A DNA stretch of 64,000 bases, from NCBI GenBank assembly GCA_001897155.1, contig MKSF01000006.1, positions 94,696 through 158,695 on the forward strand, written 5' to 3'. Under the pieces are notes generated by a model. That model had not been told where the DNA came from. It searched no databases and saw nothing but the letters and a program-made list of their open reading frames with translations. The number at the start of each line of letters is the position of its first letter. Within the stretch, counting starts at the first letter, position 1. The position numbers and the translations under genes are program-made. This DNA comes from Bacteroidetes bacterium 47-18 (GTDB lineage Bacteria > Bacteroidota > Bacteroidia > Chitinophagales > Chitinophagaceae). Of the stretch, positions 1-64,000 are shown one piece after another.

Positions 1-2759
1 GCATCCGCAATCTCCTGTATATGACACAGGTGAAAAGCGGTCTCAATGCCGCGATGAAGCTGACCGTAGGACAGGACCTGAAAACCTTTTACGTAAGCTT
101 TATAGATTTTTACAAGCAGCATTATACACAGGAGCTGACCAGATATGATGCTATTACCTATGACGAAAAGCTGGCAGGCATACCCGCAGCCAAATCCAAC
201 GAGAGGATATCCAGGGTATTCGTATCTCCCAAAGGAAAGGACATTGCCTATATGATACACCGGGACGGGGAATATGAGGTAGTGCTGGAAAAGACCAATC
301 TCAAGGACGGGGAGCGAACACAGGGCAAGATCCTGAAATCGGGCGTCTTGAATTATGAGGATAAAGGCGACCCTGACTACCCTATTGTCGCCTGGAGCAA
401 TACCGGCTTCCGGCTGGGTATCATCTACAAGGAAAATGACAGGATACGGATACGGATCTACGATGCCAATAAGGCCCGTGTGATCAACCATATCATTCCT
501 AAGAATAAGATTGACAGGATCACCGGCTTCACCTTTATGGAAGATGATGAATTCATTGTATTCAGCGGCATCAAGAACGGTCAAAGCGATATTTATGAAT
601 ACTATATAAAGCGCTCCAGGATCAACCCGATCACGAACGATTCCTGGGATGACGCGGATCCCGTATTTGTGAGCGGCGGCTCCCGTAAAGGTATTGTTTT
701 CCTGTCCAACCGCCCGGAACCGCTGATCAATATCAAGGCGCTGCCGAATGAATTGCCGACCGGCAATATGAAAGCCTTCTTTTACAACAGCACTACGAAA
801 AGATACCAGCTGCTGGCGCTGACGGAAAATTTCGAGGGCCGTATCAAGGATGTAATTCCCTACGGCATGGATAATTTCGCGTTCCTGTCGGACATCAGCG
901 GTATCAGCAACAGGTATGTGGTCATGTTCGGAAGGAATGCGCAGAATATGGACTCAGCCTATGTGATCCCCGTAACCAATTACAATAACAGCATCCTGTT
1001 CCAGCAATATCATCCCAACGGCCAGAAGATCATAGACGTAGTGCAGGAAAAAGACACGCTGAATTATTTTTTCAGACCAGCCGAGCTACCGGCGCCCTGG
1101 GGCCACCTAACGCCTAAGGAGGTCACACCCAATACTTTCGTGGAAAACAGGCTGGACAAGGCCTACCTGCTGAAAGCATCCGGCGGCACCGGTGACGATA
1201 ACGTGGAGATGCAGCCTGTAAGGCCTGCCGCTTCAGATTTCTTTGATGACAATGATAAATTCCGCATCACTGCCGGCAATGATTTTCAGACGCCGTTCAA
1301 TACGGAAGAGCAGTATAATATAGCCAGGCAGGAACAGCAGGAAGCGGAAAAATTTGCGGAGCAGCTCAATATCAAGAACAATCCTGCTGAACAGGCAGGC
1401 AGCGCCCGCCCTACTTTCTATGACCCGGTAAGACGCGCCTATATATCCGACACCTCCGTTATCTATGTGGACAGCACCTTTATAACCATGCGGTCCAACG
1501 CCGCCCGTTCCAGCGTCAAGATAGACTACCTGGGCCTGAACCTGGACAACAGCGTCCTCTTCAACAAATACCAGAGCTATTTTCACAATATGGGCCAGTA
1601 CCCCAACCCGGGCCTTGCATTCCTGGTTGTAGGCGGCCTTTACGACCAGTTCGAGAACCACAGGTTCATAGGCGGCATAAGGATCCCGCCATCGCTGAGA
1701 GGCCTGTCCTACTTCGGGCGGTACGAGAACCTCACCAGGAGGACAGACTGGGGCTTCTCCTATTTCTCCAGCAAGAACATATCAGGATATAACTTTATCA
1801 TTAATTCCAATATGCCACTGGAAGTGCAGGGAAATTCCACCAGCCACTTCCTGCAGTTCGACTTCAGCCGTCCGCTGGACAAGGTGTCCACCATCAAGGG
1901 CAATATATCTTACCGCCAGAACCAGATGACACTGAAAGCCACAGAATTTTACAGCCTTATACTCCCTACCATAAAAGACCATTGGACCAACCTCCACCTG
2001 GAGTATATGTACGATAATACCAAAATGCCCTTGTTCAATATCTGGAACGGCCTGAGACTGAAAATATTCGGCGACCTGATGTATAAGCTCAACGACAATA
2101 ACGAGTATTACACCCTGCATGGCTACGAATACCGGAAAACATCCTATATCGCTAACCTGGGCTTTGACATCCGGTATTACAAGCCGCTGTTCCGTACCAG
2201 CATCCTGGCTATCCGCGGGTCCGGCGCCCATGCGTTCGGCTCCCAGCAGATCATCTATTACCTGGGCGGTATGGATAATGAAATGTCCCCGCAATGGTCC
2301 AGGGGGATGATGCCTACGGAATACCAGAATTACGCCTACCAGGCGCTGGTGACCAATATGAGGGGATATAACCAGAATGTGCTGAACGGCAATACCTATG
2401 CCCTGCTTAATACAGAGATACGTGTGCCGGTCGTGTCCACCATCTTCAACAGGACTACCAATTCCTCCATACTGAAAAACCTCCAGCTGGTCGGCTTCCT
2501 GGATGTAGGAAGCGCCTGGGAAGGGCTGCTCGCCTCCCGTGAGCGCAATACCAAAAGGGCCGCCTCTTTCTACTGGCCTCAAAGGCCCAATACGCCTGTT
2601 GTGACCGTACAGGTAGCCGCAGAGAACCAGGACCTGATAGCCGTAGGATACGGATTAGGTGTAAGGACCAAGCTGCTGGGATATTTCCTGAAGTTTGATG
2701 CCGCCATGAACCTGGACAGGAATTTCAAGTATCATATTTCAATAGGCACCGATTTTTAA
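1..2759 (+). CDS. Large outer-membrane protein, 5' partial (open to window start): N-terminal TolB/PD40-like beta-propeller region and C-terminal Omp85/beta-barrel-like domain ending in Phe
   Basis: 912-aa ORF with no in-frame stop back to position 1 and no signal peptide at the ORF Met. WD40/PD40-like repeats near the N-terminus (DIAYMIHRDGEYEVVL, IVAWSNTGFRLGIIYKENDRIRIRIYD). C-terminal ...HISIGTDF has an aromatic terminus typical of OM beta-barrels. Confidence 0.5.
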   Translation, partial: IRNLLYMTQVKSGLNAAMKLTVGQDLKTFYVSFIDFYKQHYTQELTRYDAITYDEKLAGIPAAKSNERISRVFVSPKGKDIAYMIHRDGEYEVVLEKTNLKDGERTQGKILKSGVLNYEDKGDPDYPIVAWSNTGFRLGIIYKENDRIRIRIYDANKARVINHIIPKNKIDRITGFTFMEDDEFIVFSGIKNGQSDIYEYYIKRSRINPITNDSWDDADPVFVSGGSRKGIVFLSNRPEPLINIKALPNELPTGNMKAFFYNSTTKRYQLLALTENFEGRIKDVIPYGMDNFAFLSDISGISNRYVVMFGRNAQNMDSAYVIPVTNYNNSILFQQYHPNGQKIIDVVQEKDTLNYFFRPAELPAPWGHLTPKEVTPNTFVENRLDKAYLLKASGGTGDDNVEMQPVRPAASDFFDDNDKFRITAGNDFQTPFNTEEQYNIARQEQQEAEKFAEQLNIKNNPAEQAGSARPTFYDPVRRAYISDTSVIYVDSTFITMRSNAARSSVKIDYLGLNLDNSVLFNKYQSYFHNMGQYPNPGLAFLVVGGLYDQFENHRFIGGIRIPPSLRGLSYFGRYENLTRRTDWGFSYFSSKNISGYNFIINSNMPLEVQGNSTSHFLQFDFSRPLDKVSTIKGNISYRQNQMTLKATEFYSLILPTIKDHWTNLHLEYMYDNTKMPLFNIWNGLRLKIFGDLMYKLNDNNEYYTLHGYEYRKTSYIANLGFDIRYYKPLFRTSILAIRGSGAHAFGSQQIIYYLGGMDNEMSPQWSRGMMPTEYQNYAYQALVTNMRGYNQNVLNGNTYALLNTEIRVPVVSTIFNRTTNSSILKNLQLVGFLDVGSAWEGLLASRERNTKRAASFYWPQRPNTPVVTVQVAAENQDLIAVGYGLGVRTKLLGYFLKFDAAMNLDRNFKYHISIGTDF

Positions 2760-2796
2760 TATTACATACAAAATATATTCAGCGTAAGCACAGACA

Positions 2797-4263
2797 ATGA
2801 CCTCATTAGACTTAAGCATACCGGAAAAGATAGATAATTACATCAACGGTTCCTGGCAGGCCCCGCAGCAGGGACAGTACCTGCCGAACATCAACCCCGC
2901 CACGGGAGAAGTGTACAACCAGATACCCAACAGCACTGCAGTGGACGTGGACGCCGCATACCAGGCCGCAGCAGCAGCCTTTGAAGACTGGAAAAAGAGC
3001 ACTCCTGAGTTCCGGTTCAGGATCCTTAATAAAATAGCGGAGATCATCGAAAATAACCTGGACATCCTGGCGCTGGCGGAGTCCAATGATAACGGGAAGC
3101 CCCTGTGGCTGAGCAAAAAAGTGGACATACCGAGAGCCGCGGAAAATTTCAGGTTCTTTGCCACGGCCTGTATGCACTTCGCATCGGAAAGCCATAGCAT
3201 GGAGGACCGGGCCGTTAATTACACATTACGGCAACCCATCGGCGTGGTGGGCTGCATTGCTCCCTGGAACCTGCCGCTGTACCTTTTTACCTGGAAAATA
3301 GCTCCAGCACTGGCTACCGGCAACTGCGTAGTAGCCAAGCCTTCCGAAGTGACCCCGATGACAGCCTACCTGCTGACCAGGATAGCCCATGAAGCCGGTC
3401 TGCCTCCCGGCGTGCTGAACATCCTCCACGGTGACGGTACCGCCTGCGGCGCGGCCATTGTAGAACATCCTTCTATAAAGGCCATATCTTTTACAGGCAG
3501 CACAAGAGCAGGCAAGCATATCGCCGGCGTAGCCGCTCCTATGTTCAAGAAAATGTCGCTGGAGCTGGGTGGTAAGAACCCCAATATCATTTTCGAAGAT
3601 TGCGATTTTGACCGCATGCTGGCCACTACCGTACAGTCCTCTTTCGCCAACCAGGGACAGATATGCCTGTGTGGCAGCAGGATACTCGTGCAGGCTTCCA
3701 TCTACGAAAAATTCAAATCCGCTTTTATAGCCAAGGTGCAGCAGCTCACGGTAGGCGATCCCCTGGACCCTGACAGCAAGCAGGGCGCCGTAGTAAGCCA
3801 GCTCCACTTTGACAAGGTAATGTCCTGCATAGAAAGGGCGAAGCAGGAAGGCGGCAGCATTCTTCACGGCGGCTACAGCATCCATCCCGAAGGCCGGTGC
3901 GGCAACGGGCTCTTTATTGCTCCTACCGTCATTGAAGGTCTCGGACCTGATACGCTGACCAATATGGAGGAAATATTCGGACCCGTGGTCACGCTGCAAA
4001 AGTTTGATACCACGGAAGAAGCCATACAACTGGCCAATACTTCGGATTACGGGCTGTCCGCCACCATCTGGACACAGGATATCAGCAAAGCCCACCGGGT
4101 AGCTGCCCGCGTCCACAGCGGTATCATCTGGATCAATACCTGGCTGCTTCGCGACCTGAGAACGCCCTTCGGCGGCTTTAAAAGCTCCGGCATGGGAAGA
4201 GAAGGCGGCTGGGAGGCTATGCGCTTCTTTACCGAGCCCAAGAATGTCTGCGTGGCGTTTTAA
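2797..4263 (+). CDS. NAD(P)-dependent aldehyde dehydrogenase family protein
   Basis: 488 aa with ALDH signature motifs: ELGGKNP and catalytic FANQGQICLCGSR. A terminator follows. Confidence 0.85.
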   Translation: MTSLDLSIPEKIDNYINGSWQAPQQGQYLPNINPATGEVYNQIPNSTAVDVDAAYQAAAAAFEDWKKSTPEFRFRILNKIAEIIENNLDILALAESNDNGKPLWLSKKVDIPRAAENFRFFATACMHFASESHSMEDRAVNYTLRQPIGVVGCIAPWNLPLYLFTWKIAPALATGNCVVAKPSEVTPMTAYLLTRIAHEAGLPPGVLNILHGDGTACGAAIVEHPSIKAISFTGSTRAGKHIAGVAAPMFKKMSLELGGKNPNIIFEDCDFDRMLATTVQSSFANQGQICLCGSRILVQASIYEKFKSAFIAKVQQLTVGDPLDPDSKQGAVVSQLHFDKVMSCIERAKQEGGSILHGGYSIHPEGRCGNGLFIAPTVIEGLGPDTLTNMEEIFGPVVTLQKFDTTEEAIQLANTSDYGLSATIWTQDISKAHRVAARVHSGIIWINTWLLRDLRTPFGGFKSSGMGREGGWEAMRFFTEPKNVCVAF

Positions 4264-4315
4264 AAATAACCTTAAAGGCATACGAATATGCCCATACCTC
4301 TTTGGAAGGTCAACA

Positions 4316-4353
4316 ATCCTGCGGCTGGCAACAACTTCCGCAGGATTTTTTTA
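4316..4353 (+). terminator. Rho-independent terminator after the aldehyde dehydrogenase gene
   Basis: ATCCTGCGG-(14 nt loop)-CCGCAGGAT stem followed by T7. Confidence 0.6.
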
Positions 4354-4416
4354 CCGGTCAAACATTAAAAGTCCGTTTGAATATCTATAATCGGTTTCAA
4401 CAAACACAAATAAACT

Positions 4417-5085
4417 ATGATACTCATCAAAAACATACTTATTGCCTTAGTGATACTTTCCTTTTGGGGATGTAAAGAAAATACCGGTACCGGCAATAAA
4501 GCCTCTGATCAACAAGAGGACACCATCCTTATAAAAAAACAAACAGAACTGACCGGTTATGCCAAATCATATTATATAAGGTCTTACAGTTATTCCTGGA
4601 TCGCAGCTAAAGATACGATAGACCTAAGGTTTAATGTTTCAGAACATATCCGGGATAGCAGCGTTTCAATTTCAGTATGGCATACCAATCCTATATCATT
4701 TACCGTTATGCTACATCAATTTACCAGGCTATTGCCAGAGATAGAGAAGGATTTCAGCGTGGCAAAAATCAGCTCTTTATACTTTAAACCGCCTATATAT
4801 TATCCCGAACTCGCCACCAGCCTTTCAAAAGAATACGAGCAAAAATTCGGCAGGAAAAATATATCCTTTCAACAGCAAAAAGAATTTCTTTTGACATCAT
4901 CCCTCAATACACAGCTTAACAAATATCTAAATCAATTCGGTAAAAAAGCGGCAAGCTATAGTATTGAAAAGTTTCACCTGGCAGAGAAAGAACACTATAG
5001 TTTACCTGATACAACAGATTTGACAAATTATCCGGAATTTTCAATTCACGGGCACGGCATAAGTGTGCTCCTGACCACGCTTTAA
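4417..5085 (+). CDS. Hypothetical lipoprotein (AT-rich gene)
   Basis: Signal peptide with lipobox-like LSFWGC. No recognisable domain. Low GC relative to flanks. Confidence 0.45.
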   Translation: MILIKNILIALVILSFWGCKENTGTGNKASDQQEDTILIKKQTELTGYAKSYYIRSYSYSWIAAKDTIDLRFNVSEHIRDSSVSISVWHTNPISFTVMLHQFTRLLPEIEKDFSVAKISSLYFKPPIYYPELATSLSKEYEQKFGRKNISFQQQKEFLLTSSLNTQLNKYLNQFGKKAASYSIEKFHLAEKEHYSLPDTTDLTNYPEFSIHGHGISVLLTTL

Positions 5086-5478
5086 AAACTGCCTTACAGC
5101 AGGAGATACATTATTACTGCAACAAAAGAAAGGAGTTAAGAGCTAACTGAAGGCTTCGTTTGCTGTCAAAATCCCCGGTTGGTAAAGAACATCAACAAAG
5201 GACTATCAAATAAATACTAAAACAGCTTCCAGTCAATTAAAAGAGAAGGTGGAATGTTCCAAAAACACATTTTGCTCCCGGACAGGAATGATAGGATATA
5301 TATAACATATACCAGTCAGGAAACACATTTAAAACGCTGACTTACATAATAATAAAGTATGACTGCCGTTAATAAGCTATGTGGCAGACGTCGTTAAGGC
5401 CAGGTTCAATTATGGCGCTTCTGTTTCCGCCGGCCCGAGCAAGCACCTTTATTATCAATCATTTTAATTTAAAGCAGT

Positions 5479-6177
5479 ATGAAATTCAGAATAATTATGG
5501 TCCTGTCAGTTTTGAGCTATGTGCAGTCATCAGCACAAAAGAACACCATAGAAGCCGGGGTGGGAGGATATAAATTTTCAAGCGTAATAATGCAGCAAAA
5601 TGCTATTTTTAATGCCTTTAGTGTTAGCTATTCAAGAAAGATCGAAGAAAGATTTCACCTGCATACACAATATACAAGAGCGCCTTTGAGCGGTTCATTA
5701 TCAGCAGTCAGGAACCTATCAATGTCCAGGCAATCCGTAGGAAAACTAACAACCCATTATGAGTTTAATTATTTTGACATAGGAGGGAAATATCAATTAT
5801 ATAAAATTAAAAGCCATGATTTTTCAATAACAGGGGCTTTATCCTTAGCTCATGGCAGGAATGAATATCTTACTCACGTTGTCTGGTCAGAGCCTGAGCC
5901 CGGTGAACCATACGGTCATCCTTTTCACGCAAATTACGCAACCAAAAAGGAGACCTATTTCGGGGCGCTTGCCGGATTGAGATATGATTACAGATTCTGG
6001 AACAACAGGATTAATATTGGTCTTTATCTTTCTGCCAGATGTTATTTTGGCAAAAAGAATGCAAAGTTAGAAAACCCCTATCCCGGCACGCAAGTTCCGG
6101 ACCCCAATATTCCCGGAGGCCGTCATAGCTTTCCTTTCCAGGGGAATCATGGCATACACATCGGATATAATTTTTAA
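5479..6177 (+). CDS. Hypothetical outer-membrane beta-barrel protein
   Basis: N-terminal signal peptide (VLSVLSYVQSSAQ). Alternating hydrophobic pattern. C-terminal ...IGYNF with terminal Phe. Confidence 0.45.
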   Translation: MKFRIIMVLSVLSYVQSSAQKNTIEAGVGGYKFSSVIMQQNAIFNAFSVSYSRKIEERFHLHTQYTRAPLSGSLSAVRNLSMSRQSVGKLTTHYEFNYFDIGGKYQLYKIKSHDFSITGALSLAHGRNEYLTHVVWSEPEPGEPYGHPFHANYATKKETYFGALAGLRYDYRFWNNRINIGLYLSARCYFGKKNAKLENPYPGTQVPDPNIPGGRHSFPFQGNHGIHIGYNF

Positions 6178-6189
6178 TTAAACACCTTA

Positions 6190-6815
6190 TGCTATACTCC
6201 GGTCGGAATGACCTTTACTATTAATGGATTAACCCCACCGCTGTCATTTCGAGCCTAATGCAATGGAGCCGGGAAATCTCTGTTATGGTGGATTGGAATA
6301 CTCATTAGACGACCGCATTAACTTTTATGCTTCCATAGGCTCTCTTTCTCCTGCCAGGCTGAACCCGTTGAAGCCATTATAAACCACATTTCGACAAGCT
6401 CAATGTGACAGTCTCCCTTATTGTCATGCTGAGCCCGTCGAAGCATATACTGCTTCCCTTACGCTGCGCTCCGGTCGGAATGACCTTTAGGATTAACCCC
6501 GCCGCTGTCATTTCGAGCGTAATGCAATGGAGCCGAGAAATCTCTGTTATGCTGGATTGGAACACTCATTAGACGACCGCATTAACTTTTATGCTTCCAT
6601 AGGCTCTCTTTCTGCTGCCAGGCTGAGCCCGTCGAAGCCTTTTGGTTAAGCAGGTCATCGACACTTTCCGTTAGGTCCACACTTCGACAAGCTCAGTGTG
6701 ACAAGCGTGTTTTCCTCCTAAGTGTCATGCTGAGCCCGTCGAAGCCTTTTGGTTAAGCAGGTCATCAACACTTTCCGTTAGGTCCACACTTCGATAAGCT
6801 CTGTGTGACAAACAA
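6190..6815. repeat. Structured repeat array A: 2 copies of a ~175-bp composite element (left arm CGCTGCGCTCCGGTCGGAATGACC ... TGTCATTTCGAGC..AATGCAATGGAGCCG.GAAATCTC) plus several ~65-bp hairpin modules (CACATTTCGACAAGCTCAATGTGACA ... TGTCATGCTGAGCCCGTCGAAGC)
   Basis: Direct sequence comparison. 6198-6395 and 6468-6650 are >90% identical. The flanking hairpin arms are mutual reverse complements. No ORF support. Confidence 0.7.
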
Positions 6816-6979
6816 TCTCGGACTGAGCCACATCAAAGCATCTTGATTAAATTGGCTGCGCTTTGGTTTGTCATAATGCAGAACTTAACTTTGTATTTCA
6901 AAAGTACCTTCTATGGTCTACACGAACCGGTAGCCGCGAGGGAAAATATTAATCCAATAAATATCCAAGCTTTTCAGAT

Positions 6980-7636
6980 ATGCATGAGCTCATCAGAATA
7001 CTTTTTTTAGTCTTATTGACTTCCTGCGCCGGCAACCAGGGGCGTACACCAGTCTTGCCAATATTTGGCGAAATAAAAGTAAATCCCGTAATCCATAACG
7101 GGAAACAAAGCATAGATACAGTGTACCACACTATTGGTCCGTTTGCTTTCCTGAACCAGTTCAATGATACGGTCGATGACAATACATTAAAGCATAAGGT
7201 ATTTATAATCAGTTGTTTTCATTCCACATTTCAGACTAAAACAGATACCTTACTGGAAGTAACGCTGGATAGTGTCCATCGTATACTGGGTAACGAGCCT
7301 GATTTCTATATTATTTCCCAAACCATCGACCCGGCATTTGATACTCCTGACATCTTACGTAAGTATTGTGAAAATAAAAACATCACAGGGAAAAACCGGT
7401 ACTATCTGACAGGACAAAGCGCTGACAGTATTTACAGGTTTTTAAGGTATAAGTATTTCCTCCTTGCAGAACGGGATACTACCAATATGGAAAACGGCGG
7501 GTTCATTCATTCCGATAAAATAGTGCTCATTGACAGGCAACAAAGGATCAGGGGTTATTATGACGGTACAGATATAAAGCATGTAGGCCAGCTCATCAAC
7601 GATGCAAAGACCTTACTGCAGGGGGATACTTTATAA
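6980..7636 (+). CDS. Hypothetical lipoprotein
   Basis: Signal peptide plus lipobox (LLTSCAGN). Sandwiched between repeat arrays A and B. AT-rich. Confidence 0.45.
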   Translation: MHELIRILFLVLLTSCAGNQGRTPVLPIFGEIKVNPVIHNGKQSIDTVYHTIGPFAFLNQFNDTVDDNTLKHKVFIISCFHSTFQTKTDTLLEVTLDSVHRILGNEPDFYIISQTIDPAFDTPDILRKYCENKNITGKNRYYLTGQSADSIYRFLRYKYFLLAERDTTNMENGGFIHSDKIVLIDRQQRIRGYYDGTDIKHVGQLINDAKTLLQGDTL

Positions 7637-7719
7637 TATTCAAATCTACCCACAATACATGCTACGGCTGCCACCAAAAGCTGATAAAGCATACTTACAC
7701 AACACGGCCACTTCTCGCT

Positions 7720-7912
7720 GCCCGGCTGAGCCTGCCGGGATTATTAAAGATCACACTTCGACAAGCTCTGTGTGACAAACAACCCTGGCGTCAGGCTAAG
7801 CCTGTCGAAGCCTTTTGGTCAGGCAGGTTATTGAAACTTTACAACAGGTCCACACTTCCAACACGCTCTGTGTGACTAACAACCCTGGTGTCAGGCTGAG
7901 CCTGTCGAAGCC
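7720..7912. repeat. Structured repeat array B: two ~65-bp hairpin modules (CACACTTCGACAAGCTCTGTGTGACAAACAACCCTGG.GTCAGGCTGAGCCTGTCGAAGCC)
   Basis: Two near-identical copies with palindromic arms. Same module family as arrays A and C. Confidence 0.6.
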
Positions 7913-8102
7913 CTTATACCGCTGATGGAGCAATGCAGACATCCATCCCCCTGGCAATACACATTTCTTTGTCTGCATAAGCCGTTAAAATTTCCCTTTT
8001 TCATCTAATTTTGGTGCAAAACTGAAGTTGTGGCTTTCTTATCCATCACTATCTAAAAGTCGCAAACCGTTAGCAGCAATACTTCTCAAAAGCACGATCT
8101 AA

Positions 8103-9203
8103 ATGGAAGACAATTTAAAGTCGTTTGAAAAACAAATAAAGAAAACTCACAAATTTGGATTCACTCCAAAATATGAAGCTAAATTCCACACGCATCTTAC
8201 CGAAAAGGCTTTTATTCCAATTGCCCAACAGGCTTTTGAAAAATTAAACTGGGAAATAGTATATATTGACGAAACTAAAGTTGAAGCTAAACGAGGTACG
8301 GAAAACTGGGGGTTTCCCGGTTATACATATACCGAACTTATACAAGTAACATTTGAATATGGAAACGTTAAGGTATATAGCGAATCTATAAAAAGCTCCT
8401 TTTGGGATAATGGAATGAATTCTAAAAGAGTGCAGCTTTTTATCTTGGTATTTCAGCAAATTGAAAGCTCTTACGACAACGATTCTATAAAAAAATTAGA
8501 GATCGAGCAGGAGAAAAAAAACAACTGGGATAATTATGAAATTCCGGCAGCATTGCCCTTACCTGAAAAAGTAAGAAAACCTTTGTTTTTTATTCCAATT
8601 TTGGGAATGACTATATTGTCAATTGTATTAGGACTTATTCTGGCTAAAATTTCTATTCACGGGAAATACGTAATTTTTCTTTTTGAAATTTTAGTTGCTA
8701 TAATCTTAACCTTTGTACTTAAATATTTAATTAAGCTCTCTAATTATACTAATTTCAATAATCTGTTTTACCTGCTGCTTGCATCAATATTTGTTACCTA
8801 TTTTTCCAGTCAATATATACAATATGAACTCATTTTAAGAGAAAATGATTTGGATAGAATAGGCTTTGCCGCATATTTAAAAATCAGGCTAGAATATGGG
8901 TTAACAATAAAAACCTTAAAAACAGGCTGGATCGGGCTGATTATCAGTTGGATATTGCAACTGGGGTTCACTTCCCTTATTGGATATATAAGATTAGCAA
9001 GAATTACAATTGTATACCAGATCAAGCGGGTGCCACCGGAGGTGTCCGACTTTGCCTATTATCATTTTCTGAAAGGGAAAGATGAGTATGAGGTTAGAAA
9101 TCAATTGGCAAAATTCGGCTGGATAGAAGAACAACACCAAAACGAGGTTTTTGAATCATTAGGAGCCCACCAGGATGCCGTTGAAATGAATCGCTCAGCA
9201 TAA
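8103..9203 (+). CDS. Hypothetical integral membrane protein (very AT-rich gene)
   Basis: 366 aa. Soluble N-terminal ~160 aa, then multiple hydrophobic helices (FFIPILGMTILSIVLGLILA, VIFLFEILVAIILTFVL, ...). No recognisable family. Confidence 0.45.
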   Translation: MEDNLKSFEKQIKKTHKFGFTPKYEAKFHTHLTEKAFIPIAQQAFEKLNWEIVYIDETKVEAKRGTENWGFPGYTYTELIQVTFEYGNVKVYSESIKSSFWDNGMNSKRVQLFILVFQQIESSYDNDSIKKLEIEQEKKNNWDNYEIPAALPLPEKVRKPLFFIPILGMTILSIVLGLILAKISIHGKYVIFLFEILVAIILTFVLKYLIKLSNYTNFNNLFYLLLASIFVTYFSSQYIQYELILRENDLDRIGFAAYLKIRLEYGLTIKTLKTGWIGLIISWILQLGFTSLIGYIRLARITIVYQIKRVPPEVSDFAYYHFLKGKDEYEVRNQLAKFGWIEEQHQNEVFESLGAHQDAVEMNRSA

Positions 9204-9360
9204 TTCTGATAATCAGGCTGTCGCTATTGATGTCCTGCGCTCTCCCTGCCAGTTATCCTTAACTATCCAATATTTTATACACCGTCTTTTTTCCCTAATT
9301 TAGCGGATCGACACCCTGTAACAGGGGTATATATTTATATCAGCCATAAAAAACATTTCC

Positions 9361-10191
9361 GTGCTATCATTATTTGACAACCAGCAATATGCTTCCAATA
9401 ATTTCTTACTGCTTGCAGGCCCCTGCGTCATTGAGAACGAATCCATAGTCATGGAAACAGCGGAACAACTGGCAGCTATTACAAGAAAGCTGGAAATTCC
9501 CTTTGTATTCAAGGCATCCTACCGCAAAGCCAACAGGACCCGGCTGGACAGCTTCACCGGCATCGGTGACCGGGAAGGCCTGGAATTACTGAAAAAAGTA
9601 AGAGATACTTTTAATATACCCGTGGTGACCGACATCCACGACGCCCATGAAGCTGCATTCGCGGCTCCCTATGTGGATGTATTACAGATCCCCGCCTTTT
9701 TGTGCCGCCAGACCGACATCCTTGTAGCAGCCGCACAGACCGGCAGGTATGTGAATATCAAGAAAGGACAGTTCCTGTCGCCGGAGTCTATGCAGTTCTG
9801 CGTGGACAAAGTGGTACAGAGCGGTAATAATAAGGTGATGCTTACAGACCGGGGCACTTTTTTCGGCTACCAGGACCTGGTAGTGGATTACAGGAGCATT
9901 CCTACCTTCCGGAATATGGGCGTGCCCGCAGTCATGGATTGTACCCATTCTCTCCAGCAGCCCAACCAGGCAGCCGGTGTTACCGGTGGTAACCCGCAGA
10001 TGATAGCCACCATAGCCCGTGCAGCCATAGCGGTAGGTGCAGACGGTCTTTTTATAGAGACACACCCCGACCCTAAAAATGCCAAGTCAGACGGCGCGAA
10101 TATGCTGCCGCTGCAACAGATAGAGACCTTATTGTCACAGTTAACGGCATTAAGGCAAACGGTGAACCTGATTGACTCAAATAATAAGTAA
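9361..10191 (+). CDS. kdsA: 3-deoxy-8-phosphooctulonate (KDO-8-P) synthase
   Basis: LLLAGPCVIENE..IPFVFKASYRKANRT.. and overall DAHP/KDO8P-synthase-like sequence. 276 aa. Confidence 0.85.
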   Translation: MLSLFDNQQYASNNFLLLAGPCVIENESIVMETAEQLAAITRKLEIPFVFKASYRKANRTRLDSFTGIGDREGLELLKKVRDTFNIPVVTDIHDAHEAAFAAPYVDVLQIPAFLCRQTDILVAAAQTGRYVNIKKGQFLSPESMQFCVDKVVQSGNNKVMLTDRGTFFGYQDLVVDYRSIPTFRNMGVPAVMDCTHSLQQPNQAAGVTGGNPQMIATIARAAIAVGADGLFIETHPDPKNAKSDGANMLPLQQIETLLSQLTALRQTVNLIDSNNK

Positions 10192-10196
10192 GGCTC

Positions 10197-11885
10197 ATGT
10201 ATCAATTTCCTATGTCCAATGCTGCCATAGCGGAACAACTGGATGTGCTCAGCAAGCTGATGGATATCTTCGGGGAAAATTCCTTTAAGATAAAGACATA
10301 TGCCAATGCGGCCTATACCATCAAAAAGCTGCCCCAGAATATCAGTGATATGACCCCTGAGGAATTGCAGGACCTTAAGATCATAGGCGACAGCGTCAGG
10401 GCCAAAATCACGGAATTACTCCATACCGGGGTCATCGGGGCACTGGAAACCCTGAAATTGCAGGTCCCGCCGGGCATACTCGAAATGATGCAGATCAAAG
10501 GGCTGGGACCCAAGAAAATAGCCGTCTTATGGAAAGAGCTGGATATTACATCCGTGGGAGAGCTGGAATATGCCTGCCAGGAAAACAGGCTGATGACCTT
10601 TAAAGGCTTCGGCCAAAAGACCCAGGATGATATCTTAGGTAAGATACAGTTCCTACGGAACAATGCAGGGCTGTATCTCTGGAAACAGTCCGATGATGCC
10701 TGGCAGCAATGGCAGCCCCTGATCGAAGCGGCGTTCAGCGGGCATATGATCCGGCCTGTGGGTCTCTATGCTCGGCAGATGCCTGTAACCGACGGCCTGG
10801 AGCTCATAACAACCGCCCCGGTAGCGGCTATCCATACCTTCCTGTCCGCGCATAGTTTTGATAATATTATCGCTGACGGTGACACTACCCTTTCCGCCAC
10901 TGATGCCGGCGGCATCACCTGGAAATGGCATTCCTGCCCTGCTGGTATATTCGGCATTACGGCATTGCAGCACAACAGCAGCGAGGCATTCGGGGAAGCA
11001 ATCAGGAAGCTCCCTTTACCTGCTGATGCCACGACGGAGCAGGCCGTATTCGAGGCGCTGCAGCTCAGCTATATACCGCCTTTCCTGCGTGAATCTGCCG
11101 ATATAGCCTCCTTAGAAGAAAAGGCGAAGGACAATAACCTGATAACAACGAAAAGCATTAAAGGGATCATCCACAGCCATACTACCTGGAGCGATGGTGT
11201 GCATACGGTAGCGGAGATGGCGCTGGCCGCCCGTGCCATGGGTATGGAGTATATCGTTATCAGCGACCACAGCAGATCCGCGTTTTATGCCAACGGCTTA
11301 AGCGTGGAACGGATCAGGGAACAACACCGTGAGATCGACAGCCTGAACCAGCAATTAGCACCTTTCAGGATATTTAAAAGCATAGAAGCAGATATACTCA
11401 ATGACGGCAGCCTGGATTACGAAGATGAGATCCTCGGGCTGTTCGACCTTGTGATCGCTTCCGTACATTCCAACCTGAATATGAGCGCCGAAAAGGCTAT
11501 GCAGCGCCTGCTGACCGCTGTGGCCAATCCCTATACCACCATACTGGGACATCCCACAGGACGGCTGCTCCTGTCCCGGCAGGGCTATCCCGTAGATCAT
11601 CCCGCGCTGATAGAGGCCTGCGTTGCGCACGAGGTGGTACTGGAGATCAACGCGCACCCGAGAAGACTGGACCTGGACTGGACCTGGATAGATAACGCCC
11701 GCTCCAAAGGAGCGATGCTGTCCGTAAATCCTGATGCCCATGCCGCCGAACACCTGCAACTGATACGGTACGGTGTAAAGGCCGCGCAGAAAAGCGGCAT
11801 GTCCATAGCAAACAACCTGAGCTCTATGCCCCTGGAAGCATTTGAACGCTTCCTGAGTGACAGGAAGGCCAGGAAAGGCATTTAA
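10197..11885 (+). CDS. polX: DNA polymerase/3'-5' exonuclease PolX (Pol-beta-like domain plus C-terminal PHP domain)
   Basis: N-terminal HhH/pol-beta region (IAEQLDVLSKLMDIFGENSFKIKTYANAAYTI). C-terminal PHP motif HSHTTWSDGVHTVAEMA. 562 aa. Confidence 0.8.
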   Translation: MYQFPMSNAAIAEQLDVLSKLMDIFGENSFKIKTYANAAYTIKKLPQNISDMTPEELQDLKIIGDSVRAKITELLHTGVIGALETLKLQVPPGILEMMQIKGLGPKKIAVLWKELDITSVGELEYACQENRLMTFKGFGQKTQDDILGKIQFLRNNAGLYLWKQSDDAWQQWQPLIEAAFSGHMIRPVGLYARQMPVTDGLELITTAPVAAIHTFLSAHSFDNIIADGDTTLSATDAGGITWKWHSCPAGIFGITALQHNSSEAFGEAIRKLPLPADATTEQAVFEALQLSYIPPFLRESADIASLEEKAKDNNLITTKSIKGIIHSHTTWSDGVHTVAEMALAARAMGMEYIVISDHSRSAFYANGLSVERIREQHREIDSLNQQLAPFRIFKSIEADILNDGSLDYEDEILGLFDLVIASVHSNLNMSAEKAMQRLLTAVANPYTTILGHPTGRLLLSRQGYPVDHPALIEACVAHEVVLEINAHPRRLDLDWTWIDNARSKGAMLSVNPDAHAAEHLQLIRYGVKAAQKSGMSIANNLSSMPLEAFERFLSDRKARKGI

Positions 11886-11935
11886 AAAGACCGTAACGAA
11901 CCAACTTTATTTTACCCGGAAAGAACTTTACCGTT

Positions 11936-13573
11936 ATGCTGCGCAATAATATCCGACCGTATATCATCATTATCCTGATAGGCTGCCTTTTATTCCTGCC
12001 ATTCCTGGGAGCCGTACCGCTCTTTGACTGGGATGAAGCCAATTTCGCCGAGGCCGCAAGGGAAATGATCGCTACCGGTAATTATATGAGGGTGCACATC
12101 GACTTTATGCCTTTCTGGGAAAAGCCGCCTGTCTTCATCTGGCTGCAGGCAGCCGCTATGCAGCTTTTTGGCGTCAACGAGTTTGCAGCCCGCCTGCCCA
12201 ATGCGGTGACCGGTATAGTGACCTTATGCTGCCTGTATTATATCGGTAACAAGGTCAGCAAGAATAGGCTCGGCAAGTGGTGGGTAGGCCTGTATATAGC
12301 CTCCTGGCTGCCGCATTTTTATTTTAAAACGGCCATTATAGACCCGCTTTTCAATCTGTTTATTTTCCTGGCAGTGTACCAGGTGTATGCCATACAGTAC
12401 GGCAGAAAAGCCCTGCGCCACGCTTTGCTTTCGGGCATATTCCTGGGCCTGGCCGTATTGACAAAGGGGCCGGCAGCCATACTGATCGCCCTGCTTACAT
12501 TCGGGGTCTTTGTTGTATTATCCAAATTCAGGACGGGCATCCACTGGAAGCACCTGCTGGTGATAGTCCTGGGCACCCTGCTGACCACCTTCACCTGGTT
12601 CGGGGCTGATATTATCCGTAACGGATGGTGGTTTACCAGGGAGTTCATCACATACCAGATCCGCCTGTTCTCCACGGAGGATGCCGGTCATGGCGGACCC
12701 TTCTTTTACCACTGGATCGTGCTGCTCATCGGGTGCTTTCCCGCGGCCGCCTTTTTGTTCCAGTATGTAAAAGGACAGAACAAGATACTGATGCTGACAC
12801 GGGAGAAAGCCTTTCATCAGTTGATGTGGGCCCTGTTCGGGGTGGTGCTGATCCTTTTTTCCATCGTGAAGACCAAGATCGTACATTATTCATCCCTGTG
12901 CTACCTGCCGCTCACCTTCCTGGCTGCCGCCCAGTTGCAATGGTGGTATGAAAAGAAACGGAGCCTGCTGACGGTCACAAAGGTCATGTTTCTGTTTACG
13001 GGCCTGCTGCTATGCGTTGCCATAGCGCTCCTGCCCATCGCCGGACAAAACCTGCATCATATACAGCCTTATGTAAAGGACACGTTTGCCGCAGCCAATA
13101 TGAACGCGCAGGTGACCTGGCACACCTATGAAGCGATCATAGGGCTGGCCGGGGCTGCCGGTATCTTATATGCCTGGAAACGTATGAAAAAAGATGTAAA
13201 GCGGGGATTCGCCGTCCTGGTGCTCTCACAGGCAGTGGTCATCTTCACGACCATGTTCCTGTTCGTACCCCGCATAGAGCAGTATCCACAGCACGCCGCC
13301 ATAGACTTTTACCGGCAGCACAGTGACGGGAAAGCCTATGTACACCCGCTGGGATTCAAATCATATGCCTACCTGTTCTATTCTCAAAAACAAGCTGTAC
13401 CCGATAGCGCCTATTATGACAACAGGACCGGGTATTTCCTGAGCGGCAAGGCAGATAAGCCCGTATTCTTTATCAGCAAGAATATACAGGAGCAGGAATG
13501 GCTGCAGGATCCCCGCCTGGAGAAAACAGGAGAGCAGAACGGGTATGTGTTTTATCGTCTCAGGCAGAAATAA
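11936..13573 (+). CDS. Glycosyltransferase family 39/83 (ArnT / PMT-like) integral membrane protein
   Basis: PLFDWDEANFAEAAREM..MRVHIDFMPFWEKPPVFIWLQA, typical of ArnT/dolichyl-phosphate-mannose transferases. About 12 TM helices. 545 aa. Confidence 0.75.
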   Translation: MLRNNIRPYIIIILIGCLLFLPFLGAVPLFDWDEANFAEAAREMIATGNYMRVHIDFMPFWEKPPVFIWLQAAAMQLFGVNEFAARLPNAVTGIVTLCCLYYIGNKVSKNRLGKWWVGLYIASWLPHFYFKTAIIDPLFNLFIFLAVYQVYAIQYGRKALRHALLSGIFLGLAVLTKGPAAILIALLTFGVFVVLSKFRTGIHWKHLLVIVLGTLLTTFTWFGADIIRNGWWFTREFITYQIRLFSTEDAGHGGPFFYHWIVLLIGCFPAAAFLFQYVKGQNKILMLTREKAFHQLMWALFGVVLILFSIVKTKIVHYSSLCYLPLTFLAAAQLQWWYEKKRSLLTVTKVMFLFTGLLLCVAIALLPIAGQNLHHIQPYVKDTFAAANMNAQVTWHTYEAIIGLAGAAGILYAWKRMKKDVKRGFAVLVLSQAVVIFTTMFLFVPRIEQYPQHAAIDFYRQHSDGKAYVHPLGFKSYAYLFYSQKQAVPDSAYYDNRTGYFLSGKADKPVFFISKNIQEQEWLQDPRLEKTGEQNGYVFYRLRQK

Positions 13574-13576
13574 GGC

Positions 13577-14380
13577 TCACCGGAAAAGCGCCTCCGTATA
13601 ATGCAGGTTATCCCTGTCGCCTACCGCTCCGTGACCGGGGATCACCACCTTCACATAAGGGTACCTGGTAAGAAGCCGGCTGATGCTGGCAGGCCAGCGC
13701 AACGTATCAGCATCCGAAAGGTTGCCTTTATCCGCACCGGCAGCTTTTACCAGGCAGCCGCCAAAGAGCACGCTGTCCGATTCCAGGTAACCTGTTGTAT
13801 TATCAGCAGTATGACCGGGTCCCGGGTAATATAGTTCTATCTTATGACCATTGACAGAAAGCGATGCTATAGTGTCAAAAGAGATCTGCGGCACTTCTGT
13901 TCTGTTGGCCTCTGCCAAGTCTAATGTCTGCCGCTGCGCATAGGAAGGGATGTTCCTTGTATGGAACTGGGACAACCCGGCCAGGCAGTCGTCATGAAAA
14001 TGGGTGACCACCACGGCTTTGATACAGATACCCGAACTGTCCAGCAAAGCGAGCAGCAAGGCCGTGGCCAGGGAGTCGGCAGGGGTATCAAATATAACAG
14101 CCGTATCAGCGTCCAGTATAATCCAGCCGTTACAGTCCACTTTACCAAATTGTTGTGTGGAGAGATAGGACGTATGGAGATACGTATGAGCGCTCAGGGG
14201 ACTGACACTCAATACCGTATCTTTATATTGCAAGGTGGTTTTGCCAGGCTCCGAAGGTGCGGATGTTGGTGTGGTCTGCCCACAGCCCGCAGCGGCCAGG
14301 ATACAGATAGCTGCAACGAACAGCCACAGGCTTTGCAGAAGGGTTGTATTTTTCATATGTGCAAATTCTGTTATTTTCAC
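13577..14380 (-). CDS. Subclass B1 metallo-beta-lactamase, predicted lipoprotein
   Basis: Aligns motif-by-motif with BcII/B1 enzymes. VVVTHFHDDC matches the HxHxD motif. YYPGPGHTADN matches the H196 motif. LFGGCLVK matches C221. VIPGHGAVGD matches H263. Signal peptide with AAGCGQ lipobox. Confidence 0.75.
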   Translation of the reverse strand: MKITEFAHMKNTTLLQSLWLFVAAICILAAAGCGQTTPTSAPSEPGKTTLQYKDTVLSVSPLSAHTYLHTSYLSTQQFGKVDCNGWIILDADTAVIFDTPADSLATALLLALLDSSGICIKAVVVTHFHDDCLAGLSQFHTRNIPSYAQRQTLDLAEANRTEVPQISFDTIASLSVNGHKIELYYPGPGHTADNTTGYLESDSVLFGGCLVKAAGADKGNLSDADTLRWPASISRLLTRYPYVKVVIPGHGAVGDRDNLHYTEALFR

Positions 14381-14404
14381 GTACGATCGTGTTAATTCTT
14401 ATAA

Positions 14405-16065
14405 AAAATACCCTTCGACAGGCTCAGGGTGACACCTTCTCTTTATTGTCAGGCTGAGCCCCGTCGAAGCCCTTGTATAAACCACATTTCGACAAGCTCA
14501 ATGTGACACAACAGGCTCAATGTGACATCGATATTCTTGTCATGCTGAGCCTGTCGAAGCATACCTATATATTACGCCTGTTTTTAGAAAGGTCCGGTAA
14601 CTTATACCACTCATTACGGATGATAGCCTCTTTCTTTTTCCGACTCCATCCCTTCACCTGCTTCTCAAAAGCAATGGCTTGATTCACATCAGTGAACTGT
14701 TGTTGGAAAACAAGTATTACCGGGCGTCTTTTGAATGTATAGCATTTGGGATCGGTACCCTCATTATGCTCAGCAATTCTCTTTTCCAGGTTATTCGTAA
14801 TTCCGGTGTAATAGGAGTTATCAGCACATTGAACAATGTATACATAGTAATATTTCATGGTATTATAAAGTTAAGGGTTCAATTTTGTTATCAGGTAAAT
14901 CCCGGCGATTAGTGTCCATGTCAGGCTGAGGTCTGCTGAAACGTTGTAAACCACATTTCGACAGGCTCAATGTGACACAATGAACTGCATGTAACAATCA
15001 CCATCATTGTAAGGTTGTGCTTGTCGAAGCAGGATTGTGGTGGTGGGTGGACACACACCACGGATGATTACCCTTCGACAGGCTCAGGGTAACACTTATT
15101 CTTTGTTTGTAAGGCCGAGCACTGTCGAAGCCCTTATATAAACCACATTTCGACAAGCTCAATGTGACACAACAGGCTCAAGGTGACATCGCTATTCTTG
15201 TCCTGCTGAGCCTGTCGAAGCATATACTTCTTTCCTTACACTGCACTTCTTTCGGAATAACTTTTTGCTACTTAATGGATTATACGTCCTGCTGTCATTT
15301 CGAGCGGAATGCAATGAAGCATAGAAATCCCTGTTGGAGTGGATGGTATAGCATATTCACCCTTCGACAGGATCAAGGTTACACTTACTCTTTGTTGTCG
15401 GGTTGAACACCGTTGAAGCCCTTGCGACAAGCTCAATGTGACACAACAGGCTCAAGGTGACAATCATTATCATTGTCATGCTGAGCCTGTCGAAGCATAT
15501 AACTTCTTTCCTTACACTGCGCTTCCTGCAGAATGACTTTTGCTACGTCCTGCTGTCATTTCGGGCGGAATGCAATGAAGCCTAGAAATCCCTGTTGGGG
15601 TGGATGGTATAGCATATTCACCCTTCGGCAGGCTCAGGGTGACACTTATTCTTTGTTTGTCAGGCTGAGCACAGTCGAAGCCCTTGTATAAACCACATTT
15701 CGGCAAGCTCAGGGTGACACCTACTCTTTGTTGTTAGGCTGCCTCCATTAAAGCCCTTTTATAAACCACATTTCGACAAGCTCAATGTGACACAACAGGC
15801 TCAAGGTGACATCGCTATTCTTGTCATGCTGAGCCTGTCGAAGCATATCACCTTACCCTTCGACAGGCTCAGGGTGACACTTATTCTTTGTTTGTCAGGC
15901 TGAGCACTGCCGAAGCCCTTGTATAAACCACATTTCGACAAGCTCAACGTGACACAACAGGCTCAATGTGACATCGATATTCTTGTCATGCTGAGCCTGT
16001 CGAAGCATATAATCTTACCCTTCGGCAAACTCAGGGTGACACAACAAAGTTCAATGCGACAAATA
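14405..16065. repeat. Structured repeat array C (~1.7 kb): about 20 hairpin modules (CTTCGACAGGCTCAGGGTGACA / TGTCATGCTGAGCCTGTCGAAGC family) and 2 composite TGTCATTTCGAGCGGAATGCAATGAAGC.TAGAAATCCC elements. A GIY-YIG gene is embedded in it.
   Basis: Dense tandem or interleaved copies visible by eye. Arms are reverse complements. Spurious short ORFs only. Confidence 0.75.
14565..14858 (-). CDS. GIY-YIG nuclease family protein (small, ~97 aa, UPF0213/YhbQ-like)
   Basis: MKYYYVYIVQCADNSYYTGITNNLEKRIAEHNEG...FEKQVKGWSRKKK matches the GIY-(10-11)-YIG..R..EH..E core. AT-rich gene embedded in repeat array C. Confidence 0.75.
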   Translation of the reverse strand: MKYYYVYIVQCADNSYYTGITNNLEKRIAEHNEGTDPKCYTFKRRPVILVFQQQFTDVNQAIAFEKQVKGWSRKKKEAIIRNEWYKLPDLSKNRRNI

Positions 16066-16106
16066 GCCAAAAAGCCCCTGCTCTGCGAGCAGGGGCTTTT
16101 TTTTAT
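16066..16106. terminator. Bidirectional rho-independent terminator (serves the ABC-F gene on the minus strand)
   Basis: A-run, then GCCCCTGCT-ctgcg-AGCAGGGGC, then T8. Confidence 0.65.
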
Positions 16107-16120
16107 CCATCAGGAAGGTA

Positions 16121-17740
16121 TTATTTATACATTTCTTCCCTTAATGCCTGTATCTTGGGATCCGTGATATATTCATCAAAAGGCATTTCACGATCTATAA
16201 GTCCGTTCGGTGTCAGCTCCAGCACCCGGTCTGAAACGGTCTGTGTCAGCTCATGGTCCCTGGAAGTAAAGATGATCGTACCGCGGAAATCCTTCATACC
16301 GTTGTTGAGGGCGGTAATGGATTCCAGGTCCAGGTGGTTGGTCGGCTCATCGAAGGTCAGCACATTACCTCGCTGCATCATCATCCGGGAGAGCATACAG
16401 CGTACTTTCTCCCCTCCGGACAATACCGTACATTTTTTCTGGGTTTCCTCACCGGAGAACAGCATTTTACCCAGGAAACCGCGGATAAATGTTTCGTCCT
16501 TTTCCTCGGAGTACTGACGCAGCCAGTCCACCAGGTTCAGGTCCTTACCTTCAAAATAAGCCGAATTGTCGGCAGGCAGGTAGGTTGGCGTAATGGTCAC
16601 ACCCCAGCGGTATTCACCTTCAAAGTCGGTATCTTCCCCGTTGATGATCTTATAGAAAGCGGTCGTTACGAGAGAGCTCGCGCCTAAAACGGTCACTTTC
16701 TGCCCGCGCTTCAGATCAAAATTGATGTTCTTAAAGGCCAGTTCACCGTTAATGTATTTGGTCAGCCCTTTTACTTCCAGTATCTGGTCGCCGGCTTCAC
16801 GGGTCTGGTTGTTGAATAAGATGGCAGGGTATTTCCTGTTGGATGGCTTCATATCCTCCACATTGATCTTATCCAGCATTTTCTTCTTGGATGTCGCCTG
16901 CTTGGATTTGGAAGCATTGGCGGAGAAGCGGGCAATGAATTCCTTCAGCTCGGCAATCTTATCTTCCGCTTTCTTATTCTGGTCGGCGCGTTGTTTTAAC
17001 AACAGCTGGCTGGATTCATACCAGAAGCTATAGTTACCCGTAAAAATGTTGATCTTTCCGAAGTCAATATCCGCCACGTGCGTACACACGGTATCCAGGA
17101 AGTGACGGTCGTGCGATACCACCAGGACCACCTTATCATATTCAGACAGGAAATTTTCCAGCCATGAGATGGTGTTCATGTCCAGGTCATTGGTAGGCTC
17201 ATCCAGCAGCAGGATATCCGGGTCCCCGAACAGGGCCTGGGCCAGCAATACCCTTACTTTTTCATTACCATCCAGGTCTTTCACCTTCTGGTAGTGCTTA
17301 TCTTCCTTTACGCCCAGGTTACTCAGCAGTGTAGCGGCATCGCTTTCCGCATTCCAGCCGCCCATTTCCCCGAAAGTACCTTCCAGATCTCCCGCCCTGA
17401 TGCCGTCTTCTTCGGTAAAGTCTTCCTTCGCATACAACGCATCCTTTTCCTGCATAATGCTGTATAGGACATCATTACCCATTATTACGGTTTGCAGGAC
17501 ATCCACCTCATCGTACTGGTGGTGGTTCTGCTTCAGGACGCTCATACGCTGTCCTTTGGATATTTCCACCTTACCCGTGGACGGCTCTATCTCACCGGAC
17601 AGTATTTTCAGGAAAGTGGATTTTCCCGCACCGTTGGCACCAATGATACCATAACAGTTACCTTCCGTAAATTTTATATTTACATCTTCAAATAAAACTC
17701 TTTTACCGTAGCGAAGCGACAGGTTGGATACGTTGATCAT
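16121..17740 (-). CDS. ABC-F family ATPase (tandem ABC ATPase domains, no TMD; EttA/YbiT/Uup-like translation factor)
   Basis: Two Walker A sites (GIIGANGAGKST and a second domain). LSGGE signature. Linker between domains. 539 aa. Confidence 0.85.
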   Translation of the reverse strand: MINVSNLSLRYGKRVLFEDVNIKFTEGNCYGIIGANGAGKSTFLKILSGEIEPSTGKVEISKGQRMSVLKQNHHQYDEVDVLQTVIMGNDVLYSIMQEKDALYAKEDFTEEDGIRAGDLEGTFGEMGGWNAESDAATLLSNLGVKEDKHYQKVKDLDGNEKVRVLLAQALFGDPDILLLDEPTNDLDMNTISWLENFLSEYDKVVLVVSHDRHFLDTVCTHVADIDFGKINIFTGNYSFWYESSQLLLKQRADQNKKAEDKIAELKEFIARFSANASKSKQATSKKKMLDKINVEDMKPSNRKYPAILFNNQTREAGDQILEVKGLTKYINGELAFKNINFDLKRGQKVTVLGASSLVTTAFYKIINGEDTDFEGEYRWGVTITPTYLPADNSAYFEGKDLNLVDWLRQYSEEKDETFIRGFLGKMLFSGEETQKKCTVLSGGEKVRCMLSRMMMQRGNVLTFDEPTNHLDLESITALNNGMKDFRGTIIFTSRDHELTQTVSDRVLELTPNGLIDREMPFDEYITDPKIQALREEMYK

Positions 17741-18100
17741 GCTTGTATAGTTGTTGGAAATATTTTACGCTGCATTGACAGGTCAAAACAGTGCAAAGTG
17801 TTGCTATTTTGTATTTTGATGTGCAAAGTTAATCAAAAAGAAAGGATTTGCCCTTCTCCCGACCTAATTTTTCACTTTCAGGTCTATTTACAGCACTTGA
17901 CTGCCGGAAGCCCGTTTACGGACTGCTTATCTGCCTGCCGGGCAACGGGAAGATAGCCCAGCCTATAAGCTTATAAAGTTCTTCCATGTTCCTCCGTTTC
18001 GCTACACTACAGCCGAAATGCCTCCCGACTGGCAGCGCGGCAAGTACAAAACGTCTTCCCGTTTCCTGCACCCGGACAGGCAAATTTAAAAGCACCTGCT

Positions 18101-18823
18101 TTATTTCATCAGGTCCCTGATCACTACGGAGGCACAGGTGGCCCCGAAGGTAGCAGGCAGGTAGGACATAGTGCCAAAGGCCGATTTCTTAAAGTTGGAG
18201 CCGTCGGTCAGCATCAGCGATTCCCGGATAGGCAGCTCCGGGGAGAAGACAGCTTTCAGGCCTTTTCTTATGCCCAGGCGCCTTAATCTTTTCCTTACCT
18301 GGTGGGCAAGCGGACAGTTGTAGGTTTTACTGATATCCACTACTTTCAGCTGGGTAGGGTCAAGCTTGCCGCCGGCTCCCATAGAGCTTACAATGGGGAT
18401 CTTCCGTTGCAGGGCCGCCTGCAGGAAGGTTATTTTGGGCGTAAAGCTGTCTATACAGTCTGCCAGGTAATCATATTGCGCGGCGTTCAGTATTTCCTCC
18501 ACCTTTTCGGGTGTTACGAATGAGTTGATGACGTGCAGCTTCAGTTCCGGGTTAATGGCTTTCAGGCGTTCCGCCATCAATTCCACCTTTGACTGTCCAT
18601 GCGTGGTAGCCAGGGCAGGCAACTGCCTGTTACGATTGGTAGGGTCCACCACATCGCCGTCCACGATGGTCATCTCTCCTATCCCGCTCCTGCAGATAAA
18701 TTCGGCGCAAAAGGAACCTACGCCGCCCATTCCCACCACCAGCACGTGCTTACGGGTAAGCTGTATGAGTTTTTCTTTACCTGTGATGAGCTCCGTACGG
18801 GACAGCCAGCTTATATCTTCCAT
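18101..18823 (-). CDS. tcdA: tRNA threonylcarbamoyladenosine dehydratase (ThiF/MoeB-family E1-like)
   Basis: VLVVGMGGVGSFCAEFICRSGIGEMTIVDGDVVDPTNRNRQ Rossmann/ThiF motif. 240 aa. Confidence 0.8.
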   Translation of the reverse strand: MEDISWLSRTELITGKEKLIQLTRKHVLVVGMGGVGSFCAEFICRSGIGEMTIVDGDVVDPTNRNRQLPALATTHGQSKVELMAERLKAINPELKLHVINSFVTPEKVEEILNAAQYDYLADCIDSFTPKITFLQAALQRKIPIVSSMGAGGKLDPTQLKVVDISKTYNCPLAHQVRKRLRRLGIRKGLKAVFSPELPIRESLMLTDGSNFKKSAFGTMSYLPATFGATCASVVIRDLMK

Positions 18824-19464
18824 GAAACGTTTATGATTTTAGAGTAGTTTTTTTGAATCTGCAAAATAACGTCATCCGTCTCAATTTTTAAAATCGAGGC
18901 TGCGGTCCTGTAAACCACTTCCACAGGGACAGCATACCGGTCTGTTTCCAGAAAAATGTGTTCGGGGGGAACAGCCTGCAGAATCTCGGAATAGCGGTCG
19001 GAGTGCTGCAGTATGGCAGGACCTATGCTCAGGTAATGGCCGTGCCGGACGATCTGAGCAGCGAGTTCGGGGTGCTTATTGAAGCCATGGAAGATCACAG
19101 GGACCTTACAGTCCTTCAGCAGTTGCAGGCACTCCTGGTAGGCCCTTACACAATGGATGATCACAGGCTTGCGGAAATAAGCGGCCAGCTTTAGCTGCTC
19201 CGAAAAAACTACCAGCTGATCTTCCCAGGGTGTAGCGCAGATCTTATCCAGGCCGCATTCCCCGATAAAAAGCGTATCCGGAAGCGTTTCCAGCAGGGCC
19301 TGCAACTGTGCCAGCTGCCGCTGAGGCTCCGCCGCATACCAGGGATGGATGCCAAGGCTGTAGCGGGCCGGCAGGGCTGCCGCTTCACCGGGCATTACGT
19401 TGTATATATATACCGTATCATCCCCGTAATGCTGGTGGGTATGGATATCAATATATTTCATCAT
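18811..19464 (-). CDS. TatD-family metal-dependent hydrolase/DNase
   Basis: IDIHTHQH N-terminal metal-binding motif and GIHPWY. 217 aa. Confidence 0.7.
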   Translation of the reverse strand: MMKYIDIHTHQHYGDDTVYIYNVMPGEAAALPARYSLGIHPWYAAEPQRQLAQLQALLETLPDTLFIGECGLDKICATPWEDQLVVFSEQLKLAAYFRKPVIIHCVRAYQECLQLLKDCKVPVIFHGFNKHPELAAQIVRHGHYLSIGPAILQHSDRYSEILQAVPPEHIFLETDRYAVPVEVVYRTAASILKIETDDVILQIQKNYSKIINVSWKI

Positions 19465-20024
19465 TACCGTTGGCCACCGGTCAGCGCAACGATCTCCCTG
19501 CAGATGCTTGCGGCCCGGTCATCGTTATACCATTTCTGGAGGGCTATCTTCATATCTTCAAAAGAGGCATTATTGCTTTTCAGGTCATTGTAAAGCTGCT
19601 GCGCCCCGGCAGGCCTGGGGCCCCATACGGCTATATCCTTCCCGGCATCATCCCGGATGACGAGCTTGGGAATGGATTTGCCGCCGTTGGTCAGGTACTG
19701 GTCGATCAGGTAAGGCTCCGAATCCCTCAGGCTGATCTCCATCACGACATTGTGGTTAATGGCGGCCAGCTTATGCAGGATGGGAACAATGTGGGCCGCA
19801 TCCCCGCACCAGGGCTCCGTTATAACGATCCACTGCTGAAATTCACTGATGGCACCAATGGCTTCCCTGATTTCCGGGGACGGTTCGAATGTCTTCAGCC
19901 AGCGGTTCATCCTGGCCGCATTCATTTTTGTATAGTCCAGCATCTCCGCCTTGTCATATGGAGCTGTGGTAATTTCACCATTTACGATGGCGTCGGTCAG
20001 CGCCAGATAGCTTTCAAAATTCAT
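19464..20024 (-). CDS. Thioredoxin-fold family protein (single-Cys WCGDA motif)
   Basis: ITEPWCGDAAHIVPILHKLA resembles the thioredoxin active-site region but lacks the second Cys. 186 aa. Confidence 0.5.
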   Translation of the reverse strand: MNFESYLALTDAIVNGEITTAPYDKAEMLDYTKMNAARMNRWLKTFEPSPEIREAIGAISEFQQWIVITEPWCGDAAHIVPILHKLAAINHNVVMEISLRDSEPYLIDQYLTNGGKSIPKLVIRDDAGKDIAVWGPRPAGAQQLYNDLKSNNASFEDMKIALQKWYNDDRAASICREIVALTGGQR

Positions 20025-20126
20025 AATGTTCTGTTTATAATTAAGGTGCCTGTCCGTTCATAAACGGCTCTTTTCCGGTCAGTGCTGCCGACCGGAACAT
20101 TTTACAAAGGATAAAAAGGGATCAGA

Positions 20127-20699
20127 TCACAGCACCGGCTCTTCAAAATAGCTGATACCGATGGCTTTCAGGAAAGCCGTTAATTTAACCACCTTGCTTT
20201 CACAAAGTTCATATTTGGTAAATTCCTTGGAAAAGGAGGCGGTTGCACATTCCAGGCTTATTTCGGTGAGCGCGACAGGCACCTCATCCTTATCGTAGAA
20301 AAGAATGGCATGACGCGGCGTAAAGCAGTTGCCCTTTATTTCATCGCCGCAGTTCTCATGGTACAGCAGCCGGGCCAGCTCCTGCACCTGCTTATCTGTC
20401 AGCACCACCCGCTCCTTGATGTTCAGCTTATTGCTTTTCAGCACATCCTTCAATGCGGCCGGGTTATTGATATGATCGTTCAGGATGGCAGAAAAGGGGT
20501 TATCCGTTTCATAAGCGCTTTTATAAGAGAATATTTCCACCTTTACCGCATCGGAAAAGGGGAAATTGCGCTTCAGCTTCTGCGCATCCACCTTGTCCTT
20601 GATATTATTCTGAACAGCATCCCGGCAGGAAGGCAGCAGCGACAGCACAGACAGCAGGCATATGTATTTTATAATTCTTATCATATCAGTTATATTCAA
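20127..20699 (-). CDS. Hypothetical lipoprotein
   Basis: Signal peptide plus lipobox (LLSVLSLLPSCRD). No recognisable domain. Confidence 0.45.
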   Translation of the reverse strand: MNITDMIRIIKYICLLSVLSLLPSCRDAVQNNIKDKVDAQKLKRNFPFSDAVKVEIFSYKSAYETDNPFSAILNDHINNPAALKDVLKSNKLNIKERVVLTDKQVQELARLLYHENCGDEIKGNCFTPRHAILFYDKDEVPVALTEISLECATASFSKEFTKYELCESKVVKLTAFLKAIGISYFEEPVL

Positions 20700-20744
20700 T
20701 AAGAGTAATTTTCAATAAAGTTAGCCATTTAAACACGAATAAGA

Positions 20745-21434
20745 TCACTGTCCTACAACTTTACGGTACCACTGCAATACCAGCTCCAGTTGCTGCTCCC
20801 TGGTCATATGGCTGTTATCCAGCACCAGTGCATCCGCGGCCTTTGTCAGCGGATCCTGCTCCCGGGTAGTATCTATATGGTCCCTGTGCCGGATATTGTC
20901 CCTCACTTCCTCCATGGTAATATCGGGCCGGGCCGCGCTCATTTCCAAGTAGCGACGCTGCACCCTTACTTCTTCCGAGGCGGTCATAAAAATCTTAAGA
21001 GGCGCATCCGGGAAGATAACGGTGCCTACATCCCTGCCATCCATGACCACGCCCCCCTGCCTGCCCATAGCCTGCTGCAAGGCTACGGCAAAGGTGCGCA
21101 CTTCCCTGATAGCCGCTACTTCGCTCACCACGTTGGCGATATCAAGGTCGCGGATACGGGCGCTCACATCACGACCGTTCAGGTACACCAGGCTCTGGAG
21201 CAGCTCCGGCCGGTTTTCCATGCGGATTTGTATATGCTGCAGGGCTTCCTGCATGCGTGCTTTGTCAGCCAGATCGATGCCCTGCTCAATGAAGTACAGG
21301 GTGATGGCCCTGTACATCGCACCGGAGTCAATGTAGGTGTATCCCAGCACTTTCGCCAGTCCTTTGGCAATAGTGCTTTTACCGCAGGAGGAATAACCGT
21401 CTATGGCTATATTGATTTTCTTGTGTGTTTCCAT
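20745..21434 (-). CDS. cmk: (d)CMP kinase
   Basis: INIAIDGYSSCGKSTIAKGLAKVLGYTYIDSGAMYRA P-loop/NMP-kinase signature. 229 aa. Confidence 0.85.
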   Translation of the reverse strand: METHKKINIAIDGYSSCGKSTIAKGLAKVLGYTYIDSGAMYRAITLYFIEQGIDLADKARMQEALQHIQIRMENRPELLQSLVYLNGRDVSARIRDLDIANVVSEVAAIREVRTFAVALQQAMGRQGGVVMDGRDVGTVIFPDAPLKIFMTASEEVRVQRRYLEMSAARPDITMEEVRDNIRHRDHIDTTREQDPLTKAADALVLDNSHMTREQQLELVLQWYRKVVGQ

Positions 21435-21507
21435 ATCAATAAAAAGTGCCTAATTCCAATACCTATCAGAATTAAGCACCTGTTATGTTATATTTTATAT
21501 GACCGTA

Positions 21508-23355
21508 TTAATAACCCCTGCCATCTTTTTTCTCCACAAAGTTCATGAAAGCTTTATTGGCTACCCTGTTGCCGCCGGGAGTAGGATAGTTGCCGGTAAA
21601 GTACCAGTCACCCCTGTTATTCGGACAGGCCATATGCAGGCCCTCGATGGTCTGGTAAATGATCTCCACGTCACATTCCACTTCTTCAGGATGCAGCAGC
21701 TCGGCAATCTTCCTGCTGATCTGCTCGGCTGTAAAGTTATCGTAAAAGCGCTTCACATAGTTTTCCTGTGTCAGCGCATTATTGCCTTCCGCGGTTTTAC
21801 AGAGCTGGTACACGTCTTCCACCACCTGCAGGGAGCCGTTATCCTTATGCAGGGCCAGCGCCGCCTGGAAGGCTATAAAGTCACCCATCCGGCTCATATC
21901 GATACCATAGCAGTCCGGGTAACGGATCTGCGGCGCGGAGGAAACGATCACGATCTTCCGGGGCCTGAGACGGGCCAGCATTTTAATGATGCTTTCCCTC
22001 AGCGTTGTACCCCTTACAATAGAATCGTCTATGACCACAAGGTTATCTTCGCCATGATTTACGGTTCCATAGGTAATATCGTACACGTGCTGCACCATTT
22101 CGTCCCGCGCGGAATCTTCCGTGATGAAGGTCCGGAGCTTTACATCCTTGATGGCGACCTTATCAATCCTGACTCGGCGATGTATCAGCTCCCTGATCTC
22201 ATCGTTCGTCATCTGGTCCCTGTTCTTCAGGATACGGTCTATCTGTATGTCCTTCATATAGTCTTCCAGGCCCTTGATAAGCCCGTAGAAAGATATCTCA
22301 GCCGTATTCGGTATAAAGGATACTACTGTATGCTTAAGGTCGTAATCAATGGATTTCAGCACGCTGCCGGTAAGGTTCTTGCCCAGCCTGATACGCTCTT
22401 TATAGATATCCGCATCGCTGCCCCTGCTGAAATAGATACGTTCAAAGCTGCAGGCCAGCTTTTCACCCGGCTCCAGTATCTGCTCTATCTGTACCTGCCC
22501 GTCCGCTTTTACGATAATGGCCTGTCCCGGCTCTATCTCTTTCACATCGGAGAGTTGCAGGTTAAAGGCCGTCATGATCGCAGGGCGCTCCGAGGCTGCC
22601 ACCACGATCTCATCATCTATATAGTAATATCCGGGTCGTATACCGTTCTTATCCCGCATCACGAAGCCGTCACCATTGCCTACCAGTCCGCCGCACAGGA
22701 AACCGCCGTCAAAGCCGGAAGCGGCTTTTTTCAGCACTTCCACCATATCCGGGTTCTCAATATCCTTTGTTTCTTCCTCGCACAGGTAATAGTGCACGGT
22801 GTCTATCATAGCCCCGAGATCACTGTTACGCATGGATTCCTTAGGCTCTTCAGGCAGGCGGCTGTACAATTCATCCGTATTCACCAGGTTGAAATTACCG
22901 GCCATTGCAAGATTCCTGGCAGGGTTGATATCGGATTTGACAAAAGGATGGCAGTATTTGACGCTGTTCTTACCCTGCGTACCGTACCGCAGATGCCCCA
23001 GCATGACCTCACCCATAAATCTCAGGTATCCTTTCATCAGGCCGGGATAGTTGCGGAGGTCCGGGTACATACGTTCCAGCTCTGATACCTCTTCCTGAAC
23101 GGAGTTGAAAATTTCCTTGATGGCGCCCTGTCCCGGGATACGCAGGCGGTGCAGGAACTGATATCCCGGCTCCACGTTCAGCTTCAGGGTAGCTATACCG
23201 GCACCGTCCTGGCCCCTGTTATGCTGCTTTTCCATCAGCAGATACAGCTTATTCAATCCGTAGAATGCTGTACCATACTTGCGATGATAATAAGAAATAG
23301 GTTTTCTTAGGCGGATGAATGCGAGCCCGCATTCGTGTTTAATAGCGTCTGACAT
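21508..23355 (-). CDS. purF: Amidophosphoribosyltransferase (class II glutamine amidotransferase, long Bacteroidetes-type form)
   Basis: N-terminal ...ECGLAFIR Ntn-hydrolase Cys. GQDGAGIA motif. PRTase domain. 615 aa. Confidence 0.75.
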   Translation of the reverse strand: MSDAIKHECGLAFIRLRKPISYYHRKYGTAFYGLNKLYLLMEKQHNRGQDGAGIATLKLNVEPGYQFLHRLRIPGQGAIKEIFNSVQEEVSELERMYPDLRNYPGLMKGYLRFMGEVMLGHLRYGTQGKNSVKYCHPFVKSDINPARNLAMAGNFNLVNTDELYSRLPEEPKESMRNSDLGAMIDTVHYYLCEEETKDIENPDMVEVLKKAASGFDGGFLCGGLVGNGDGFVMRDKNGIRPGYYYIDDEIVVAASERPAIMTAFNLQLSDVKEIEPGQAIIVKADGQVQIEQILEPGEKLACSFERIYFSRGSDADIYKERIRLGKNLTGSVLKSIDYDLKHTVVSFIPNTAEISFYGLIKGLEDYMKDIQIDRILKNRDQMTNDEIRELIHRRVRIDKVAIKDVKLRTFITEDSARDEMVQHVYDITYGTVNHGEDNLVVIDDSIVRGTTLRESIIKMLARLRPRKIVIVSSAPQIRYPDCYGIDMSRMGDFIAFQAALALHKDNGSLQVVEDVYQLCKTAEGNNALTQENYVKRFYDNFTAEQISRKIAELLHPEEVECDVEIIYQTIEGLHMACPNNRGDWYFTGNYPTPGGNRVANKAFMNFVEKKDGRGY

Positions 23356-23652
23356 AATTCGGACACAAAATTAATTCAATTTCCACAATTTATGAAAAAG
23401 GAGCAGAGGCCTGTTAACTATGTATAAATAAGTTATATTTATATAATTCCCATTATACCATTTACTTATTTTTTTGCCGTCCACCCGCCCGGGTTCGGGA
23501 GCGCCGGACGGCATCCCTTACAAAGGCACATCCTGTAACGGGGAGAGGCATTATTTACAAAAAGTTATTACCGGATATAACCGTTTTTTTACCATCAGAC
23601 TGAATATAAAATCTTAACTTTACGAGTATAATCACCCTAAAAATGTAAGCTT

Positions 23653-23949
23653 ATGTCGTTAAAAGAAACATTCACCGTAACGGGCGAAAATCTGCTTAAG
23701 AAGATCAAGGACCTGATAGCAGAAGGCAATGTCCGCAAAATAGTCATTTCAGACAAATCGGGTAAAGAGATGATGAGCTTCCCGGTAACTATCGGCGTGG
23801 TCGGCGTACTGCTGGCGCCCGTTTTCGCCGCCATCGGGGCCATAGCTGCCATGGTCAGCGACTGTACGGTCACCGTTGAGAAAGAGATGCCGGAAGAGCA
23901 GCCCCGGCAGGAAACCAACGGGGAGCTACCACCGCCGCCAGCGCATTAA
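23653..23949 (+). CDS. Small hypothetical protein with one hydrophobic helix (DUF4342-like)
   Basis: 98 aa. VTIGVVGVLLAPVFAAIGAIAAMV hydrophobic segment. Pro-rich C-terminus. Confidence 0.4.
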   Translation: MSLKETFTVTGENLLKKIKDLIAEGNVRKIVISDKSGKEMMSFPVTIGVVGVLLAPVFAAIGAIAAMVSDCTVTVEKEMPEEQPRQETNGELPPPPAH

Positions 23950-24087
23950 AGCGGCCTGTCACCCCTAATAGGCCAACAATAAAGCACCGAAAAAGTACAT
24001 CACACAGATGTATCCGATAAAAAATGAGGCTATTTAAAAAGCCGTCATTCCCAGCGAAACGTAGTGCAGCCGGGAACTATTATCAGT

Positions 24088-24130
24088 AAAGCAAAATCTC
24101 ATAATCTACCGATTATGAGATTTTGCTTTG
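24088..24130. other. Perfect 18-19 bp inverted repeat (AAAGCAAAATCTCATAAT-ctaccg-ATTATGAGATTTTGCTTT), putative stem-loop/terminator 3' of the giant AAA gene
   Basis: Direct inspection. No U-run follows. Confidence 0.4.
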
Positions 24131-24210
24131 CAAGAGTTTCTCCACGCCGGAATGCCGTAATGATACTTTTTGGCCCCCCCATTTTATACAATAATTTACC
24201 TGACCGTACC

Positions 24211-27200
24211 CTATTCAATATTCTTCAAAGCGTCCACCAGGCCTTTAAAGTTTTCATTGATGCCGGATAGCTGCACCAGGACCTGGGCGGTCTTATCATC
24301 ACCGCCCAGCCCGGCAAACTGGTTGTTCTTCCTGAATGTGGTAACAATATGCTTATAGCGCTCCTGCTCTTCGGGAGTGGCTATATGCATAATATGCCTG
24401 AGCTTGAGCAGATTGGCTTCCGCATCGGTGGTCAGCGTCTGCGCTTCGGCTTCATAGCTGGCAATGATCAGGTTCAAAAGCTCCTGCTCATTCATCAGGG
24501 GCACTATTTTCACCACCATCCTGTTCATGCTCCTGTACGAGCCCTGCAGCTTGAAGGCCGGCTCCGTACGGAACGCGTCATTCATCCCTGCGCTGGCTAT
24601 ATATAAATCGTTGACCTGCAAAACCACTTTCCTGACATACATTACATTTCGCAATACAACTATGGCATCGTCCACCTCCGCCCCGGTATAGGCAGCTTCC
24701 AGCTCCGGACGCAAATCCTCGTGCCGCTCCACATAGTCCACAAGCCTGTAAAAGTCTTTCATGCTCTTATGCCCTATCACCTGCAAATAACGGTTTTCGT
24801 TCATGGCATTTTCTACCAGGCTCAGGTCAAACAGGTGCCTGCTCTCCCCTGCCACATCACCCAGGTTATACACATCGGAACGGTTGGCCAGCATATCGGG
24901 GATCTTAAAGAGACTGCCGCTTTCGGTATAAGGATTGCCTGCCATCACCACACAGAAGCGTTTGCCCCGCAGGTCGTAGGTTTTGCTTACGCCTTCAAAG
25001 ATGCCGTCTATCTTACGCTGCCCGTCCGCCAGCGATATGAACTGCTGCAGGAATTCCGGGCTGCAATGCTGGATATCGTCCACATACAGCATCACGTTAT
25101 CAGCCATTTCAAAAGCAAGGTTCAGCTTCTCCAGCTCGACCCTGGCCCCCGAAGTTGTTGCTTCGGCAGGATCAATGCTGGTGATACGATGCCCGATAGT
25201 GGGACCGTTTATTTTTACAAAATGCAATCCCATCGTAGCGGACAGGTACTCCATCAGGGTGGTTTTACCATAACCCGGCGGCGAGATCAGCAGCAGCATC
25301 CCCATTCTCGCGGTACGCTTATCATCACCTACCGTACCCAATTGTTTGGCAAGGTTGGCGCCAATCATCGGGAAATATACTTCATTGATAAGCCTATTCC
25401 GCATAAAGGAGCTAAGCACCTTGGGCTGCATTTCCCTTATCTTCAGACGCTGCTCATAAGCGGCTACCAGGCTGCGTTTGGTAGCCTGGAAATCCTCGTA
25501 CAAAGGCACTGTTACCTGCCGGAAATGTGTCAGCTCTTCCATAAACTCATGATAACGGATGATATAGCCCTGCTCCGTTATGGTGGCATGATTGCCTTTC
25601 AGCCCGGTCAGCACCGTACTTTCGGCAGCAATATGCTCTTTGTAGCTGTCAGCCCCGAACAATACCAGGCAGGTAGCCTCATCTATATATGCCAGGTACG
25701 GCTCCGCGTTTTCCAGGGTCATGACATAGGCTTCCACCCAGTCCTGTATAATATAGAAACGCTCTATCAGGCTGTAAGATTCATTTTGAATATCCTGACG
25801 GAATACCTCTTCCTGGTGCTGCTGCTGCAGATGATGAATAAAATCTTTCTTTAGCTGCAATGCGGCGCTGCTGCAGGTAAAATAAGCCGGATCTTTCAGC
25901 TCATCCATCAGGTATGCTGCCATAGCTTCTACGGTAGCAGGAGGCAAATGATTATGTACCAAGGTAATATCCTGCACCAATACCCTGAAGGCCTGCGTAT
26001 CCTGGTACGCTGCTTGAAACAGCCGCCTGATCTTGTGAGCAGACTGTATCAGTTGTTCCAGCTTTTGCAACTGCTGCCCGGTCAATTGCTTCCAGAACAG
26101 TTGCGCCTGTACCCGGACAGCAACCGGGACCCTGAGAATACCCAGGCTGTCATCCAGCTTTATCAATGCGTCCGTAATAGCCACGGCATCCGCATTGTGC
26201 ACGCCTTTCACATAACCGCCGGCATAGTCCTGGTCTATCAGGCTGTCAATATATGCCGCAATATTCAGATCTCTTTTTTTGATATACTCCTGAAATGCCC
26301 GGAATGCCAGATAAGCACCTCTATATACTGCCGGGTTCTCCGAAATATAATCCTGGTCCCAGACGGCAATATGTTTCCGGAAAATACTCTCATCAACGGG
26401 CTGGTAAAAATTGGTGCCCATCAGATGATACATCAGGCGGTCGTTATGCTTTACGATCGTCAGTGCCAGCTCCTGCTTATTGACCGCAAATTTATACGGC
26501 CCCAGGGCAATGATATGATGCCCGTCCACAAACAGCTCATTTTTATCCTGCAGGGCCCTGATGGTATTTTCGCGGGCCAGCTTCAGGCTGTTCATCAGGT
26601 TTTCCGCCTTACCCACATCGCCCAGATCCTGCAGTTCCTGAGATAAGCTCCTGACCTTCTCTATCATCAGGTCACCGGCAAAAAAGCTGTATATCTCCTC
26701 ATTGGTGCCCAGCGTCAATGCTTTGCTCTCTATATTTTTCAGCACACGCAGGCCGATCTGCTCCAGGTTGCCGGTACGCTTGTTGATCTGCGCTACCAGC
26801 ATTTCCTTTTTGCCGTTGAATGCTTTTATAACCTCGTCCCGCTTGTCGGCAATCTTCAGGATAAAATCATCAAAGTCGGCAAACTTACTTTCCAGCTCCT
26901 CGATATGCACGCTGATCTTAGTGTAGTAGCTGTCGCATTTTTCTACCGAATCGGACAGATCCAGGAAGTTGACGATACTTTGCTCCAGTAAGGTGAGCTG
27001 CGCATGGAATTCCCCTACCGCCTCACCAGATCTCAGGCTGTTGATCCTGCGTGTCAGCGATGCCCTTACCTCATTCAAAGATGCGAACAGCACCGAAATA
27101 TTTTCAATGATCTTTGTGGTCTGCGTGGTATCTTCTATCTTAAGGCTGTTCAGTATATCTATCAGCAGCTCCAGTTGCCCGGCTATATCCATGCAGGCTT

Positions 27201-29040
27201 TTTCAATAGCCTGTGCATCTATCACTTTGGCAACACGCTCTATCGCCTGTCGCTGCTCGGCAATGTGCGCTTCATAAGGCTGCAAAGCATTGTCCTGCAA
27301 TAAGAACGTTACCGTTTCCTGCGACAACTGCCTATTGAATGCCTGTACCTGGTCCAGCATTTCACTGACTGCATCCTGGTCAATATACCGGACCTGCTGC
27401 AATTCAATAATACCACCCTGCGTAATACGAACCGTATTCAGTTGCTGCACCAGCTCATCCACCGTAGCATATTCTGCGTTCCGTATCTCCTGGTCCAGCG
27501 CCGCCACCTGAGCGCGTTTTTGTACCAGCTGCTCCACGGCAGACTGACGCTGTGCCTGCACTTTGGCAAATTCATCAATAGCCGTTTCGGCAATGGTCCC
27601 GATCTGCTTCAATGGTTCAGCAATACCATAAGTATCGCCGTTATTGATCCAGAAATAGCTGTCCAGAATATCTTTGGACAGCCTGGCAATATCCTCGTAC
27701 AGACCTTCATAGCTGTCTTCTTTCTTCAGCAACTGCAGGATCTCATACCCCTCCGACATCGCGCTGACGATATCTTTATTACCTATCTTGTACAATACAT
27801 TATCTTTCATCGCCTCATTTTCCACCAATGCGGCGGTATAAGGCGTCTGCCAGATCTGTACCTGGTGATGACGCACCGCTTCCTTTTCCGAACGGAAATA
27901 GATCAGCCTGCCATCTTTGAATATGGTAAAGCCATTGCAGATAATAGGCGTATTGACCTGCTGCTGTATCACATTGTACGACATCAGCACATAAGTATTG
28001 CTGTGCTTCTGGTAATATACATACAGGTAGTCCTCGCCATTCGGAGCCGCAACAGTACGCATATATTCCAGGTGGTCCATGCCGTTCTCAAAGAGCTTAT
28101 ACTCGCCATTCTGCAAATAGTATCCATTGGAGAATATCACTCCCTGCTGGTCGGGCAACAGGATACCGCTGTCCAGCAGGCTCGGGATATTATGCACCTC
28201 CCTGGTCCGAACATTGTATATAAACGCCCTGAAATCCTCCTGGTAAGGCTTTATTCTGACAGCAATGAGATTGCCCAGGTCCGCATAGTAATACTGCGCA
28301 TCATCCAGTTGCTGATCTTTGTTGGCAACCGGCTCAGAATAAATGCCCAGCCCCGTATCCGTATTGTCTTCGATCTTAAAGGTAATATCACCGCCGATAG
28401 CTTCTATATACACCTTATCCAGGATAGAGATATGCGGATGCAGGCCCAGCCTCCTGTCCTCCAGGGAGGTTCTTGTGAAATCAAAGCTGTACTGCTTTGC
28501 CTGCCTGACCTCATGAATGCTCCTGTCATCTATATATTTTAGCTGCTTACCATCTATATACCATTTAAACGCCTTCCTGTCCTCTACATTTTTAGAGCTC
28601 TGGAAGATCATATAGAGATAATGCTCCGTCCTGTAGAATTTGGAAAAGAAAGACTCCCGGTAATACCTGTACAGGTTTTTGAAATCCGTTACGAATTGCG
28701 CATCCGTTATCAGGTCAAGACTTACAGGCTCAAAATGATTGTCCGCAAACCTGTAGATGCTGAACACATCTCCCAGCTCTATTTCTTCGCGCAGTCCGAA
28801 GTGGACATTATAACCGAAAATACAGTATTCACCAAAGGCAATGATACCGCGGGCCACACCGTTATGTTCGGTAGTGATACGCTGATTGGCTATCAATGCA
28901 AACTGTTCCGTATTGAAAATTTCTTTCCTGCCTTCATTCAGCGCTGCCAGGCGCTCGCTTAAAATCACACTTTGCTCCTGTAACCTGTTGCGTATGATCT
29001 CATACGTCCCCGTATCTAAAGTAACTTTATTTTGTGGCAT
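24211..29040 (-). CDS. Giant (1609 aa) uncharacterised protein: N-terminal beta-rich domain, central ~500-aa coiled coil, C-terminal-third AAA+ ATPase of the MoxR/dynein-like (AAA_5) type
   Basis: Walker A GMLLLISPPGYGKTTL. Walker B NVMLYVDDIQ. Sensor-1/Arg-finger region CVVMAGNPYTESGSLFKIPDMLANRSDVY is comparable to ATQNP...P.ALLDRF of MoxR/midasin AAA_5. Long heptad-rich Q/E/L/K segment. Single uninterrupted ORF. Confidence 0.7.
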   Translation of the reverse strand: MPQNKVTLDTGTYEIIRNRLQEQSVILSERLAALNEGRKEIFNTEQFALIANQRITTEHNGVARGIIAFGEYCIFGYNVHFGLREEIELGDVFSIYRFADNHFEPVSLDLITDAQFVTDFKNLYRYYRESFFSKFYRTEHYLYMIFQSSKNVEDRKAFKWYIDGKQLKYIDDRSIHEVRQAKQYSFDFTRTSLEDRRLGLHPHISILDKVYIEAIGGDITFKIEDNTDTGLGIYSEPVANKDQQLDDAQYYYADLGNLIAVRIKPYQEDFRAFIYNVRTREVHNIPSLLDSGILLPDQQGVIFSNGYYLQNGEYKLFENGMDHLEYMRTVAAPNGEDYLYVYYQKHSNTYVLMSYNVIQQQVNTPIICNGFTIFKDGRLIYFRSEKEAVRHHQVQIWQTPYTAALVENEAMKDNVLYKIGNKDIVSAMSEGYEILQLLKKEDSYEGLYEDIARLSKDILDSYFWINNGDTYGIAEPLKQIGTIAETAIDEFAKVQAQRQSAVEQLVQKRAQVAALDQEIRNAEYATVDELVQQLNTVRITQGGIIELQQVRYIDQDAVSEMLDQVQAFNRQLSQETVTFLLQDNALQPYEAHIAEQRQAIERVAKVIDAQAIEKACMDIAGQLELLIDILNSLKIEDTTQTTKIIENISVLFASLNEVRASLTRRINSLRSGEAVGEFHAQLTLLEQSIVNFLDLSDSVEKCDSYYTKISVHIEELESKFADFDDFILKIADKRDEVIKAFNGKKEMLVAQINKRTGNLEQIGLRVLKNIESKALTLGTNEEIYSFFAGDLMIEKVRSLSQELQDLGDVGKAENLMNSLKLARENTIRALQDKNELFVDGHHIIALGPYKFAVNKQELALTIVKHNDRLMYHLMGTNFYQPVDESIFRKHIAVWDQDYISENPAVYRGAYLAFRAFQEYIKKRDLNIAAYIDSLIDQDYAGGYVKGVHNADAVAITDALIKLDDSLGILRVPVAVRVQAQLFWKQLTGQQLQKLEQLIQSAHKIRRLFQAAYQDTQAFRVLVQDITLVHNHLPPATVEAMAAYLMDELKDPAYFTCSSAALQLKKDFIHHLQQQHQEEVFRQDIQNESYSLIERFYIIQDWVEAYVMTLENAEPYLAYIDEATCLVLFGADSYKEHIAAESTVLTGLKGNHATITEQGYIIRYHEFMEELTHFRQVTVPLYEDFQATKRSLVAAYEQRLKIREMQPKVLSSFMRNRLINEVYFPMIGANLAKQLGTVGDDKRTARMGMLLLISPPGYGKTTLMEYLSATMGLHFVKINGPTIGHRITSIDPAEATTSGARVELEKLNLAFEMADNVMLYVDDIQHCSPEFLQQFISLADGQRKIDGIFEGVSKTYDLRGKRFCVVMAGNPYTESGSLFKIPDMLANRSDVYNLGDVAGESRHLFDLSLVENAMNENRYLQVIGHKSMKDFYRLVDYVERHEDLRPELEAAYTGAEVDDAIVVLRNVMYVRKVVLQVNDLYIASAGMNDAFRTEPAFKLQGSYRSMNRMVVKIVPLMNEQELLNLIIASYEAEAQTLTTDAEANLLKLRHIMHIATPEEQERYKHIVTTFRKNNQFAGLGGDDKTAQVLVQLSGINENFKGLVDALKNIE

Positions 29041-29084
29041 AAGCTGTTGTTTGTTTTTTTACTTTCCAAAAACCGTCTTAATAT

Positions 29085-30935
29085 TCAAGATAACACTTCT
29101 TTTTATAGGATTTAGGAGATTTCTCCATTGCGCTACGCTACAGTCGAAATGACAAGTAATACATCTGGCGTAAGAGCGAATCAGTAACAGACCACCCTAT
29201 GTCATTTCGAGCGAAGTGAAACGGAGTCGGGAAATCTCCTTGCATTTCCAACCAAAAGCTGAAACTTCTGCCTCTACCTAGTCCAGAGACTTTCCATTGC
29301 GCTACGCTACAGTCGAAATGACAAACGGCATGGCTACAGTAAGAAGCGAACCAATAGCACACCTCTTATGTCATTTCGAGCGGAGTGAAACGGAGTCGAG
29401 AAATCTCCTTGCATTTCCAACCAAAAGCTGAAACTTCTGCCTCTACCTAGTCCAGAGACTTTCCATTGCGCTACGCTACAGTCGAAATGACAAGTAGCAT
29501 GTTTAGAGTGAGAAGCGAACCAACAGCCCCCTTATGTCATTTCGAGCGAAGTGAAACGGAGTCGAGAAATCTCCTACATTTCCAACCAAAAGCTGCATCA
29601 CCTGAGCAAGCTAAATACATCATTCATCACTTCATCATTAAAGAATTTCCATTCACTATTCACATTATCAATTAATGTATTCTTCTTGGCTCTGCTCCAT
29701 TTTTTTAGCTGTTTTTCCCTCTCAATAGCAAGTGATATATTTTCAAATACCTCATAATACACCAGCAAAACACAATTGTATCTATCTGAAAAACTATTTA
29801 CAATTAAATGCTGCTCATGTTCATACAATCTTCGTTTCAGATCATTCGTTACCCCTATATACAGAACAGTTTTTGCCTTATTTGTCAATATATATAGAAA
29901 GTATGATTGCATGGTCGAGTTTTTTAATTTACAACCTACCTCTCCTGAATGGTCTTTGAGATTTCTCCATTCCGCTACGCTACAGTCGAAATGACAAGTA
30001 GCATGTTTAGAGTGAGAAGCGAACCAACAGCACACCTCTTATGTCATTTCGAGCGGAGTGAAACGGGGTCGAGAAATCTCCTTGCATTTCCGACCAAACA
30101 CTGACCTTCTGATCTTACCTGGTTTAGAGATTGCCCCATTTCGCTATACTACAGTCGAAATGACAGAGTAACACCTGGGGCAAGAACGAATCAGCAGCAG
30201 ACTCACCCTATGTCATTTCGAGCGGAGTGAAACGGAGTCGAGAAATCTCCTACATTTCCAACCAAAAGCTGAAACTTCTGCCCTATATAGTCCAGAGATT
30301 TCTTCATTCCACTACGCTGCAGTCGAAATGACAGAGTAGCACCTGGGGTAAGAACGAATCCTCACCCTATGTCATTTCGAGCGAAGTGAAACGGAGTCGA
30401 GAAATCACCTTGCATTTCCAACCAAAAGCTGAAACTTCTGCCTCTATCTAGTCCAGAGATTTCTCCATTCCGCTACGCTACAGTCGAAATGACAAGTAGC
30501 ATGTTTAGAGTGAGAAGCGAACCAATAGCCCCCTTATGTCATTTCGAGCGAAGTGAAACGGAGTCGAGAAATCTCTTTGTATTTCCAACCAAACACTGCA
30601 CTTCTAACCTACATAATCTAGAGATTCCTCCATTTCGCTACGCTACAGTCGAAATGACAAGTAGCATGTTTAGAGTGAGAAGCGAACCAATAGTAGCCCC
30701 CTTATGTCATTTCGAGCAAAGTGAAACGGAGTCGAGAAATCTCCTTGCATTTCCAACCAAAAGCTGAAACTTCTGCCTCTATCTAGTCCAGAGATTTCTC
30801 CATTAAGCTACGCTGCAGTCGAAATGACAAATAGTACATTCTGGTGTAAGAACAAATCAGTAGCAGACTCACCCTATGTCATTTCGAGCAAAGTGAAACG
30901 GAGCTGAGAAGTTTATTATTACCTGTGCTTTAAGC
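29085..30935. repeat. Structured repeat array D: about 9 tandem ~168-bp composite units (GGAGATTTCTCCATTGCGCTACGCTACAGTCGAAATGACAAG - ~40 nt variable loop - TTATGTCATTTCGAGCGAAGTGAAACGGAGTCGAGAAATCTCC - linker TTGCATTTCCAACCAAAAGCTGAAACTTCTGCCTCTACCTAGTCCAGAGAC), interrupted by a GIY-YIG gene
   Basis: Core TGTCATTTCGAGC recurs at ~29208, 29369, 29535, 30040, 30210, 30370, 30535, 30705 and 30880. The unit ends (GGAGATTTCTC / GAGAAATCTCC; CAGTCGAAATGACA / TGTCATTTCGAG) are reverse complements, giving a long imperfect hairpin. Confidence 0.8.
29598..29912 (-). CDS. GIY-YIG nuclease family protein (small, ~104 aa)
   Basis: MQSYFLYILTNKAKTVLYIGVTNDLKRRLYEHEQ...REKQLKKWSRAKK has the GIY-YIG core. 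The longer ORF (to 30035) reads through a repeat unit, so the start is set at the Met preceding the domain. AT-rich. Inserted at a repeat-unit boundary. Confidence 0.7.
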   Translation of the reverse strand: MQSYFLYILTNKAKTVLYIGVTNDLKRRLYEHEQHLIVNSFSDRYNCVLLVYYEVFENISLAIEREKQLKKWSRAKKNTLIDNVNSEWKFFNDEVMNDVFSLLR

Positions 30936-30979
30936 ATGCTCTGCTAAAATGATGATCTTCCAATTAAGAGCGCACACCT

Positions 30980-33022
30980 CTACCCCAGCTTCCTGTTTGA
31001 CCAGCCCAGGTTGCTGACCATATTCATCAGGTTCATAATGAACGGACGGTCTTCGTCTGAGCTTTGCTGCTGCATCTTTAAGAGGATACCGGATATGGTC
31101 AGGTTCTTCAGATCGTTGGTGCTGACATTATATTTCTCAGCAAAATCCCTGATCTTATCCATCAGATCGCCGTTATTGGTACCATCTCCTATCAATGCCT
31201 GCTTGATATGCGTAGCATGCTCGCTTTCATTGATGAGCCTGTCAAATCCTTTAGCATTGGAAATCTGGTTCACAATATTCTGGAAGAACATACTTTCACC
31301 ACCTACAATATCTATTTTCGCTGTCTTCATCGCTTCACCCAGCACCTCAGCCTGCGCATCTGCAATATCTTTCTGGATGCGTATCTGCGCTAATGCGATG
31401 TCCTTGTCCTTCTGTACCAGTATCTTGAACTCTTCGTGCTCTTTACCCACACCATCCAGCTTTTTCATAGCTTCCGCTTTCTCTTCGATACCTTTGGCTT
31501 CCGCCAGCGCTTTCTCTCTTAAGATATCGGCTTCCATCATACCCTCTTTGCGTTTGGCGTCTGCCATTTTCTCTACAATAGTAGCCTCTACTATACCCTG
31601 GCGCTCTTCTGCAGCCGCTTTTGCCAGCATCACCTCTGCCTCGGACAGACCGATGGTCGCTTCTTCACGGGCCTGGGCCTCTGCCAGTATCTTACGGGCT
31701 TCCGCCTGCTTGGCTGCCGCTTCTTTACGGGCCTCAGCATCTATCAGCATCTGCCTGGCTTTCTCTTCTGCTGCTCTTTTCTCAGCTTCCGCCGCTTTCA
31801 CGGTATGGATCAGCTTTTCTTCCGCTGCCCTTGACGCTTCGGTAATACCTACCGTTTTGCTTCTTTCCACTTCACGGAATGCTTCTACGTCCTTAATGCT
31901 TTGCTGCTCTTCCACCACGCCTTTTTCCAGCTTCACACGCTCCCTGATGACGTCCTGTATGTTCTTACGCTCTACCTCTACCGTTTTCTCTTTCTCTATC
32001 TGTGCCAGGGTCACGATCTTTTCACGCTCCGTTACTTCCAGCATCCTGTCTTTTTCCACACGCTCCGTTTCCACGGCATCTGTCCTGAGCTTACTCTTCT
32101 CCGCTATGATGATCTGGCGCAGCTTGTTCTCTTGCTGGATAGCCAGCTGCTCTTCCGTTTTGATCTTTACGGTCTGGGCTTTGAGCCTTTCCTCTTCCCG
32201 CACTTTTACGATCTCTGCTTCTTCACGCGCCTTGATATTATCAATTTCACGCTTTTGCTTTTCTTCTTTCTCTGCCATCTGGCGCTCCAGCTCCAGGATA
32301 GCTTCCCGTGCTTCCACATTCTGCTTTTTGATCACTTTCTCTTCTTCCCTGCGGATCAGGTTCGCTTTGATATTTTGTGCCGCGGTCAGCTCCGTGATTT
32401 TCTTGATACCTTCCGAATCCAGGATATTTTCCGGGCTCAGGTAGCGCAGCTCCGTCTGTTCCAGGTAGTCAATGGCACAGTCATCCAGGATATAGCCGTT
32501 CAGGTCCGTACCGATCACGTTCAATATCTCGTCCCGGAATTCACGACGCGCCTCGTACAGCTCCGTGAAGTCGAATTTCTTACCGGCCGTTTTCAGCGCC
32601 TCGGAGAATTTAGCTTCAAACAGGTGCGTCAGCGTAGAGACATCACTGGCCCGCTCACAACCTATCACCTGCGCCACATTCAGCACATCGTCCACATTTT
32701 TATTGACACGCACAAAGAACGCCACTTTGATATCCGCACGGATATTATCCCTACAGATCAGGCCGTCATGCTCCATGCGGTCTATCTGCAGCTTTTTGAC
32801 GGAGATATCCATGATCTCCATCTTATGAAGAATGGGAATGACATACATCCCTTTGTTAAAGGCCACCTTGCTGCCACCCACACCGGTCCTTACAATGGCC
32901 TTGCCCTGCGGTATCTTCTTATAAAAAGTAGCGAAGGCAAATAAAACAATAAGCAATATAAACACCACACCGCCAATCGTCATCAGGGTTAAACCGCCCA
33001 GGTTATCTAAAAATGCTCCCAT
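30980..33022 (-). CDS. Flotillin family protein (SPFH/band-7 domain plus long E/K/A-rich coiled coil), YqiK-like
   Basis: N-terminal TM helix, then SPFH domain (GKAIVRTGVGGSKV...VIPILHKMEIMDISVKKLQ...), then ~350 aa EA-rich coiled coil. 680 aa. Confidence 0.85.
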   Translation of the reverse strand: MGAFLDNLGGLTLMTIGGVVFILLIVLFAFATFYKKIPQGKAIVRTGVGGSKVAFNKGMYVIPILHKMEIMDISVKKLQIDRMEHDGLICRDNIRADIKVAFFVRVNKNVDDVLNVAQVIGCERASDVSTLTHLFEAKFSEALKTAGKKFDFTELYEARREFRDEILNVIGTDLNGYILDDCAIDYLEQTELRYLSPENILDSEGIKKITELTAAQNIKANLIRREEEKVIKKQNVEAREAILELERQMAEKEEKQKREIDNIKAREEAEIVKVREEERLKAQTVKIKTEEQLAIQQENKLRQIIIAEKSKLRTDAVETERVEKDRMLEVTEREKIVTLAQIEKEKTVEVERKNIQDVIRERVKLEKGVVEEQQSIKDVEAFREVERSKTVGITEASRAAEEKLIHTVKAAEAEKRAAEEKARQMLIDAEARKEAAAKQAEARKILAEAQAREEATIGLSEAEVMLAKAAAEERQGIVEATIVEKMADAKRKEGMMEADILREKALAEAKGIEEKAEAMKKLDGVGKEHEEFKILVQKDKDIALAQIRIQKDIADAQAEVLGEAMKTAKIDIVGGESMFFQNIVNQISNAKGFDRLINESEHATHIKQALIGDGTNNGDLMDKIRDFAEKYNVSTNDLKNLTISGILLKMQQQSSDEDRPFIMNLMNMVSNLGWSNRKLG

Positions 33023-33067
33023 AAGTTAAAAAGATTGTTTAAAATGGTTAAATGATATTTTAGTATT

Positions 33068-33727
33068 TCAGTCATTCAATACGTTATGGATATTGATATC
33101 CGGCTCCACCAGGTAATATCTTCCGCTATCCGCATCGCTCATCAGCGTGACTTCCGCGCCGTACGGGATAGCCCCGCCGCTTTTGCTTTTCACGAGCACC
33201 CTGATCACATCATTGAGGATGACCACTTCCGCATATCCCAGCTTATCTCCCGATATGGCCGATTTCATCCGGGCGGTCCTGCCGATGAGCTCATGCTGCT
33301 CTTCTCCGTTATATCCCATTGATCTGTATATCCTGATTAAAGGCCGTGTTGCCAGCCGGGTTAAAAAATAAGCGAGGATGAAGACAGGTATCAGTATCAA
33401 TCCTGATTTCCAGCCCCAGCTCCCTATATTCCAGATCATGGAGGAAGCCAGGGTAAACATCCATGCAATGAACTTAAAAGTGCTCAATACTACCATTACA
33501 GGCACTTTTCCCACGTTGATAAACGCCAGCGCCCTGGAGAAGAAAGAGGGCCCTTCCACTCCTCCCTGGGCATCCACATCCACTCCTGCCTCCAGGTCCA
33601 TATCCAGGTCACCCAGGAAATCTCCCGAAATAAAGGTCAGCAGCCAGTAAATGGCAGACAGGCTTACCAGCACTGTCATGATCGCATTCGGCAGCGGATG
33701 AAAAAAGTAATTTAAGATGTCAGCCAT
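33068..33727 (-). CDS. YqiJ-like / NfeD-type inner-membrane protein (DUF1449-like), flotillin partner
   Basis: Multi-TM N-terminal part plus a C-terminal soluble beta-rich segment (KLGYAEVVILNDVIRVLVKSKSG..GAEVTLMSD). Immediately upstream of flotillin, as in E. coli yqiJK. Confidence 0.55.
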   Translation of the reverse strand: MADILNYFFHPLPNAIMTVLVSLSAIYWLLTFISGDFLGDLDMDLEAGVDVDAQGGVEGPSFFSRALAFINVGKVPVMVVLSTFKFIAWMFTLASSMIWNIGSWGWKSGLILIPVFILAYFLTRLATRPLIRIYRSMGYNGEEQHELIGRTARMKSAISGDKLGYAEVVILNDVIRVLVKSKSGGAIPYGAEVTLMSDADSGRYYLVEPDINIHNVLND

Positions 33728-33748
33728 AGTATTGATAATTTTAAGATA

Positions 33749-34447
33749 TTACATGCCCAGCTTTTGCTTTAAGGCCGCCAGCTCTTTGTCCACCGACAGG
33801 CTATCATCTTTCAATATCCTGTCGATCTCGCTTTTGCTGTCCTGCTTTTCATGGGCGATCTCGCCATATGCCCTAGCCAGGGCTTCCTGGTCATCGGCTT
33901 TCTCTTTCATCCGTTCCAGCATCACGATAGTACTGTCACTGTCAATCTGGGCTATTTGCTTATTGACCTGCTGGGTGGCGGCGCTTACCTTCACCCGTGC
34001 GCGCAATGTCTTAAGCTCTTTTTCCCATTTGGCGAGGTTCTCCTGCAGCACGCGGATATTCTTCTGCATCTCTTCCACGGTATGCTCATGCATCACCGCC
34101 TGCTGCTCCAGGTCCAGGGCATCCTCGGCATATTGGCGCTTTAACGATAAGGCTTCCCGGGCGAGCTGCTCTGCCTTTCCTGCTTCCAGTTCCCTGTGCT
34201 GTGCCTTTTGCAGTATCAGCACCGCCTTTTCACCGTATGCGTCAGACTGCTTGATGCACTGCTCCTGCTCGTTGCGGGTCCTGAGCGCCAGGGCCTTTAT
34301 TTTTGCATACGCTTCGGTCGCATTGGCGAGGTCGTCCCTTAATTCGCGGAGACCCTGTTCCGTCATCCTGACCGGATCTTCCATCCGTTCGACAGCGGCA
34401 TGTATCTCCGCCTGTCCTATCCTGAAAAGCCTTTTAAAGATATTCAT
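33749..34447 (-). CDS. pspA: PspA/IM30 (Vipp1) family protein, ESCRT-III-like
   Basis: MNIFKRLFRIGQAEIHAAVERMEDPVRMTEQGLRELRDDL... is collinear with E. coli PspA ([40 protein letters not shown]). All-helical. 232 aa. Confidence 0.85.
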   Translation of the reverse strand: MNIFKRLFRIGQAEIHAAVERMEDPVRMTEQGLRELRDDLANATEAYAKIKALALRTRNEQEQCIKQSDAYGEKAVLILQKAQHRELEAGKAEQLAREALSLKRQYAEDALDLEQQAVMHEHTVEEMQKNIRVLQENLAKWEKELKTLRARVKVSAATQQVNKQIAQIDSDSTIVMLERMKEKADDQEALARAYGEIAHEKQDSKSEIDRILKDDSLSVDKELAALKQKLGM

Positions 34448-34459
34448 AACAATCAGTTT

Positions 34460-34858
34460 TTATAGTTTAGAAAATTCAATTATTTTATCAGCATATTCGT
34501 GCAAAAGCAGCCCCAGGGCGTTTAAAGCACTTTCAAATTCATTATAATCCAGGTTCTCCAGTTGCATGGTATAGCGGTACAATACCTTGTCACCTTCCTC
34601 GTTGATAACGAAGGCCCCGTGCAGCATATCCCGGTTCTTCTGCAGCAGCGCCTTAAATACGGCCACATTATCACTGGTAAAAGCGAACAGGTAGTATTCC
34701 ATGATCAGCACCGGAGGCACCACGCCGAGTATCAGGTGCCGGATGCCGTCCTGCTCGTTCTCAATTTTGATGATGCCGGATGCCTCATCCCTATACAGCA
34801 CTTTGTATTCTGCCTGCTTTACAAAATCCAGGATCTTATTGATATACATTACTCTCAT
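34460..34858 (-). CDS. YbjN-domain protein (T3SS-chaperone-like fold, putative sensory transduction regulator)
   Basis: 132 aa. Sequence pattern typical of the YbjN family. First gene of the pspA/flotillin operon. Confidence 0.55.
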   Translation of the reverse strand: MRVMYINKILDFVKQAEYKVLYRDEASGIIKIENEQDGIRHLILGVVPPVLIMEYYLFAFTSDNVAVFKALLQKNRDMLHGAFVINEEGDKVLYRYTMQLENLDYNEFESALNALGLLLHEYADKIIEFSKL

Positions 34859-34924
34859 CTACTGTATATTTTTTGATTTAAAAATAATCTTTATCTTTAC
34901 GCTATCAAAATTAGCAAAATAAAA

Positions 34925-34953
34925 TTAAAATGCAAATAATTTTAGCATTTTAA
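34925..34953. promoter_or_regulatory. Palindromic candidate operator TTAAAATGC-N11-GCATTTTAA in the divergent XRE-regulator / ybjN-pspA promoter region
   Basis: 9-bp perfect inverted arms around an AT-rich centre, 20 bp upstream of the regulator ATG. Confidence 0.4.
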
Positions 34954-34972
34954 TTTGAAAAAATTCCACGGC

Positions 34973-35650
34973 ATGACCAAGATAGGCAGTAACATCAAGA
35001 AAATAAGGAAAACAAAGGGACTGACGCAGCAATCCTTTGCAGACCTGTTTGATATAAGCAGGGGCAATATATCCTCCTACGAGGAGGACCGGGCAGAGCC
35101 CAGGATCGAAACGATCATTAAAATTGCTAATTATTTTAGCATACCATTAGAAAGCCTGCTAACAAAAGAATTGACGGTTAATGAGATCCTGCAGTATAAT
35201 ACGGACAGGCTGCTGGAAGAGGAGCATAAATTGTCCACGCTGAAGATAAAAGTGGTGCCTTATATCAATGAGGATATATTGGTGAAGGGCCTTCACGGTG
35301 AATTAAGCTTTGAAGATTTTGATGCCTATCCTCTTATTAAAATACCGGAAACCAACCCGTTCAGGGTGATCGCGCTGAGCTTCAACAGCAATATCCCTCA
35401 TCACCAGTTGTTCGAAAAATACACGTCCAACGACATACTTTTCTTTGTGCATGTAAGCACTCATAATATTCACCTGGTCAACAAAAAAGCCGGCCTCCTG
35501 CTGGCTCCCCACCAGCTCACACTGGGGCAGTTCCAGCAGGAGGACGGCATTATACAGCTCACGCTGAACCAGCAGCAGCAGGAAACCGTTGATCTTGCAA
35601 AGTCCAACCGCTACTGGAAATTATTCGCCACATACCAGCATACCAAATAA
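34973..35650 (+). CDS. XRE-family helix-turn-helix transcriptional regulator with C-terminal uncharacterised domain
   Basis: IRKTKGLTQQSFADLFDISRGNISSYEEDRAEPRIETIIKIANYFSIPLESLL (HTH_3/XRE). The ORF track starts at a TTG at 34955. The ATG at 34973 is preferred. Confidence 0.65.
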   Translation: MTKIGSNIKKIRKTKGLTQQSFADLFDISRGNISSYEEDRAEPRIETIIKIANYFSIPLESLLTKELTVNEILQYNTDRLLEEEHKLSTLKIKVVPYINEDILVKGLHGELSFEDFDAYPLIKIPETNPFRVIALSFNSNIPHHQLFEKYTSNDILFFVHVSTHNIHLVNKKAGLLLAPHQLTLGQFQQEDGIIQLTLNQQQQETVDLAKSNRYWKLFATYQHTK

Positions 35651-35657
35651 AGCATAA

Positions 35658-35707
35658 GGGCGCTTAAAGGATCAGCCCGGTTCTCCTTTAAGCACCCTGT
35701 ATTTTTA
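35658..35707. terminator. Bidirectional terminator between convergent genes (13-bp stem GGGCGCTTAAAGGA/TCCTTTAAGCACCC, then TGTATTTTTA)
   Basis: Inverted repeat with one mismatch followed by a T-rich tract. Confidence 0.5.
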
Positions 35708-37108
35708 GCCCAGCCCGATCGTTTCATGGAGGGCAGGTATCAGCACATCCCTGAACCCTTTCCTGATCAGCCTGGTCTTGAAGGCTTCCTGTACATCATA
35801 TTCGCCATGGACCAGGATCAGCTTTTCCACCAGGGACGGGTCCTGGCAGGCCAGCCACTGGCTGATCTCCCCGTAATCCCCATGGGCACTAAGGCTGTCA
35901 ATTTCAGCGATCTCCGCCTGCACTTCATGATCCACACCGAAAATACCCACCTTCTGCGGCCTGTTCTTCAGCCGGCCGCCCAGGCTCTGCGGCTCACAAT
36001 AGCCCACCAGCAGTATGGTATTCCTGGCCGACGAAATATTATTGGCTATATGATGCTTTACCCTGCCCGCTTCCGCCATGCCCGAGGCGGAGATGATCAC
36101 CATAGGCCGCTTATCGCTGTTGAGCGATTTGGAGGTCTCCACATCATCTACAAGGACCAGGCCCCTGAACATAAAAGGATCATCATCCTTTTCCAGCAGC
36201 CTCCGTACGTCATCATTAAATAATTCCGGGAATCTTTTCACCGTCTGCGTCGCCTCTACCGACAGCGGGCTGTCCACCACATACAGGAGATCGGGCAGGC
36301 GGTTTTCCTGCTCCAGCTGGTTAAGGGCATACAGCAATTCCTGTGTCCTGCCCACGCTGAAGGAAGGGATGATCAGCTTGCCTTTCTTATGCAGGCAGGT
36401 GTGCTCAATATGCTGCAGCAGCATCTCCGCGGGAGGCTGTGTCAGCGGGTGCAGCGTATCGCCATAGGTAGATTCCAGGATCAGCACTTCCGCCTGGGGG
36501 AAGGGCTGCGGTGATTTCAGCAGGGGATCTCCATACCTGCCCACATCGCCGCTGAAAGTAAGGCGCGTGGTCTTGCCGTTTTCCTTGATCTTCAGGTGGA
36601 CAGCCGCGCTGCCGATGATATGACCCACATCCGTGTACATCAGCTCCACCTGGTCATCCAGCTTTATCCATTCACCATAGGGCATTATTTCCAGTAGCGC
36701 TACCGCACGGTGCACATCCTCTATCGTGTACAGGGGCTTAGCCAGCGGCTTACCCTGCTCCTGCCTGATCCTGTTCACATATCTTATATCCGCTTCCTGT
36801 ATATTGGCGCTGTCCCTGAGCAGTATCGCTCCAAGGGCCTCTGTTGCGGGCGTACAGTACACCTTCCCGTTAAAGCCTTCCTTCACCAGCTTGGGCAGCA
36901 GCCCTATATGGTCAATATGCGCGTGAGATAAAATGACATAGTCCACTTCCGACGGCTCAAACCCGAACTCACTATTCAGCGCTATCGTCTCTTTTCCCAG
37001 TCCCTGGAACATACCGCAGTCCAGCAGGATCTTTTTATCGGGATGAATATGTAATAAATGCTTGGAACCGGTTACCGTTCTTGCCGCTCCATGAAAAGAT
37101 ATCTTCAT
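35705..37108 (-). CDS. MBL-fold metallo-hydrolase with beta-CASP/RNA-specificity domain (RNase J / CPSF-like)
   Basis: MKISFHGAARTVTGSKHLL..LDCGMFQG. HAHIDH motif (ILSHAHIDHIG). C-terminal beta-CASP. The 567-aa ORF extension upstream lacks homology and is hydrophobic junk, so the start is set at 37108. Confidence 0.7.
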   Translation of the reverse strand: MKISFHGAARTVTGSKHLLHIHPDKKILLDCGMFQGLGKETIALNSEFGFEPSEVDYVILSHAHIDHIGLLPKLVKEGFNGKVYCTPATEALGAILLRDSANIQEADIRYVNRIRQEQGKPLAKPLYTIEDVHRAVALLEIMPYGEWIKLDDQVELMYTDVGHIIGSAAVHLKIKENGKTTRLTFSGDVGRYGDPLLKSPQPFPQAEVLILESTYGDTLHPLTQPPAEMLLQHIEHTCLHKKGKLIIPSFSVGRTQELLYALNQLEQENRLPDLLYVVDSPLSVEATQTVKRFPELFNDDVRRLLEKDDDPFMFRGLVLVDDVETSKSLNSDKRPMVIISASGMAEAGRVKHHIANNISSARNTILLVGYCEPQSLGGRLKNRPQKVGIFGVDHEVQAEIAEIDSLSAHGDYGEISQWLACQDPSLVEKLILVHGEYDVQEAFKTRLIRKGFRDVLIPALHETIGLG

Positions 37109-37329
37109 ACCTAAAAGTTTGCAACTAAAGTAATACATTAATTCCAGAAAATATGCCGCAACTATATTTATCGCACCAGGACACCGCGAATATTCCCCAA
37201 CCCTTCCCGGACGTGCTTTCACCCTGTCTTTACCTGAAGCGCAATAACATATGCACAGCAATAAATTGCTATACATATATATAACAACAATTGGCATCGT
37301 TTTTGTTATTAAACTTGTAAAATATTGAT

Positions 37330-40251
37330 ATGAGAAAGTTAATTTACCTGTGCTACTTAATATTTGTAAGTAGCGCCATGCGTATCTATGCGCAATGCCC
37401 GCGCCCAACCTCTTTCGGAACCGTAGCTGTAGTGCCGGCTTCCTGTCCCGGAAACGGCCTCATAGCGATCACCGGCATGACCCCTTCACTTTCCGCTGCA
37501 CAATACCAGTTCATGCTGATGAACGCTGCCGGAACACAGGTCATAAAGCCCTGGCAGAATAACGATACCATATTTTCGGTAGAAGCAGGCACTTATAAGC
37601 TATACGCCAGAACGATCTGCTCGAACGGATTCAGCGATTCTTTATTAAGGACCCCTGACATTGTGGTCAACAACAACTACCAGCCCTCCAATATCACGGG
37701 TATTACCGTAAATAATAATGATGTATGTAATGACGGCAAGATAACCATTGCCGGAACCGGCAGCACACCCCGCGCCTACGCGCTGGTCAGCAGCCTGAAT
37801 GAGCTGGACCCCCCGGCCGGCTATATAAAGCCGCCCAGTGCTTCCAATGTGTTCGATTCACTGACCGGCGGTATTTATTATGTACGTATGTACGACAGAT
37901 GCGGCGGCTACCATACACAGGCGGTAAATGTTCCCAGGCAGGATTCCGGGGCATATATCGCCAACAGCTATACCCTGAATAAGTACGGCTGTGATTCCTT
38001 CAGATTCAGCACCAGCTTTTATAACCTGAATAAGAGAAATTACCGGGTATGGGTGAACTGGCCCAACGGCACAACGGATACTTTTAACTATTCCAATGCC
38101 ACGGCGGAGTCAGGCTCACAGACTTTCGGCTTCGGCATAAGGAAGCTGGACAGCTTTTATACTGCCGGAACGTTTCCTGACAATATCAGCACCTGGCCCA
38201 AAAACATTACGGTGACCGTAGAGGATTTCTGTAAAAACACGTCTACGAAGACCTACACCATCAATAAGCCATTGGTACCGAGAATCACGACCGTCAATAC
38301 CAATACGGGCTACGGCAGTAATTGCGACAGCATAGCGGTACGTTTCAGGATCAGCTATACTTCCGGATCGCTCACATCCTATACCAATGTTTTATGGAAC
38401 AATACCGTACACTACAGCCTCGATGACGGGGCGACCTGGCGGCCGGGCAGCAGCAGCAGTACTTACATCAATACATCAGATTATCTTGTCCTTCCCAGAG
38501 GCGCCGCCCTTACATTAAAAGTAGCCTATTGCGGGGATACGCTTACACAGTCATTTACCACCGCCGCCAAACCGCTCATGGCCGTTTCCCTCAACGAGTA
38601 TAACCTGGGATCCTGCTACACGAGATCCGGCATCAGCATTTCAGGCGCAACCAATACCAATGCCGACAGCATAAGGATCAGCATACTGAGCCAGCCCGCC
38701 GGCGCGAACCTGACAGATACCATTATCCCTTATAACAGCTCCACCTTATACCTGTCCAACTGGCTGAACCTCCCGCCCGGCTCCTATTCCGTCCAGCTTT
38801 CTGACAGCGGCTTCGTGGATTGTCCGTCCACCATCGTACGCAATATTACCCTTTCCCATCCTCTCCAACTGAATTATTCCTATTATTACGACTGTAATGC
38901 CAATCTGGTCATATATACCACCAGCCTTTACAGGAGCGGCAGCAACCAGCGGCTTTCATCGGCATTAAAGGCGGTGATCACCGATCTTTCCGGCAATAAG
39001 ATAAGCACCACCACTTATCATGCCGGCACTATCAGCGGCGTAACCGGCGATACCACAGTGATCCGGATACCTGCCACCACTATGCAAAATATACCTAACG
39101 GCGATTACCTGCTGAAAGTATGGGTGGACCGGCTCGCCAACGGCCCGGATAATGATACCTGCAATATGACGGAACGGCCTTTCAGAAAAGATGAGATATT
39201 CCTGAACTTATCCAAGTCCTATAAGCTGAACGGCTGTGTAGAGGATGCGCAGACCAGCACGGCCATAGGGCTGGCAGAAGGCGGACTGGCACCCTATTCC
39301 TGGGCGCTGTTCAGGGACAGCATTCATATTTCCAACCTTGTTGCCGGCCCGTCAGCCAGCAATATCTTCAACAACCTGAATACTAATAATACCTATTACC
39401 TGCAGGTAAATGACCAATGCGGCCGCGGTAATAATATTATCCTGAATTCCAGCATAGCGAGGGTTCCCATGTATGTCAACAGCCACAGCCTTATGCCATG
39501 CGTGGGCGATAATGTGACCTTAAGCGTTGACCGGTACGATAATGTGACCTATCAGTGGTATAAGAACAACGATCTTATACCGGATGCTACCGGCAATTCC
39601 TTTACCCTGACCAATATCCAGGACCCCGCGGATTCCGGCAGATATAAGGTGAGCATGAAAGCCGGGGATTGCAGCATATTTTCATCCGAACAATTAATAG
39701 ACCCGGGCCTGTGCGGTCAGCCGCTGCCCTTGCAACTGGTTGCCTTCTTCGGGTACGGCAGCAACCGTAAAGCGCATCTTTTCTGGCATACCGTCAATGA
39801 AAAAGACCATAAAGGGTTTTACGTGGAAAGAAGCTCCAATGGCCAGCATTGGGAGATGCTGGATTTCCTGCCCGCCAGAGGCAATAACGGAATAGGTAAG
39901 AACGAGTACAGCTATACCGATAACGGCATCAGCCTGCCGCAATATTTCTACAGGCTTAAGTCTGCAGGACTGGACGGCAGCACGGAATATTCCACGATCA
40001 TCCATATCCGCTTCACCTCCGGGCAGCCCGACCTTTCCGTTTTCCCCAATCCCGTAACGGAAAGCTATACCAGAGTGTATAATGCTGCACAGGTACCGCT
40101 TGACCTGTATAATGCCCATGGCATGCTTATCAGGAGCTTCATCCCGGACAGCGACCAGTTCCGGCTGGATCTTTCCGATCTGAATCCTGGCATTTATCTT
40201 ATTAAATCCCGTAATGACCAGCAGGCGGTCAAGCTCAATGTATTACATTAA
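37330..40251 (+). CDS. Large secreted protein with T9SS type-A C-terminal sorting domain (function unknown)
   Basis: N-terminal signal peptide. 973 aa rich in Ig-like/beta repeats with many Cys pairs. C-terminal ...VFPNPVTESYTRVYN...GIYLIKSRNDQQAVKLNVLH typical of a T9SS CTD. Confidence 0.7.
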   Translation: MRKLIYLCYLIFVSSAMRIYAQCPRPTSFGTVAVVPASCPGNGLIAITGMTPSLSAAQYQFMLMNAAGTQVIKPWQNNDTIFSVEAGTYKLYARTICSNGFSDSLLRTPDIVVNNNYQPSNITGITVNNNDVCNDGKITIAGTGSTPRAYALVSSLNELDPPAGYIKPPSASNVFDSLTGGIYYVRMYDRCGGYHTQAVNVPRQDSGAYIANSYTLNKYGCDSFRFSTSFYNLNKRNYRVWVNWPNGTTDTFNYSNATAESGSQTFGFGIRKLDSFYTAGTFPDNISTWPKNITVTVEDFCKNTSTKTYTINKPLVPRITTVNTNTGYGSNCDSIAVRFRISYTSGSLTSYTNVLWNNTVHYSLDDGATWRPGSSSSTYINTSDYLVLPRGAALTLKVAYCGDTLTQSFTTAAKPLMAVSLNEYNLGSCYTRSGISISGATNTNADSIRISILSQPAGANLTDTIIPYNSSTLYLSNWLNLPPGSYSVQLSDSGFVDCPSTIVRNITLSHPLQLNYSYYYDCNANLVIYTTSLYRSGSNQRLSSALKAVITDLSGNKISTTTYHAGTISGVTGDTTVIRIPATTMQNIPNGDYLLKVWVDRLANGPDNDTCNMTERPFRKDEIFLNLSKSYKLNGCVEDAQTSTAIGLAEGGLAPYSWALFRDSIHISNLVAGPSASNIFNNLNTNNTYYLQVNDQCGRGNNIILNSSIARVPMYVNSHSLMPCVGDNVTLSVDRYDNVTYQWYKNNDLIPDATGNSFTLTNIQDPADSGRYKVSMKAGDCSIFSSEQLIDPGLCGQPLPLQLVAFFGYGSNRKAHLFWHTVNEKDHKGFYVERSSNGQHWEMLDFLPARGNNGIGKNEYSYTDNGISLPQYFYRLKSAGLDGSTEYSTIIHIRFTSGQPDLSVFPNPVTESYTRVYNAAQVPLDLYNAHGMLIRSFIPDSDQFRLDLSDLNPGIYLIKSRNDQQAVKLNVLH

Positions 40252-40493
40252 GAGTACCCCCCTGGTAAACAGATGGCTAGTAAAGAATACCAACAACGGA
40301 GGAAAGGACGGAGAAAGTCCGGGAACTTAACCGGAAGCATATCAACAAAGGAGAAATCTAATGGTAAGTACAAGACCGCAGGACATGCTTACCCGGTTGT
40401 TGGTGAAGCGCTTTCTGACCCACAGAGGGGAACACTGCTTAGTAAAGCGTATCCGTAATAAAAGGTGGTTTCCTATAAGAAGATAATCACTTA

Positions 40494-40533
40494 AAATAAA
40501 TTGGCTGCCCGGTTCGGGCAGCCAATTTATTTT
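40494..40533. terminator. Strong bidirectional rho-independent terminator (AAATAAATTGGCTGCCCG-gtt-CGGGCAGCCAATTTATTTT)
   Basis: 18-bp perfect stem with A-run/T-run flanks, between convergent genes. Confidence 0.65.
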
Positions 40534-40601
40534 CGGACAGGGAACATATCATTTACTGATAAGTCCTGTAACAGCAGCAGGAATAGGAGCATTATCCATT
40601 A

Positions 40602-41789
40602 TTAATAAGTTTCTCCCTTATAAAATACTTTGAACAGATTGCTGCCGAACCTGTAGGTGAACACATCGAACTGCATCTCCCACCACGGCACATCCGCGTT
40701 CACGATATCATATGTCTTGCCGTCCGTGAACATACGCAGCATATTGGCCCTGTTCACATATACCAGCGAATTGTAGTGTATCGTAACATCCTTGGGAATA
40801 AAATTTTCTATCTCGTATATCCTGCCCTTGTGAAATACTGCAAAATAGCCCCTGGCATTCCTGAACGCCACGATATTATCCTTTACCTTAAATTCCGGCT
40901 CGATATTGCCGATATCGTAAACGGAGTCGTTGTAATAGATCTTGAACCTGGAATCGCTGCCTACAAATGCCACCACATCATCCCCTACGGCATATACTGA
41001 CGGCCTGAAGTTATCATAGACATTGCTGGACCCCGCATGATAGATCTTAAAATGAGAGTTATTATCCACGTACGCCACAGTATTACGACCGACCGCAAAG
41101 CTTTCCACCCCAAAGTCATCCAGGTCCCATACCAGGCCCTTGTAAAAGCATTTGAACTGGTTGGCATAGTTGAGATAGGCCACGATATTGTCAGACACCA
41201 GGATCTGTGACAATTGTCCCTGGGCGATGTCGCGTGAGCTGACCAGCGCGCTTTCTTCCACCTGGAAAATCGTGTTCATGTTGGTCCCGGCCAGGAAGCC
41301 TTCCAGCTCGGTTACCCGGCCGTTATAATAGGCATTATAGCTCTTTTTAAGATCGTCAAAATAAACAATGATGCTGTCGCCTGTATAGAACTCCCCGAAG
41401 CTCCGGGTCAGCAATGTGGATTTGCCCTTTTCCCAGGCATACAGGGCCGTAGCATTCTGGTAGCTGACCAGGTAATCCGTCACCTGGAAATTATTGGTGA
41501 ATCCCCTGTTGATCTCAGTGGTGCCACCGTTATAGTAGATCTTGAAATTATTGGAATTGTCCAGGTATGCCATAGCCACTCTCCCCACCTTCACCTTCAG
41601 CGGCCTCAGGTAATCTATTTTCCGTATAAAGCCGTTATCCCATACCATTACCTCGTTCTGCATCGTCGTATAGGAAGCAAGCTGCGCGTAGGACCCGCTG
41701 CCATAACAGACCAGCGCGGCAGCTATTATCAACAGGCGTTTAAAGTAAAGATCTATTTTATACATTATTCCATTTTTGATTGGTATCAA
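40602..41789 (-). CDS. Hypothetical secreted repeat protein (about 7 copies of a ~45-aa VAY(V/L)DN..FKIYY.G repeat, probable beta-propeller)
   Basis: Signal peptide. Repeated motifs VAYLDNSNNFKIYYNG, VAYLNYANQFKCFYKG, VAYVDNNSHFKIYHAG, VAFVGSDSRFKIYYND, VAFRNARGYFAVFHKG and others. Confidence 0.5.
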   Translation of the reverse strand: MIPIKNGIMYKIDLYFKRLLIIAAALVCYGSGSYAQLASYTTMQNEVMVWDNGFIRKIDYLRPLKVKVGRVAMAYLDNSNNFKIYYNGGTTEINRGFTNNFQVTDYLVSYQNATALYAWEKGKSTLLTRSFGEFYTGDSIIVYFDDLKKSYNAYYNGRVTELEGFLAGTNMNTIFQVEESALVSSRDIAQGQLSQILVSDNIVAYLNYANQFKCFYKGLVWDLDDFGVESFAVGRNTVAYVDNNSHFKIYHAGSSNVYDNFRPSVYAVGDDVVAFVGSDSRFKIYYNDSVYDIGNIEPEFKVKDNIVAFRNARGYFAVFHKGRIYEIENFIPKDVTIHYNSLVYVNRANMLRMFTDGKTYDIVNADVPWWEMQFDVFTYRFGSNLFKVFYKGETY

Positions 41790-41952
41790 AGATAGTTAAA
41801 GTAAGGCAAAAAAAATGCCGGCCCAAGAATGAGCCAGCTTTTAAACCCTATCACCATGAAAATTTATAATAAATATATCAAACTGAAGATTGATATATTG
41901 AATATTTAAATTGAAGCCACTAATTTACGAACAAAAACCGAAACTGCAAAAT

Positions 41953-42510
41953 TTATTTTTTGGCGGTTTTCTTCGGAGAGAAAATAGCAAGCATTCTCCG
42001 GCCTTCCATTTTAGGCATGGATTCCAGCGCGCCTACCTCGGCGAGCCTTTCCGCAAATTTCAGCAATATCAGCTCACCCCTGTTCTGGAATAAGATGCTT
42101 CTTCCTTTAAACTGTACAAAGCATTTTACCTTGTGGCCTTCCTGCAGGAATTTCTCCGCGTGCTTGGCTTTGAAATCAAAATCGTGGTCATCGGTATTCG
42201 GTGTGAAACGAATCTCCTTTACCTCTGCCTGCTTGGATTTAGCTTTCTGCTCCTTCTCTTTTTTCTTCTTTTCGTAAAGAAACTTATTGTAATCTATGAT
42301 CCGGCAAACGGGAGGAGCGGCATTGGGAGAAATTTCCACCAAGTCCATTTCCGCGTCTGCGGCCAGCTTTAAAGCCTCTGCAAAAGAATATACGCCCGGC
42401 TCTATGTTCTCTCCCACCAATCTTACTTCCGGTACTCCTTTTATCAGATTATTGATCCTGTGTTCCTGTTCCCTTTTAAAGTTATTGTTATTTCTGTCTC
42501 TTCTCTGCAT
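41953..42510 (-). CDS. infC: Translation initiation factor IF-3
   Basis: EVRLVGENIEPGVYSFAEALKLAADAEMDLVEISPNAAPPVCRIIDYNKF...IRFTPNTDDHDFDFK is the canonical IF3 N- and C-domains. The start is likely non-canonical, as usual for infC. Confidence 0.8.
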   Translation of the reverse strand: MQRRDRNNNNFKREQEHRINNLIKGVPEVRLVGENIEPGVYSFAEALKLAADAEMDLVEISPNAAPPVCRIIDYNKFLYEKKKKEKEQKAKSKQAEVKEIRFTPNTDDHDFDFKAKHAEKFLQEGHKVKCFVQFKGRSILFQNRGELILLKFAERLAEVGALESMPKMEGRRMLAIFSPKKTAKK

Positions 42511-42599
42511 TTAAAGTTTAAGTATAATTAATAATGTGGTGCAAATTTACGGGTATTTGAGTCAAATCGAACTAATCTTATAGAAATATTTTATTAAAA

Positions 42600-43358
42600 T
42601 TACTTTGATTTAAATTTTTGAATGGCATTTCTTGTAAAATCGCTCAGCACCAGCTTACCCGACACCGCCGCACGCTCCACCAGCAAGGTATCCCAGTGCT
42701 CCGTACCTTCCCAGAAAACTTTTTTCAGATCGGCCATAGCCTCAGGAGAAGAGGCCTTCAGCCTGTCACACAGCGCCTCTACTGCAGCGTCCACTTCCTC
42801 TACGGTCTCATATACTTCGGCATACAGGCCGAACTGCTGCGCAAAGCGGGCATCTCTCCACTGCGTGGCGTCTATAGCCAGTTGTGTAAAGGCGGCATTG
42901 CCCATTTTTCGCTCTACCGCGGGACCCACCACGAAAGGACCGATACCTACGGCCAGCTCGCTCAGCTTTACAGCGGCTGCAGCGGTAGCAATGGTATAAT
43001 CTGCCGCGGCTGCGATACCCACACCGCCGCCTACGGCCTTACCCTGCACACGGGCTATGACAAATTTGGGCACCACCCGTATCGCATTGATCACCCTGGC
43101 GAACCCGCTGAAAAATACTTTACCCTTTTCCTCGTTATCAATGGCCATCAGCTCATCGAAAGAAGCGCCCGCACAGAATGCTTTTGCCCCGTCGCTCTTC
43201 AATACAATAACCTTCACTTCGGCATCCTGCCCCAGCTCCAGTATACCCGCAGCTATCCTGTTCAGTATCTCACCCGGCAGCGAATTGCCGGACGGATGAA
43301 AAAAAACAACTTCGCCCACACCTTCCCTGACGCTGATATTTACATATGCCTGACTCAT
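42600..43358 (-). CDS. Enoyl-CoA hydratase/isomerase (crotonase) family protein
   Basis: VIVLKSDGAKAFCAGASFDEL and the oxyanion-hole region GKAVGGGVGIAAAAD. 252 aa. Confidence 0.8.
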   Translation of the reverse strand: MSQAYVNISVREGVGEVVFFHPSGNSLPGEILNRIAAGILELGQDAEVKVIVLKSDGAKAFCAGASFDELMAIDNEEKGKVFFSGFARVINAIRVVPKFVIARVQGKAVGGGVGIAAAADYTIATAAAAVKLSELAVGIGPFVVGPAVERKMGNAAFTQLAIDATQWRDARFAQQFGLYAEVYETVEEVDAAVEALCDRLKASSPEAMADLKKVFWEGTEHWDTLLVERAAVSGKLVLSDFTRNAIQKFKSK

Positions 43359-43539
43359 GTATGTAGTATTGATTTACCTGTTATTGTATGTATAAAATTG
43401 AGAAATATCTGCAATTATATTACTTAATTTCAAAATTGTCAAAAATTATAAATACTATAACGCACATTTCATAAAAAAGGTATTATTTTCATACACACAA
43501 CCCGATATTATTCCAATAATTTCCTATTATTACATCTGA

Positions 43540-44811
43540 ATGAAAAACAAACTCGGCATCATCTTAGCACTCAGCTTTTTGAGCATTATCGGGATTGTAT
43601 TGTTACAGATCAGCTGGATAAATAATATACTTATACTGCAGAAGCAACAGTACGATACGGAGATCAATAAGACACTTAATGATATCAAGATAAAAATATT
43701 ACAGCGTACCGCCATCAATTACGGATACAATCCTTCCGCCATCAATTATGAGAACAGCACCATCCAGAATATACTCCTGGACCAGTTGACCAGCATCCCC
43801 GAGGAAGATATACAAAACATTATCAAAAGAAACCTGACCAATAACGGCATCAAGCTGGATTTTGAATATGCCATCATCAAGAACGGCCTTTTCCTGACCA
43901 ATTCCCTCCGGTTCGATCCTCCGAGGGCGCACAACGCCTATTATTATTCGCTCAACAATGATAACAGCATACAACTGATCCTGAATATTGATTTCAGGGA
44001 CACCTATATCATACAGCGCTCTATCGGTATGATAGCCGCCGCGCTGGGCTTTACATTTATCATCCTGTATGCGTTCTACCTTACCAATACCACACTGACC
44101 AAGCTGAAGAAGCTGACCACCACCACCAATGATTATTTCAACAATATGACCCATGAGTTCAAAACGCCTATTGCCACCATCAACCTGGCCGTAGATACCC
44201 TGCGGTCGCCCAAGATACAGAATGCGCCGGACAAGCAACTGTTTTACCTGCAGATGATCAAGGAGGAGAATAACAGGATGCTGAAGCTGGTGCAGCGCAT
44301 CCTTGAAAGCGCCAAGAGCGAGGAGTCAGGGATCATATTGAGCATCGCTTCCATTGATGCGCATAAAATACTGCAGCAGGCCAGCGAGAGCGTGATCCTG
44401 ATGTTGCGGAACAAGGACGGGGACATCCGCCTGCAACTGAACGCCGCACGCTATACGATACTGGGCGACGAGATACACCTGACCAATATCTTCAACAATC
44501 TCCTGGACAATGCCATCAAGTACGCGGCGCCTTCCCGCCAGCCGGTCATAGAGATCAAAACTTATAACCAGCGGCACAATCTTGTCATAGAGATCAGGGA
44601 CAACGGCGTAGGCATATCCAAAGAAGCGCTCAAATATATCTTTGACCGGTTCTACAGGGTCTCAACGGGCAATATCCACAATGTAAAAGGGTACGGGCTC
44701 GGCTTAAGCTATGTCAAATCGGTGGTGGAGAAACATTCCGGCACCATCAGGGTAGACAGCGTGGTCAATAAAGGCTCCGCATTCATCATTACGTTGCCGC
44801 TACAGGCATAG
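43540..44811 (+). CDS. Sensor histidine kinase (HisKA plus HATPase_c), no adjacent response regulator
   Basis: H-box NMTHEFKTPIATINLA. N-box LLDNAIKYA. G-box GYGLGLSYVKSVVEKHSGTI. Two N-terminal TM helices. Confidence 0.8.
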   Translation: MKNKLGIILALSFLSIIGIVLLQISWINNILILQKQQYDTEINKTLNDIKIKILQRTAINYGYNPSAINYENSTIQNILLDQLTSIPEEDIQNIIKRNLTNNGIKLDFEYAIIKNGLFLTNSLRFDPPRAHNAYYYSLNNDNSIQLILNIDFRDTYIIQRSIGMIAAALGFTFIILYAFYLTNTTLTKLKKLTTTTNDYFNNMTHEFKTPIATINLAVDTLRSPKIQNAPDKQLFYLQMIKEENNRMLKLVQRILESAKSEESGIILSIASIDAHKILQQASESVILMLRNKDGDIRLQLNAARYTILGDEIHLTNIFNNLLDNAIKYAAPSRQPVIEIKTYNQRHNLVIEIRDNGVGISKEALKYIFDRFYRVSTGNIHNVKGYGLGLSYVKSVVEKHSGTIRVDSVVNKGSAFIITLPLQA

Positions 44812-44824
44812 CGGGCCTACCTCC

Positions 44825-46975
44825 TTAAAATTCATACCGCAGCATTACCTGGATATTGCGGCCCTGCTCCGGCAGGTTCAGTATCCTGTACCTGGACATA
44901 TTATTCATATATACGGCATTGGTCAGGTTCCTGACCTGCAGGTAAGCCGTCAGCCTGGTGCCGCGCAGCCGGAAGCTGTTGGATAAGGAAGCGTTCAGGA
45001 GGAAATAGCCCTCCGTAACAGGCTCGTTGATATAGGTCCTGTGCTGCGGTGCGAAGTAATGCCCTTCCAGGCTGATGTAGAACTGGTCCAGGAGGTCATT
45101 GTTCCATAAAGGCTTATAGGTAATGTCATTCCTCCAGGACATGGGCGGCGTCATGGGCAGCCCTCTCCCGGTCTCCAGGTGCCGGTTATATACATACTCC
45201 ATATCGCTGCTCCATACCAGCGCCGGTGTGATCTTGTACTGCACGGCCATTTCCATACCGCCGAAGAAAGCGGCGCCCTGGTCGTATAAATAGATCTGGC
45301 CGGCTTCTTCCAGCGGGGAGAAGACCCCGGAAGGTTTCAGGAATATATAATTGGTGAAATAGTTGGCAAAGGGCGTAATATCCACGCTCCACTTAGGACG
45401 GTTCAGCGCCCACCCGGCATCTATCATCACCCCCCGCTCTTCCTTCAGCAGCACGCTGCCTTTTTCGTGGCGGAAAGTGCCATGGTGTATGCCGTTGGAT
45501 AATAATTCGTTGATCGCGGGAACACGGAATGCCGTACCCGCGTTGAACCGGACTGCCTGCCGGGGCGAATACTGGTATTTCAGCCCGGCGGACACAGCGG
45601 CGTTAAAATAGTTCCGGGACAGCGCCGGCGACAGGGTATCGGTTGATTTCAGGCTGCCGCTCCTGTCATAGCTGTCCGCTATCGTACGTTCCGCCGTCTG
45701 CCGGATAATATCCACCCGCCCCCCTGCTGTCCAGAGGAGCTTATCGCTGGCCTGGTACTCCAGGTAGTCAAATAGTCCCACCTGGTACTGGAAGTAGGAA
45801 GGAATGAGAAATTCATCCCCGGCACTCCGGTTATGCTGCAGGGAAGAAGCCAGACCGGACACATTCCTGGCCTTTTCCCATTGCCGCGTGAACCGGGCAT
45901 TAAGCTGCAGGGTCTGCAGGTTCAGGAATAAGCTGGCATCTTTTTTTTCGTTACCCCTGACCACCTGGTAGGTATTATGCTGGTGCGGCTGCGCGATCTC
46001 CTGCCGGGTATTGTCCTGGTAGCCCAGGTCCCATTCCAGCTTCCCGTTATAAGTATGGAAATGCCCGTTATGAATTATCTTAAAGTGATTGATGAACTGG
46101 TAAGGCTTATTTACCGTCCTGAAGCTCTCCGGGTGATAGAGGTCATATGCCCTGGGCCTGCCGAAGGCTCCCACGAAGAAGCCCATCTGCTGAAATACAT
46201 TGGAGACCGTAAGGCTCATCTGTCCCCATTGTCTCCTGATGCCCTGCGTAACCTGGAAATTCGCCTCCCGGCCGCCTGTATTCTTCAGCCTGTGGTTGTA
46301 GATAGGCAGGATATAGCCGTTATAGAAGAACCTGTCGGCAGGCACCCGGTAGCTGGCGAAATCCTGGTATGTGCCGCGTACTATGGTGTAGATATCATTC
46401 CTGTTGAGGCTTAATTTTACTGAGCTGCCCAGCAGGTCATTATTCGATTTATACGTGCCTATCGCCTCGCCTTTAAAAGTATTCTTGGCAGGCACTATGG
46501 GCGGCAATATATTAATGACGCCTCCTATGCCGTCCGTACCGTAGATGACGCTTACCGGCCCTTTCAGCACTTCCACCTGGTCCACGCTGTACTGGTCTAT
46601 TTCCAGCCCATGATCCACGCCCCATTGCTGTCCCTCCTGCTTCAGGCCATTCTCTGTGACCACCACCCTGTTAAGGCTAAGCCCTCTCAGCACGGGCTTG
46701 GAGATCCCTACGCCCGTATTGATGGCGCTGACGCCGGGAATCCTTTCCAGTGTATTGATAAAAGTATTTCCCTGCTGGCGGAGCAGGGAATTTCTTCCCA
46801 GATAGGTAAGATCCAGTGTATGACCATTGAGTGTCTGGTGGTCCGATGTCGCCTTATACTCCACTGCTTCCAGCACACCTGTACGCACGGAAGGCAGGGT
46901 ATCTGCCGTTTCCTGTGCGTACAGGGGCATGGAAAGCAGGGAACAAAACACAAAACAGAAAAAATTCTTAATCAT
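44825..46975 (-). CDS. TonB-dependent outer-membrane receptor
   Basis: Signal peptide. Plug domain (VLKGPVSVIYGTDGIGGVINI). 22-strand barrel-length C-terminal part ending ...LRYEF. Confidence 0.8.
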   Translation of the reverse strand: MIKNFFCFVFCSLLSMPLYAQETADTLPSVRTGVLEAVEYKATSDHQTLNGHTLDLTYLGRNSLLRQQGNTFINTLERIPGVSAINTGVGISKPVLRGLSLNRVVVTENGLKQEGQQWGVDHGLEIDQYSVDQVEVLKGPVSVIYGTDGIGGVINILPPIVPAKNTFKGEAIGTYKSNNDLLGSSVKLSLNRNDIYTIVRGTYQDFASYRVPADRFFYNGYILPIYNHRLKNTGGREANFQVTQGIRRQWGQMSLTVSNVFQQMGFFVGAFGRPRAYDLYHPESFRTVNKPYQFINHFKIIHNGHFHTYNGKLEWDLGYQDNTRQEIAQPHQHNTYQVVRGNEKKDASLFLNLQTLQLNARFTRQWEKARNVSGLASSLQHNRSAGDEFLIPSYFQYQVGLFDYLEYQASDKLLWTAGGRVDIIRQTAERTIADSYDRSGSLKSTDTLSPALSRNYFNAAVSAGLKYQYSPRQAVRFNAGTAFRVPAINELLSNGIHHGTFRHEKGSVLLKEERGVMIDAGWALNRPKWSVDITPFANYFTNYIFLKPSGVFSPLEEAGQIYLYDQGAAFFGGMEMAVQYKITPALVWSSDMEYVYNRHLETGRGLPMTPPMSWRNDITYKPLWNNDLLDQFYISLEGHYFAPQHRTYINEPVTEGYFLLNASLSNSFRLRGTRLTAYLQVRNLTNAVYMNNMSRYRILNLPEQGRNIQVMLRYEF

Positions 46976-46996
46976 TTACGGTGCAAAGATCATGGA

Positions 46997-47470
46997 TTAA
47001 TCCAATAAAACCACATTCAGCTCTGTTTCAGGAGCCTCATTACCGTTTTTATCAATCAGCTTTATCATCAGGTGATAGTTACCCAGGGTCAGGCCATCCT
47101 CGAAGACGAATATTTCCTCTCCTTCATAATGGGTGCCGGACAGGTTGACCACTTTGCTGACATGCCAGAAGTGCTCGTCCGCAGGAGGCATTTCGCCGTG
47201 ATGATGACAAGGCTGGTTCTCATGAACATCAATTTTGTACTGGGAAAGCTCCACATCTCCCTTAAGAGAAAAGCGCACCCTCAGCGTATCTCTTACCGAT
47301 ACCTTAAGCACGTTATCTTCCTCTTCACCACAGATAGTATCCGTTGAGAGCTGGGTTTGAATGGTAATGACAGGAGCAGCCACCTGGTTGCCGCCGCCAT
47401 TGTTGCCTTTCTTTCTGCAGGCACTCAGCGCCAGGATGCTTACAGCGAATAATGTGAGTATTTGTCTCAT
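46997..47470 (-). CDS. Hypothetical His/Cys-rich lipoprotein upstream of the TonB receptor (possible metal- or heme-binding accessory protein)
   Basis: Lipobox LALSACRKK. HHH and several Cys/His. Co-oriented, 22 bp from the receptor gene. Confidence 0.45.
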   Translation of the reverse strand: MRQILTLFAVSILALSACRKKGNNGGGNQVAAPVITIQTQLSTDTICGEEEDNVLKVSVRDTLRVRFSLKGDVELSQYKIDVHENQPCHHHGEMPPADEHFWHVSKVVNLSGTHYEGEEIFVFEDGLTLGNYHLMIKLIDKNGNEAPETELNVVLLD

Positions 47471-47505
47471 TGTAGATTTTGTTTTTAAATTAAATGAATA
47501 ATCTT

Positions 47506-47568
47506 ATTGCAATAATGTTGCAATATTAAACACTTTTCCTGAATTAATGCAATTGTATTGCAATAATT
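47506..47568. promoter_or_regulatory. Four TGCAAT(A) repeats arranged as two pairs (tTGCAATaatgtTGCAATat ... aTGCAATtgtatTGCAATaa) in the divergent promoter of the lipoprotein/TonB-receptor operon and thiL
   Basis: Direct repeats at 12-bp spacing, with the pairs ~40 bp apart. Each copy is part of a palindromic ATTGCAAT. Confidence 0.35.
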
Positions 47569-47629
47569 TTTTTAAAAATTTTACGGCAATTAGGAATAAC
47601 TTTGCGGGTTCAAATAATTCCAATAATAT

Positions 47630-48664
47630 ATGTCAGCACCAAGAACAGATATCAGCACCTTAGGAGAATTCGGACTCATACAGCACCTGACCCGGAATAA
47701 CGAGATCAGGCAGGCCAGCACCCTTCTGACGGTGGGCGATGACGGCGCTGTTATCGACCACCTGGGCAAGCAGACCGTGATCTCGTCTGATATGCTGATA
47801 GAAGGCATACATTTCGACCTCAGCTATACGCCGCTGAAGCACCTGGGCTATAAATCCGTAGCGGTCAACGTATCGGATATCTGTGCCATGAACGCGACAC
47901 CCACCCATATTTTACTGAATATTGCCGTTTCCAACCGCTTTTCGGTGGAAGCGCTGGAAGAGTTTTATGAAGGCGTCTATTTCGCCTGCGAAAAGTATAA
48001 TGTAGATCTTATCGGCGGAGATACAACCAGCTCTCCCAAAGGCTTCAACATCAGCGTCACAGCCATCGGTGAAGTCCTGGAAGGCCGGTATGTGACCCGG
48101 AAGGGCGCCAGGCCTAACGACCTCATCTGCGTAACAGGCGACCTGGGTGCCGCCTTTATGGGACTGACCCTGCTGGAGCGGGAGAAAAAGATATTCCTGG
48201 AACATCCCGATGTACAGCCCGACCTGGACAACAGGACCCACTGCATCGGCAAGATACTGAAGCCGGAAGCCCGCCTGGATATTATAGAATGGCTGGAAGA
48301 AAAAGGCATCGCCCCCACCTCAATGATCGACATCAGCGACGGCTTAAGCTCCGAGCTGTTCCACATCTGCACACAGAGCGAAGTGGGCTGCGAGATCTTC
48401 GAAGATAAGATACCTTTCCACGAAGAGATGCGCGAAGTGGCGTTCCAGTTCGAGATAGACCCTACAGCCTGCGCCCTGAGCGGCGGGGAGGATTACGAGC
48501 TGCTTTTTACCGTACCGCAGGAAGCCTATGAGCACATCAAATTTTCCGAGCAGATCAGCGTTGTCGGCTATATAACCGACCAGCCGGGACAACTGCACAT
48601 CACTACCAGGAAAGGCAATAAGCATCCCCTGGAAGCACAGGGATGGCAGGCATTTAAAAAATAG
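47630..48664 (+). CDS. thiL: Thiamine-monophosphate kinase (AIR-synthase-related fold)
   Basis: LGEFGLIQHLT...DDGAVIDHLGKQTVISSDMLIEGIHF. 344 aa. Confidence 0.8.
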   Translation: MSAPRTDISTLGEFGLIQHLTRNNEIRQASTLLTVGDDGAVIDHLGKQTVISSDMLIEGIHFDLSYTPLKHLGYKSVAVNVSDICAMNATPTHILLNIAVSNRFSVEALEEFYEGVYFACEKYNVDLIGGDTTSSPKGFNISVTAIGEVLEGRYVTRKGARPNDLICVTGDLGAAFMGLTLLEREKKIFLEHPDVQPDLDNRTHCIGKILKPEARLDIIEWLEEKGIAPTSMIDISDGLSSELFHICTQSEVGCEIFEDKIPFHEEMREVAFQFEIDPTACALSGGEDYELLFTVPQEAYEHIKFSEQISVVGYITDQPGQLHITTRKGNKHPLEAQGWQAFKK

Positions 48665-48696
48665 CACTATTTTCTGTACGGCAATACAAGATTTCT

Positions 48697-49590
48697 ATGG
48701 AAATATACAACCCTAAGGATTGGTTCAAGGCCATTCTGAACATCAATAAATCCGATACGCTCCGGCAATTATGGCCCATTATGCTGGGTGTCGGCATCTT
48801 CTGCCTGGGTATCGCCTACTGGGAGATCAATTACCTGCAGCTGCACCTGCAGTCGAATTCCTGGGTGAAGAATATCCCGGTCATGCACAACCTGCTGGGA
48901 TTTGCGATCTCCATGCTCCTGGTATTCAGGACCAATACCGCTTATGACCGCTGGTGGGAAGGCCGTAAGCAATGGGGCGAGCTGGTGAACGCCAGCCGGA
49001 ACCTGGCCATGAAGCTGCATGCCTTTTTACCGGAGGACAACCGTCACAGCAGGAGCTTTTTCCGGAAGACCATCCCGCTGTATGCCAAGATACTGAAGTA
49101 CCACCTCAGGGCAGACAGCACCCGGCTGATGCTGGATGCCGGGATGGACGGCCTGCTGGCCCGGCCCGGCGATATTGCCAAGCACCAGCCGAACCAGCTG
49201 GCCCGCCTGATGGTGCTCCACATCAGCCAGCTTCATAAAGAAGGCAAAATATCCGCAGAGCAGTGGCTCATACTGAATAATGAATTGACCGCCTTTACCA
49301 ATATCTGCGGCGCCTGCGAACGCATCAAGAACACGCCTATCCCCTATTCCTACAGCAGCTTTATCAAAAAGTTCATTGTCATCTATGTGCTCACGCTGCC
49401 TTTCGGCTATGTGTTCAGCCTGGGATATTATGTGGCGCTTATCGTGGTATTCGTATTTTATGTGCTGATGAGCCTTGAGATCATCGCGGAAGAGATCGAG
49501 GACCCCTTCGGTACGGATGCCAACGACCTGCCTATGGAGAAAATGGCAGAGAACATCAGGAATCATATCGAAGAGATACTGGAGGCGTAG
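48697..49590 (+). CDS. Bestrophin/UPF0187 (YneE-like) family membrane protein
   Basis: N-terminal ILNINKSDTLRQLWPIMLGV... Four TM segments. ~300 aa length typical of the family. Confidence 0.65.
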   Translation: MEIYNPKDWFKAILNINKSDTLRQLWPIMLGVGIFCLGIAYWEINYLQLHLQSNSWVKNIPVMHNLLGFAISMLLVFRTNTAYDRWWEGRKQWGELVNASRNLAMKLHAFLPEDNRHSRSFFRKTIPLYAKILKYHLRADSTRLMLDAGMDGLLARPGDIAKHQPNQLARLMVLHISQLHKEGKISAEQWLILNNELTAFTNICGACERIKNTPIPYSYSSFIKKFIVIYVLTLPFGYVFSLGYYVALIVVFVFYVLMSLEIIAEEIEDPFGTDANDLPMEKMAENIRNHIEEILEA

Positions 49591-49654
49591 CAGGTCCTCC
49601 ATTACGGGAACAATAGAAGAAATCCTTATCCACACTTATATGGCCGCTTCCAAC

Positions 49655-50989
49655 TTAGCGGAAACCGATATTACTGTAGTGGCGGTAAATGGTCTTTAAA
49701 GCATTCTGGTGCCTGGGAAGCAGTTCTATTTTGCCCGATACCGCGATCTGGTCATTACCTGTATAAGCCCCCGACAGGTCGATATTGCTCAGGATATCAA
49801 TATAGCCGGAGTAGTTATTGAACGGCGGGAAGTTTTTAAGCTGGGAGACATTCGTGTACCACTGGAAAGCACAGGACGATTCGCGCGACTGCTCAAATTC
49901 ATTCCTGAACCTGTCCGCATTGCTCATTACATTATAAGCGCCGTAATTCCTGTAATACAGGGGAAACAAGGGAAAGTAGGTCCTGGATACCAGGCTGGTG
50001 CTGCCATCGGCAAAATAGCGGAGGTCGCCGTTGGTGCAGAAGCCTGCAATGACCCGGGGCGTTTCATGCTCCACGATCAATTCCTTTGTTATTTTGGTAA
50101 AGTTATCATCATACTCGTAAGACACGCTTGTTTCTTTGTATTTCACAAGGGTGGTATCAAACTGCAGGCAGAAATTGGTATTCCCCGGCGGGATGAGCAC
50201 CTGCATGAACGAATCCACGGCAGGTACGAATTTCACAAACGAGTTCAGCCCGAGGTCCGTCTGCGTATGGATGCAGGAATACCATAAAGCGTGCTCCTTG
50301 ACGCTGTTCTTATGAAGATGCAGCGGCGCTTCCGGGTGCCTGGCCCAGCTCAGCAATCCTTCTATTTCAACTTCATCCTCTTTAAAGTCCAGGAAGAAAT
50401 TATCAATATGGTTCGTGGCGGCCACGATACCTTTGCCCAGCAGCTCTTCATAATAGGAGGTCCGCCTGTAGGGAGTGGTATTGGTGCCCGCGGCTATTTC
50501 CCAGAACTGCCGTATAGCGGAGGGACTGTTCAGGTTCCAGGCGATGAATACGTGGGTCCTGTTATAGGTGATGTAAAAATTGGATTCCGTATTTTTATAG
50601 ATATGCTCAAATGTGTCTACCGGCACCCAGGTATTCTGGTGCTTCAGGTTGCTCATCAGCACCTTTTCGTCATGCAGGATGGCTGCCGTAAAGAAGGATG
50701 TAGGATGCTCTTTGGTATTATAGACATATACCAGCAGGGGGATGGTCATACCCCTTACCACCCGGAACTGGGTAGAATCCGTAAGCCCCCTGTCCCCGCC
50801 GCCGAACAGCAGGTCGCCCAGCAGCTCCTTGCCTATCTCCACGCCGTCGATCTTTATGACCCAGTTGGCATCGTTATGGATAGGTACGCTGTTGGCCTTA
50901 TTGATACTGATCCGGTAGTATATCACAAAACACAATAGCAGCAACGATACGATTGCTGCCACTGCTATAAATATGCGTTTAAAGTTCAT
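49655..50989 (-). CDS. Hypothetical membrane-anchored protein
   Basis: Single N-terminal TM anchor (IFIAVAAIVSLLLLCFVIYY). 444 aa. No recognisable domain. Confidence 0.45.
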   Translation of the reverse strand: MNFKRIFIAVAAIVSLLLLCFVIYYRISINKANSVPIHNDANWVIKIDGVEIGKELLGDLLFGGGDRGLTDSTQFRVVRGMTIPLLVYVYNTKEHPTSFFTAAILHDEKVLMSNLKHQNTWVPVDTFEHIYKNTESNFYITYNRTHVFIAWNLNSPSAIRQFWEIAAGTNTTPYRRTSYYEELLGKGIVAATNHIDNFFLDFKEDEVEIEGLLSWARHPEAPLHLHKNSVKEHALWYSCIHTQTDLGLNSFVKFVPAVDSFMQVLIPPGNTNFCLQFDTTLVKYKETSVSYEYDDNFTKITKELIVEHETPRVIAGFCTNGDLRYFADGSTSLVSRTYFPLFPLYYRNYGAYNVMSNADRFRNEFEQSRESSCAFQWYTNVSQLKNFPPFNNYSGYIDILSNIDLSGAYTGNDQIAVSGKIELLPRHQNALKTIYRHYSNIGFR

Positions 50990-52965
50990 TATCTGGTCAG
51001 GTCTAAGATATTGTCAATAGTATTCAGTATATAGTCCATTCCGTTATCGGTAGCCGACGGGGTGTATGCCGTGATCTTACCTTTGCTTCTCTTACCGCAT
51101 TTCAGCTTGGGGTGCGTCCATTCAAAATCTCCCAGGCTGCCAAGCGTATTATTGATCCTGATGCTGCGGGTCAGCTCATCGGTTTTTACCAGGTTCTGCA
51201 GCTTCTGGGGATGCGCGAAGCCGTAGACCGTATTTTTCCTGAATTGCTTACGGAGGCCGCAGGTCGTCCTGTTTTTATAATGGCCGAACGCGATGGCTTC
51301 CATTTCCCTGATGCTGGTACCGAGGAATACGATCCCGTCCTTTACCAGCAAATGCAGGCTGTAGGGGCTGTTGTCGCTTATCTTGAAGGTGTATATGCCA
51401 TTCTTCTTGCTGACAGCTTCCGTCTGCAGGGCATATTCCAGCAGTTTACGATGGATCGCCGGGTTTTCCGTGGAATACATGAACAGGAAATCGGGCAGGT
51501 TATCTTCTTTTTCTTTTTTGGTTTCCTTATAGGTGAAATCCCCGTCTTCGTCCTCTTCGTAGTCATAGGAGGTATAGGTATATTTATAAGGAGTAATGCC
51601 GGTCACAAGGAACAGGCCGTCACCCTTGTACGCCTTCCCGATGGCCTTTTCATCCAGCAGCAGCTCCATCACGTCCACCAGTATTTTCTGGCTTTCTCCT
51701 ATAAAGGTCTTGCCGGACACCATCCGCTTCAGCATATCATAGGAATAGTGCATATAATTTTCCGTGTTAAAGGCATAGCTGAACCCGGCAATATTCCTGT
51801 CCATATTGACATATTTCAGGAGCTTTTTATTGAGCTTGCGTTGCTCGATCTTCCTGTACTGCCTGGCCTGCTGACGGGTCATGCCTACTTCATAATGTAG
51901 CACCACCTTACCGCGGTCGATCTCCAGGTTCATATTATAATATTCGTAGGGGCTGATGCCGGAAAGCGATCCGAAAGCATTGAAATAGCCATAGGTATAA
52001 TCACGCTTCAGCAGCTGGTGAATATTCTTGACATACACATTGGCATACCTGTTACTCCTGGATGTTTTACGGAAGTTCTTATCATCCAGTATGGAAGACC
52101 TGTTACGGGACAGTTCCTCAATATACTGCAATGTCAGCAGGTCCGCAATGGAATCCCTGATCTGCTGCTGCCGGCCATAGGCGCTGTCATAGGACGCCAT
52201 AGCAGCCTTATATTCCGGGCTGGAGCTGGTACTGTTCCAGTCTAAGGCCGCCGGGGGAGGCATCACCATGGTATCCGCGTCATCATCTTCATCGCTGTCT
52301 TCCCATTCGTCGTCATCTGCATCGTCTGCTGCCGTTACTGCCTCGGTAGTATAGGTTGTCACCGTAGTATCCACCGCTACCATAACGGTTTCCTCATCCT
52401 CCTCATCATGATCTTCCTGATAGTCATAGAAATCGTAAAAATTGACGTTCTTAAGGCCATAAGGATTATTTTTCCGGGAATAGTAATAATAGGTGTGCAG
52501 ATCGCCCTTGATAATATACAGGATGCTGGTATTCCACACATACATATGCTCGCCGAATTTCACACACCTGAAATTACCGGCATCCTTCATAGCCACTGTC
52601 TCCAGTGCGGCCATTTTCTCCGTAAATGTATGTACATCCTTCAATTCATACATCTGCACCGTATAGGCGATGCTGTCGGTATATTTATAATAATAGTAAG
52701 ACCTGGCATCGGAGTTGATACCCAGGGTTTCCAGCCTGAACTCATCCGCGTCATCCGTAAAATTGTTTACGAATTCCTCAATAAAAGGCTTGGTAAGGAA
52801 ATGGGTCTGCAGCGCGGGGTCCTTAATATATTTATGGACTTCCCTGCCGTCTATTTCGGCCAGCAACTGGATATCGTTCGGGATATACCTTCTCATATCC
52901 TGTGCAAAAGTACCGCCGGCATATCCTAAGGCCAGGGAAGCGATCAGTAAAACTCTTTTCTTCAT
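50989..52965 (-). CDS. Hypothetical secreted protein with a polyacidic tract
   Basis: Signal peptide. DHDEEDEETV...DDADDDEWEDSDEDDDAD tract. 658 aa. Start overlaps the upstream gene's stop. Confidence 0.45.
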   Translation of the reverse strand: MKKRVLLIASLALGYAGGTFAQDMRRYIPNDIQLLAEIDGREVHKYIKDPALQTHFLTKPFIEEFVNNFTDDADEFRLETLGINSDARSYYYYKYTDSIAYTVQMYELKDVHTFTEKMAALETVAMKDAGNFRCVKFGEHMYVWNTSILYIIKGDLHTYYYYSRKNNPYGLKNVNFYDFYDYQEDHDEEDEETVMVAVDTTVTTYTTEAVTAADDADDDEWEDSDEDDDADTMVMPPPAALDWNSTSSSPEYKAAMASYDSAYGRQQQIRDSIADLLTLQYIEELSRNRSSILDDKNFRKTSRSNRYANVYVKNIHQLLKRDYTYGYFNAFGSLSGISPYEYYNMNLEIDRGKVVLHYEVGMTRQQARQYRKIEQRKLNKKLLKYVNMDRNIAGFSYAFNTENYMHYSYDMLKRMVSGKTFIGESQKILVDVMELLLDEKAIGKAYKGDGLFLVTGITPYKYTYTSYDYEEDEDGDFTYKETKKEKEDNLPDFLFMYSTENPAIHRKLLEYALQTEAVSKKNGIYTFKISDNSPYSLHLLVKDGIVFLGTSIREMEAIAFGHYKNRTTCGLRKQFRKNTVYGFAHPQKLQNLVKTDELTRSIRINNTLGSLGDFEWTHPKLKCGKRSKGKITAYTPSATDNGMDYILNTIDNILDLTR

Positions 52966-52969
52966 TGTC

Positions 52970-53644
52970 TTATTTTTCTAAAGTGATGCTTTGATTGATT
53001 CTGGTAGTGTTGGTGATCACATTATGCATACTGGTCTGCTGCATCACCGCCTTTTTGTTATTGGATACTCTTGCAAGGGTATTACCGGATTCCCTGACCT
53101 CACTGCTGAACTTAAAGACCGAGGTGAACCTGGCCTTCTGGAAGATCTCCCTGTCCTCTTTCTTCAGCCTGTTATACTGTGCCAGTGTTTTGGGCAATGT
53201 ATTGAAGGTACGGGTAAAAAGCCTGTGCGTGGCATTATACTGGTAATAGGGCACTGAGTAATCCTTCACCTTATACGCGTCCATGATCACGCTCATAGCC
53301 GCATTGATCTGGTCCACGCTTTTAAAGCTGAATTTAACGGTACCGATAAACTCATTGTAATCAAAGCTGACCTGGGCATTGGTAAGTCCCTGGATATTGC
53401 CCAGCCTTTGCCTGATATTGCTCATCTGCTGGTTGATCTCCGCCTTTGTGGGTACCTTATAACCCTGGACACTGTCCAGCGACATGACGGAATGCAGCTT
53501 CACCTTGCTCTCGCTCATATTGACAATGAAAGTAAACTGCCCGGAGCCGTTCTCCTGCAGTTGTATCTCCTCCACTATCTCAAAGCAGGAAGAGCATACG
53601 GTAGCTATTATCAGCAGCAACCATCCCAATATATGATGCTTCAT
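52970..53644 (-). CDS. Hypothetical lipoprotein
   Basis: Signal peptide plus Cys (IIATVCSSC). 224 aa. Confidence 0.45.
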   Translation of the reverse strand: MKHHILGWLLLIIATVCSSCFEIVEEIQLQENGSGQFTFIVNMSESKVKLHSVMSLDSVQGYKVPTKAEINQQMSNIRQRLGNIQGLTNAQVSFDYNEFIGTVKFSFKSVDQINAAMSVIMDAYKVKDYSVPYYQYNATHRLFTRTFNTLPKTLAQYNRLKKEDREIFQKARFTSVFKFSSEVRESGNTLARVSNNKKAVMQQTSMHNVITNTTRINQSITLEK

Positions 53645-53750
53645 ATTGCCTTTTATAGCAAATGTATTGAAAAGTAATAAAATATAAAAGGCACAGCATC
53701 ACCTATCTTCAAATTTCATCCGGGTGCTGCATGCCATCTCAGGTCATACC

Positions 53751-55238
53751 TTAAAAGAACAGCCTGTAGGCTTCTTCCAGCTTGCCCGCTTCCAGCAGCT
53801 TTATATCATTCCTTACCTGGCCTTTGATAGAATGCTTTGGTACAACCGCGAACTCCATGCCCATCTTTACCGCTTCCTGCAAACGCTGCTCTATCTTGTT
53901 TACGCCGCGGATCTCGCCGCTCAGCCCTACTTCACCTATAAAGCAATAGTTTTGGGGCAACATGACATCCTCGTAGGACGACAGCAATGCCATAGTAATG
54001 GCCAGGTCAATACCGGGATTATCTATTTTAAGCCCGCCCGCTATATTCAGGAAGACGTCCTTCACCCCGAAGTGGAAGCCGCCTCTCTTTTCCAGCACCG
54101 CCAGCAGCAGCTGCAGCCTTTTAAGGTCAAAACCATTGGCCGTGCGCTGGGGCGTGCCATATACGGAGGGAGATACCAGGGCCTGCACTTCTATCATCAG
54201 GGCACGGTTACCTTCCAGCGTAGTGGCGTATGCCACACCGCTCTGCATATCCTCATGCCGGCTGATCAGCAGCTCGGAAGCGTTCGCGACGCCCCTCATG
54301 CCACTGGCGGTCATTTCGTATATCCCGATCTCCGATGTGGAGCCAAACCTGTTCTTATGCGTTCTCAGGATACGGTAATTGAAATTACGGTCGCCCTCGA
54401 ACTGCAGAACGGTATCTACCACATGCTCCAGGATTTTAGGCCCGGCAATGCTGCCATCCTTGGTGATATGGCCGATAATGGTGACGGGGATATGCGTCTG
54501 CTTGGCAAGATATTGAAAAGCGGCCGCGCATTCCCTTACCTGCGCCACGCTTCCCGCTGCAGATTCCAGCAGCTCCGACTGCAGCGTCTGGATAGAGTCC
54601 ACGATGATCCAGCGGGGCGCTATCTGCTTAATGGCCTGGAAAGCCGCTTCCATACGGGTCTCGTTCAGGATATATACTTCCCGGTTGTCAAAGCCGATCC
54701 GGTCAGCCCGCATTTTGATCTGGTGGGCCGATTCCTCACCCGAAATATACAATACCTTTCCCAGGTTGCTCTTCAGGGCGCATTGCAGGAAGAGTGTCGA
54801 CTTGCCGATACCCGGCTCCCCTGCCACCAGCGTAACGGAGCCGGGTACGATACCGCCGCCCAGCACCCTGTTCAGCTCTTCGTCAGATGTAAGGATACGG
54901 GGCAGCTGCTCCGCCTGCACATCGATCAGCAGTTGCGGCGTCACTGTACCGGCTGCCGGCAGGTGCTGCATCCAGCCGGGTCCCTGCGCCGCCGCAGCGC
55001 TTTTGCTCACTTTTTCTTCCACCATGGTATTCCAGGCACCGCAGGCGCTGCATTGCCCTGACCATTTAGGGCTTTCATTACCGCACTGCTGGCAATAGTA
55101 GACCGTCTTTATTTTATTTGTCTTGATAGGAAATAGTTTTAAACAACAATGAAATGCTTTATGTAATGACCTGCCTTCAGGGGCTGTCACCCTTGTCCGG
55201 GACACAACGGGAATGCACCGGGGCTCTCCCCGGTGCAA
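53751..55238 (-). CDS. radA: DNA repair protein RadA/Sms (start codon uncertain)
   Basis: Zn-finger YYCQQCGNESPKWSGQCSACGAWNT. RecA-like P-loop GEPGIGKSTL. KNRFG motif. C-terminal Lon-like domain. The ORF start at 55238 is a TTG. In-frame GTGs at 55205 and 55190 are alternatives. Confidence 0.75.
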   Translation of the reverse strand: MHRGEPRCIPVVSRTRVTAPEGRSLHKAFHCCLKLFPIKTNKIKTVYYCQQCGNESPKWSGQCSACGAWNTMVEEKVSKSAAAAQGPGWMQHLPAAGTVTPQLLIDVQAEQLPRILTSDEELNRVLGGGIVPGSVTLVAGEPGIGKSTLFLQCALKSNLGKVLYISGEESAHQIKMRADRIGFDNREVYILNETRMEAAFQAIKQIAPRWIIVDSIQTLQSELLESAAGSVAQVRECAAAFQYLAKQTHIPVTIIGHITKDGSIAGPKILEHVVDTVLQFEGDRNFNYRILRTHKNRFGSTSEIGIYEMTASGMRGVANASELLISRHEDMQSGVAYATTLEGNRALMIEVQALVSPSVYGTPQRTANGFDLKRLQLLLAVLEKRGGFHFGVKDVFLNIAGGLKIDNPGIDLAITMALLSSYEDVMLPQNYCFIGEVGLSGEIRGVNKIEQRLQEAVKMGMEFAVVPKHSIKGQVRNDIKLLEAGKLEEAYRLFF

Positions 55239-55246
55239 AATAAAAA

Positions 55247-55287
55247 AAAACCACCACTTTTCAGCGGTGGCTTTTTTAACTAACCCT
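55247..55287. terminator. Bidirectional rho-independent terminator downstream of rho (A9-CCACC-loop-GGTGG-T6)
   Basis: Hairpin flanked by an A-run and a T-run. Confidence 0.6.
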
Positions 55288-55395
55288 TTAAAAATTCACA
55301 ATTATGATATTGCAAATGTAATATATAAATTCTGTAAATTCAAAATAATCTTTAAAAATTTAATATTAAATCAATACGGGCACCGGGTACGGATA

Positions 55396-57081
55396 TTATT
55401 TATTCATGGTCGCGAGCAGTTCCGCATTATTTTTGGTGGATTTGATATGCTTCAGTAAAAAGCGCATCGCCTCATCCGCATTCATATCTGCAATAAAGTT
55501 TCTCAGCATCCACAGGCGGGTCATGGTCTCCTTGTCGTGCAGCAGGTCATCACGGCGCGTGGACGAGTTGACAATGTCAATGGCCGGGAACACGCGCTTG
55601 TTGGCCAGCTTCCTGTCCAGCTGCAATTCCATATTACCGGTTCCCTTGAATTCTTCAAAGATCACCTCATCCATTTTGGACCCTGTATCTATCAGGGCCG
55701 TGGCCAGTATGGTCAGCGAACCGCCGTTTTCGATCTTACGGGCGGCACCGAAGAATTGCTTGGGCTTTTGCATGGCATTGGCCTCCACACCACCGCTCAG
55801 CACCTTTCCGGAAGCGGGAGCTACCGTATTGTGCGCACGGGCAAGACGGGTGATGGAGTCCAGCAGAATCACTACATCATGGCCCACTTCCACCAGGCGC
55901 TTGGCTTTCTGCAGGGCAATATTGGATACCCTGACGTGCTTTTCCGCCGGCTCATCAAAAGTAGAGGCAATGACTTCCGCGTTAACGCTGCGCTGCATAT
56001 CCGTCACCTCTTCCGGGCGCTCATCTATCAGCACGATCATCAGGTAACATTCGGGGTGGTTGGCGGCAATGGCGTTAGCTACTTCTTTCAGCAGCATGGT
56101 CTTACCGGTCTTGGGCTGTGCCACGATAAGGCCCCTCTGCCCTTTACCGATAGGTGCCACCATATCTATGATACGGGCACTGATGCTTCCCGTATTTCCT
56201 ACGATATTCAATCTTTCATTAGGGAATAAAGGTGTCAGGTAGTCAAAAGGCACCCTGTCACGGATATCTTCGGGGCTGCGCCCGTTAATGCTCTCCACTT
56301 TCAGGAGGGCAAAATATTTCTCTCCTTCCTTGGGCGGCCTTACCGTACCTTTCACAGTATCACCGGTCTTCAGACCGAATAATTTGATCTGGGACGGAGA
56401 TACGTACACATCATCCGGGGAGCTTAAGTAATTATAATCGGAGCTTCTTAAAAAGCCGTAACCGTCCTGCATCATTTCCAGCACACCTTCACTGAAGATG
56501 ATGCCTTCAAATTCGATATTGAACGCGGGTCTGTTGTGCTTATGCTGCTGCGGGTTCGCATTTTTCGCGGGAGCCACGGGGGCCGGCGTTTCCGGGGCAG
56601 CATTATCCTGCTGAACCGGGATTTCCGGCAGTACCGCTTCAGGAGCGGGAACCGTACCGGCTTCTTTTTCACCTTCGGCCTCATCAGCTTCGGGTATATC
56701 AAACAGCAATGCTTTCTCCGCTTCGGCAGTGTCTTTAGCGGCGGCCTTGGGCTTTCTTGCTTTTTTCAGGGGCTTTTTGGGCGCTTCCGCCGCCGGGGCA
56801 GCAGCGGCTTCCGTTCCGGTATCGCTTTTTTCTTCCGGTGCCGGCTGTACTGTGTCCGGTACAGGGCTGTCTTCCTTATTTTCAGCGGTATCAGCAGCTT
56901 TGGGCACTCTTGCTCTTTTCTTTCTTGCAGCGGTTTTGGCGGGAACGGTCTTCTGTGCTTCCAGTATTGCTGAAATCAGCGCTTCCCTGGTTAAATTGTC
57001 CGGACTGACGCCATTTTGTACAGCTTCGTCACGAAGCTCAAAAAGCATCATATCCTGTAGTTGCTCTGCAGTCTTGGCCAT
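55396..57081 (-). CDS. rho: Transcription termination factor Rho, Bacteroidetes-type, with a ~150-aa disordered A/P/E/K-rich N-terminal insertion
   Basis: Rho N-terminal domain ([25 protein letters not shown]). OB-fold. RecA-type ATPase ([14 protein letters not shown]). 561 aa versus 419 aa in E. coli. Confidence 0.85.
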
Positions 57082-57223
57082 TGATTATGGTTAAATTAAA
57101 ATGATCGGTTTTGATATTTTCTGAAGGAATACATTCCGGAAGCTTGTTGCTGCGAGGGATGATAAAAATATATTCCAAGGCACAAAATTGAGGGATAACA
57201 GCGGAAATACAAAATTTAATTTA

Positions 57224-58303
57224 TCATTTAAAAAACCACTCATAGGGTCTTAATACTTTTTTAACCTTTTTGCCGGGGGCGAACCGATAAATAAAGTTCA
57301 CCCTGTAATTACCTACGCTGCCGGAGGTGTACTGCCCGATATAGGAGCGGTTGAGATGCGTATGGTGCACATAATAGAAGGCCACGCCCCAACTGTCACT
57401 GTTATAGCCGGCAGCCAGCCTGCCTATGGCAGAGGGGGCGATATCAGCATGAGTGCCCGTCAGGTAAGGACCGGGTTCCGGGTTAGGGCTTCCCATACCT
57501 TTATTTTCCTGGTAGAGGCTCAGCGTTGCCGCCATATTCACCGCCGCACCCAGGTACCATCTCTTCAGGAAGATCCAGTTATAGCCGTAGCCGATGTGGG
57601 GGCCGATATTCCAGGTATTGATACGACCGACCTCGCTGTATCTCGACAGCCCGGCTATACCGGGATGAGCTATCCCCTCGTCATCCTTTTTTACCAGGGA
57701 GTAGAGTACGGTCATACCGTACAGCAATGACCCGGAGCTTCTTTTCTGAAATTCATCCTGGGTGGCCCCAAACCGGAAAGAATACCTTTTCCAGTTATGG
57801 ATATGGGTATATATGCCGCCAAAGGCCCTGACCTTTATGGCTTCATCATTATAATAGCCTTCATAGCCGGGCAGCTTTCCCTGCCCGATATAATATCCCT
57901 GGTAGCGCTGCAAAAAGACATCTATGGTATTCCTCCTGCCGTACATATGCATCTGGCAGTCCAGCCAGGAGGATTTACCCCGCTGCGAGCTGTTCCCGTT
58001 AATGCCGGGCAGGCCAAAGCCAAGATTAATGGAAAAGCCCCTGTAGGTCCACCCTACGCCCTGGTTAAAGGTATTGTTGGGCCGGAAGAGCATAAAATTG
58101 CCATCGTCCGTAGGCAGGGTGAAGACCGTATATTTCTGGGACACGTACACCCGGGTGGTCAGCCGGTACCTGTAGGAGCTTATGTAGTTGGTATCATACA
58201 CGACCGGTGCCGGTTCCGGCAGCTCCACTTCTACCTGCGCATAGCCGGCCTGCAGCCAGCCGCAGCAGATCATACCCGCACAAAAAGCGATCTTCCTTAT
58301 CAT
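57224..58303 (-). CDS. Hypothetical outer-membrane protein
   Basis: Signal peptide. Beta-rich aromatic-alternating sequence. C-terminal ...YEWFFK. Confidence 0.45.
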   Translation of the reverse strand: MIRKIAFCAGMICCGWLQAGYAQVEVELPEPAPVVYDTNYISSYRYRLTTRVYVSQKYTVFTLPTDDGNFMLFRPNNTFNQGVGWTYRGFSINLGFGLPGINGNSSQRGKSSWLDCQMHMYGRRNTIDVFLQRYQGYYIGQGKLPGYEGYYNDEAIKVRAFGGIYTHIHNWKRYSFRFGATQDEFQKRSSGSLLYGMTVLYSLVKKDDEGIAHPGIAGLSRYSEVGRINTWNIGPHIGYGYNWIFLKRWYLGAAVNMAATLSLYQENKGMGSPNPEPGPYLTGTHADIAPSAIGRLAAGYNSDSWGVAFYYVHHTHLNRSYIGQYTSGSVGNYRVNFIYRFAPGKKVKKVLRPYEWFFK

Positions 58304-58327
58304 AACGGGGACTATAACACCAACGTG

Positions 58328-58759
58328 TCAAAGAGGTTCAAATACCACACAAACAGAATTAATGCAATAGCGGACATAGGTGGGCGGCGGACCGTCATCA
58401 AACACATGTCCCAGGTGGGCATCGCACAATTTGCATAATACCTCTATCCGTTTCATATTGAAGGACAGGTCCTCCACGTAGTACACGGCCTCTTTATCCG
58501 AAGGCTCAAAGTAGCTCGGCCATCCGCATGAGCTCTGGAATTTGGCATCGGAAGCAAAGAGATAATTACCGCAGCAGGCGCAATAATACCGGCCTTTCTG
58601 ATCAGAGTCCCAGTAGGTGCCGGTGAAGGGCCTTTCGGTCCCTTTCAGACGGGCAACCCTGTATAATTCCTCCCCCAGCACCTTCTGCCAGACATTGTTC
58701 TCAAGATGCAGCGGGGTTGTCCTGTTTTTTATAAAATAAGGATGCTGTTCCATGGTCAA
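58328..58759 (-). CDS. msrB: Peptide-methionine (R)-S-oxide reductase
   Basis: GTYWDSDQKGRYYCACCGNYLF..CGWPSYFEP..LCDAHLGHVFDDGP, the SelR domain with CxxC pairs. 143 aa. Confidence 0.85.
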   Translation of the reverse strand: MTMEQHPYFIKNRTTPLHLENNVWQKVLGEELYRVARLKGTERPFTGTYWDSDQKGRYYCACCGNYLFASDAKFQSSCGWPSYFEPSDKEAVYYVEDLSFNMKRIEVLCKLCDAHLGHVFDDGPPPTYVRYCINSVCVVFEPL

Positions 58760-58763
58760 AATA

Positions 58764-59321
58764 TTATTTTCTGATACCGGTACCTGAGTGATACAGTACC
58801 GAATCAGGTAAATATTGAATAATATGAATCGTTAATTGCGTGGTGTCCAATAAGCTTTTCCGCATCTCCACGAGAACAGAATCCCTGTTACCGCAGATCT
58901 TCTGCCAGCCCTGGTTATTATCAAAGCTGTCGGTCCTTGCCAGGTAAAAACGATCCACATTAATGGTCAGGGCTTCGTTGCCGCACCACCCTGTCATGGT
59001 CATCTTCTGGTAGGTGGTATCCTGCGCTATCTTCCGGAGATCAAATCCCAGGGTATCTATCCTTATGACCGTTTCATCCCGGCTTTTTACCGTATCTACA
59101 AACATCCAGCTACCCTCGTAAAAGTCAGTGGCAAAAAAGCAGGTGCTGTTATCTTCTATCCCGGGGAAATTCCAGTTATAATTTACCGCACGGGGGATAT
59201 TACAATATTTACGGTTCAGTTGGTCACTGATGTCGGGGCCTTTTTTGTCCGTATTCTTCGTGCAGGCACCCAGCAGCATACATGCTGCCGCTATCCTCCA
59301 TATGTTTGTATACGCGCTCAT
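58764..59321 (-). CDS. Hypothetical lipoprotein
   Basis: Signal peptide plus lipobox (LLGACTKN). 185 aa. Confidence 0.45.
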   Translation of the reverse strand: MSAYTNIWRIAAACMLLGACTKNTDKKGPDISDQLNRKYCNIPRAVNYNWNFPGIEDNSTCFFATDFYEGSWMFVDTVKSRDETVIRIDTLGFDLRKIAQDTTYQKMTMTGWCGNEALTINVDRFYLARTDSFDNNQGWQKICGNRDSVLVEMRKSLLDTTQLTIHIIQYLPDSVLYHSGTGIRK

Positions 59322-59500
59322 CCTAAATCGGTTTGTCTGTAAGAGATAACGAAGTTATATATAAATCCTGTATGCCGGCACCGGGAAATTCCTGTCTTTA
59401 TATTAATGATAAAGATATGCAATGTTATACAGAATTTATTTCTATTTTTGGAGGTTATATCAGGTTAAATATTTCAGTAAAACTATAAACGACTCAACAC

Positions 59501-60346
59501 TTGAAAAAATCACCTACACAGATATATTCCATCATCGGCATTTCCCTGGTGCTTTTCCTGCTCGGGGTCATCGGGTGGATAGGTATCAACGGGCATTCTC
59601 TCAGCAGGATCGTAAAGGAAGATGTAACGGTTGATGTGATCCTTCATGACAATACCAGGATGGAAAAGGCGGAAGCCCTGGAAAAGATCCTCCGGGACCA
59701 GAGCTTTGTAAAAAGCGCCGTTATCGTTACCAAGGAAGAGGCGCTGGAAAAATACATAAAGGAAAATAACGAAAACCCGATCAATTTCTTAGGATATAAC
59801 CCGCTCTATATTTCCATACAGACCAGCCTGCATGCAGAATATGTCAACCCCGACAGCATGGCCCTCATTACCCGGTTCATACAGCAAAGCAATATTGTAA
59901 GGGAAGTCTATTACCCGGATATGATAGTAGGCAACCTTGACAACCTGATACAAAATACCAGCCTCATCCTGACGGTAATAGCCGGCCTGCTGCTGATAGC
60001 AGTGGTTGTGATCATTGACAATACCGTAAGGCTGTCCATGTACAGCAACAGGATGCTGATAAAGACCATGCAGATGGTGGGTGCCAAAAGAAGCTTTATT
60101 GCGCGTCCCTTTAACAAGCAGGCCTTCATTTCCGGGCTCATTTCGGCGGTGATCGCTATCTTGGGCATCCTGGGCATCCGGTATTTCGTGTCCGGCATCT
60201 TCCCCAAGATCAATGTCCTTGACAACCCCATACTCTTTATCCTTTTACTGGTGACCATCTGTGCGCTGGGTATTGTCATATCCGTACTGAGCACCAACAG
60301 ATCTGTCATCAAATACCTTAAGCTGAAGCTGGACGACCTTTATTAG
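59501..60346 (+). CDS. ftsX: FtsX-like permease family protein (cell-division ABC transporter permease)
   Basis: N-terminal TM, periplasmic domain, then three C-terminal TMs (LILTVIAGLLLIAVVVIIDNT ... ). TTG start in the ORF track. No adjacent ftsE. Confidence 0.7.
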   Translation: MKKSPTQIYSIIGISLVLFLLGVIGWIGINGHSLSRIVKEDVTVDVILHDNTRMEKAEALEKILRDQSFVKSAVIVTKEEALEKYIKENNENPINFLGYNPLYISIQTSLHAEYVNPDSMALITRFIQQSNIVREVYYPDMIVGNLDNLIQNTSLILTVIAGLLLIAVVVIIDNTVRLSMYSNRMLIKTMQMVGAKRSFIARPFNKQAFISGLISAVIAILGILGIRYFVSGIFPKINVLDNPILFILLLVTICALGIVISVLSTNRSVIKYLKLKLDDLY

Positions 60347-60364
60347 AAGATAAAAGCTACCCCG

Positions 60365-61072
60365 ATGAATACTGTACATATCAAAGACTTAGGAACCATA
60401 TCTTATCAGGAGGCCTGGGATCTGCAGGAAGCCCTGATGAAAGAAGGCCTGGATGTAAAATCAAAAAGATTCTCCAAAGATTTCAGCCCCGACGATGATA
60501 AGCAGATCGCTCATCATCTCCTGTTCTGCCAGCATCCCCACGTATATACTTTAGGCAAGAGCGGCTTTATGGAAAACCTGCTGGTCAACAATACCCAGCT
60601 CCAGGAGCTGGGCGCCACCTTTTTCAAAACCAACCGAGGAGGGGATATTACGTATCACGGTCCCGGGCAGATGGTGGTCTATCCTGTGCTTGACCTGGAG
60701 CAGTTCTTTACAGACCTAGGCCGGTATATGCGCAGCCTGGAGGAAGCCGTGATCCAGACCATCGCGGAATTCGGCATTACAGGCGGCCGGCTGGAAGGCG
60801 CCACGGGTGTCTGGCTGGATGCCGGCGACAGCGGCAAGGCCCGGAAGATCTGCGCCATGGGCGTAAAATGCAGCCGCTGGCTGACCATCCATGGCATTGC
60901 CCTGAATGTGAACACGGACCTGAGCTATTTCGGGCATATCGTACCCTGCGGCATATCGGACAAAGGCGTTACTTCCATGCAGCAGGAGCTGGGTCAGGCG
61001 GTGGATGAAGAAGCTGTAAAAAAAGTATTCAGGGAAAAATTTGCAAATGTTTTTAACGTACATTTGAACTAG
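60365..61072 (+). CDS. lipB: Lipoyl(octanoyl) transferase
   Basis: QHPHVYTLGKSG..NRGGDITYHGPGQMVVYPVLDL..KICAMGVKCSRWLTIHGIALNV. 235 aa. Confidence 0.85.
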   Translation: MNTVHIKDLGTISYQEAWDLQEALMKEGLDVKSKRFSKDFSPDDDKQIAHHLLFCQHPHVYTLGKSGFMENLLVNNTQLQELGATFFKTNRGGDITYHGPGQMVVYPVLDLEQFFTDLGRYMRSLEEAVIQTIAEFGITGGRLEGATGVWLDAGDSGKARKICAMGVKCSRWLTIHGIALNVNTDLSYFGHIVPCGISDKGVTSMQQELGQAVDEEAVKKVFREKFANVFNVHLN

Positions 61073-61110
61073 AAAAGCACACAAACAACTCATTTAAGAA
61101 AACGATATAA

Positions 61111-62103
61111 ATGGAAAAAATTACAGCGGCCATTACTGCGGTTGGAGGCTATGTGCCGGAATATGTCCTTACCAATGAAGAATTAGAAACAATTGTAGAC
61201 ACTACAGACGAATGGATCACCACACGCACCGGCATTAAAGAGAGAAGGATACTGAAAGGAGAGTTCGGAACGTCCCATATGGGCATCAAGGCAGTACAGA
61301 ACCTGATGTCCAAGCACGACCTGGATCCCGCAGATGTGGAATTGCTGATCTGTGCCACAACGACCCCTGATATGCAGTTTCCCGCCACTGCCAATATCAT
61401 TGCCGCCGAATGCGGGTTCACCAACGCTTTTTCCTACGATATCAGCGCAGCCTGCTCCGGGTTTCTCTATGCCCTCACTACTGCCGCCCAGTTCATAGAA
61501 AGCGGCAAGCATAAGAAAGTAATAGTGGTGGGAGGCGATAAAATGAGCTCCATCATAGATTACGAGGACAGGACTACCTGCATCATTTTCGGGGACGGCG
61601 CAGGAGCGGTGTTGCTGGAGCCCAGCACGGACGGCACCGGCATACAGGACAGCATCCTGAAATCCGACGGTAACGGGTGGGTGCACCTGCACCAGAAAGC
61701 GGGCGGCTCCCGCAGGCCGGCTACCATAGAGACCGTATCCAACAAAGAACATTATGTTTACCAGGAAGGCCAGACCGTCTTTAAATTCGCCGTTACAAAT
61801 ATGGCGGATGTATGCGAAAAAATAATGGTCAAAAATAACCTCCGCAGCAACGATATTGCCTGGCTGGTACCGCACCAGGCCAACCTGAGGATCATCTCCG
61901 CTACCGCGGACCGGATGCAGCTGCCGCCGGAAAAGGTCATGATCAATATCCAGAAGTTCGGCAATACCACTTCAGGCACTTTACCGCTCTGCCTGTGGGA
62001 ATGGGAAAAGCAGCTTAAAAAAGGCGATAATATCATCCTGGCAGCGTTCGGAGGAGGCTTTACATGGGGGGCCGTTTATATTAAATGGGCTTATAACAGC
62101 TAA
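61111..62103 (+). CDS. fabH: Beta-ketoacyl-ACP synthase III
   Basis: [41 protein letters not shown]. Active-site Cys region SAACSGF. C-terminal HQANLRI and GNTTSGTLP. Confidence 0.85.
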
Positions 62104-62196
62104 CCGGAACAGAAGAGATAATATTCGGAAATAATATTCGGGCATACTTTTTGTACTATCCAGGGAAGACATTCATTAATTTAAAGTATTGTACAC

Positions 62197-62703
62197 ATGA
62201 ATTCCTTATTCGATCTTATAAAAAGCCAGGCAGAAAGCTACCTGAACCAGCAATCCGCCATACCTTCCGGCCAGAACGACCAGATCCTGGAAGAAGCGCA
62301 GCATACAGTAGTAAACGGACTTCAAAGCATGAGCCCGGGCCAGCTGGAAATGCTTAACGAAGCGGCAGCCTCCGGTACCCTTGATGCCAGCAATCCCCAG
62401 GTACAGGGTATCAGCGGTAACTTTGCAGAGAACATCGCCCGGAAGCTGGGCCTGGATGGCAGTACGGCACAAAGCATTGCCGCATCGATCATCCCGATGA
62501 TCCTCGGTAAGGTGGCCGGCAAAGGCACAGGCGGATTTAACCTGGAGCAGATACTGGGCAACCTCACCGGTAACAAGCCGGCTTCCGGGGAACAGCAGAA
62601 CAGCGGGATCCTTGACCAGTTATCCGGCATAGGCAAACAGCTAGGCCTGGATAAGGACGGAGACGGTGATGTGGACCTGGACGACCTGAAAAAAATGTTT
62701 TAA
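62197..62703 (+). CDS. Hypothetical protein (DUF937-like, Gly/Asp-rich C-terminus)
   Basis: 168 aa. No catalytic motifs. C-terminal GLDKDGDGDVDLDDLKKMF. Followed by a terminator. Confidence 0.45.
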   Translation: MNSLFDLIKSQAESYLNQQSAIPSGQNDQILEEAQHTVVNGLQSMSPGQLEMLNEAAASGTLDASNPQVQGISGNFAENIARKLGLDGSTAQSIAASIIPMILGKVAGKGTGGFNLEQILGNLTGNKPASGEQQNSGILDQLSGIGKQLGLDKDGDGDVDLDDLKKMF

Positions 62704-62712
62704 AATATATAA

Positions 62713-62745
62713 GGTACGGAGCAGTATGGCTTCGTACCTTTTTAT
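62713..62745 (+). terminator. Rho-independent terminator (GGTACG-loop-CGTACC-T6)
   Basis: Hairpin plus T-run directly after the stop at 62703. Confidence 0.5.
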
Positions 62746-62778
62746 TATTTCTCTCTTTTACTTTCACTTCAAAAAGCA

Positions 62779-63114
62779 ATGCAGATGTCAAAATTCGTAG
62801 TTTCCCAACGAAGCAACAAGGAGTTTCAGTTCAACTTACACGCCGGTAACGGCCAGGTGATCCTGACCAGCGAAGGCTACACTACCAAAGCGAGCTGTCT
62901 TAACGGCATTGATTCCGTAAAGAAGAACGCCGCAGACGAAAACAGGTTTGAAAAGCTGGAATCCAAAAATGCCAAATATTATTTCAACCTGAAAGCCAAC
63001 AACGGCCAGATCATAGGCACCAGCCAGATGTATGAAAGCGCAGCCGGAAGAGATAATGGCATTCAGTCTGTTATGACGAACGCTCCGGGCGCTGCCATAG
63101 AAGAACGCCTGTAA
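62779..63114 (+). CDS. YegP/DUF1508 family protein (tandem YegP repeats)
   Basis: Two ~50-aa repeats: FQFNLHAGNGQVILTSEGYTTKASCLNGIDSVKKNA and YYFNLKANNGQIIGTSQMYESAAGRDNGIQSVMTNA. Confidence 0.7.
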   Translation: MQMSKFVVSQRSNKEFQFNLHAGNGQVILTSEGYTTKASCLNGIDSVKKNAADENRFEKLESKNAKYYFNLKANNGQIIGTSQMYESAAGRDNGIQSVMTNAPGAAIEERL

Positions 63115-63724
63115 CCTGCACTTATACAATAATAACCGTAGCAAACGTGTCAGGAACGGAGGAAGGAACGCGGCGCTGTGTCCCCGTACCCTCCTCCGTA
63201 TTAACCTCGCATTTCAAGGCTATCTCCATTGTTTTTATTATCTTAGCCGGTACATTTAACAGCAGCCGGCATATGCAGCTCCTACCTGGACATATTTTTA
63301 AGCGCCTCGTCATTCTAATGATGATGGTGCTGATATGCATACCCTGCCCTGCCAAAAGAACGGTCAAGCAGTTGCTGGATATCCCTGTCACTGCACATCA
63401 CACAGGCAGCCAACCTGTCAAGCAGGCGGCCTGCCCTGCTTTTATACGGCACACGGCGGCTACCTCCCCGGTATATGTCCTGCAGCAAGCTACCAGGAAA
63501 CCTGCTTCAGGCGGCTATCCGGCCGGCAGCAGTAAGCAGGAAGGGTTGCGCAATACTACCCTGCATAACGCCCGGCCATTCGCCGGCAATACGCCCATCT
63601 ATATACGGCACCGCTGTATTTTAATCTGATATCCCGCTACTTTAGACATCACATGGCTATCCCGAAACTATACGGGAAGCCTGTTCCGTTTATATTAGTT
63701 GACTTATCAAATTTATACAGCACT

Positions 63725-64000
63725 ATGCATCATCAATCATATACGTATGCCGGTACCTTAGCTACCGGCCTGCGATGGGTCACCGGCTGGACCTACTTCT
63801 CCGCATTCTGGAGAAGGCTCGTACTGGAAAACAAGCTGAACCCCGAAGAAGCCGGGTATATAGGGGAAAAATTCAATCATTTCCTGCCCAATGCCCTGGG
63901 CATCAAACCGGTGATAGCCCACTTGGTATCACACCCGGAGCAGTTATGGTGGGCTATGCTGCTTTTTACCATCATAGAAGGCATCGTCGGACTGCTGTTC
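63725..64000 (+). CDS. DoxX/DoxD-family membrane protein, 3' partial (runs off window)
   Basis: ATG at 63725. LATGLRWVTGWTYFSAFWRRLVLENKL resembles the DoxD/DoxX N-terminus. Open to the window end. Confidence 0.45.
   Translation, partial: MHHQSYTYAGTLATGLRWVTGWTYFSAFWRRLVLENKLNPEEAGYIGEKFNHFLPNALGIKPVIAHLVSHPEQLWWAMLLFTIIEGIVGLLF

Follow-up and report, generated by a model that had tools for sequence, protein, structure and literature searches.

The window, which is the whole 64,000-nucleotide stretch of DNA that was analysed, encodes two small GIY-YIG proteins, here called GIY-B and GIY-C, and three arrays of hairpin repeats, A to C. GIY-B had been picked out in a sequence-only reading as a 97-aa GIY-YIG protein, and Pfam confirms this (PF01541, GIY-YIG, E=1.3e-20, residues 3-76). 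The same reading put its identity to the 29.6-kb protein at about 35%, and pairwise alignment gives 36% over 88 aa. These two are the only GIY-YIG copies found in the window by tblastn; a weak tblastn match at 61771-62022 was considered as a third nuclease and rejected as a FabH-type synthase. Both genes are richer in AT than the host genes, as had been noted, with a GC content of 38.8% for GIY-B and 30.8% for GIY-C, whereas the window as a whole has 48.2% and neighbouring genes have 48-52%. The features of the locus and of the related arrays are as follows.

6200-7915 (arms 6386-7913), no strand: array A, arms of both types flanking a SCO1/SenC gene (6980-7636), without a nuclease gene (motif searches, arm list)
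14405-16065, no strand: array B, hairpin units in a mosaic tandem arrangement that encloses GIY-B (repeat families D1-D8, inverted pairs, arm list)
14410-14472, no strand: hairpin unit in which a 12-nt spacer separates one arm (stem ACCCT/AGGGT) from a second, inverted one (stem GGGCT/AGCCT; fold, arm list)
14484-14562, no strand: second type of hairpin unit, with the 5' arm internally duplicated (ACAGGCTCAATGTGACA twice; fold of -12.3 kcal/mol, z=-2.2)
14538-14562, minus strand: canonical downstream arm, 3 nt past the GIY-B stop codon, reading ATGCT.TCGACAGGCTC.AGCAT GACA on the gene strand
14565-14858, minus strand: GIY-B, gene for a 97-aa single-domain GIY-YIG nuclease of an Ssn-like / UPF0213-like clade (Pfam, pairwise alignments)
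14862-14891, minus strand: promoter-like site directly 5' of the GIY-B start codon, within a 60-nt unique stretch (ATAACA-18-TATAAT, 10/12 consensus matches; a pattern match only)
14919-14942: degenerate arm upstream of GIY-B (family D5)
14953-14977, plus strand: closest upstream arm that is well formed, 95 nt from the GIY-B ATG, with its TGTC tag facing away from the gene (arm list)
15068-15237, no strand: 170-nt super-unit of two hairpin units, reference copy (family D1, 65-92% identity)
Starts at 14407, 15618, 15691 and 15853: further super-unit copies (family D1)
15283-15396, plus strand: composite element with a 29-kb-type arm (TGTC ATTTC ...GAAAT CCC, 15293-15331; family D4)
15544-15657: second copy of the composite element (family D4, 93% identity)
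16069-16101, minus strand: intrinsic-terminator-like hairpin of the upstream ABC-F gene, a 15-bp stem followed by a T run
29080-30920 (arms 29119-30912), no strand: array C, with 13 arms whose stem is ATTTC/GAAAT and whose loops are 22 nt long (arm listing)
29598-29912, minus strand: GIY-C, a 104-aa GIY-YIG nuclease (Pfam E=8.5e-18)

The earlier placement of GIY-B inside a 1.7-kb hairpin-repeat array holds. A motif scan of array B identified at least 18 well-formed arms (14410-16041), accompanied by some degenerate arms and the two composite elements, and Tandem Repeats Finder reported periods of 73 and 162 nt. The 21-mer quoted in the sequence-only reading has 23 occurrences in the window when up to three mismatches are allowed (0.01 expected), and the composite motif has four (0 expected). 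All 40 arms in the 64-kb window fall within the three arrays (6386-7913, 14410-16041 and 29119-30912), each of which sits between co-directional genes. Folded as DNA, the full hairpin at 14410-14472 reaches -16.7 kcal/mol (z=-5.3), and its stem-specific bases form internal loops. The suggestion that arrays B and C are built from the same module families stands for the general arm design and for two 29-kb-like arms inside array B (15293 and 15554), but not for the CTTCGACAGGCTC-type arms, none of which is present in the 29-kb array. The terminator-like hairpin marks the edge of array B and lies outside the repeat family; the ABC-F identity of its gene comes from Pfam. No Rfam family matched at gathering score anywhere in the window, and matches in 14300-16150 (E up to 1) were at chance level. 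A CRISPR-like reading of the array was rejected on the alternating orientation of the units, the lack of unique spacers and the differences among the arms, and an integron attC-like reading was dropped for want of an integrase and for the different tag.

On one strand, the 25-nt arm reads 5'-[A/G]NNNT TCGA-N4-CTC AN'N'N'T GACA-3', so that a stem of 5 bp, free in sequence but self-complementary, encloses a conserved loop of 11 nt and is followed by the fixed tag GACA/TGTC. A hairpin of about 65 nt is formed by two arms in inverted orientation, and hairpins are chained into arrays. The position of the gene relative to the arms is constant: it is preceded by an arm that starts with TGTC and followed by one that ends with GACA; the arms nearest GIY-C also follow the order TGTC..-gene-..GACA. 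When arms were selected by loop and tag alone (n=342), 325 had at least four of the five stem pairs. Over 140 distinct arms, stem pairing was found in 95.5% of cells versus 66.7% in shuffles, with a covariation score of 0.736 versus 0.200 (0/500 shuffles), slid controls at or below 0.095, and 79, 69 and 28 double changes at three stem pairs. The two arms of one hairpin have differing stems, and the selected pairing is therefore that within an arm. Folded alone, the short stem reaches -2.3 kcal/mol, no better than shuffled sequence, so that the evidence for the stem comes from covariation. A/G opposite T, which would be a G-U wobble in RNA, occupies the outer stem position in 47/140 arms. The TGTC/GACA tag is invariant in the alignment, and neither a conserved flank beyond it nor a target-site duplication was seen. 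Among arms of the GIY-B clade at related loci, the tag is TGTC in 134/143 and CGTC in nine, with A as the first stem base in nearly all; 172/197 arms of the GIY-C clade start with AT. Loops measure 11-12 nt in the B clade and either 11-12 or 18-22 nt in the C clade.

A nuclease with comparable surroundings is known from Neisseria: the gene for the small GIY-YIG protein SsnA has NTS hairpins on its flanks, and the enzyme, guided by a hairpin, cuts DNA only when it is single-stranded (Chenal et al., Nat Commun 2025, PMC11893778). The Ssn family is defined by cd10448 (GIY-YIG_unchar_3) as the top CDD match, and its blastp threshold is E <1e-10 to N. meningitidis SsnA at a query cover of at least 75% (PMC11893778). 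As a stand-in for the latter protein we used its 94-aa orthologue from N. gonorrhoeae (L084 1489-1773); Y6, Y17 and E64 are all present in it, and an NTS follows directly 3' of its stop codon. GIY-C shares 49% identity with this orthologue (E 5e-28), well beyond the blastp threshold; its Y7, Y18 and E66 align with the three catalytic residues, and a C-clade HMM scores 109 bits on SsnA. By sequence, GIY-C is a clear member of the Ssn family. GIY-B also has the catalytic residues (Y7, Y17 and E65), and both proteins (97 and 104 aa) fall under the family's limit of a single GIY-YIG domain in fewer than 150 aa, with no extra or separate DNA-binding domain found by Pfam. GIY-B shares 32% identity with gonococcal SsnA over 76/94 aligned residues, at an E value of 5e-9 in one pairwise comparison with the stand-in orthologue that falls short of the threshold. 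Its identity to the UPF0213 proteins EF2693 and BH0048 is 40-42% (E 2e-19) and to E. coli YhbQ 32.5%, a significant similarity to the founding members of UPF0213 / YhbQ. The same two UPF0213 proteins are its best sequence matches among solved structures in a PDB search (EF2693, 1ywl, E 7.7e-14; BH0048, 1zg2, E 3.6e-13), and with the Pfam match they settle the fold. GIY-B matched no NCBIfam model, including that for group I intron endonucleases, on which GIY-C scores 20.7 bits (cut-off 56; E 3.5e-4). The B-clade HMM gives 45-65 bits for UPF0213 proteins and 41 bits for SsnA; the SsnA-like clade C, at 70-79 bits, stands closer to clade B than the UPF0213 proteins do. The GIY-B clade is best placed as a divergent sister clade to the SsnA-like clade of GIY-C.

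The association of gene and arm extends to other Bacteroidota. At 77/80 homologous loci, from many genera, an arm lies no more than 150 bp from the ORF. The density of arms falls from 6.8/kb at 0-150 bp from the gene to 0.09/kb at 1-2 kb (a drop of about 75-fold) and to 0 at 3-4 kb. At 54/80 related loci a downstream arm lies at most 60 nt from the stop codon, in some cases overlapping it. In the SsnA-like clade (80 metagenomic loci), YGTC-tagged stem-loops occur at 5.9/kb within 150 bp of the gene, compared with 0.5/kb in shuffled sequence. Arms are often translated as spurious ORFs or protein extensions, and nuclease genes are sometimes misnamed 'excinuclease ABC subunit C'.

Arm type follows protein clade. 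Within genera, the mean protein distance is 0.176 between loci of the same loop class and 0.284 between loci of different classes (0/2000 permutations), and in Chryseobacterium two paralogue clades have two different loop types. A C directly follows the palindrome in 175/197 arms of the SsnA-like clade but in only 25/143 arms of the GIY-B clade, and B-clade and C-clade arms also differ in their stem rule. The published Ssn-related motif pattern, HGTCWYN(0-2)YYVSBRHN(0-5)WNVSBRGN(0-2)RNCYNB, has nine matches in a 3.2-kb Neisseria locus that served as positive control and none in the 64-kb window, the 80 B-clade loci or three C-clade loci; genes of both clades are still flanked by YGTC-tagged stem-loops, of a geometry other than that of the published motif.

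Arrays and genes turn over rapidly between relatives. In a close relative with flanks 88-94% identical, 499 bp stand in place of window positions 14408-16118, and this spacer has neither the GIY-YIG gene nor B arms. As a whole the two segments are non-homologous, and the composite elements are 73% similar to units filling the same spacer in the relative, in which array A is also much reduced. Two Chryseobacterium loci that are about 90% identical differ by seven 117-bp units. The sequence-only reading had proposed a functional, cognate pairing of nuclease and repeat like that of RAYT and REP, and had named two results that would speak against it: a lack of correlation between GIY-YIG clade and repeat subtype, or a YhbQ housekeeping orthologue fixed at this locus. 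Neither was found, since loop class and arm design follow clade and the gene is missing from the relative, and the proposal of a cognate pair is therefore supported.

We conclude that the locus is probably an Ssn-type nuclease and hairpin-repeat system, with GIY-B inside a tandem array of the hairpin motif that it most likely recognises. In Neisseria, SsnA needs single-stranded DNA to bind the NTS hairpin, and its cut falls a few bases 5' of the CGTC tag (PMC11893778). By analogy, we infer that GIY-B proteins may bind a folded arm where DNA becomes single-stranded, for example during replication, repair, or the entry of conjugative or transforming DNA, and may then nick beside the tag, with each nuclease clade reading its own arm type; any cellular role would likewise be drawn from this comparison. 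Counting against this interpretation are the identity of only 32% to SsnA and the higher scores against the uncharacterised UPF0213 proteins, as well as the arm geometry, the missing C, the lack of matches to the published pattern, the weak lone stem and the outward orientation of the arms.

A mobile element of the REPIN/RAYT kind, in which the TGTC..-gene-..GACA unit is or was recently autonomous and gene-less hairpins are non-autonomous derivatives spread by the nuclease, is a less likely alternative; it overlaps with an Ssn-type system and differs solely in taking propagation as the main function. The idea was also raised by the Ssn authors themselves (PMC11893778). Inverted arms bracket the gene in the manner of an insertion sequence, gene-less arm arrays exist (array A), gene and arms are present or absent between close relatives, arrays grow by whole units, and both genes exceed the host in AT content. 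A single protein clade, with a single loop type, is found across Algoriphagus, Flavobacterium, Pseudopedobacter and Dyadobacter, and 26 Mucilaginibacter loci are spread over many genomic contexts, most of them found at no other locus. However, 17 Weeksellaceae loci from three genera share one context, target-site duplications and a conserved flank past the tag were not seen, and the arms are clustered tightly at the gene rather than evenly dispersed. To our knowledge, GIY-YIG enzymes hydrolyse DNA and have no strand-transfer or joining chemistry, so that host repair would have to do the copying. A free-standing homing endonuclease, a selfish gene that cuts pre-existing repeats and copies itself into them, would make the repeats a target instead of a partner. 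The constant position of the gene relative to the arms, its AT-richness and the weak similarity of GIY-C to group I intron endonucleases (far below cut-off) would suit such a gene, yet this reading is improbable given proteins of 97-104 aa without a separate DNA-binding domain, a second nuclease copy within a few kb at only 1/160 loci, and syntenic inheritance across genera. Arm types moreover change together with the protein, a pattern that suits co-evolution and not opportunistic targeting.

Two further explanations detach the nuclease from the repeats. The arms could be RNA elements (terminators, mRNA stabilisers or small RNAs) with the nuclease as a bystander, as the siting of all three arrays between co-directional genes, the stability of full hairpins and the possible G-U wobbles might suggest. 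We consider this highly improbable: no Rfam family was matched, a terminator would need only a small part of the length of the arrays, a separate classical terminator serves the ABC-F gene beyond the edge of array B, and arm density peaks at the nuclease gene (77/80 loci). SsnA, in addition, does not bind RNA (PMC11893778). Chance co-location of a housekeeping YhbQ-type gene with unrelated intergenic repeats could draw on the similarity of GIY-B to YhbQ and to UPF0213 proteins, and on the one locus kept across Weeksellaceae genera. It is the least credible of the explanations and is already contradicted by the association across many genera, by arm types matched to clade and by the absence of the gene at the same locus in the close relative; E. 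coli yhbQ, too, leaves no room for flanking arms.

The position of the GIY-B clade between the Ssn family and the uncharacterised UPF0213/YhbQ proteins provides a testable lead on the substrate of the latter. We know of no sequence-specific enzymes other than Ssn nucleases whose cutting is confined to single-stranded DNA, and any pair of nuclease and hairpin could become a tool. The GIY-B clade would offer a recognition element of another geometry, a short free stem with a conserved 11-nt loop, for which natural covariation already indicates the arm positions that may vary. As the arrays differ between relatives with flanks about 90% identical, the system may drive intergenic turnover in Bacteroidota. 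It is conceivable, if doubtful, that the GIY-B clade and its arms form a self-propagating element of a kind unrecognised in bacteria, with an arm-gene-arm unit of about 350 bp and gene-less hairpin derivatives that would be spread by a GIY-YIG single-strand nuclease and host repair without a DDE, HUH, serine or tyrosine recombinase; hairpin-guided single-strand cutting would then also reach past the published Ssn clade, in the direction of the UPF0213/YhbQ proteins.

Among known systems, homing endonucleases of the I-TevI type usually reside in an intron or phage. They join a nuclease to a DNA-binding domain, a fusion that GIY-B does not have; a separate DNA-binding domain is typical of the known GIY-YIG homing enzymes (PMC11893778). 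UPF0213 / YhbQ proteins are equal to GIY-B in size and, for EF2693 and BH0048, closest in identity, but a stable housekeeping-type locus without repeats is not what GIY-B occupies, with the gene absent in the relative and arms at 77/80 loci. E. coli yhbQ, in contrast, is tightly packed between yhbP and yhbS and has no flanking hairpins, and we know of no repeat association for this family. REP/REPIN repeats with their RAYT resemble the present system in having short tagged palindromes paired into longer hairpins and clustered in arrays, a single enzyme gene flanked by its own repeats, cognate types and largely vertical inheritance; RAYT, however, is an HUH tyrosine (Y1) transposase of the IS200/IS605 kind, whereas the enzyme here is GIY-YIG only, and the REP tag is GTAG, here TGTC/GACA. 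CGTC-tagged REPs, of which Neisseria dRS3 is a member, are found in Bacteroidetes among other phyla; their CGTC is 'changed to TGTC' in many copies, their stems start A-T, and they 'apparently lack a dedicated transposase', with no gene association reported (Di Nocera et al. 2013, PMC3733652). The arms here share the CGTC/TGTC tag and the A-T stem start, but have a 5-bp stem and an 11-22-nt loop in place of an 8-9-bp stem and a 4-5-nt loop.

The closest comparison is with Ssn/NTS, the only relevant report found in a search of the literature linking GIY-YIG proteins to hairpin or palindromic repeats, and the principle of a nuclease paired with hairpin repeats is already published there (PMC11893778). 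The two differ in that the stem measures 5 bp and the conserved loop 11 nt in GIY-B arms, against 9 bp and 3-5 nt in NTS, and in that GIY-B arms lack the conserved C after the palindrome, which is the most important base for SsnA binding (PMC11893778). GIY-B arms also face outward from the gene, where those of Neisseria face inward, long tandem arrays lie right at the gene, and the protein is closer to UPF0213 proteins than to SsnA. Both have a GIY-YIG protein that is small (about 94-104 aa) and consists of one domain, a gene flanked on both sides by oriented, tagged hairpins that are also present elsewhere in the genome, co-varying nuclease/repeat pairs, a YGTC tag, a stem beginning with A, and the catalytic Y, Y and E. 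The array B locus is probably a divergent Bacteroidota form of the Ssn system with a differently built hairpin.

The nearest named relatives of the window's genome are Taibaiella and Edaphocola (Chitinophagaceae). Two small GIY-YIG genes, GIY-B and GIY-C, lie in separate repeat arrays, and no third copy was found in the 64-kb window:

6.4-7.9 kb: array without a nuclease gene, one of three arrays
13577-14380, minus strand: metallo-beta-lactamase-fold gene, one flank of the GIY-B repeat region
14565-14858, minus strand: GIY-B, 97 aa, GIY-YIG (Pfam E=1.3e-20)
16121-17740, minus strand: ABC-F ATPase gene, other flank of the GIY-B repeat region
29598-29912, minus strand: GIY-C, 104-aa GIY-YIG ORF, inside another array

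Between the metallo-beta-lactamase-fold and ABC-F genes are 1.7 kb of repeats with a single ORF, GIY-B, bearing out the sequence-only reading. That reading also put the identity between the two proteins at about 35% (measured, 36%), called both genes AT-rich (GC of 38.8% for GIY-B and 30.8% for GIY-C vs 48.2% for the window), and proposed a repeat motif that occurs 23 times in the window vs 0.01 expected. Some sources give such nucleases the wrong name "excinuclease ABC subunit C".

The repeats were analyzed at 80 loci encoding GIY-B relatives (clade B, 63-74% identity) from Chryseobacterium, Elizabethkingia, Mucilaginibacter, Dyadobacter, Algoriphagus and other genera. A 65-nt hairpin was rejected as the repeat unit; the flanks of the 80 loci show that the unit is each hairpin half, or arm, which reads on one strand 5'-[A/G]NNNT TCGA-N4-CTC AN'N'N'T GACA-3'. 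In the middle of the stem, three positions vary between loci (GGC/GCC, TCC/GGA, CCC/GGG, TGG/CCA, TGC/GCA, CAC/GTG), with complementarity kept within the arm. When arms were chosen by loop and tag alone, to guard against circularity, at least four of five stem pairs were formed in 325 of 342, and pairing cells reached 95.5% in 140 distinct arms vs 66.7% when shuffled. The covariation score was 0.736 vs 0.200 for shuffled arms (0/500 shuffles) and at most 0.095 with the partner column slid, and three stem pairs carried 79, 69 and 28 double changes. Stems usually differ between the two arms of one hairpin, and the long hairpin is mismatched at exactly those bases; what is under selection is therefore the small stem-loop within the arm. 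Folded alone this stem is weak (-2.3 kcal/mol), which suggests that the arm is read by a protein.

Two further features were seen in the arm alignment (A2). Loop columns 13 and 16, two bases apart and too close for hairpin pairing, covary (C..G in 93 arms, G..C in 39), which could be the mark of two lineages or of a position that the protein contacts. At the outermost stem position (columns 4/24), 83 arms have A-T and 47 have G opposite T, the latter being a wobble on the GACA-ending strand alone; in Neisseria, for comparison, cleavage is on the strand that begins with CGTC.

Arms are concentrated beside the gene. Across the 80 clade-B loci their density falls from 6.8 per kb within 150 bp of the ORF to 1.7 at 150-500 bp, 0.26 at 0.5-1 kb, 0.09 at 1-2 kb and 0 at 3-4 kb, and 77 of the 80 have an arm within 150 bp. 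The usual layout is TGTC-arm, gene, arm-GACA. At GIY-B the downstream arm lies 3 nt past the stop codon; on the upstream side, the nearest well-formed arm is 95 nt before the ATG. All arms of the 64-kb window (40/40) fall within the three arrays. The array that lacks a nuclease gene (6200-6830 and 7700-7915) flanks a SCO1/SenC gene (6980-7636) and mixes both arm types. Gene callers translate arms, as in P0022, P0029, P0102 and window ORFs such as 14473-14682 and 15164-15406, which gives spurious small ORFs and extra stretches at the N or C terminus, for example MFRQAQHDRGCHPERSRRI.

Arm loop type tracks protein clade in a neighbour-joining tree. Chryseobacterium has two paralogue clades, one syntenic beside murC with TCGACAAGCTC loops and the other with TCGAGARCCTC loops, and TCGACTYCGCTC loops occur in one clade that extends across Algoriphagus, Flavobacterium, Pseudopedobacter and Dyadobacter. 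Compared within genera, pairs sharing a loop class have a mean protein distance of 0.176 vs 0.284 for pairs that differ in class (0/2000 permutations). Clade C, the SsnA-like clade of GIY-C, was sampled at 80 metagenomic loci with a loop-agnostic search (YGTC plus a perfect 5-bp stem). Stem-loops there number 5.9 per kb within 150 bp, about 0.8 beyond 500 bp and 0.5 when shuffled, and outward-facing arms are favoured about 2:1. The arm rules of the two clades differ, and the co-divergence of nuclease clade and repeat type that the sequence-only reading had proposed checking for is thus seen both in loop class and in these rules.

Arm rules of clades C and B
Base after palindrome: C in 175/197 clade-C arms; C in 25/143 clade-B arms
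First two stem bases: AT in 172/197 (C); AT in 60/143 (B)
Fifth stem base: C in 130/197 (C); T in 127/143 (B)
Loop: more varied, GAG start in 108/197 (C); GAG...CGA in about 122/143 (B)

Arms of the same general design flank SsnA-like genes of Nostoc (L083) and Niabella (L081), with stems ATTGC/GCAAT and ATGCT/AGCAT and a TGTC or CGTC tag; the large-loop design is therefore not confined to the window's genome. In Patescibacteria GCA_031082005.1 (L082 1284-4256), an SsnA-like gene with arms on both sides lies between genes for a LexA-type repressor and a DinB-like translesion polymerase, in what looks like an SOS-type neighbourhood.

The locus turns over. Genome GCA_037189325.1, a close relative (ABC-F protein 98% identical), aligns colinearly with window 2703-27878 (88-94% nucleotide identity). 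Homology ends at 14407 and 16119, and 1711 bp of window spacer correspond to 499 bp holding three units of the other arm type and one degenerate arm. No GIY-YIG gene is present in this 499-bp spacer, which argues against an ordinary housekeeping gene found at this locus in all relatives. The 6-8 kb array is also much reduced: in its left part 152 bp replaces window 4358-6859 (including ORFs 4417-5085 and 5479-6177), and in its right part three arms have become one. Window 7832-9231 (including ORF 8103-9203) has no counterpart, and a different 478-aa gene (L170 17531-18967) stands in its place. Elsewhere, two Chryseobacterium loci about 90% identical differ by seven 117-bp units. A single genomic context is common to 17 loci of three Weeksellaceae genera, and 26 Mucilaginibacter loci occupy many contexts, most unique to one locus, a pattern of long-lasting vertical inheritance in some lineages and of turnover elsewhere.

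The principle of a small nuclease with its own repeat was published in 2025 (PMC11893778). SsnA of Neisseria meningitidis (CDD family cd10448) has 94 aa and a single GIY-YIG domain. It recognises the NTS hairpin repeat (CGTCATTCCCGCGMAVGCGGGAATCYRG) in single-stranded DNA only, with cleavage a few bases upstream; in many phyla NTS-like motifs flank the ssnA homologues (at least one in 71%, both sides in 42%), and four SsnA homologues favour their own motifs (Chenal et al., 2025; PMC11893778). We consider it probable, and the most likely mechanism, that GIY-B acts in an SsnA-like manner: in single-stranded DNA the protein would bind the arm in its folded state and nick beside the TGTC tag, with every nuclease clade recognising its own type of arm. 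The sequence analysis shows arm anatomy, stem covariation, the gene-arm association, cognate types, the catalytic residues and array turnover; the form of the substrate, the place of the cut and any role in the cell are inferred.

Chance co-location is unlikely; the arms at 77 of 80 loci, of a type that follows clade, support the functional cognate association that the sequence-only reading had favoured over chance. It is likewise unlikely that the arms are RNA elements or that the gene encodes a homing endonuclease. A REPIN/RAYT-like system, in which the nuclease drives hairpin spread as its main function, overlaps with the SsnA-like reading and is rather doubtful as the explanation. The NTS-ssnA-NTS arrangement has itself been likened to insertion sequences and REP/RAYT (PMC11893778), and dRS3 and similar repeats were earlier grouped as "CGTC-tagged REPs", apparently without a dedicated transposase (Di Nocera, 2013; PMC3733652).

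As SsnA reference we used the N. gonorrhoeae orthologue (94 aa; Y6, Y17, E64), which has an NTS right after the stop codon; its PLSDB record, NZ_CP119140.1 (L084), is a 2.17-Mb chromosome filed as a plasmid. The catalytic Y, Y and E are conserved in GIY-B and GIY-C. At 49% identity to gonococcal SsnA (E 5e-28), GIY-C is, judged by sequence, an Ssn family member. GIY-B falls outside two published limits of Ssn membership: at 32% identity (E 5e-9) it lies below the blastp threshold of PMC11893778, and the published motif pattern has no match in the window, the 80 clade-B loci or three clade-C loci vs nine in a 3.2-kb Neisseria locus. GIY-B is 40-42% identical to the UPF0213 proteins EF2693 and BH0048 (E 2e-19) and 32.5% to E. 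coli YhbQ. HMM bit scores place clade B between the Ssn and UPF0213 families.

HMM bit scores
Clade B HMM: UPF0213 proteins 45-65; gonococcal SsnA 41; clade C sequences, median 70
Clade C HMM: UPF0213 proteins 29-35; gonococcal SsnA 109; clade B sequences, median 79

Unlike these loci, E. coli yhbQ leaves no space for arms on its flanks. From these comparisons, GIY-B belongs to a sister clade that has diverged and whose putative recognition hairpin is built in another way. Stems are 5 bp and loops 11-22 nt long in the Bacteroidota arms, vs 9 bp and 3-5 nt in NTS motifs. Tags of the gonococcal ssnA arms point towards the gene (..GACG, gene, CGTC..; L084 1200-2100), whereas Bacteroidota tags point away from it (TGTC.., gene, ..GACA) by about 2:1 over 160 loci, as at window 14538-14977 and 29535-29996; the predicted cut sites would therefore fall within the unit for one orientation and beyond it for the other.

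Follow-up and report, generated by a model that had tools for sequence, protein, structure and literature searches.

A probable Chitinophagaceae copy of a described PspA-flotillin module with its own giant AAA+ ATPase

Operons that join a pspA gene and a flotillin gene to a large ATPase gene are already known from comparative genomics (2020 and 2024), and the locus reported here is a further example. Ravi et al. (mSystems 2024, PMC11237479, section 19 and supplementary table) presented such an operon, regulator included, from Dokdonia donghaensis; they had already inferred ESCRT-like, ATP-dependent membrane dynamics for it, and noted that the ATPase occurs in these operons only "in some cases". 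In Pseudomonas aeruginosa the related locus is bacABCDEF (PA3732–PA3727), whose products are, in order, a DUF2170 protein, PspA, a 213-aa protein, a 688-aa protein, a DUF3686-DUF7902-AAA protein and a PLDc_2 protein. RT-PCR yields a product at every junction of this operon, including that between the flotillin and ATPase genes, and deletion of bacA raises BacB–BacF 6- to 13-fold (PMC10948618). It has also been reported that PA3728–PA3732 are jointly up-regulated upon phage infection (PMC12041424). The P. aeruginosa operon affects biofilm formation. PspA itself belongs to the ESCRT-III superfamily, for which a Vps4-like partner appears to be absent from bacteria (PMC7619361, a 2025 review), and in Bacillus subtilis the SPFH protein YdjI/SamI links PspA to the membrane (PMC8581546 and a 2026 preprint).

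The window, a 64,000-nucleotide stretch of Bacteroidetes bacterium 47-18 DNA, contains five ORFs that we recovered at exactly the coordinates given in a preliminary description of the sequence, all on the minus strand. The first gene (34460–34858, 132 aa) encodes a CesT/Tir-like (YbjN-like) chaperone-fold protein (Pfam CesT_Tir_1, 1.6e-42; YbjN, 6e-06). The second (33749–34447, 232 aa) encodes PspA/IM30, of the bacterial ESCRT-III superfamily, which matches PspA_IM30 over aa 2–229 (2.1e-37) and NCBIfam TIGR02977 at 7.3e-16, below that model's cut-off, and which is soluble, a hydropathy scan finding no TM segment. A YqiJ/YuaF-type short NfeD-like membrane protein follows (33068–33727, 219 aa; YqiJ_N, 1.4e-05), with about three TM segments by hydropathy and then a non-hydrophobic C-terminal region in which Pfam does not detect an NfeD C-terminal domain; its Deinococcus counterpart has a weak NfeD match (0.0024), and its Hymenobacter counterpart is annotated DUF1449. 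The next gene (30980–33022, 680 aa) encodes a flotillin-type SPFH protein. The whole protein has no match in Pfam or NCBIfam, and Band_7/SPFH emerges (4e-11) with the first 253 aa alone; there is one N-terminal TM-like segment (aa 5–38), and beyond the SPFH domain lie a long Glu/Lys/Ala-rich helical region and then a C-terminal domain. The last gene encodes a giant soluble ATPase of 1609 aa (24211–29040). Intergenic spacings along the operon are 12, 21, 45 and then 1,939 bp, the 45-bp spacing being that of the paired NfeD-family membrane-protein and SPFH genes. These five genes are real, and together they read as a membrane-stress operon that includes a large ATPase.

Divergent from the operon, on the plus strand, is an HTH (XRE/Cro-type) regulator gene (34955–35650; HTH_3, 1.8e-13; HTH_19, 7.6e-13). 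Its ORF opens at a TTG, but translation may in truth start at an in-frame Met six codons downstream. Pfam matches nothing in the C-terminal ~150 aa, and no S24 peptidase domain is detectable in the C-terminal half; the Hymenobacter homologue carries a LexA-family annotation, and the gene corresponds to the "cHTH+Protease" of the Dokdonia prototype context. A homologue adjoins the CesT gene divergently in 61 of 74 related loci, and the regulator is a conserved sixth member of the module. PspF, PspB and PspC, known from the classical pspF-pspABC system, have no match among the neighboring ORFs.

The preliminary description had not recognized this combination from any named system, but Ravi et al. 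(PMC11237479) describe exactly this operon and arrive at the same ESCRT-like inference. The Dokdonia operon shares with the window its five genes, their order and orientation, the divergent cHTH regulator and the phylum: a CesT/Tir gene precedes a yjfJ-type pspA, YqiJ and flotillin come next, the large ATPase is last, and a divergent HTH gene adjoins the CesT gene. Nothing essential differs, the window adding a repeat/GIY-YIG insertion at the flotillin-ATPase junction. We put at roughly 60% the reading that the locus is the Chitinophagaceae (Edaphocola-like) copy of this conserved, earlier described six-gene membrane-stress module, which would encode a stress-induced SPFH/NfeD and PspA membrane scaffold together with a soluble AAA+ remodeller.

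Comparison with bacABCDEF leads in the same direction. That operon, like the window, encodes a chaperone-fold protein, PspA, a short NfeD protein, an SPFH protein and a DUF3686-AAA+ ATPase in order. The window flotillin is 45% identical to BacD/PaFlo3 over 626 aa (1.5e-150), the ATPase 37% identical to PA3728/BacE over 1,638 aa, and the YqiJ-like protein 31% identical to its counterpart (E 1e-3); judged by sequence similarity, the window core is orthologous to bacC-bacD-bacE. The two loci differ at their ends. The first gene is of the DUF2170/YjfI type in P. aeruginosa and CesT_Tir_1 in the window, and the PspA of P. aeruginosa is too divergent from that of the window for tblastn. In addition, bacABCDEF has an extra PLDc_2 gene (BacF) and a proposed sigma-54 promoter, whereas the window has the divergent HTH regulator. 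The genes called downstream of the ATPase in a ~97%-identical strain encode a DUF4342 protein and a 615-aa protein, with no PLD domain; the window's homologue of the latter is PurF-like.

We examined the neighborhood of the ATPase gene in 74 related loci, which span four phyla. In 73 of them the next gene upstream is a co-oriented flotillin gene (flotillin identity 35%–99%), with a median gap of 146 bp (149 bp in P. aeruginosa), and the full CesT-PspA-YqiJ-flotillin order precedes the ATPase gene in 63, in which the CesT gene is first. The preliminary description had placed the ATPase gene with pspA/flotillin, and had weighed the possibility that its orthologues are never beside those genes where the repeat array is lacking. 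The opposite is seen, at 73 of 74 loci, and with the P. aeruginosa junction co-transcribed (PMC10948618) the ATPase gene genuinely belongs to the pspA/flotillin module. The flotillin-ATPase core is also present in Pseudomonas pQBR103, Streptomyces, Deinococcus, Nonomuraea, Proteus and Vibrio; the NfeD/YqiJ-like gene before flotillin in these outlying loci has Pfam support in Deinococcus only, and weakly. The small membrane protein gene is preceded by unrelated genes in Deinococcus, Myroides and Dysgonomonas capnocytophagoides. The tblastn count of PspA presence is too low for divergent PspAs, the P. aeruginosa PspA having been missed. The ATPase tracks flotillin/NfeD more closely than PspA and persists where CesT and PspA are missing, and hence flotillin, rather than PspA, is the better candidate for its client.

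The ATPase has more than 3,476 homologues, under the NCBI family name "DNA repair ATPase", and full-length homologues at 33%–43% identity occur in Actinomycetota, Deinococcota and Gammaproteobacteria. A hydropathy scan gives no TM segment, and Pfam finds no protease domain. DUF3686 occupies aa 27–463 (27652–28962; PF12458, 2.9e-160). The AF2 model of this region is beta-rich and of low confidence (pLDDT 62), and nearly all of its top Foldseek matches in PDB are beta-propeller proteins, none of them significant (E >= 5e-3). Ravi et al. (PMC11237479) use the term "beta-propeller repeats" for a DUF3686-type N-terminus. Taken together, the weak fold matches and the published assignment suggest that the N-terminal third is beta-rich and probably a beta-propeller. 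Long helices run across modeled aa 422–689 (the N-terminal model ends at aa 690), a region that includes DUF7902 (aa 584–667; 27040–27291; PF25472, 4.2e-25), and an all-alpha domain is modeled at about aa 885–1130. The roughly 500 aa of coiled coil in the preliminary description is not established by these models, in which the helices extend from about aa 420 to the end of the N-terminal model, aa 691–829 fall outside the modeled stretches, and the all-alpha domain comes after them.

The AAA+ core is at aa ~1240–1400 (24841–25323) and matches both AAA (1.5e-06, 29.1 bits) and AAA_5 (9.3e-06, 26.1 bits, cut-off 22) at aa 1249–1372, each above its Pfam cut-off. By eye we identify a Walker A motif (SPPGYGKT), a Walker B motif (LYVDDIQH), a sensor-1 motif (GNPYTE) and a candidate arginine finger (DMLANR). 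The enzyme is probably active, because none of these four motifs varies in a comparison across four phyla. Walker B has DD in place of the usual DE, which leaves room for slow or regulatory hydrolysis. A pre-sensor-1 beta-hairpin is seen in the model of the core, and a stray CbbQ_C match (0.0022) falls in the helical domain upstream. The fold search gave only generic AAA+ matches for the core (E about 2e-4), and neither it nor the PDB profile search assigns the protein to an AAA+ clade. The "MoxR/dynein-type" label given earlier finds weak support in the AAA_5 score, but AAA scores as well and the fold search is unselective, MoxR not being favored over MCM, Clp or p97. Likeness to the MoxR proteins that work with VWA partners (RavA-ViaA, NorQ-NorD, CbbQ-CbbO) consists of AAA_5, the GNPY...LANR motifs read by eye and the hairpin, and NorQ is among the fold matches of the core; however, the window ATPase is about five times larger, has unrelated N-terminal domains and scores equally well with PF00004, and no VWA domain was matched among the operon proteins scanned with Pfam.

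Other scaffold systems frame the likely role of this protein. HflK/C-FtsH and prohibitin-m-AAA, like the window, set an SPFH scaffold beside a dedicated AAA+ protein; unlike those, the window ATPase is soluble and has no Pfam protease domain, and its physical association with the SPFH protein is putative. The NfeD/YqiJ-flotillin pair is common to the window, Escherichia coli yqiJK and B. subtilis yuaFG. We know of no description of yqiJK, yuaFG or the pspA-ydjGHI/samGHI operons as holding an ATPase.

In the mechanism we propose, envelope stress would lead the regulator to free the operon, and flotillin and the NfeD-like protein would assemble at the inner membrane as an SPFH cage or microdomain. 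The CesT-like chaperone would hold or deliver PspA, which would polymerize on damaged membrane at the SPFH platform. The ATPase would probably assemble into a ring by way of its AAA+ domains. Its helical arms, tipped by propellers, would attach to the scaffold, which would be remodelled, taken apart or recycled at the expense of ATP. Since many lineages do without PspA and CesT, flotillin/NfeD would be the primary client. Membrane remodelling or repair as the function of the module is what we infer, and that the ATPase physically touches flotillin or PspA is conjecture. In its general form, the idea would make DUF3686 AAA+ proteins the missing ATP-driven remodellers of SPFH/flotillin cages, and of PspA/ESCRT-III polymers where these are present, as non-homologous counterparts of Vps4 that dock by propeller-tipped arms. 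This is possible, though we think it more doubtful than not; the notion of DUF3686 AAA+ proteins as remodellers is already published as a hypothesis.

A closer Vps4 analogy would make the ATPase a functional analogue acting on PspA polymers, with flotillin/NfeD merely a recruitment platform. PspA, as a member of the ESCRT-III superfamily, is encoded with the ATPase in one operon (63 of 74 loci), a bacterial Vps4 is considered missing (PMC7619361), and Ravi et al. draw an equal analogy (PMC11237479). By analogy, an assemble-and-disassemble logic like that of ESCRT-III and Vps4 is plausible for the window module, where a PspA gene stands beside an AAA+ gene. The domains, however, do not back the comparison with Vps4 that the preliminary description had drawn: MIT and Vps4_C have no Pfam match in the operon proteins at E <= 0.01, and the window ATPase differs in having a probable N-terminal propeller, a long helical arm and a predicted pre-sensor-1 hairpin. 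Classical-clade AAA proteins such as Vps4 are not known to have either this hairpin or a GNPY sensor-1 motif, and in PDB profile searches the resemblance to classical AAA structures covers no more than 36 residues, at and about Walker A. A Vps4-type ATPase was rejected on these features. Retention of the ATPase with flotillin/NfeD in loci that lack PspA and CesT also runs against PspA polymers as its object, and we regard this alternative as rather unlikely.

An abortive-infection-style conflict or anti-phage role, with the ATPase as sensor or effector and the PLD protein aiding it in Proteobacteria, would fit the induction of PA3728–PA3732 by phage (PMC12041424) and the PLDc_2 gene located next after the P. 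aeruginosa ATPase gene. Plasmid and megaplasmid copies, such as those on pQBR103, a Hymenobacter plasmid, Streptomyces linear plasmids and Deinococcus plasmids, would fit as well. Yet throughout Bacteroidota the locus is stable, syntenic and chromosomal rather than part of a variable island, and the PLD gene is absent from the window, as a PLD domain is from the downstream genes of the ~97%-identical strain. Classical psp genes are likewise induced by phage or secretins, and they are not known as defence systems. PADLOC defence models gave no meaningful match, only sub-threshold P-loop and coiled-coil matches, the best a 17-bit P-loop (mad8, 17 bits; JetC, 12 bits). A defence role is improbable.

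The peculiarity of the window is the 1.9-kb gap before the ATPase gene. The repeat array noted there earlier is real, with nine palindromic repeats of ~168 bp (29116–30910, no strand assigned): TRF places units at 29116–29595 and 29958–30910, and blastn with one unit returns nine copies at 76%–100% identity. The earlier description of the array had overlooked a GIY-YIG nuclease-family gene within it (29598–29912, minus strand, 104 aa as read from its ATG; 1.8e-17), of which a paralogue lies at 14858–14607, near a second repeat cluster. One unit folds into a long hairpin (-35.2 kcal/mol, z -2.39) and has no Rfam match; the units belong to a family dispersed over the window, where 13 occurrences of the core motif contrast with an expectation of 0.03. 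The gap has five units and no GIY-YIG gene in the ~97%-identical strain, the gene being absent from this gap at loci L089 and L001, and an Edaphocola MAG has a different, repeat-filled gap of 768 bp. The array, which is no part of the conserved operon, is thus an accumulation of REP-like palindromic elements together with a GIY-YIG gene, and it varies from strain to strain.

Such an insertion might uncouple the ATPase here, leaving it silent, independently transcribed or strongly attenuated, so that the module would work here without stoichiometric ATPase. The gap of 1,939 bp against a median of 146 bp, the nine strong hairpins and the extra gene all speak for this, but the ATPase ORF is intact over its 1,609 codons, is 99% identical to protein P0001 and keeps its catalytic motifs. 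The gene is intact also in close strains with five units or other repeat fill, gaps of 0.4–2.9 kb are tolerated in about 15 other loci, and a consensus scan, which does not extend to Bacteroidetes signals, found no canonical intrinsic terminator on the coding strand across the gap. Uncoupling therefore seems to us to merit little credence, and most likely the array tunes read-through to the ATPase gene without blocking it. In 50 Bacteroidota loci the flotillin-ATPase junctions fold with unusual stability (median z -2.5), with z < -2 in 34 of 50 compared to eight of 50 coding controls, and the Bacteroidetes -7 promoter motif is not enriched in them (2/50 versus a 5.7% background). A stem-loop is thus usual at this junction and could set the ratio of scaffold to enzyme.

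That the protein is a DNA-repair ATPase, its adjacency to membrane genes being incidental, is very improbable: the NCBI name, the Pfam description of DUF3686, a weak RuvB P-loop match and the LexA-family annotation of the Hymenobacter regulator homologue are set against a RuvB match of only ~45 residues (19 bits versus a cut-off of 282), flotillin linkage at 73 of 74 loci in four phyla, which is not incidental, and a search of the accessible literature that found no mention of DUF3686 and no "DNA repair ATPase" paired with flotillin. The database name is without support and plausibly arose because the coiled coil resembles that of SbcC-type proteins.

To the published picture the window itself adds little, its sole local peculiarity being the strain-variable repeat/GIY-YIG insertion at the flotillin-ATPase junction. 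The refinements that come from the wider comparison are that the ATPase tracks flotillin/NfeD rather than PspA, that its DNA-repair name is unsupported and that a junction stem-loop is usual. The operon bears on how bacteria disassemble or recycle ESCRT-III-like PspA/Vipp1 and flotillin scaffolds, as it ties both kinds of scaffold to a single conserved and probably active AAA+ protein. With thousands of ATPase homologues in at least four phyla, it is an obvious test case for scaffold recycling.

Five minus-strand genes and one divergent gene make up the locus. The five are a CesT/YbjN-like gene (34858-34460, 132 aa; CesT_Tir_1 1.6e-42, YbjN 6e-06), a PspA gene (34447-33749, 232 aa; PspA_IM30 2.1e-37), a YqiJ-like gene (33727-33068, 219 aa; YqiJ_N 1.4e-05), a flotillin gene (33022-30980, 680 aa) and a giant gene (29040-24211, 1609 aa) with Pfam matches to DUF3686, DUF7902, AAA and AAA_5; they are spaced by 12, 21 and 45 bp and then by 1939 bp. 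Our ORF list reproduces exactly the coordinates and strand that the preliminary description gave for these five genes, and Pfam confirms their families; its observation of a real and interesting system was correct and careful. A regulator gene with an N-terminal XRE-type HTH lies next to the CesT gene on the plus strand (34955-35650). No Pfam family matches its C-terminal ~150 aa, in which no S24 peptidase domain was detected and which could be a non-catalytic sensor domain; the homologue in Hymenobacter is annotated as 'LexA family', and the regulator appears as 'cHTH+Protease' in Ravi et al. (PMC11237479). Two genes downstream of the giant one, a short plus-strand DUF4342 ORF (23653-23949) and a 615-aa PurF-like glutamine amidotransferase (21508-23355, minus; TIGR01134 5.4e-36, below its cut-off), are common to the closest strains only and lie outside the module.

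A hydropathy scan places one TM segment in flotillin, at its N-terminus, and about three in the YqiJ-like protein; PspA and the giant protein have none. The full-length flotillin has no match in Pfam, NCBIfam or PDB sequence searches, probably because of the compositional bias of its long Glu/Lys/Ala-rich helical region. Scanned alone, its N-terminal 253 aa match Band_7/SPFH at 4e-11 (43.7 bits versus a cut-off of 23.6), and its C-terminal 219 aa match nothing. As the domain is visible only in the isolated N-terminus, automated annotation would call this gene 'hypothetical'. The counterparts in Hymenobacter and Deinococcus carry that label.

Homologues of the giant protein number in the thousands. 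Eighteen were aligned, and scanning one genome per species for relatives yielded 80 Bacteroidota loci; tblastn against a plasmid collection added seven more, from Hymenobacter, Pseudomonas (pQBR103), Streptomyces, Deinococcus, Proteus, Vibrio and Nonomuraea. Each locus was searched with the window proteins, and counts were restricted to the 74 loci in which 4.8 kb or more of sequence precedes the giant gene. A flotillin homologue lies directly upstream of the giant gene on the same strand in 73 of the 74, the median flotillin-to-ATPase gap being 146 bp. The order CesT, PspA, YqiJ, flotillin is intact in 63/74, a lower bound because divergent PspAs escape tblastn searches with the window PspA; at 61/74 a divergent HTH regulator adjoins the CesT gene in addition. 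The preliminary description had proposed that the giant gene belongs with the PspA and flotillin genes, and these counts are in its favor: the gene is syntenic with pspA and flotillin precisely at loci lacking the repeat array that separates them in the window, so a refutation of operon membership fails. We put the identity and operon membership of the genes at about 95%. Copies of the module are also found on large plasmids and megaplasmids, including P. fluorescens pQBR103, a Hymenobacter plasmid, Streptomyces linear plasmids and Deinococcus plasmids (loci L081, L084, L082 and L083).

The ATPase gene tracks flotillin more tightly than PspA. At the Streptomyces and Deinococcus loci, linkage is limited to a small protein, flotillin and the ATPase, and YqiJ and flotillin are the only homologues that tblastn detects before the ATPase gene in Myroides odoratus, Dysgonomonas capnocytophagoides and D. 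macrotermitis. The ORFs further upstream are unrelated to the module by Pfam: a transposase and a GGDEF protein in Deinococcus, a formate-tetrahydrofolate ligase in Myroides and an acyltransferase in D. capnocytophagoides. On pQBR103 (84437-105350), YjfI and PspA lie ~7 kb upstream of the flotillin-ATPase core, with a polyamine/glutathionylspermidine-synthase block between the dyad and the core, and the whole cluster is co-oriented. With the window PspA and CesT as queries, tblastn fails on divergent families, the P. aeruginosa PspA being one that was missed, and absence outside Bacteroidota was therefore checked by annotation or Pfam where possible. The small upstream ORFs of the Proteus, Vibrio and Nonomuraea loci have no Pfam match, from which the absence of PspA there does not follow.

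The preliminary description did not recognize this combination from named systems, but the operon has already been defined by comparative genomics. Ravi et al. (mSystems 2024, preprint 2020; PMC11237479, section 19) document a CesT/Tir-PspA dyad joined by three further genes, one of them encoding a 3TM YqiJ/YuaF protein, in the same layout as the window, divergent regulator included. They report abbreviated flotillin-YqiJ(-ATPase) operons to be more widespread than the full form, and infer ESCRT-like, ATP-dependent membrane dynamics for the operon. With the pQBR103 protein as seed, a further homology search led to a P. aeruginosa core protein (P0123, 1746 aa, 3222 member sequences). The order at its locus, DUF2170, PspA_IM30, a 213-aa protein, a 688-aa protein, DUF3686-DUF7902-AAA, PLDc_2, YaeQ and RecJ, matches PA3732-PA3727, the bacABCDEF operon. 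The window flotillin is 45% identical to the SPFH protein BacD over 626 aa, and the giant protein is 37% identical to BacE (PA3728) over 1638 aa. RT-PCR of the bac operon gave products at every junction, bacD-PA14_16190 included; a sigma-54 site has been proposed for it, and BacB-BacF accumulate 6- to 13-fold in a bacA mutant (PMC10948618). PA14_16180 is the SPFH protein PaFlo3 and PA14_16160 a short NfeD (PMC13086221), and PA3728-PA3732 are up-regulated together on phage infection (PMC12041424). The window locus is a further copy of a known operon with a partly characterized Pseudomonas orthologue.

The giant protein matches DUF3686 (2.9e-160, aa 27-463), DUF7902 (4.2e-25, aa 584-667) and, at aa 1249-1372, both AAA (PF00004, 1.5e-06) and AAA_5 (9.3e-06), above cut-offs and with similar scores. 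AF2 models cover aa 1-690 and aa 830-1609. The first, of low confidence (pLDDT 62), is beta-rich at ~aa 60-380 with long helices at ~aa 420-690; nearly all of its top Foldseek matches against PDB are beta-propellers, none significant (E >= 5e-3), which lends weak support to a predicted N-terminal propeller. The second (pLDDT 71.5) runs from a small beta unit through an all-alpha domain (~aa 885-1130) and a long helix to one AAA+ core, with generic AAA+ matches only in the same kind of search (MCM, ClpA, FtsH, p97, NorQ and RuvB, E ~2e-4). A second, degenerate AAA domain, indicated by a CbbQ_C match at aa 990-1044, was rejected, the region being all-helical in this model. Reading by eye, we find in the AAA+ core a Walker A motif (SPPGYGKT), a Walker B motif with DD instead of DE (LYVDDIQH), a beta-hairpin before sensor-1 and sensor-1 itself (GNPYTE), and a DMLANR motif that we take to stand at the position of LLxRF in MoxR- and MCM-type proteins. 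All four ATPase motifs are invariant in the alignment across Bacteroidota, Pseudomonadota, Actinomycetota and Deinococcota, which argues for a working ATPase. PDB sequence and profile searches match only a 36-68-residue Walker A stretch of AFG2, Rix7 and p97, with no solved relative. Because the PF00004 and AAA_5 scores are similar, the fold matches generic and the PDB profile matches confined to 36 residues around Walker A, we leave the AAA+ clade unassigned.

What is observed of the module is gene content, order and cross-phylum linkage, invariant ATPase motifs, a soluble ATPase beside a flotillin and an NfeD-like protein that are both anchored in the membrane, and, for the Pseudomonas orthologue, co-transcription and co-regulation. 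Large membrane-attached cages are built by SPFH proteins together with NfeD partners, according to work cited in PMC13086221; PspA/Vipp1 are ESCRT-III-superfamily polymers (PMC7619361), and in B. subtilis an SPFH protein ties PspA to the membrane (PMC8581546). The mechanism we propose is tentative, its chances somewhat short of even. Stress would relieve the HTH regulator, flotillin/NfeD would build a platform, and PspA, handled by the CesT-like chaperone, would polymerize there; an ATPase ring with propeller-tipped helical arms would then engage the scaffold and remodel or recycle it, with flotillin/NfeD as its primary client. That the ATPase is instead a PspA-specific analogue of Vps4 seems unlikely. 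The preliminary description had drawn the comparison with Vps4, but the giant protein is not Vps4-like: Pfam detects neither an MIT nor a Vps4_C domain in it, and its AAA+ core carries a predicted pre-sensor-1 hairpin. Phage induction of the orthologue, the plasmid copies and the PLD neighbor would fit a conflict or anti-phage system, but PADLOC returned no defense-system match, and we consider this reading improbable.

Equally improbable is that the array uncouples the ATPase gene locally. The array noted earlier between the flotillin and giant genes is confirmed: nine copies of a ~168-bp tandem unit (blastn) lie in two blocks (29116-29595 and 29958-30910) around a 104-aa GIY-YIG gene (29912-29598, minus). 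One unit is an imperfect ~120-nt palindrome with a folding energy of -35.2 kcal/mol (z -2.39). Against an expectation of 0.03, the window has 13 copies of the core motif CGCTCGAAATGACA, all in one orientation: nine in the flotillin-ATPase gap and the rest at 6242-6519 and 15293-15567. Near the latter cluster is a GIY-YIG paralogue (14858-14607, minus), 36% identical to the first gene, and two of the three clusters of this dispersed palindrome family (~120-170 bp) are separated from a small GIY-YIG gene by a few hundred bp at most. No Rfam match was found over 23300-35800 at E <= 0.1. The family suggests a REP-like element, possibly mobilized by or co-mobile with a GIY-YIG nuclease. Close relatives differ at the junction: L089 (GCA_040394105.1, ~97% nucleotide identity) has the same six genes with a ~930-bp gap, five repeat units and no GIY-YIG gene, L001 (an Edaphocola MAG) a 768-bp gap with another mix of related palindromes, and L002 (the next relative, 73% identity) a plain 129-bp gap. 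We conclude that the array is a variable insertion of recent origin, bearing in mind that MAG assemblies can collapse tandem repeats. Kilobase-sized insertions (gaps of 1.2-2.9 kb) also occur at this junction in other Bacteroidota (L020, L046, L078, L080, L067, L025, L042 and L033).

Junctions from 50 Bacteroidota loci with ordinary gaps were folded against mononucleotide shuffles and coding controls. The median z is -2.5, with z < -2 in 34/50 versus 8/50 coding controls, and perfect stems of at least 8 bp (8-13 bp) occur in 15 junctions versus two of the 50 controls. Across L002-L080 the junction, about 40 to 330 bp before the giant gene, lacks sequence conservation but usually has strong structure. 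The window gap does not contain the Bacteroidetes -7 motif TAnnTTTG, nor are the 50 orthologous gaps enriched for it; a consensus scan for sigma-70 promoters and intrinsic terminators is uninformative here, as its signals are not those of Bacteroidetes. We infer that the junction normally carries an intercistronic stem-loop lowering ATPase expression relative to the scaffold proteins, that it may be an attenuator or RNA-stability element setting the scaffold-to-ATPase ratio, and that palindromic elements accumulated at this permissive site.

The family is named 'DNA repair ATPase' as an NCBI product and 'ATPase involved in DNA repair' in the Pfam description of DUF3686. This looks like a propagated mis-annotation that neither the gene context nor the domains nor the literature supports; no paper came up for 'DUF3686' or for 'DNA repair ATPase' combined with flotillin. 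A true DNA-repair ATPase is very improbable, since the RuvB matches cover the P-loop alone (19 versus 282 bits). Whether the giant protein is the ATPase that remodels flotillin scaffolds, ESCRT-III scaffolds or both in bacteria is an attractive question, and one independent of this window.

Follow-up and report, generated by a model that had tools for sequence, protein, structure and literature searches.

A DUF3686-family AAA+ ATPase encoded beside flotillin, YqiJ-like and PspA genes as a candidate remodeller of membrane assemblies

The window analysed here, a stretch of 64,000 nucleotides of Bacteroidetes bacterium 47-18 DNA, encodes a large AAA+ ATPase of the DUF3686 family (24211..29040, minus strand), which is the last gene of a predicted operon. 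We consider it somewhat probable that this protein remodels flotillin/YqiJ (and PspA) membrane assemblies as a MoxR-type machine, a propeller-like domain serving as built-in adaptor. The family and the operon are already known by comparative genomics and the ATPase is widespread; both operon and ATPase were described by Ravi et al. 2024 in mSystems, with a similar functional inference drawn from gene neighbourhoods (PMC11237479). The window locus is a typical family member and no discovery in itself. What is added here is the MoxR-like character of the module by fold, the invariant length of a helical rod, and a link to flotillin that is tighter than the link to PspA.

The ATPase gene, its family and its domain organisation

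The single open reading frame claimed for this position in the preliminary description was recovered as one minus-strand ORF of 1609 aa (184.4 kDa, computed pI 5.25), and the Walker A, Walker B and CVVMAGNPY motifs quoted there were all located in it. Some database entries use an alternative GTG start, giving 1585 aa; since the residues from G11 to L20, upstream of this GTG, are mostly invariant among relatives, sequence conservation identifies the ATG at 29040 as the correct start. The protein lies within a 90%-identity cluster, in which the only member with a name carries the annotation 'AAA family ATPase [Bacteroidetes bacterium 47-18]'.

Pfam profiles matched DUF3686 (PF12458) at aa 27-463 (E=2.9e-160, 534 bits against a cut-off of 25, profile positions 2-448 of 448) and DUF7902 (PF25472) at aa 584-667 (88 bits against a cut-off of 26). 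Both matches are full-length and above the gathering scores, with DUF3686 N-terminal, which defines the DUF3686+DUF7902 family, and the same pair is present in all relatives listed. More than 3400 database relatives of the ATPase were found. The novelty that had been implied for this protein is thus not upheld: it shares length class, domain order and operon with the ATPase of Ravi et al. 2024 (PMC11237479), nothing essential differing besides a local 1.9-kb repeat array with a GIY-YIG ORF. Membership of an already characterised family had been named beforehand as grounds for giving up the first interpretation; the family is indeed catalogued and described in silico, but no experimental work on any member came up in the literature on DUF3686, on the 'DNA repair ATPase' name together with flotillin, on MoxR and flotillin, or on SPFH proteins with AAA+ and NfeD. 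A paper on P. aeruginosa SPFH proteins makes no mention of such an ATPase, and PDB sequence searches for solved relatives returned P-loop-level matches only.

The AlphaFold2 (AF2) models of the ATPase have pLDDT values of 87-90. They begin with an N-terminal helix (aa 10-41; 28918..29013, minus), which includes the highly conserved stretch G11 to L20, followed by a divergent propeller-like beta domain (aa 46-400; 27841..28905, minus) that forms the core of DUF3686 and in which the model places about 27 strands (aa 48-398). The beta-rich N-terminal domain of about 450 aa proposed earlier was therefore borne out by both the Pfam match and the model. This domain is N-terminal in all full-length relatives listed and carries many invariant polar residues, in HPHIS, GGDxTxK, DQxLDD, NGED and HHxxQxWQTP. 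As its structural matches are weak (Foldseek against the PDB), any binding function of the modelled propeller is a guess.

The beta domain is followed by a segmented helical rod (aa 415-836; 26533..27798, minus), which includes DUF7902. The distance from W464 to G847 is 377-384 residues in all relatives measured, and instead of the coiled coil of about 500 aa first described, the model and the relatives point to a rod of helical bundles of fixed length. A rod matched to the flotillin coiled coil might be expected to vary in length along with it, but no correlation was found between the two lengths (rho=0.05), because the rod is constant at 365-366 aa in this comparison. Next come a small five-stranded beta domain (aa 843-881; 26398..26514, minus; AF2 model) and a middle, mostly helical domain (aa 888-1200; 25441..26379, minus), which is the least conserved part and is 280 to 379 aa long. 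The AAA module had been placed after the long coiled coil; a long helical region does precede it, but these small beta and variable helical domains intervene. A second, degenerate AAA module at aa 886-1200 was considered and rejected, the region being almost wholly helical in the model, and a sub-cut-off CbbQ_C match at aa 990-1044 (E=0.002) was treated as chance since it sits in the variable helical domain. The chain ends in a helical domain (aa 1511-1609; 24214..24510, minus; AF2 model). Relatives have extensions in this C-terminal part, in some cases with ankyrin or TPR repeats.

The AAA+ module

The AAA+ alpha/beta domain (aa 1205-1395; 24856..25428, minus) is more conserved than any other part of the protein, with 190-195 aa in all relatives, and the C-terminal model has a pLDDT of 89.7. 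Walker A, SPPGYGKTT (aa 1253-1261; 25258..25284, minus), lies in the stretch LLLISPPGYGKTTL (aa 1249-1262) and is unchanged in every aligned relative. Walker B, MLYVDDIQH (aa 1317-1325; 25066..25092, minus), presents D-D and not the usual D-E, again in every aligned relative. The sensor-1 region, MAGNPY (aa 1366-1371, with N1369; 24928..24945, minus), is part of CVVMAGNPY (aa 1363-1371). The further stretch FKIPDMLANRSDVY was found in the ORF at aa 1378-1391 and contains PDMLANRSD (aa 1381-1389; 24874..24900, minus), where R1387 is a candidate arginine finger by its position before strand 5. The next stretch (24511..24855, minus) comprises the lid helices, a long helix at aa 1453-1484 and, after it, an invariant QGSYR (aa 1499-1503) with R1503 as candidate sensor 2, these roles being assigned tentatively. 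In an alignment of 12 distant relatives, down to 29% identity, SPPGYGKT, DDIQH, GNPY and QGSYR were unchanged in all 12, and PDMLxNR varied only at x. The module was thus found intact and not degenerate; a degenerate module would have spoken against the original reading. The features that define the AAA+ superfamily, namely a GxxGxGK[ST] Walker A, an hhhhD[DE] Walker B, a polar sensor-1 residue following strand 4, an arginine finger and the alpha/beta plus lid fold, are all represented, the arginine finger as a candidate.

By profile and by fold, the closest similarity is to AAA_5 members, which corresponds to the MoxR/AAA_5 group (AAA+ clade 7). The best fold matches of the module are CbbQ, NorQ, midasin and dynein, and CbbQ superposes as a rigid body on 238 of 267 residues at 3.6 A. 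This superposition and the long helix ahead of QGSYR are the observations that bear on a pre-sensor-2 insert, which repositions the lid in this group. A beta-hairpin (aa 1343-1356; 24973..25014, minus) is modelled after helix 3 and before strand 4, with strands at aa 1343-1348 and 1351-1356 and a local pLDDT of about 90, in the position of the pre-sensor-1 hairpin. The single MoxR/AAA_5-like module downstream of a beta domain and a helical region, as initially proposed, is consistent with these data. The assignment to the MoxR clade is not airtight, because the helix-2 hairpin is absent from the model, where aa 1279-1296, between strand 2 and helix 2, form a confidently modelled, highly conserved loop that includes a single short helix, and because the sequence of the N-terminal half is similar to that of classical AAA proteins (Rix7, Afg2, VAT; E about 3e-6). 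The classical AAA clade itself (Cdc48, Vps4, FtsH) was rejected, as the module does not present its combination of no pre-sensor-1 hairpin, a two-arginine second region of homology and best similarity to PF00004.

The protein differs in several respects from the MoxR-type proteins CbbQ (6l1q), NorQ (9qh4) and RavA, with which it shares just 13-17% sequence identity. It is roughly five times larger, with about 1200 residues before the AAA module, its Walker B is D-D, and its model shows no helix-2 hairpin. In addition, it has no VWA/MIDAS partner gene, which MoxR-type ATPases typically but not universally have nearby. The absence of a nearby VWA gene, already noticed in the preliminary description, was found by Pfam for the 10 neighbouring ORFs scanned (20745 to 37408), and no conserved VWA family occurs in 80 related loci. 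D-D also occurs at this position in DnaA and similar AAA+ proteins that act as slow switches; by analogy, D-D in place of D-E may mean that the ATPase is a nucleotide switch rather than a processive motor.

The operon and its conservation

The decisive clue, which had gone unnoticed on first reading, is the flotillin/YqiJ/PspA operon upstream of the ATPase gene. The first gene of the operon encodes a CesT/Tir-like chaperone (34460..34858, minus; CesT_Tir_1, E=1.6e-42), and is followed by PspA/IM30, the bacterial ESCRT-III (33749..34447, minus; E=2.1e-37), by a YqiJ-like membrane protein, an NfeD-type flotillin partner (33068..33727, minus; YqiJ_N, E=1.4e-5), and by a flotillin-like protein of 680 aa (30980..33022, minus) with an N-terminal TM segment, an SPFH/Band_7 domain (Band_7, E=1.6e-11 on aa 1-240) and a long charged coiled coil. 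An XRE-type HTH regulator (34955..35650, plus; HTH_3, E=1.8e-13) is divergently transcribed, so that the order in the window is XRE, CesT-like, PspA, YqiJ-like, flotillin and ATPase. The CesT, PspA, YqiJ, flotillin and ATPase genes of the operon of Ravi et al. 2024 (PMC11237479) are all on the minus strand of the window.

In the window, the 1.9-kb repeat array parts the ATPase gene from flotillin. This lineage-specific insertion (29041..30979) consists of about 11 copies of a palindromic unit of about 168 nt together with the GIY-YIG ORF (29598-30035, minus). Among related loci the gap between flotillin and ATPase is 14-2418 nt, with a median of about 165. A promoter and terminator scan, which covered sigma-70 promoters, gave counts close to those of shuffled sequence, and Rfam returned nothing at gathering score in 22000-36000.

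The neighbourhood is conserved well beyond this organism. In 62 of the 65 loci with enough flanking sequence, flotillin lies directly upstream, on the same strand and at most 3 kb away, and the YqiJ-like gene is present in 56 of 65, while PspA was present in 35 of 64, most of them labelled as Bacteroidota lineages, and CesT in 34 of 64. By these counts, the ATPase is coupled more tightly to flotillin than to PspA. The gene order of the window is shared with 34 related loci. The XRE family occurs in 35 loci; in 34 it is transcribed divergently from CesT, and in the locus L026 it stands beside YqiJ. No flotillin was found within 10 kb upstream in three loci (L047, L067 and L072). The order YqiJ, flotillin, ATPase occurs in loci labelled as Bacteroidota lineages, Planctomycetota, Verrucomicrobiota, Kiritimatiellota, Omnitrophota, Desulfobacterales and Clostridia, and the flotillin-ATPase pairing also in Streptomyces and on Pseudomonas fluorescens pQBR103, where PspA and its CesT-like partner head the cluster. 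Around the gene in the 80 related loci, no conserved families were detected beyond YqiJ, flotillin, PspA, CesT and HTH. Since nothing is conserved downstream of the ATPase gene in the related loci, the ATPase appears to close the predicted operon. Relatives of the ATPase also come from records with the labels Proteus mirabilis, Vibrio campbellii, Pseudomonas fluorescens pQBR103 and Streptomyces, all of them genetically tractable organisms.

Proposed function and alternative readings

As a MoxR-type remodeller, the ATPase would be the energy-consuming part of a conserved membrane-stress module, the core of which would consist of flotillin (SPFH), the YqiJ/NfeD-type membrane partner and the ATPase, with PspA, the CesT-like chaperone and the divergent XRE regulator added in most Bacteroidota-labelled loci, window included. 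The single MoxR-type AAA+ module would form a ring, as in CbbQ, NorQ and RavA, and ATP turnover would remodel, assemble or dismantle the flotillin/YqiJ cage, its enclosed clients or recruited PspA polymers. The propeller-like domain could act as the target-binding adaptor, in place of a separate VWA/MIDAS protein, and the rod of fixed length would space this adaptor from the motor, a logic comparable to that of the midasin linker and MIDAS domain. Gene neighbourhood is a functional link and not proof of substrate or direction, and we infer both the identity of the substrate and the direction of the reaction (assembly versus disassembly). A 2025 review (PMC7619361) cites Scholz et al. 2021, according to whose title PspA of B. 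subtilis requires an SPFH protein for its link to the membrane. Of the large substrates first suggested for mechanical work, a membrane-associated complex agrees with the operon context, but the nucleoid option was unsupported.

Several known machines resemble such a remodeller in part. Midasin/Rea1 and dynein are AAA_5 motors that combine a distal binding domain with a long lever or linker of helices; they have six AAA modules per chain, whereas the window ATPase has one, so that a ring requires oligomerisation, and its binding domain is N-terminal and propeller-like instead of a C-terminal MIDAS domain or a microtubule-binding stalk. No homology to midasin/Rea1 or dynein was detectable outside the AAA module. 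The FtsH-HflK/C complex is presented in PMC13220708 as an AAA+ machine with an SPFH-family cage at the inner membrane, which parallels the functional pairing proposed here; FtsH is, however, a membrane-anchored classical AAA protease inside the cage, while the window ATPase is MoxR-like in fold and has no protease Pfam match. On reading the ATPase sequence by eye, no obvious hydrophobic transmembrane stretch was seen.

In a bolder form of the proposal, which we consider less likely than not, the ATPase would supply the energy that has been missing from the picture of membrane remodelling by bacterial flotillin and PspA (ESCRT-III). The rod of a ring of MoxR-type modules would place the propeller at a defined point on the flotillin/YqiJ cage, which would be opened or dismantled, or its clients extracted. 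If this bolder form is true, the ATPase would be a functional counterpart of Vps4 or midasin in bacteria, made from different parts and in no need of a VWA partner.

Alternatively, the ATPase may have a Vps4-like role, dismantling or recycling PspA polymers at sites that flotillin and YqiJ merely mark, which we find unlikely. PspA and the CesT-like partner share the operon in the window and in 35 of 64 related loci, both stand at the head of the pQBR103 cluster, and the role would be vacant, as a Vps4-like ATPase appears absent in bacteria according to the 2025 review (PMC7619361). The likeness to Vps4/ESCRT-III lies in an AAA+ ATPase genetically coupled to the ESCRT-III family protein PspA at the membrane, but Vps4 belongs to another AAA+ clade by fold ranking, and no Pfam MIT-domain match is reported for the window ATPase.

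To a similar degree, we doubt a nucleotide-gated scaffold or tether, in which a mainly structural, coat-like propeller and rod would link flotillin cages to some other partner and the AAA+ module would be a slow ATP switch for oligomerisation instead of a source of mechanical work. Such a role agrees with the D-D Walker B of every aligned relative and with the strictly conserved rod length. The chains that Foldseek aligns over the greatest length are coats or scaffolds built of a propeller plus helices (IFT-A, the Nup84 complex, Elp1, clathrin), but their TM-scores of 0.06-0.13 are very low and mean no more than 'propeller followed by helices'. Moreover, the aligned relatives retain sensor-1, the candidate arginine finger and a sensor-2-like motif without change, as real hydrolysis would predict, and the closest folds are those of working remodellers.

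Large NTPases beside membrane-protein genes are common in defence systems, and the operon could be a membrane-based anti-phage or conflict module in which the large ATPase serves to sense or to act; the ankyrin or TPR extensions of some relatives, the presence of one relative on the large plasmid pQBR103 and a weak PADLOC match to mad8 on the P-loop region (E=5.9e-4) are in line with it. This is, nevertheless, very unlikely, given that the neighbours match no defence family in PADLOC-DB 2.0 other than generic HTH matches, that a search of 50,697 phage records found no relative and one of 72,556 plasmid records just 13 (6 of the 13 on replicons above 1 Mb), that the ATPase gene has no Pfam match to a nuclease or toxin domain, and that sequence and length are conserved to a far greater degree than conflict systems normally show.

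An SMC/Rad50-like DNA repair ATPase, as the NCBI and Pfam names of the DUF3686 family have it ('DNA repair ATPase', 'ATPase involved in DNA repair') and as the long helical regions and weak RuvB P-loop matches (E about 1e-3) might suggest, is hardly credible, as the protein has a contiguous AAA+ domain near its C-terminus (aa 1205-1440) and an N-terminal beta domain rather than the split ABC head and antiparallel coiled coil with hinge or hook of SMC/Rad50/SbcC, no DNA-binding or nuclease Pfam domain was detected, the conserved neighbours are all membrane-stress proteins, and the RuvB matches cover the P-loop only, at 19 versus 282 bits and far below family cut-offs.

The name 'DNA repair ATPase' is probably wrong, and our analysis marks this widespread annotation as unsupported. 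For the assembly, opening and recycling of flotillin cages and PspA/ESCRT-III polymers, the ATPase is an obvious candidate, as a large conserved AAA+ gene that stands beside flotillin and YqiJ in many phyla and beside PspA in most Bacteroidota-labelled loci.

Domain anatomy of the ATPase

The ATPase is encoded by one minus-strand ORF of 1609 codons (window 24211-29040), in agreement with the single giant polypeptide of the preliminary description, and the computed product has a mass of 184.4 kDa and a pI of 5.25. The true start is the ATG at 29040, as most positions from G11 to L20 are invariant in the relatives; some database entries begin 24 codons further downstream. The translated ORF contains all the motifs noticed earlier, Walker A SPPGYGKTT (aa 1253-1261), Walker B MLYVDDIQH (aa 1317-1325), CVVMAGNPY (aa 1363-1371) and FKIPDMLANRSDVY (aa 1378-1391). 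The Pfam family DUF3686 ('ATPase involved in DNA repair') matched aa 27-463 (E=2.9e-160) and DUF7902 matched aa 584-667 (E=4e-25), while the PF00004 and AAA_5 matches at aa 1249-1372 were weak, yet over their cut-offs. NCBIfam and PADLOC scans of the protein gave no meaningful match.

Two AlphaFold2 models were obtained from an alignment of 88 sequences (40-79% identity to the query), one for aa 1-850 (pLDDT 87.3) and one for aa 820-1609 (pLDDT 89.7, pTM 0.79). They predict an N-terminal helix (aa 10-41), a beta domain of ~27 strands (aa 48-398), a rod of eleven helices of 10-58 residues each (aa 415-836), a five-stranded mini-domain (aa 843-881), a middle, mostly helical domain (aa 888-1200) and the AAA+ alpha/beta domain (aa 1205-1395), with N1369 as sensor-1 and a beta-hairpin (aa 1343-1356) immediately before strand 4. 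Lid helices, a long helix (aa 1453-1484), a coil segment with the invariant QGSYR motif and a C-terminal helical domain complete the protein. The expected N-terminal beta domain is found in the model and forms the core of DUF3686, whereas the supposed ~500-aa coiled coil is not: the modelled domain order indicates a segmented rod, then a distinct helical domain.

With the beta domain as query, Foldseek hits were limited to weak similarities with propellers (CyRPA, YncE, Groucho WD40, peptidase propellers; E 1e-5 to 1e-3, target-normalised TM-scores 0.3-0.39), which indicate a divergent, propeller-like repeat, in agreement with the 'beta-propeller repeats' of Ravi et al. 2024 (PMC11237479). Invariant polar residues are dense in this domain (window 27841-28905, aa 46-400): R173-S174-x-H176-E177, H203-x-S205, G217-D218-x-T220-x-K222, D242-Q243-x-L245-D246-D247, N334-G335-E336-D337, H392 and W397-Q398-T399-P400. 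Such a pattern is more suggestive of ligand binding, metal binding or catalysis than of a plain protein-protein surface. The AAA_5/MoxR identity first proposed for the AAA module is supported at the fold level by the fold searches, although the first third of the module, by sequence alone, resembles classical AAA proteins (Rix7, Afg2, VAT; E ~3e-6).

Conservation of the motor and of the rod

Over 3400 relatives emerged from searches that each scored 8000 candidates. A search of 1.84 billion proteins, clustered at 50% identity, with the N-domain alone matched 643 representative clusters (216 at E<=1e-30), and the domain stood at the N-terminus in all full-length proteins among the matches listed (1600-2036 aa). 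Conservation is highest in the AAA alpha/beta domain (score 0.88) and lowest in the middle helical domain (0.50). Across 12 distant relatives, with overall identities as low as 29%, SPPGYGKT, DDIQH, GNPY and QGSYR are identical, PDMLxNR varies at x only and the AAA domain keeps 190-195 residues, so that the AAA module, for which degeneration had been considered, is intact.

In the same distant relatives the W464-G847 spacing is 377-384 residues, and the equivalent of aa 470-836 is 365 or 366 residues long in all of 76 closer relatives. Among the latter, length differs only in the middle helical domain, which spans 280-379 aa, and at the C-terminus, with 49-506 aa; other helical parts differ by ~100 residues or more, in contrast to the near-constant rod. 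These alignments show an active-looking enzyme whose fixed-length rod (aa 464-847, window 26500-27651) is intolerant of insertions and deletions.

Many relatives from the second search are 1750-1900 aa long (locus L057 and similar), the named ones being mostly labelled Planctomycetota or Desulfobacterota. A C-terminal extension makes up part of the extra length, with ankyrin repeats in one protein (P0121, aa 1792-1887) and TPR repeats in another (P0228, aa 1757-1811). A full-length relative of 1711 aa and 42% identity, listed for the proteome of the dinoflagellate Durusdinium trenchii (P0198, eukprot), could be bacterial contamination or horizontal transfer. No solved structure of any relative was found among the PDB sequences, and the literature search retrieved no experimental paper on the ATPase. 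The ATPase is a typical member of a family already catalogued and computationally described; its architecture, unusual as had been claimed, is therefore not new.

The operon and its conservation

Four genes overlooked in the preliminary description lie upstream of the ATPase gene on the same (-) strand, encoding a CesT/Tir-like chaperone (34460-34858, E=1.6e-42), PspA/IM30 (33749-34447, E=2.1e-37), a YqiJ-like membrane protein (33068-33727) and a flotillin-like protein of 680 aa (30980-33022). The whole flotillin-like protein had no match in Pfam or NCBIfam, nor by phmmer among PDB sequences, and Band_7 was detectable only without the charged coiled coil (residues 1-240 alone, E=1.6e-11). This long E/K/A-rich coiled coil may lower the profile score, so similar flotillin-like genes may go unannotated.

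Divergent from the CesT-PspA operon is a gene for an XRE-type protein (34955-35650, +), composed of an HTH and a C-terminal domain of ~150 aa. Of the 35 related loci with a member of its family, 34 have it in the same divergent position and one (L026) has it next to YqiJ; it is likely a dedicated regulator, and is without mention in the available text of Ravi et al. 2024 (PMC11237479). The 3' end of the ATPase gene faces that of a small, convergent DUF4342 gene (23653-23949, +), for which tblastn (E<=1e-5) found no match in the 80 related loci.

These 80 loci, from GTDB species representatives, encode ATPases with 41-61% identity to the query, nearly full length wherever a contig end does not cut the locus. 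Of the 65 loci that have sufficient flanking sequence, 62 carry a co-oriented flotillin gene within 3 kb upstream of the ATPase gene, separated from it by 14-2418 nt (median ~165), and 56 carry a YqiJ-like gene; PspA and CesT occur in 35/64 and 34/64, respectively. The order HTH (divergent), CesT, PspA, YqiJ, flotillin, ATPase is found in 34 loci, mostly labelled as Bacteroidota lineages, and the order YqiJ, flotillin, ATPase in loci labelled Planctomycetota, Verrucomicrobiota, Kiritimatiellota, Omnitrophota, Desulfobacterales and Clostridia. Downstream of the ATPase no gene is conserved in the 80 loci, and no VWA gene is conserved in any of them, which bears out the absence of a VWA partner noted earlier. 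The flotillin-ATPase pairing also recurs in more distant relatives, among them Streptomyces with the order hypothetical, flotillin, 'DNA repair ATPase'.

The constant partner of the ATPase is flotillin/YqiJ, not PspA, and the evidence favours flotillin, YqiJ and the ATPase as a functional unit, to which PspA/CesT is a frequent add-on. Ravi et al. 2024 (mSystems 9:e00847-23, PMC11237479) describe the operon as CesT/Tir-PspA plus three further genes, and abbreviated flotillin-YqiJ(-ATPase) operons as more widely distributed.

On the P. fluorescens SBW25 plasmid pQBR103 (L081, 85437-104350), in a more distant relative, an SPFH-'DNA repair ATPase' pair follows PspA, rhomboid, DUF2491, DUF350, DUF1190, glutathionylspermidine synthase and a hypothetical gene. 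The flotillin-ATPase pair is here joined to the PspA/polyamine cluster, which Ravi et al. 2024 (PMC11237479) count as a separate operon type.

The 1.9-kb spacer between the flotillin and ATPase genes (window 29041-30979) is made up of a ~168-nt palindromic unit repeated in tandem ~11 times. Each copy contains two ~40-nt arms (TGTCATTTCGAGCGAAGTGAAACGGAGTCGAGAAATCTC and its complement), 42-45 nt apart, that form an imperfect inverted repeat. The array has no Rfam match and is not present in the related loci; it is a local insertion, resembles an array of MITE/REP-like elements and may have been spread by the GIY-YIG nuclease whose ORF lies inside it (29598-30035, -).

Proposed function

With moderate confidence, we propose that the ATPase is a MoxR-type remodeller with a built-in adaptor. 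The AAA+ modules would assemble as a ring, and the propeller-like N-terminal domain, with its many invariant polar residues, would stand in for the VWA protein that other MoxR ATPases have as a separate partner; the rod, with its fixed length, would define the adaptor-motor geometry. The target would be the cage of flotillin and YqiJ, the clients of that cage, or PspA polymers brought to it; a membrane complex as substrate, as first suggested, is plausible. Ring formation, substrate identity and reaction direction are what we infer here. The D-D Walker B is typical of DnaA-type AAA+ proteins, and its invariance here leaves room for a slower, switch-like ATP cycle.

A Vps4-like ATPase appears absent in bacteria (2025 review, PMC7619361), and Ravi et al. 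2024 (PMC11237479) propose chaperone-like, ESCRT-like membrane dynamics for the operon. A Vps4-like role specific to PspA is nevertheless unlikely, because the ATPase is linked much more loosely to PspA than to flotillin. A nucleotide-gated scaffold is equally doubtful. A defence system, unsupported by PADLOC, phage or plasmid searches, is improbable, and the database label 'DNA repair ATPase', contradicted by fold and gene context, is very probably wrong.

Beyond the available text of Ravi et al. 2024, the present analysis brings the MoxR assignment by fold, the invariant rod length and flotillin/YqiJ rather than PspA as constant partner. Were this family to prove to power flotillin and ESCRT-III remodelling in bacteria, its interest would be high.
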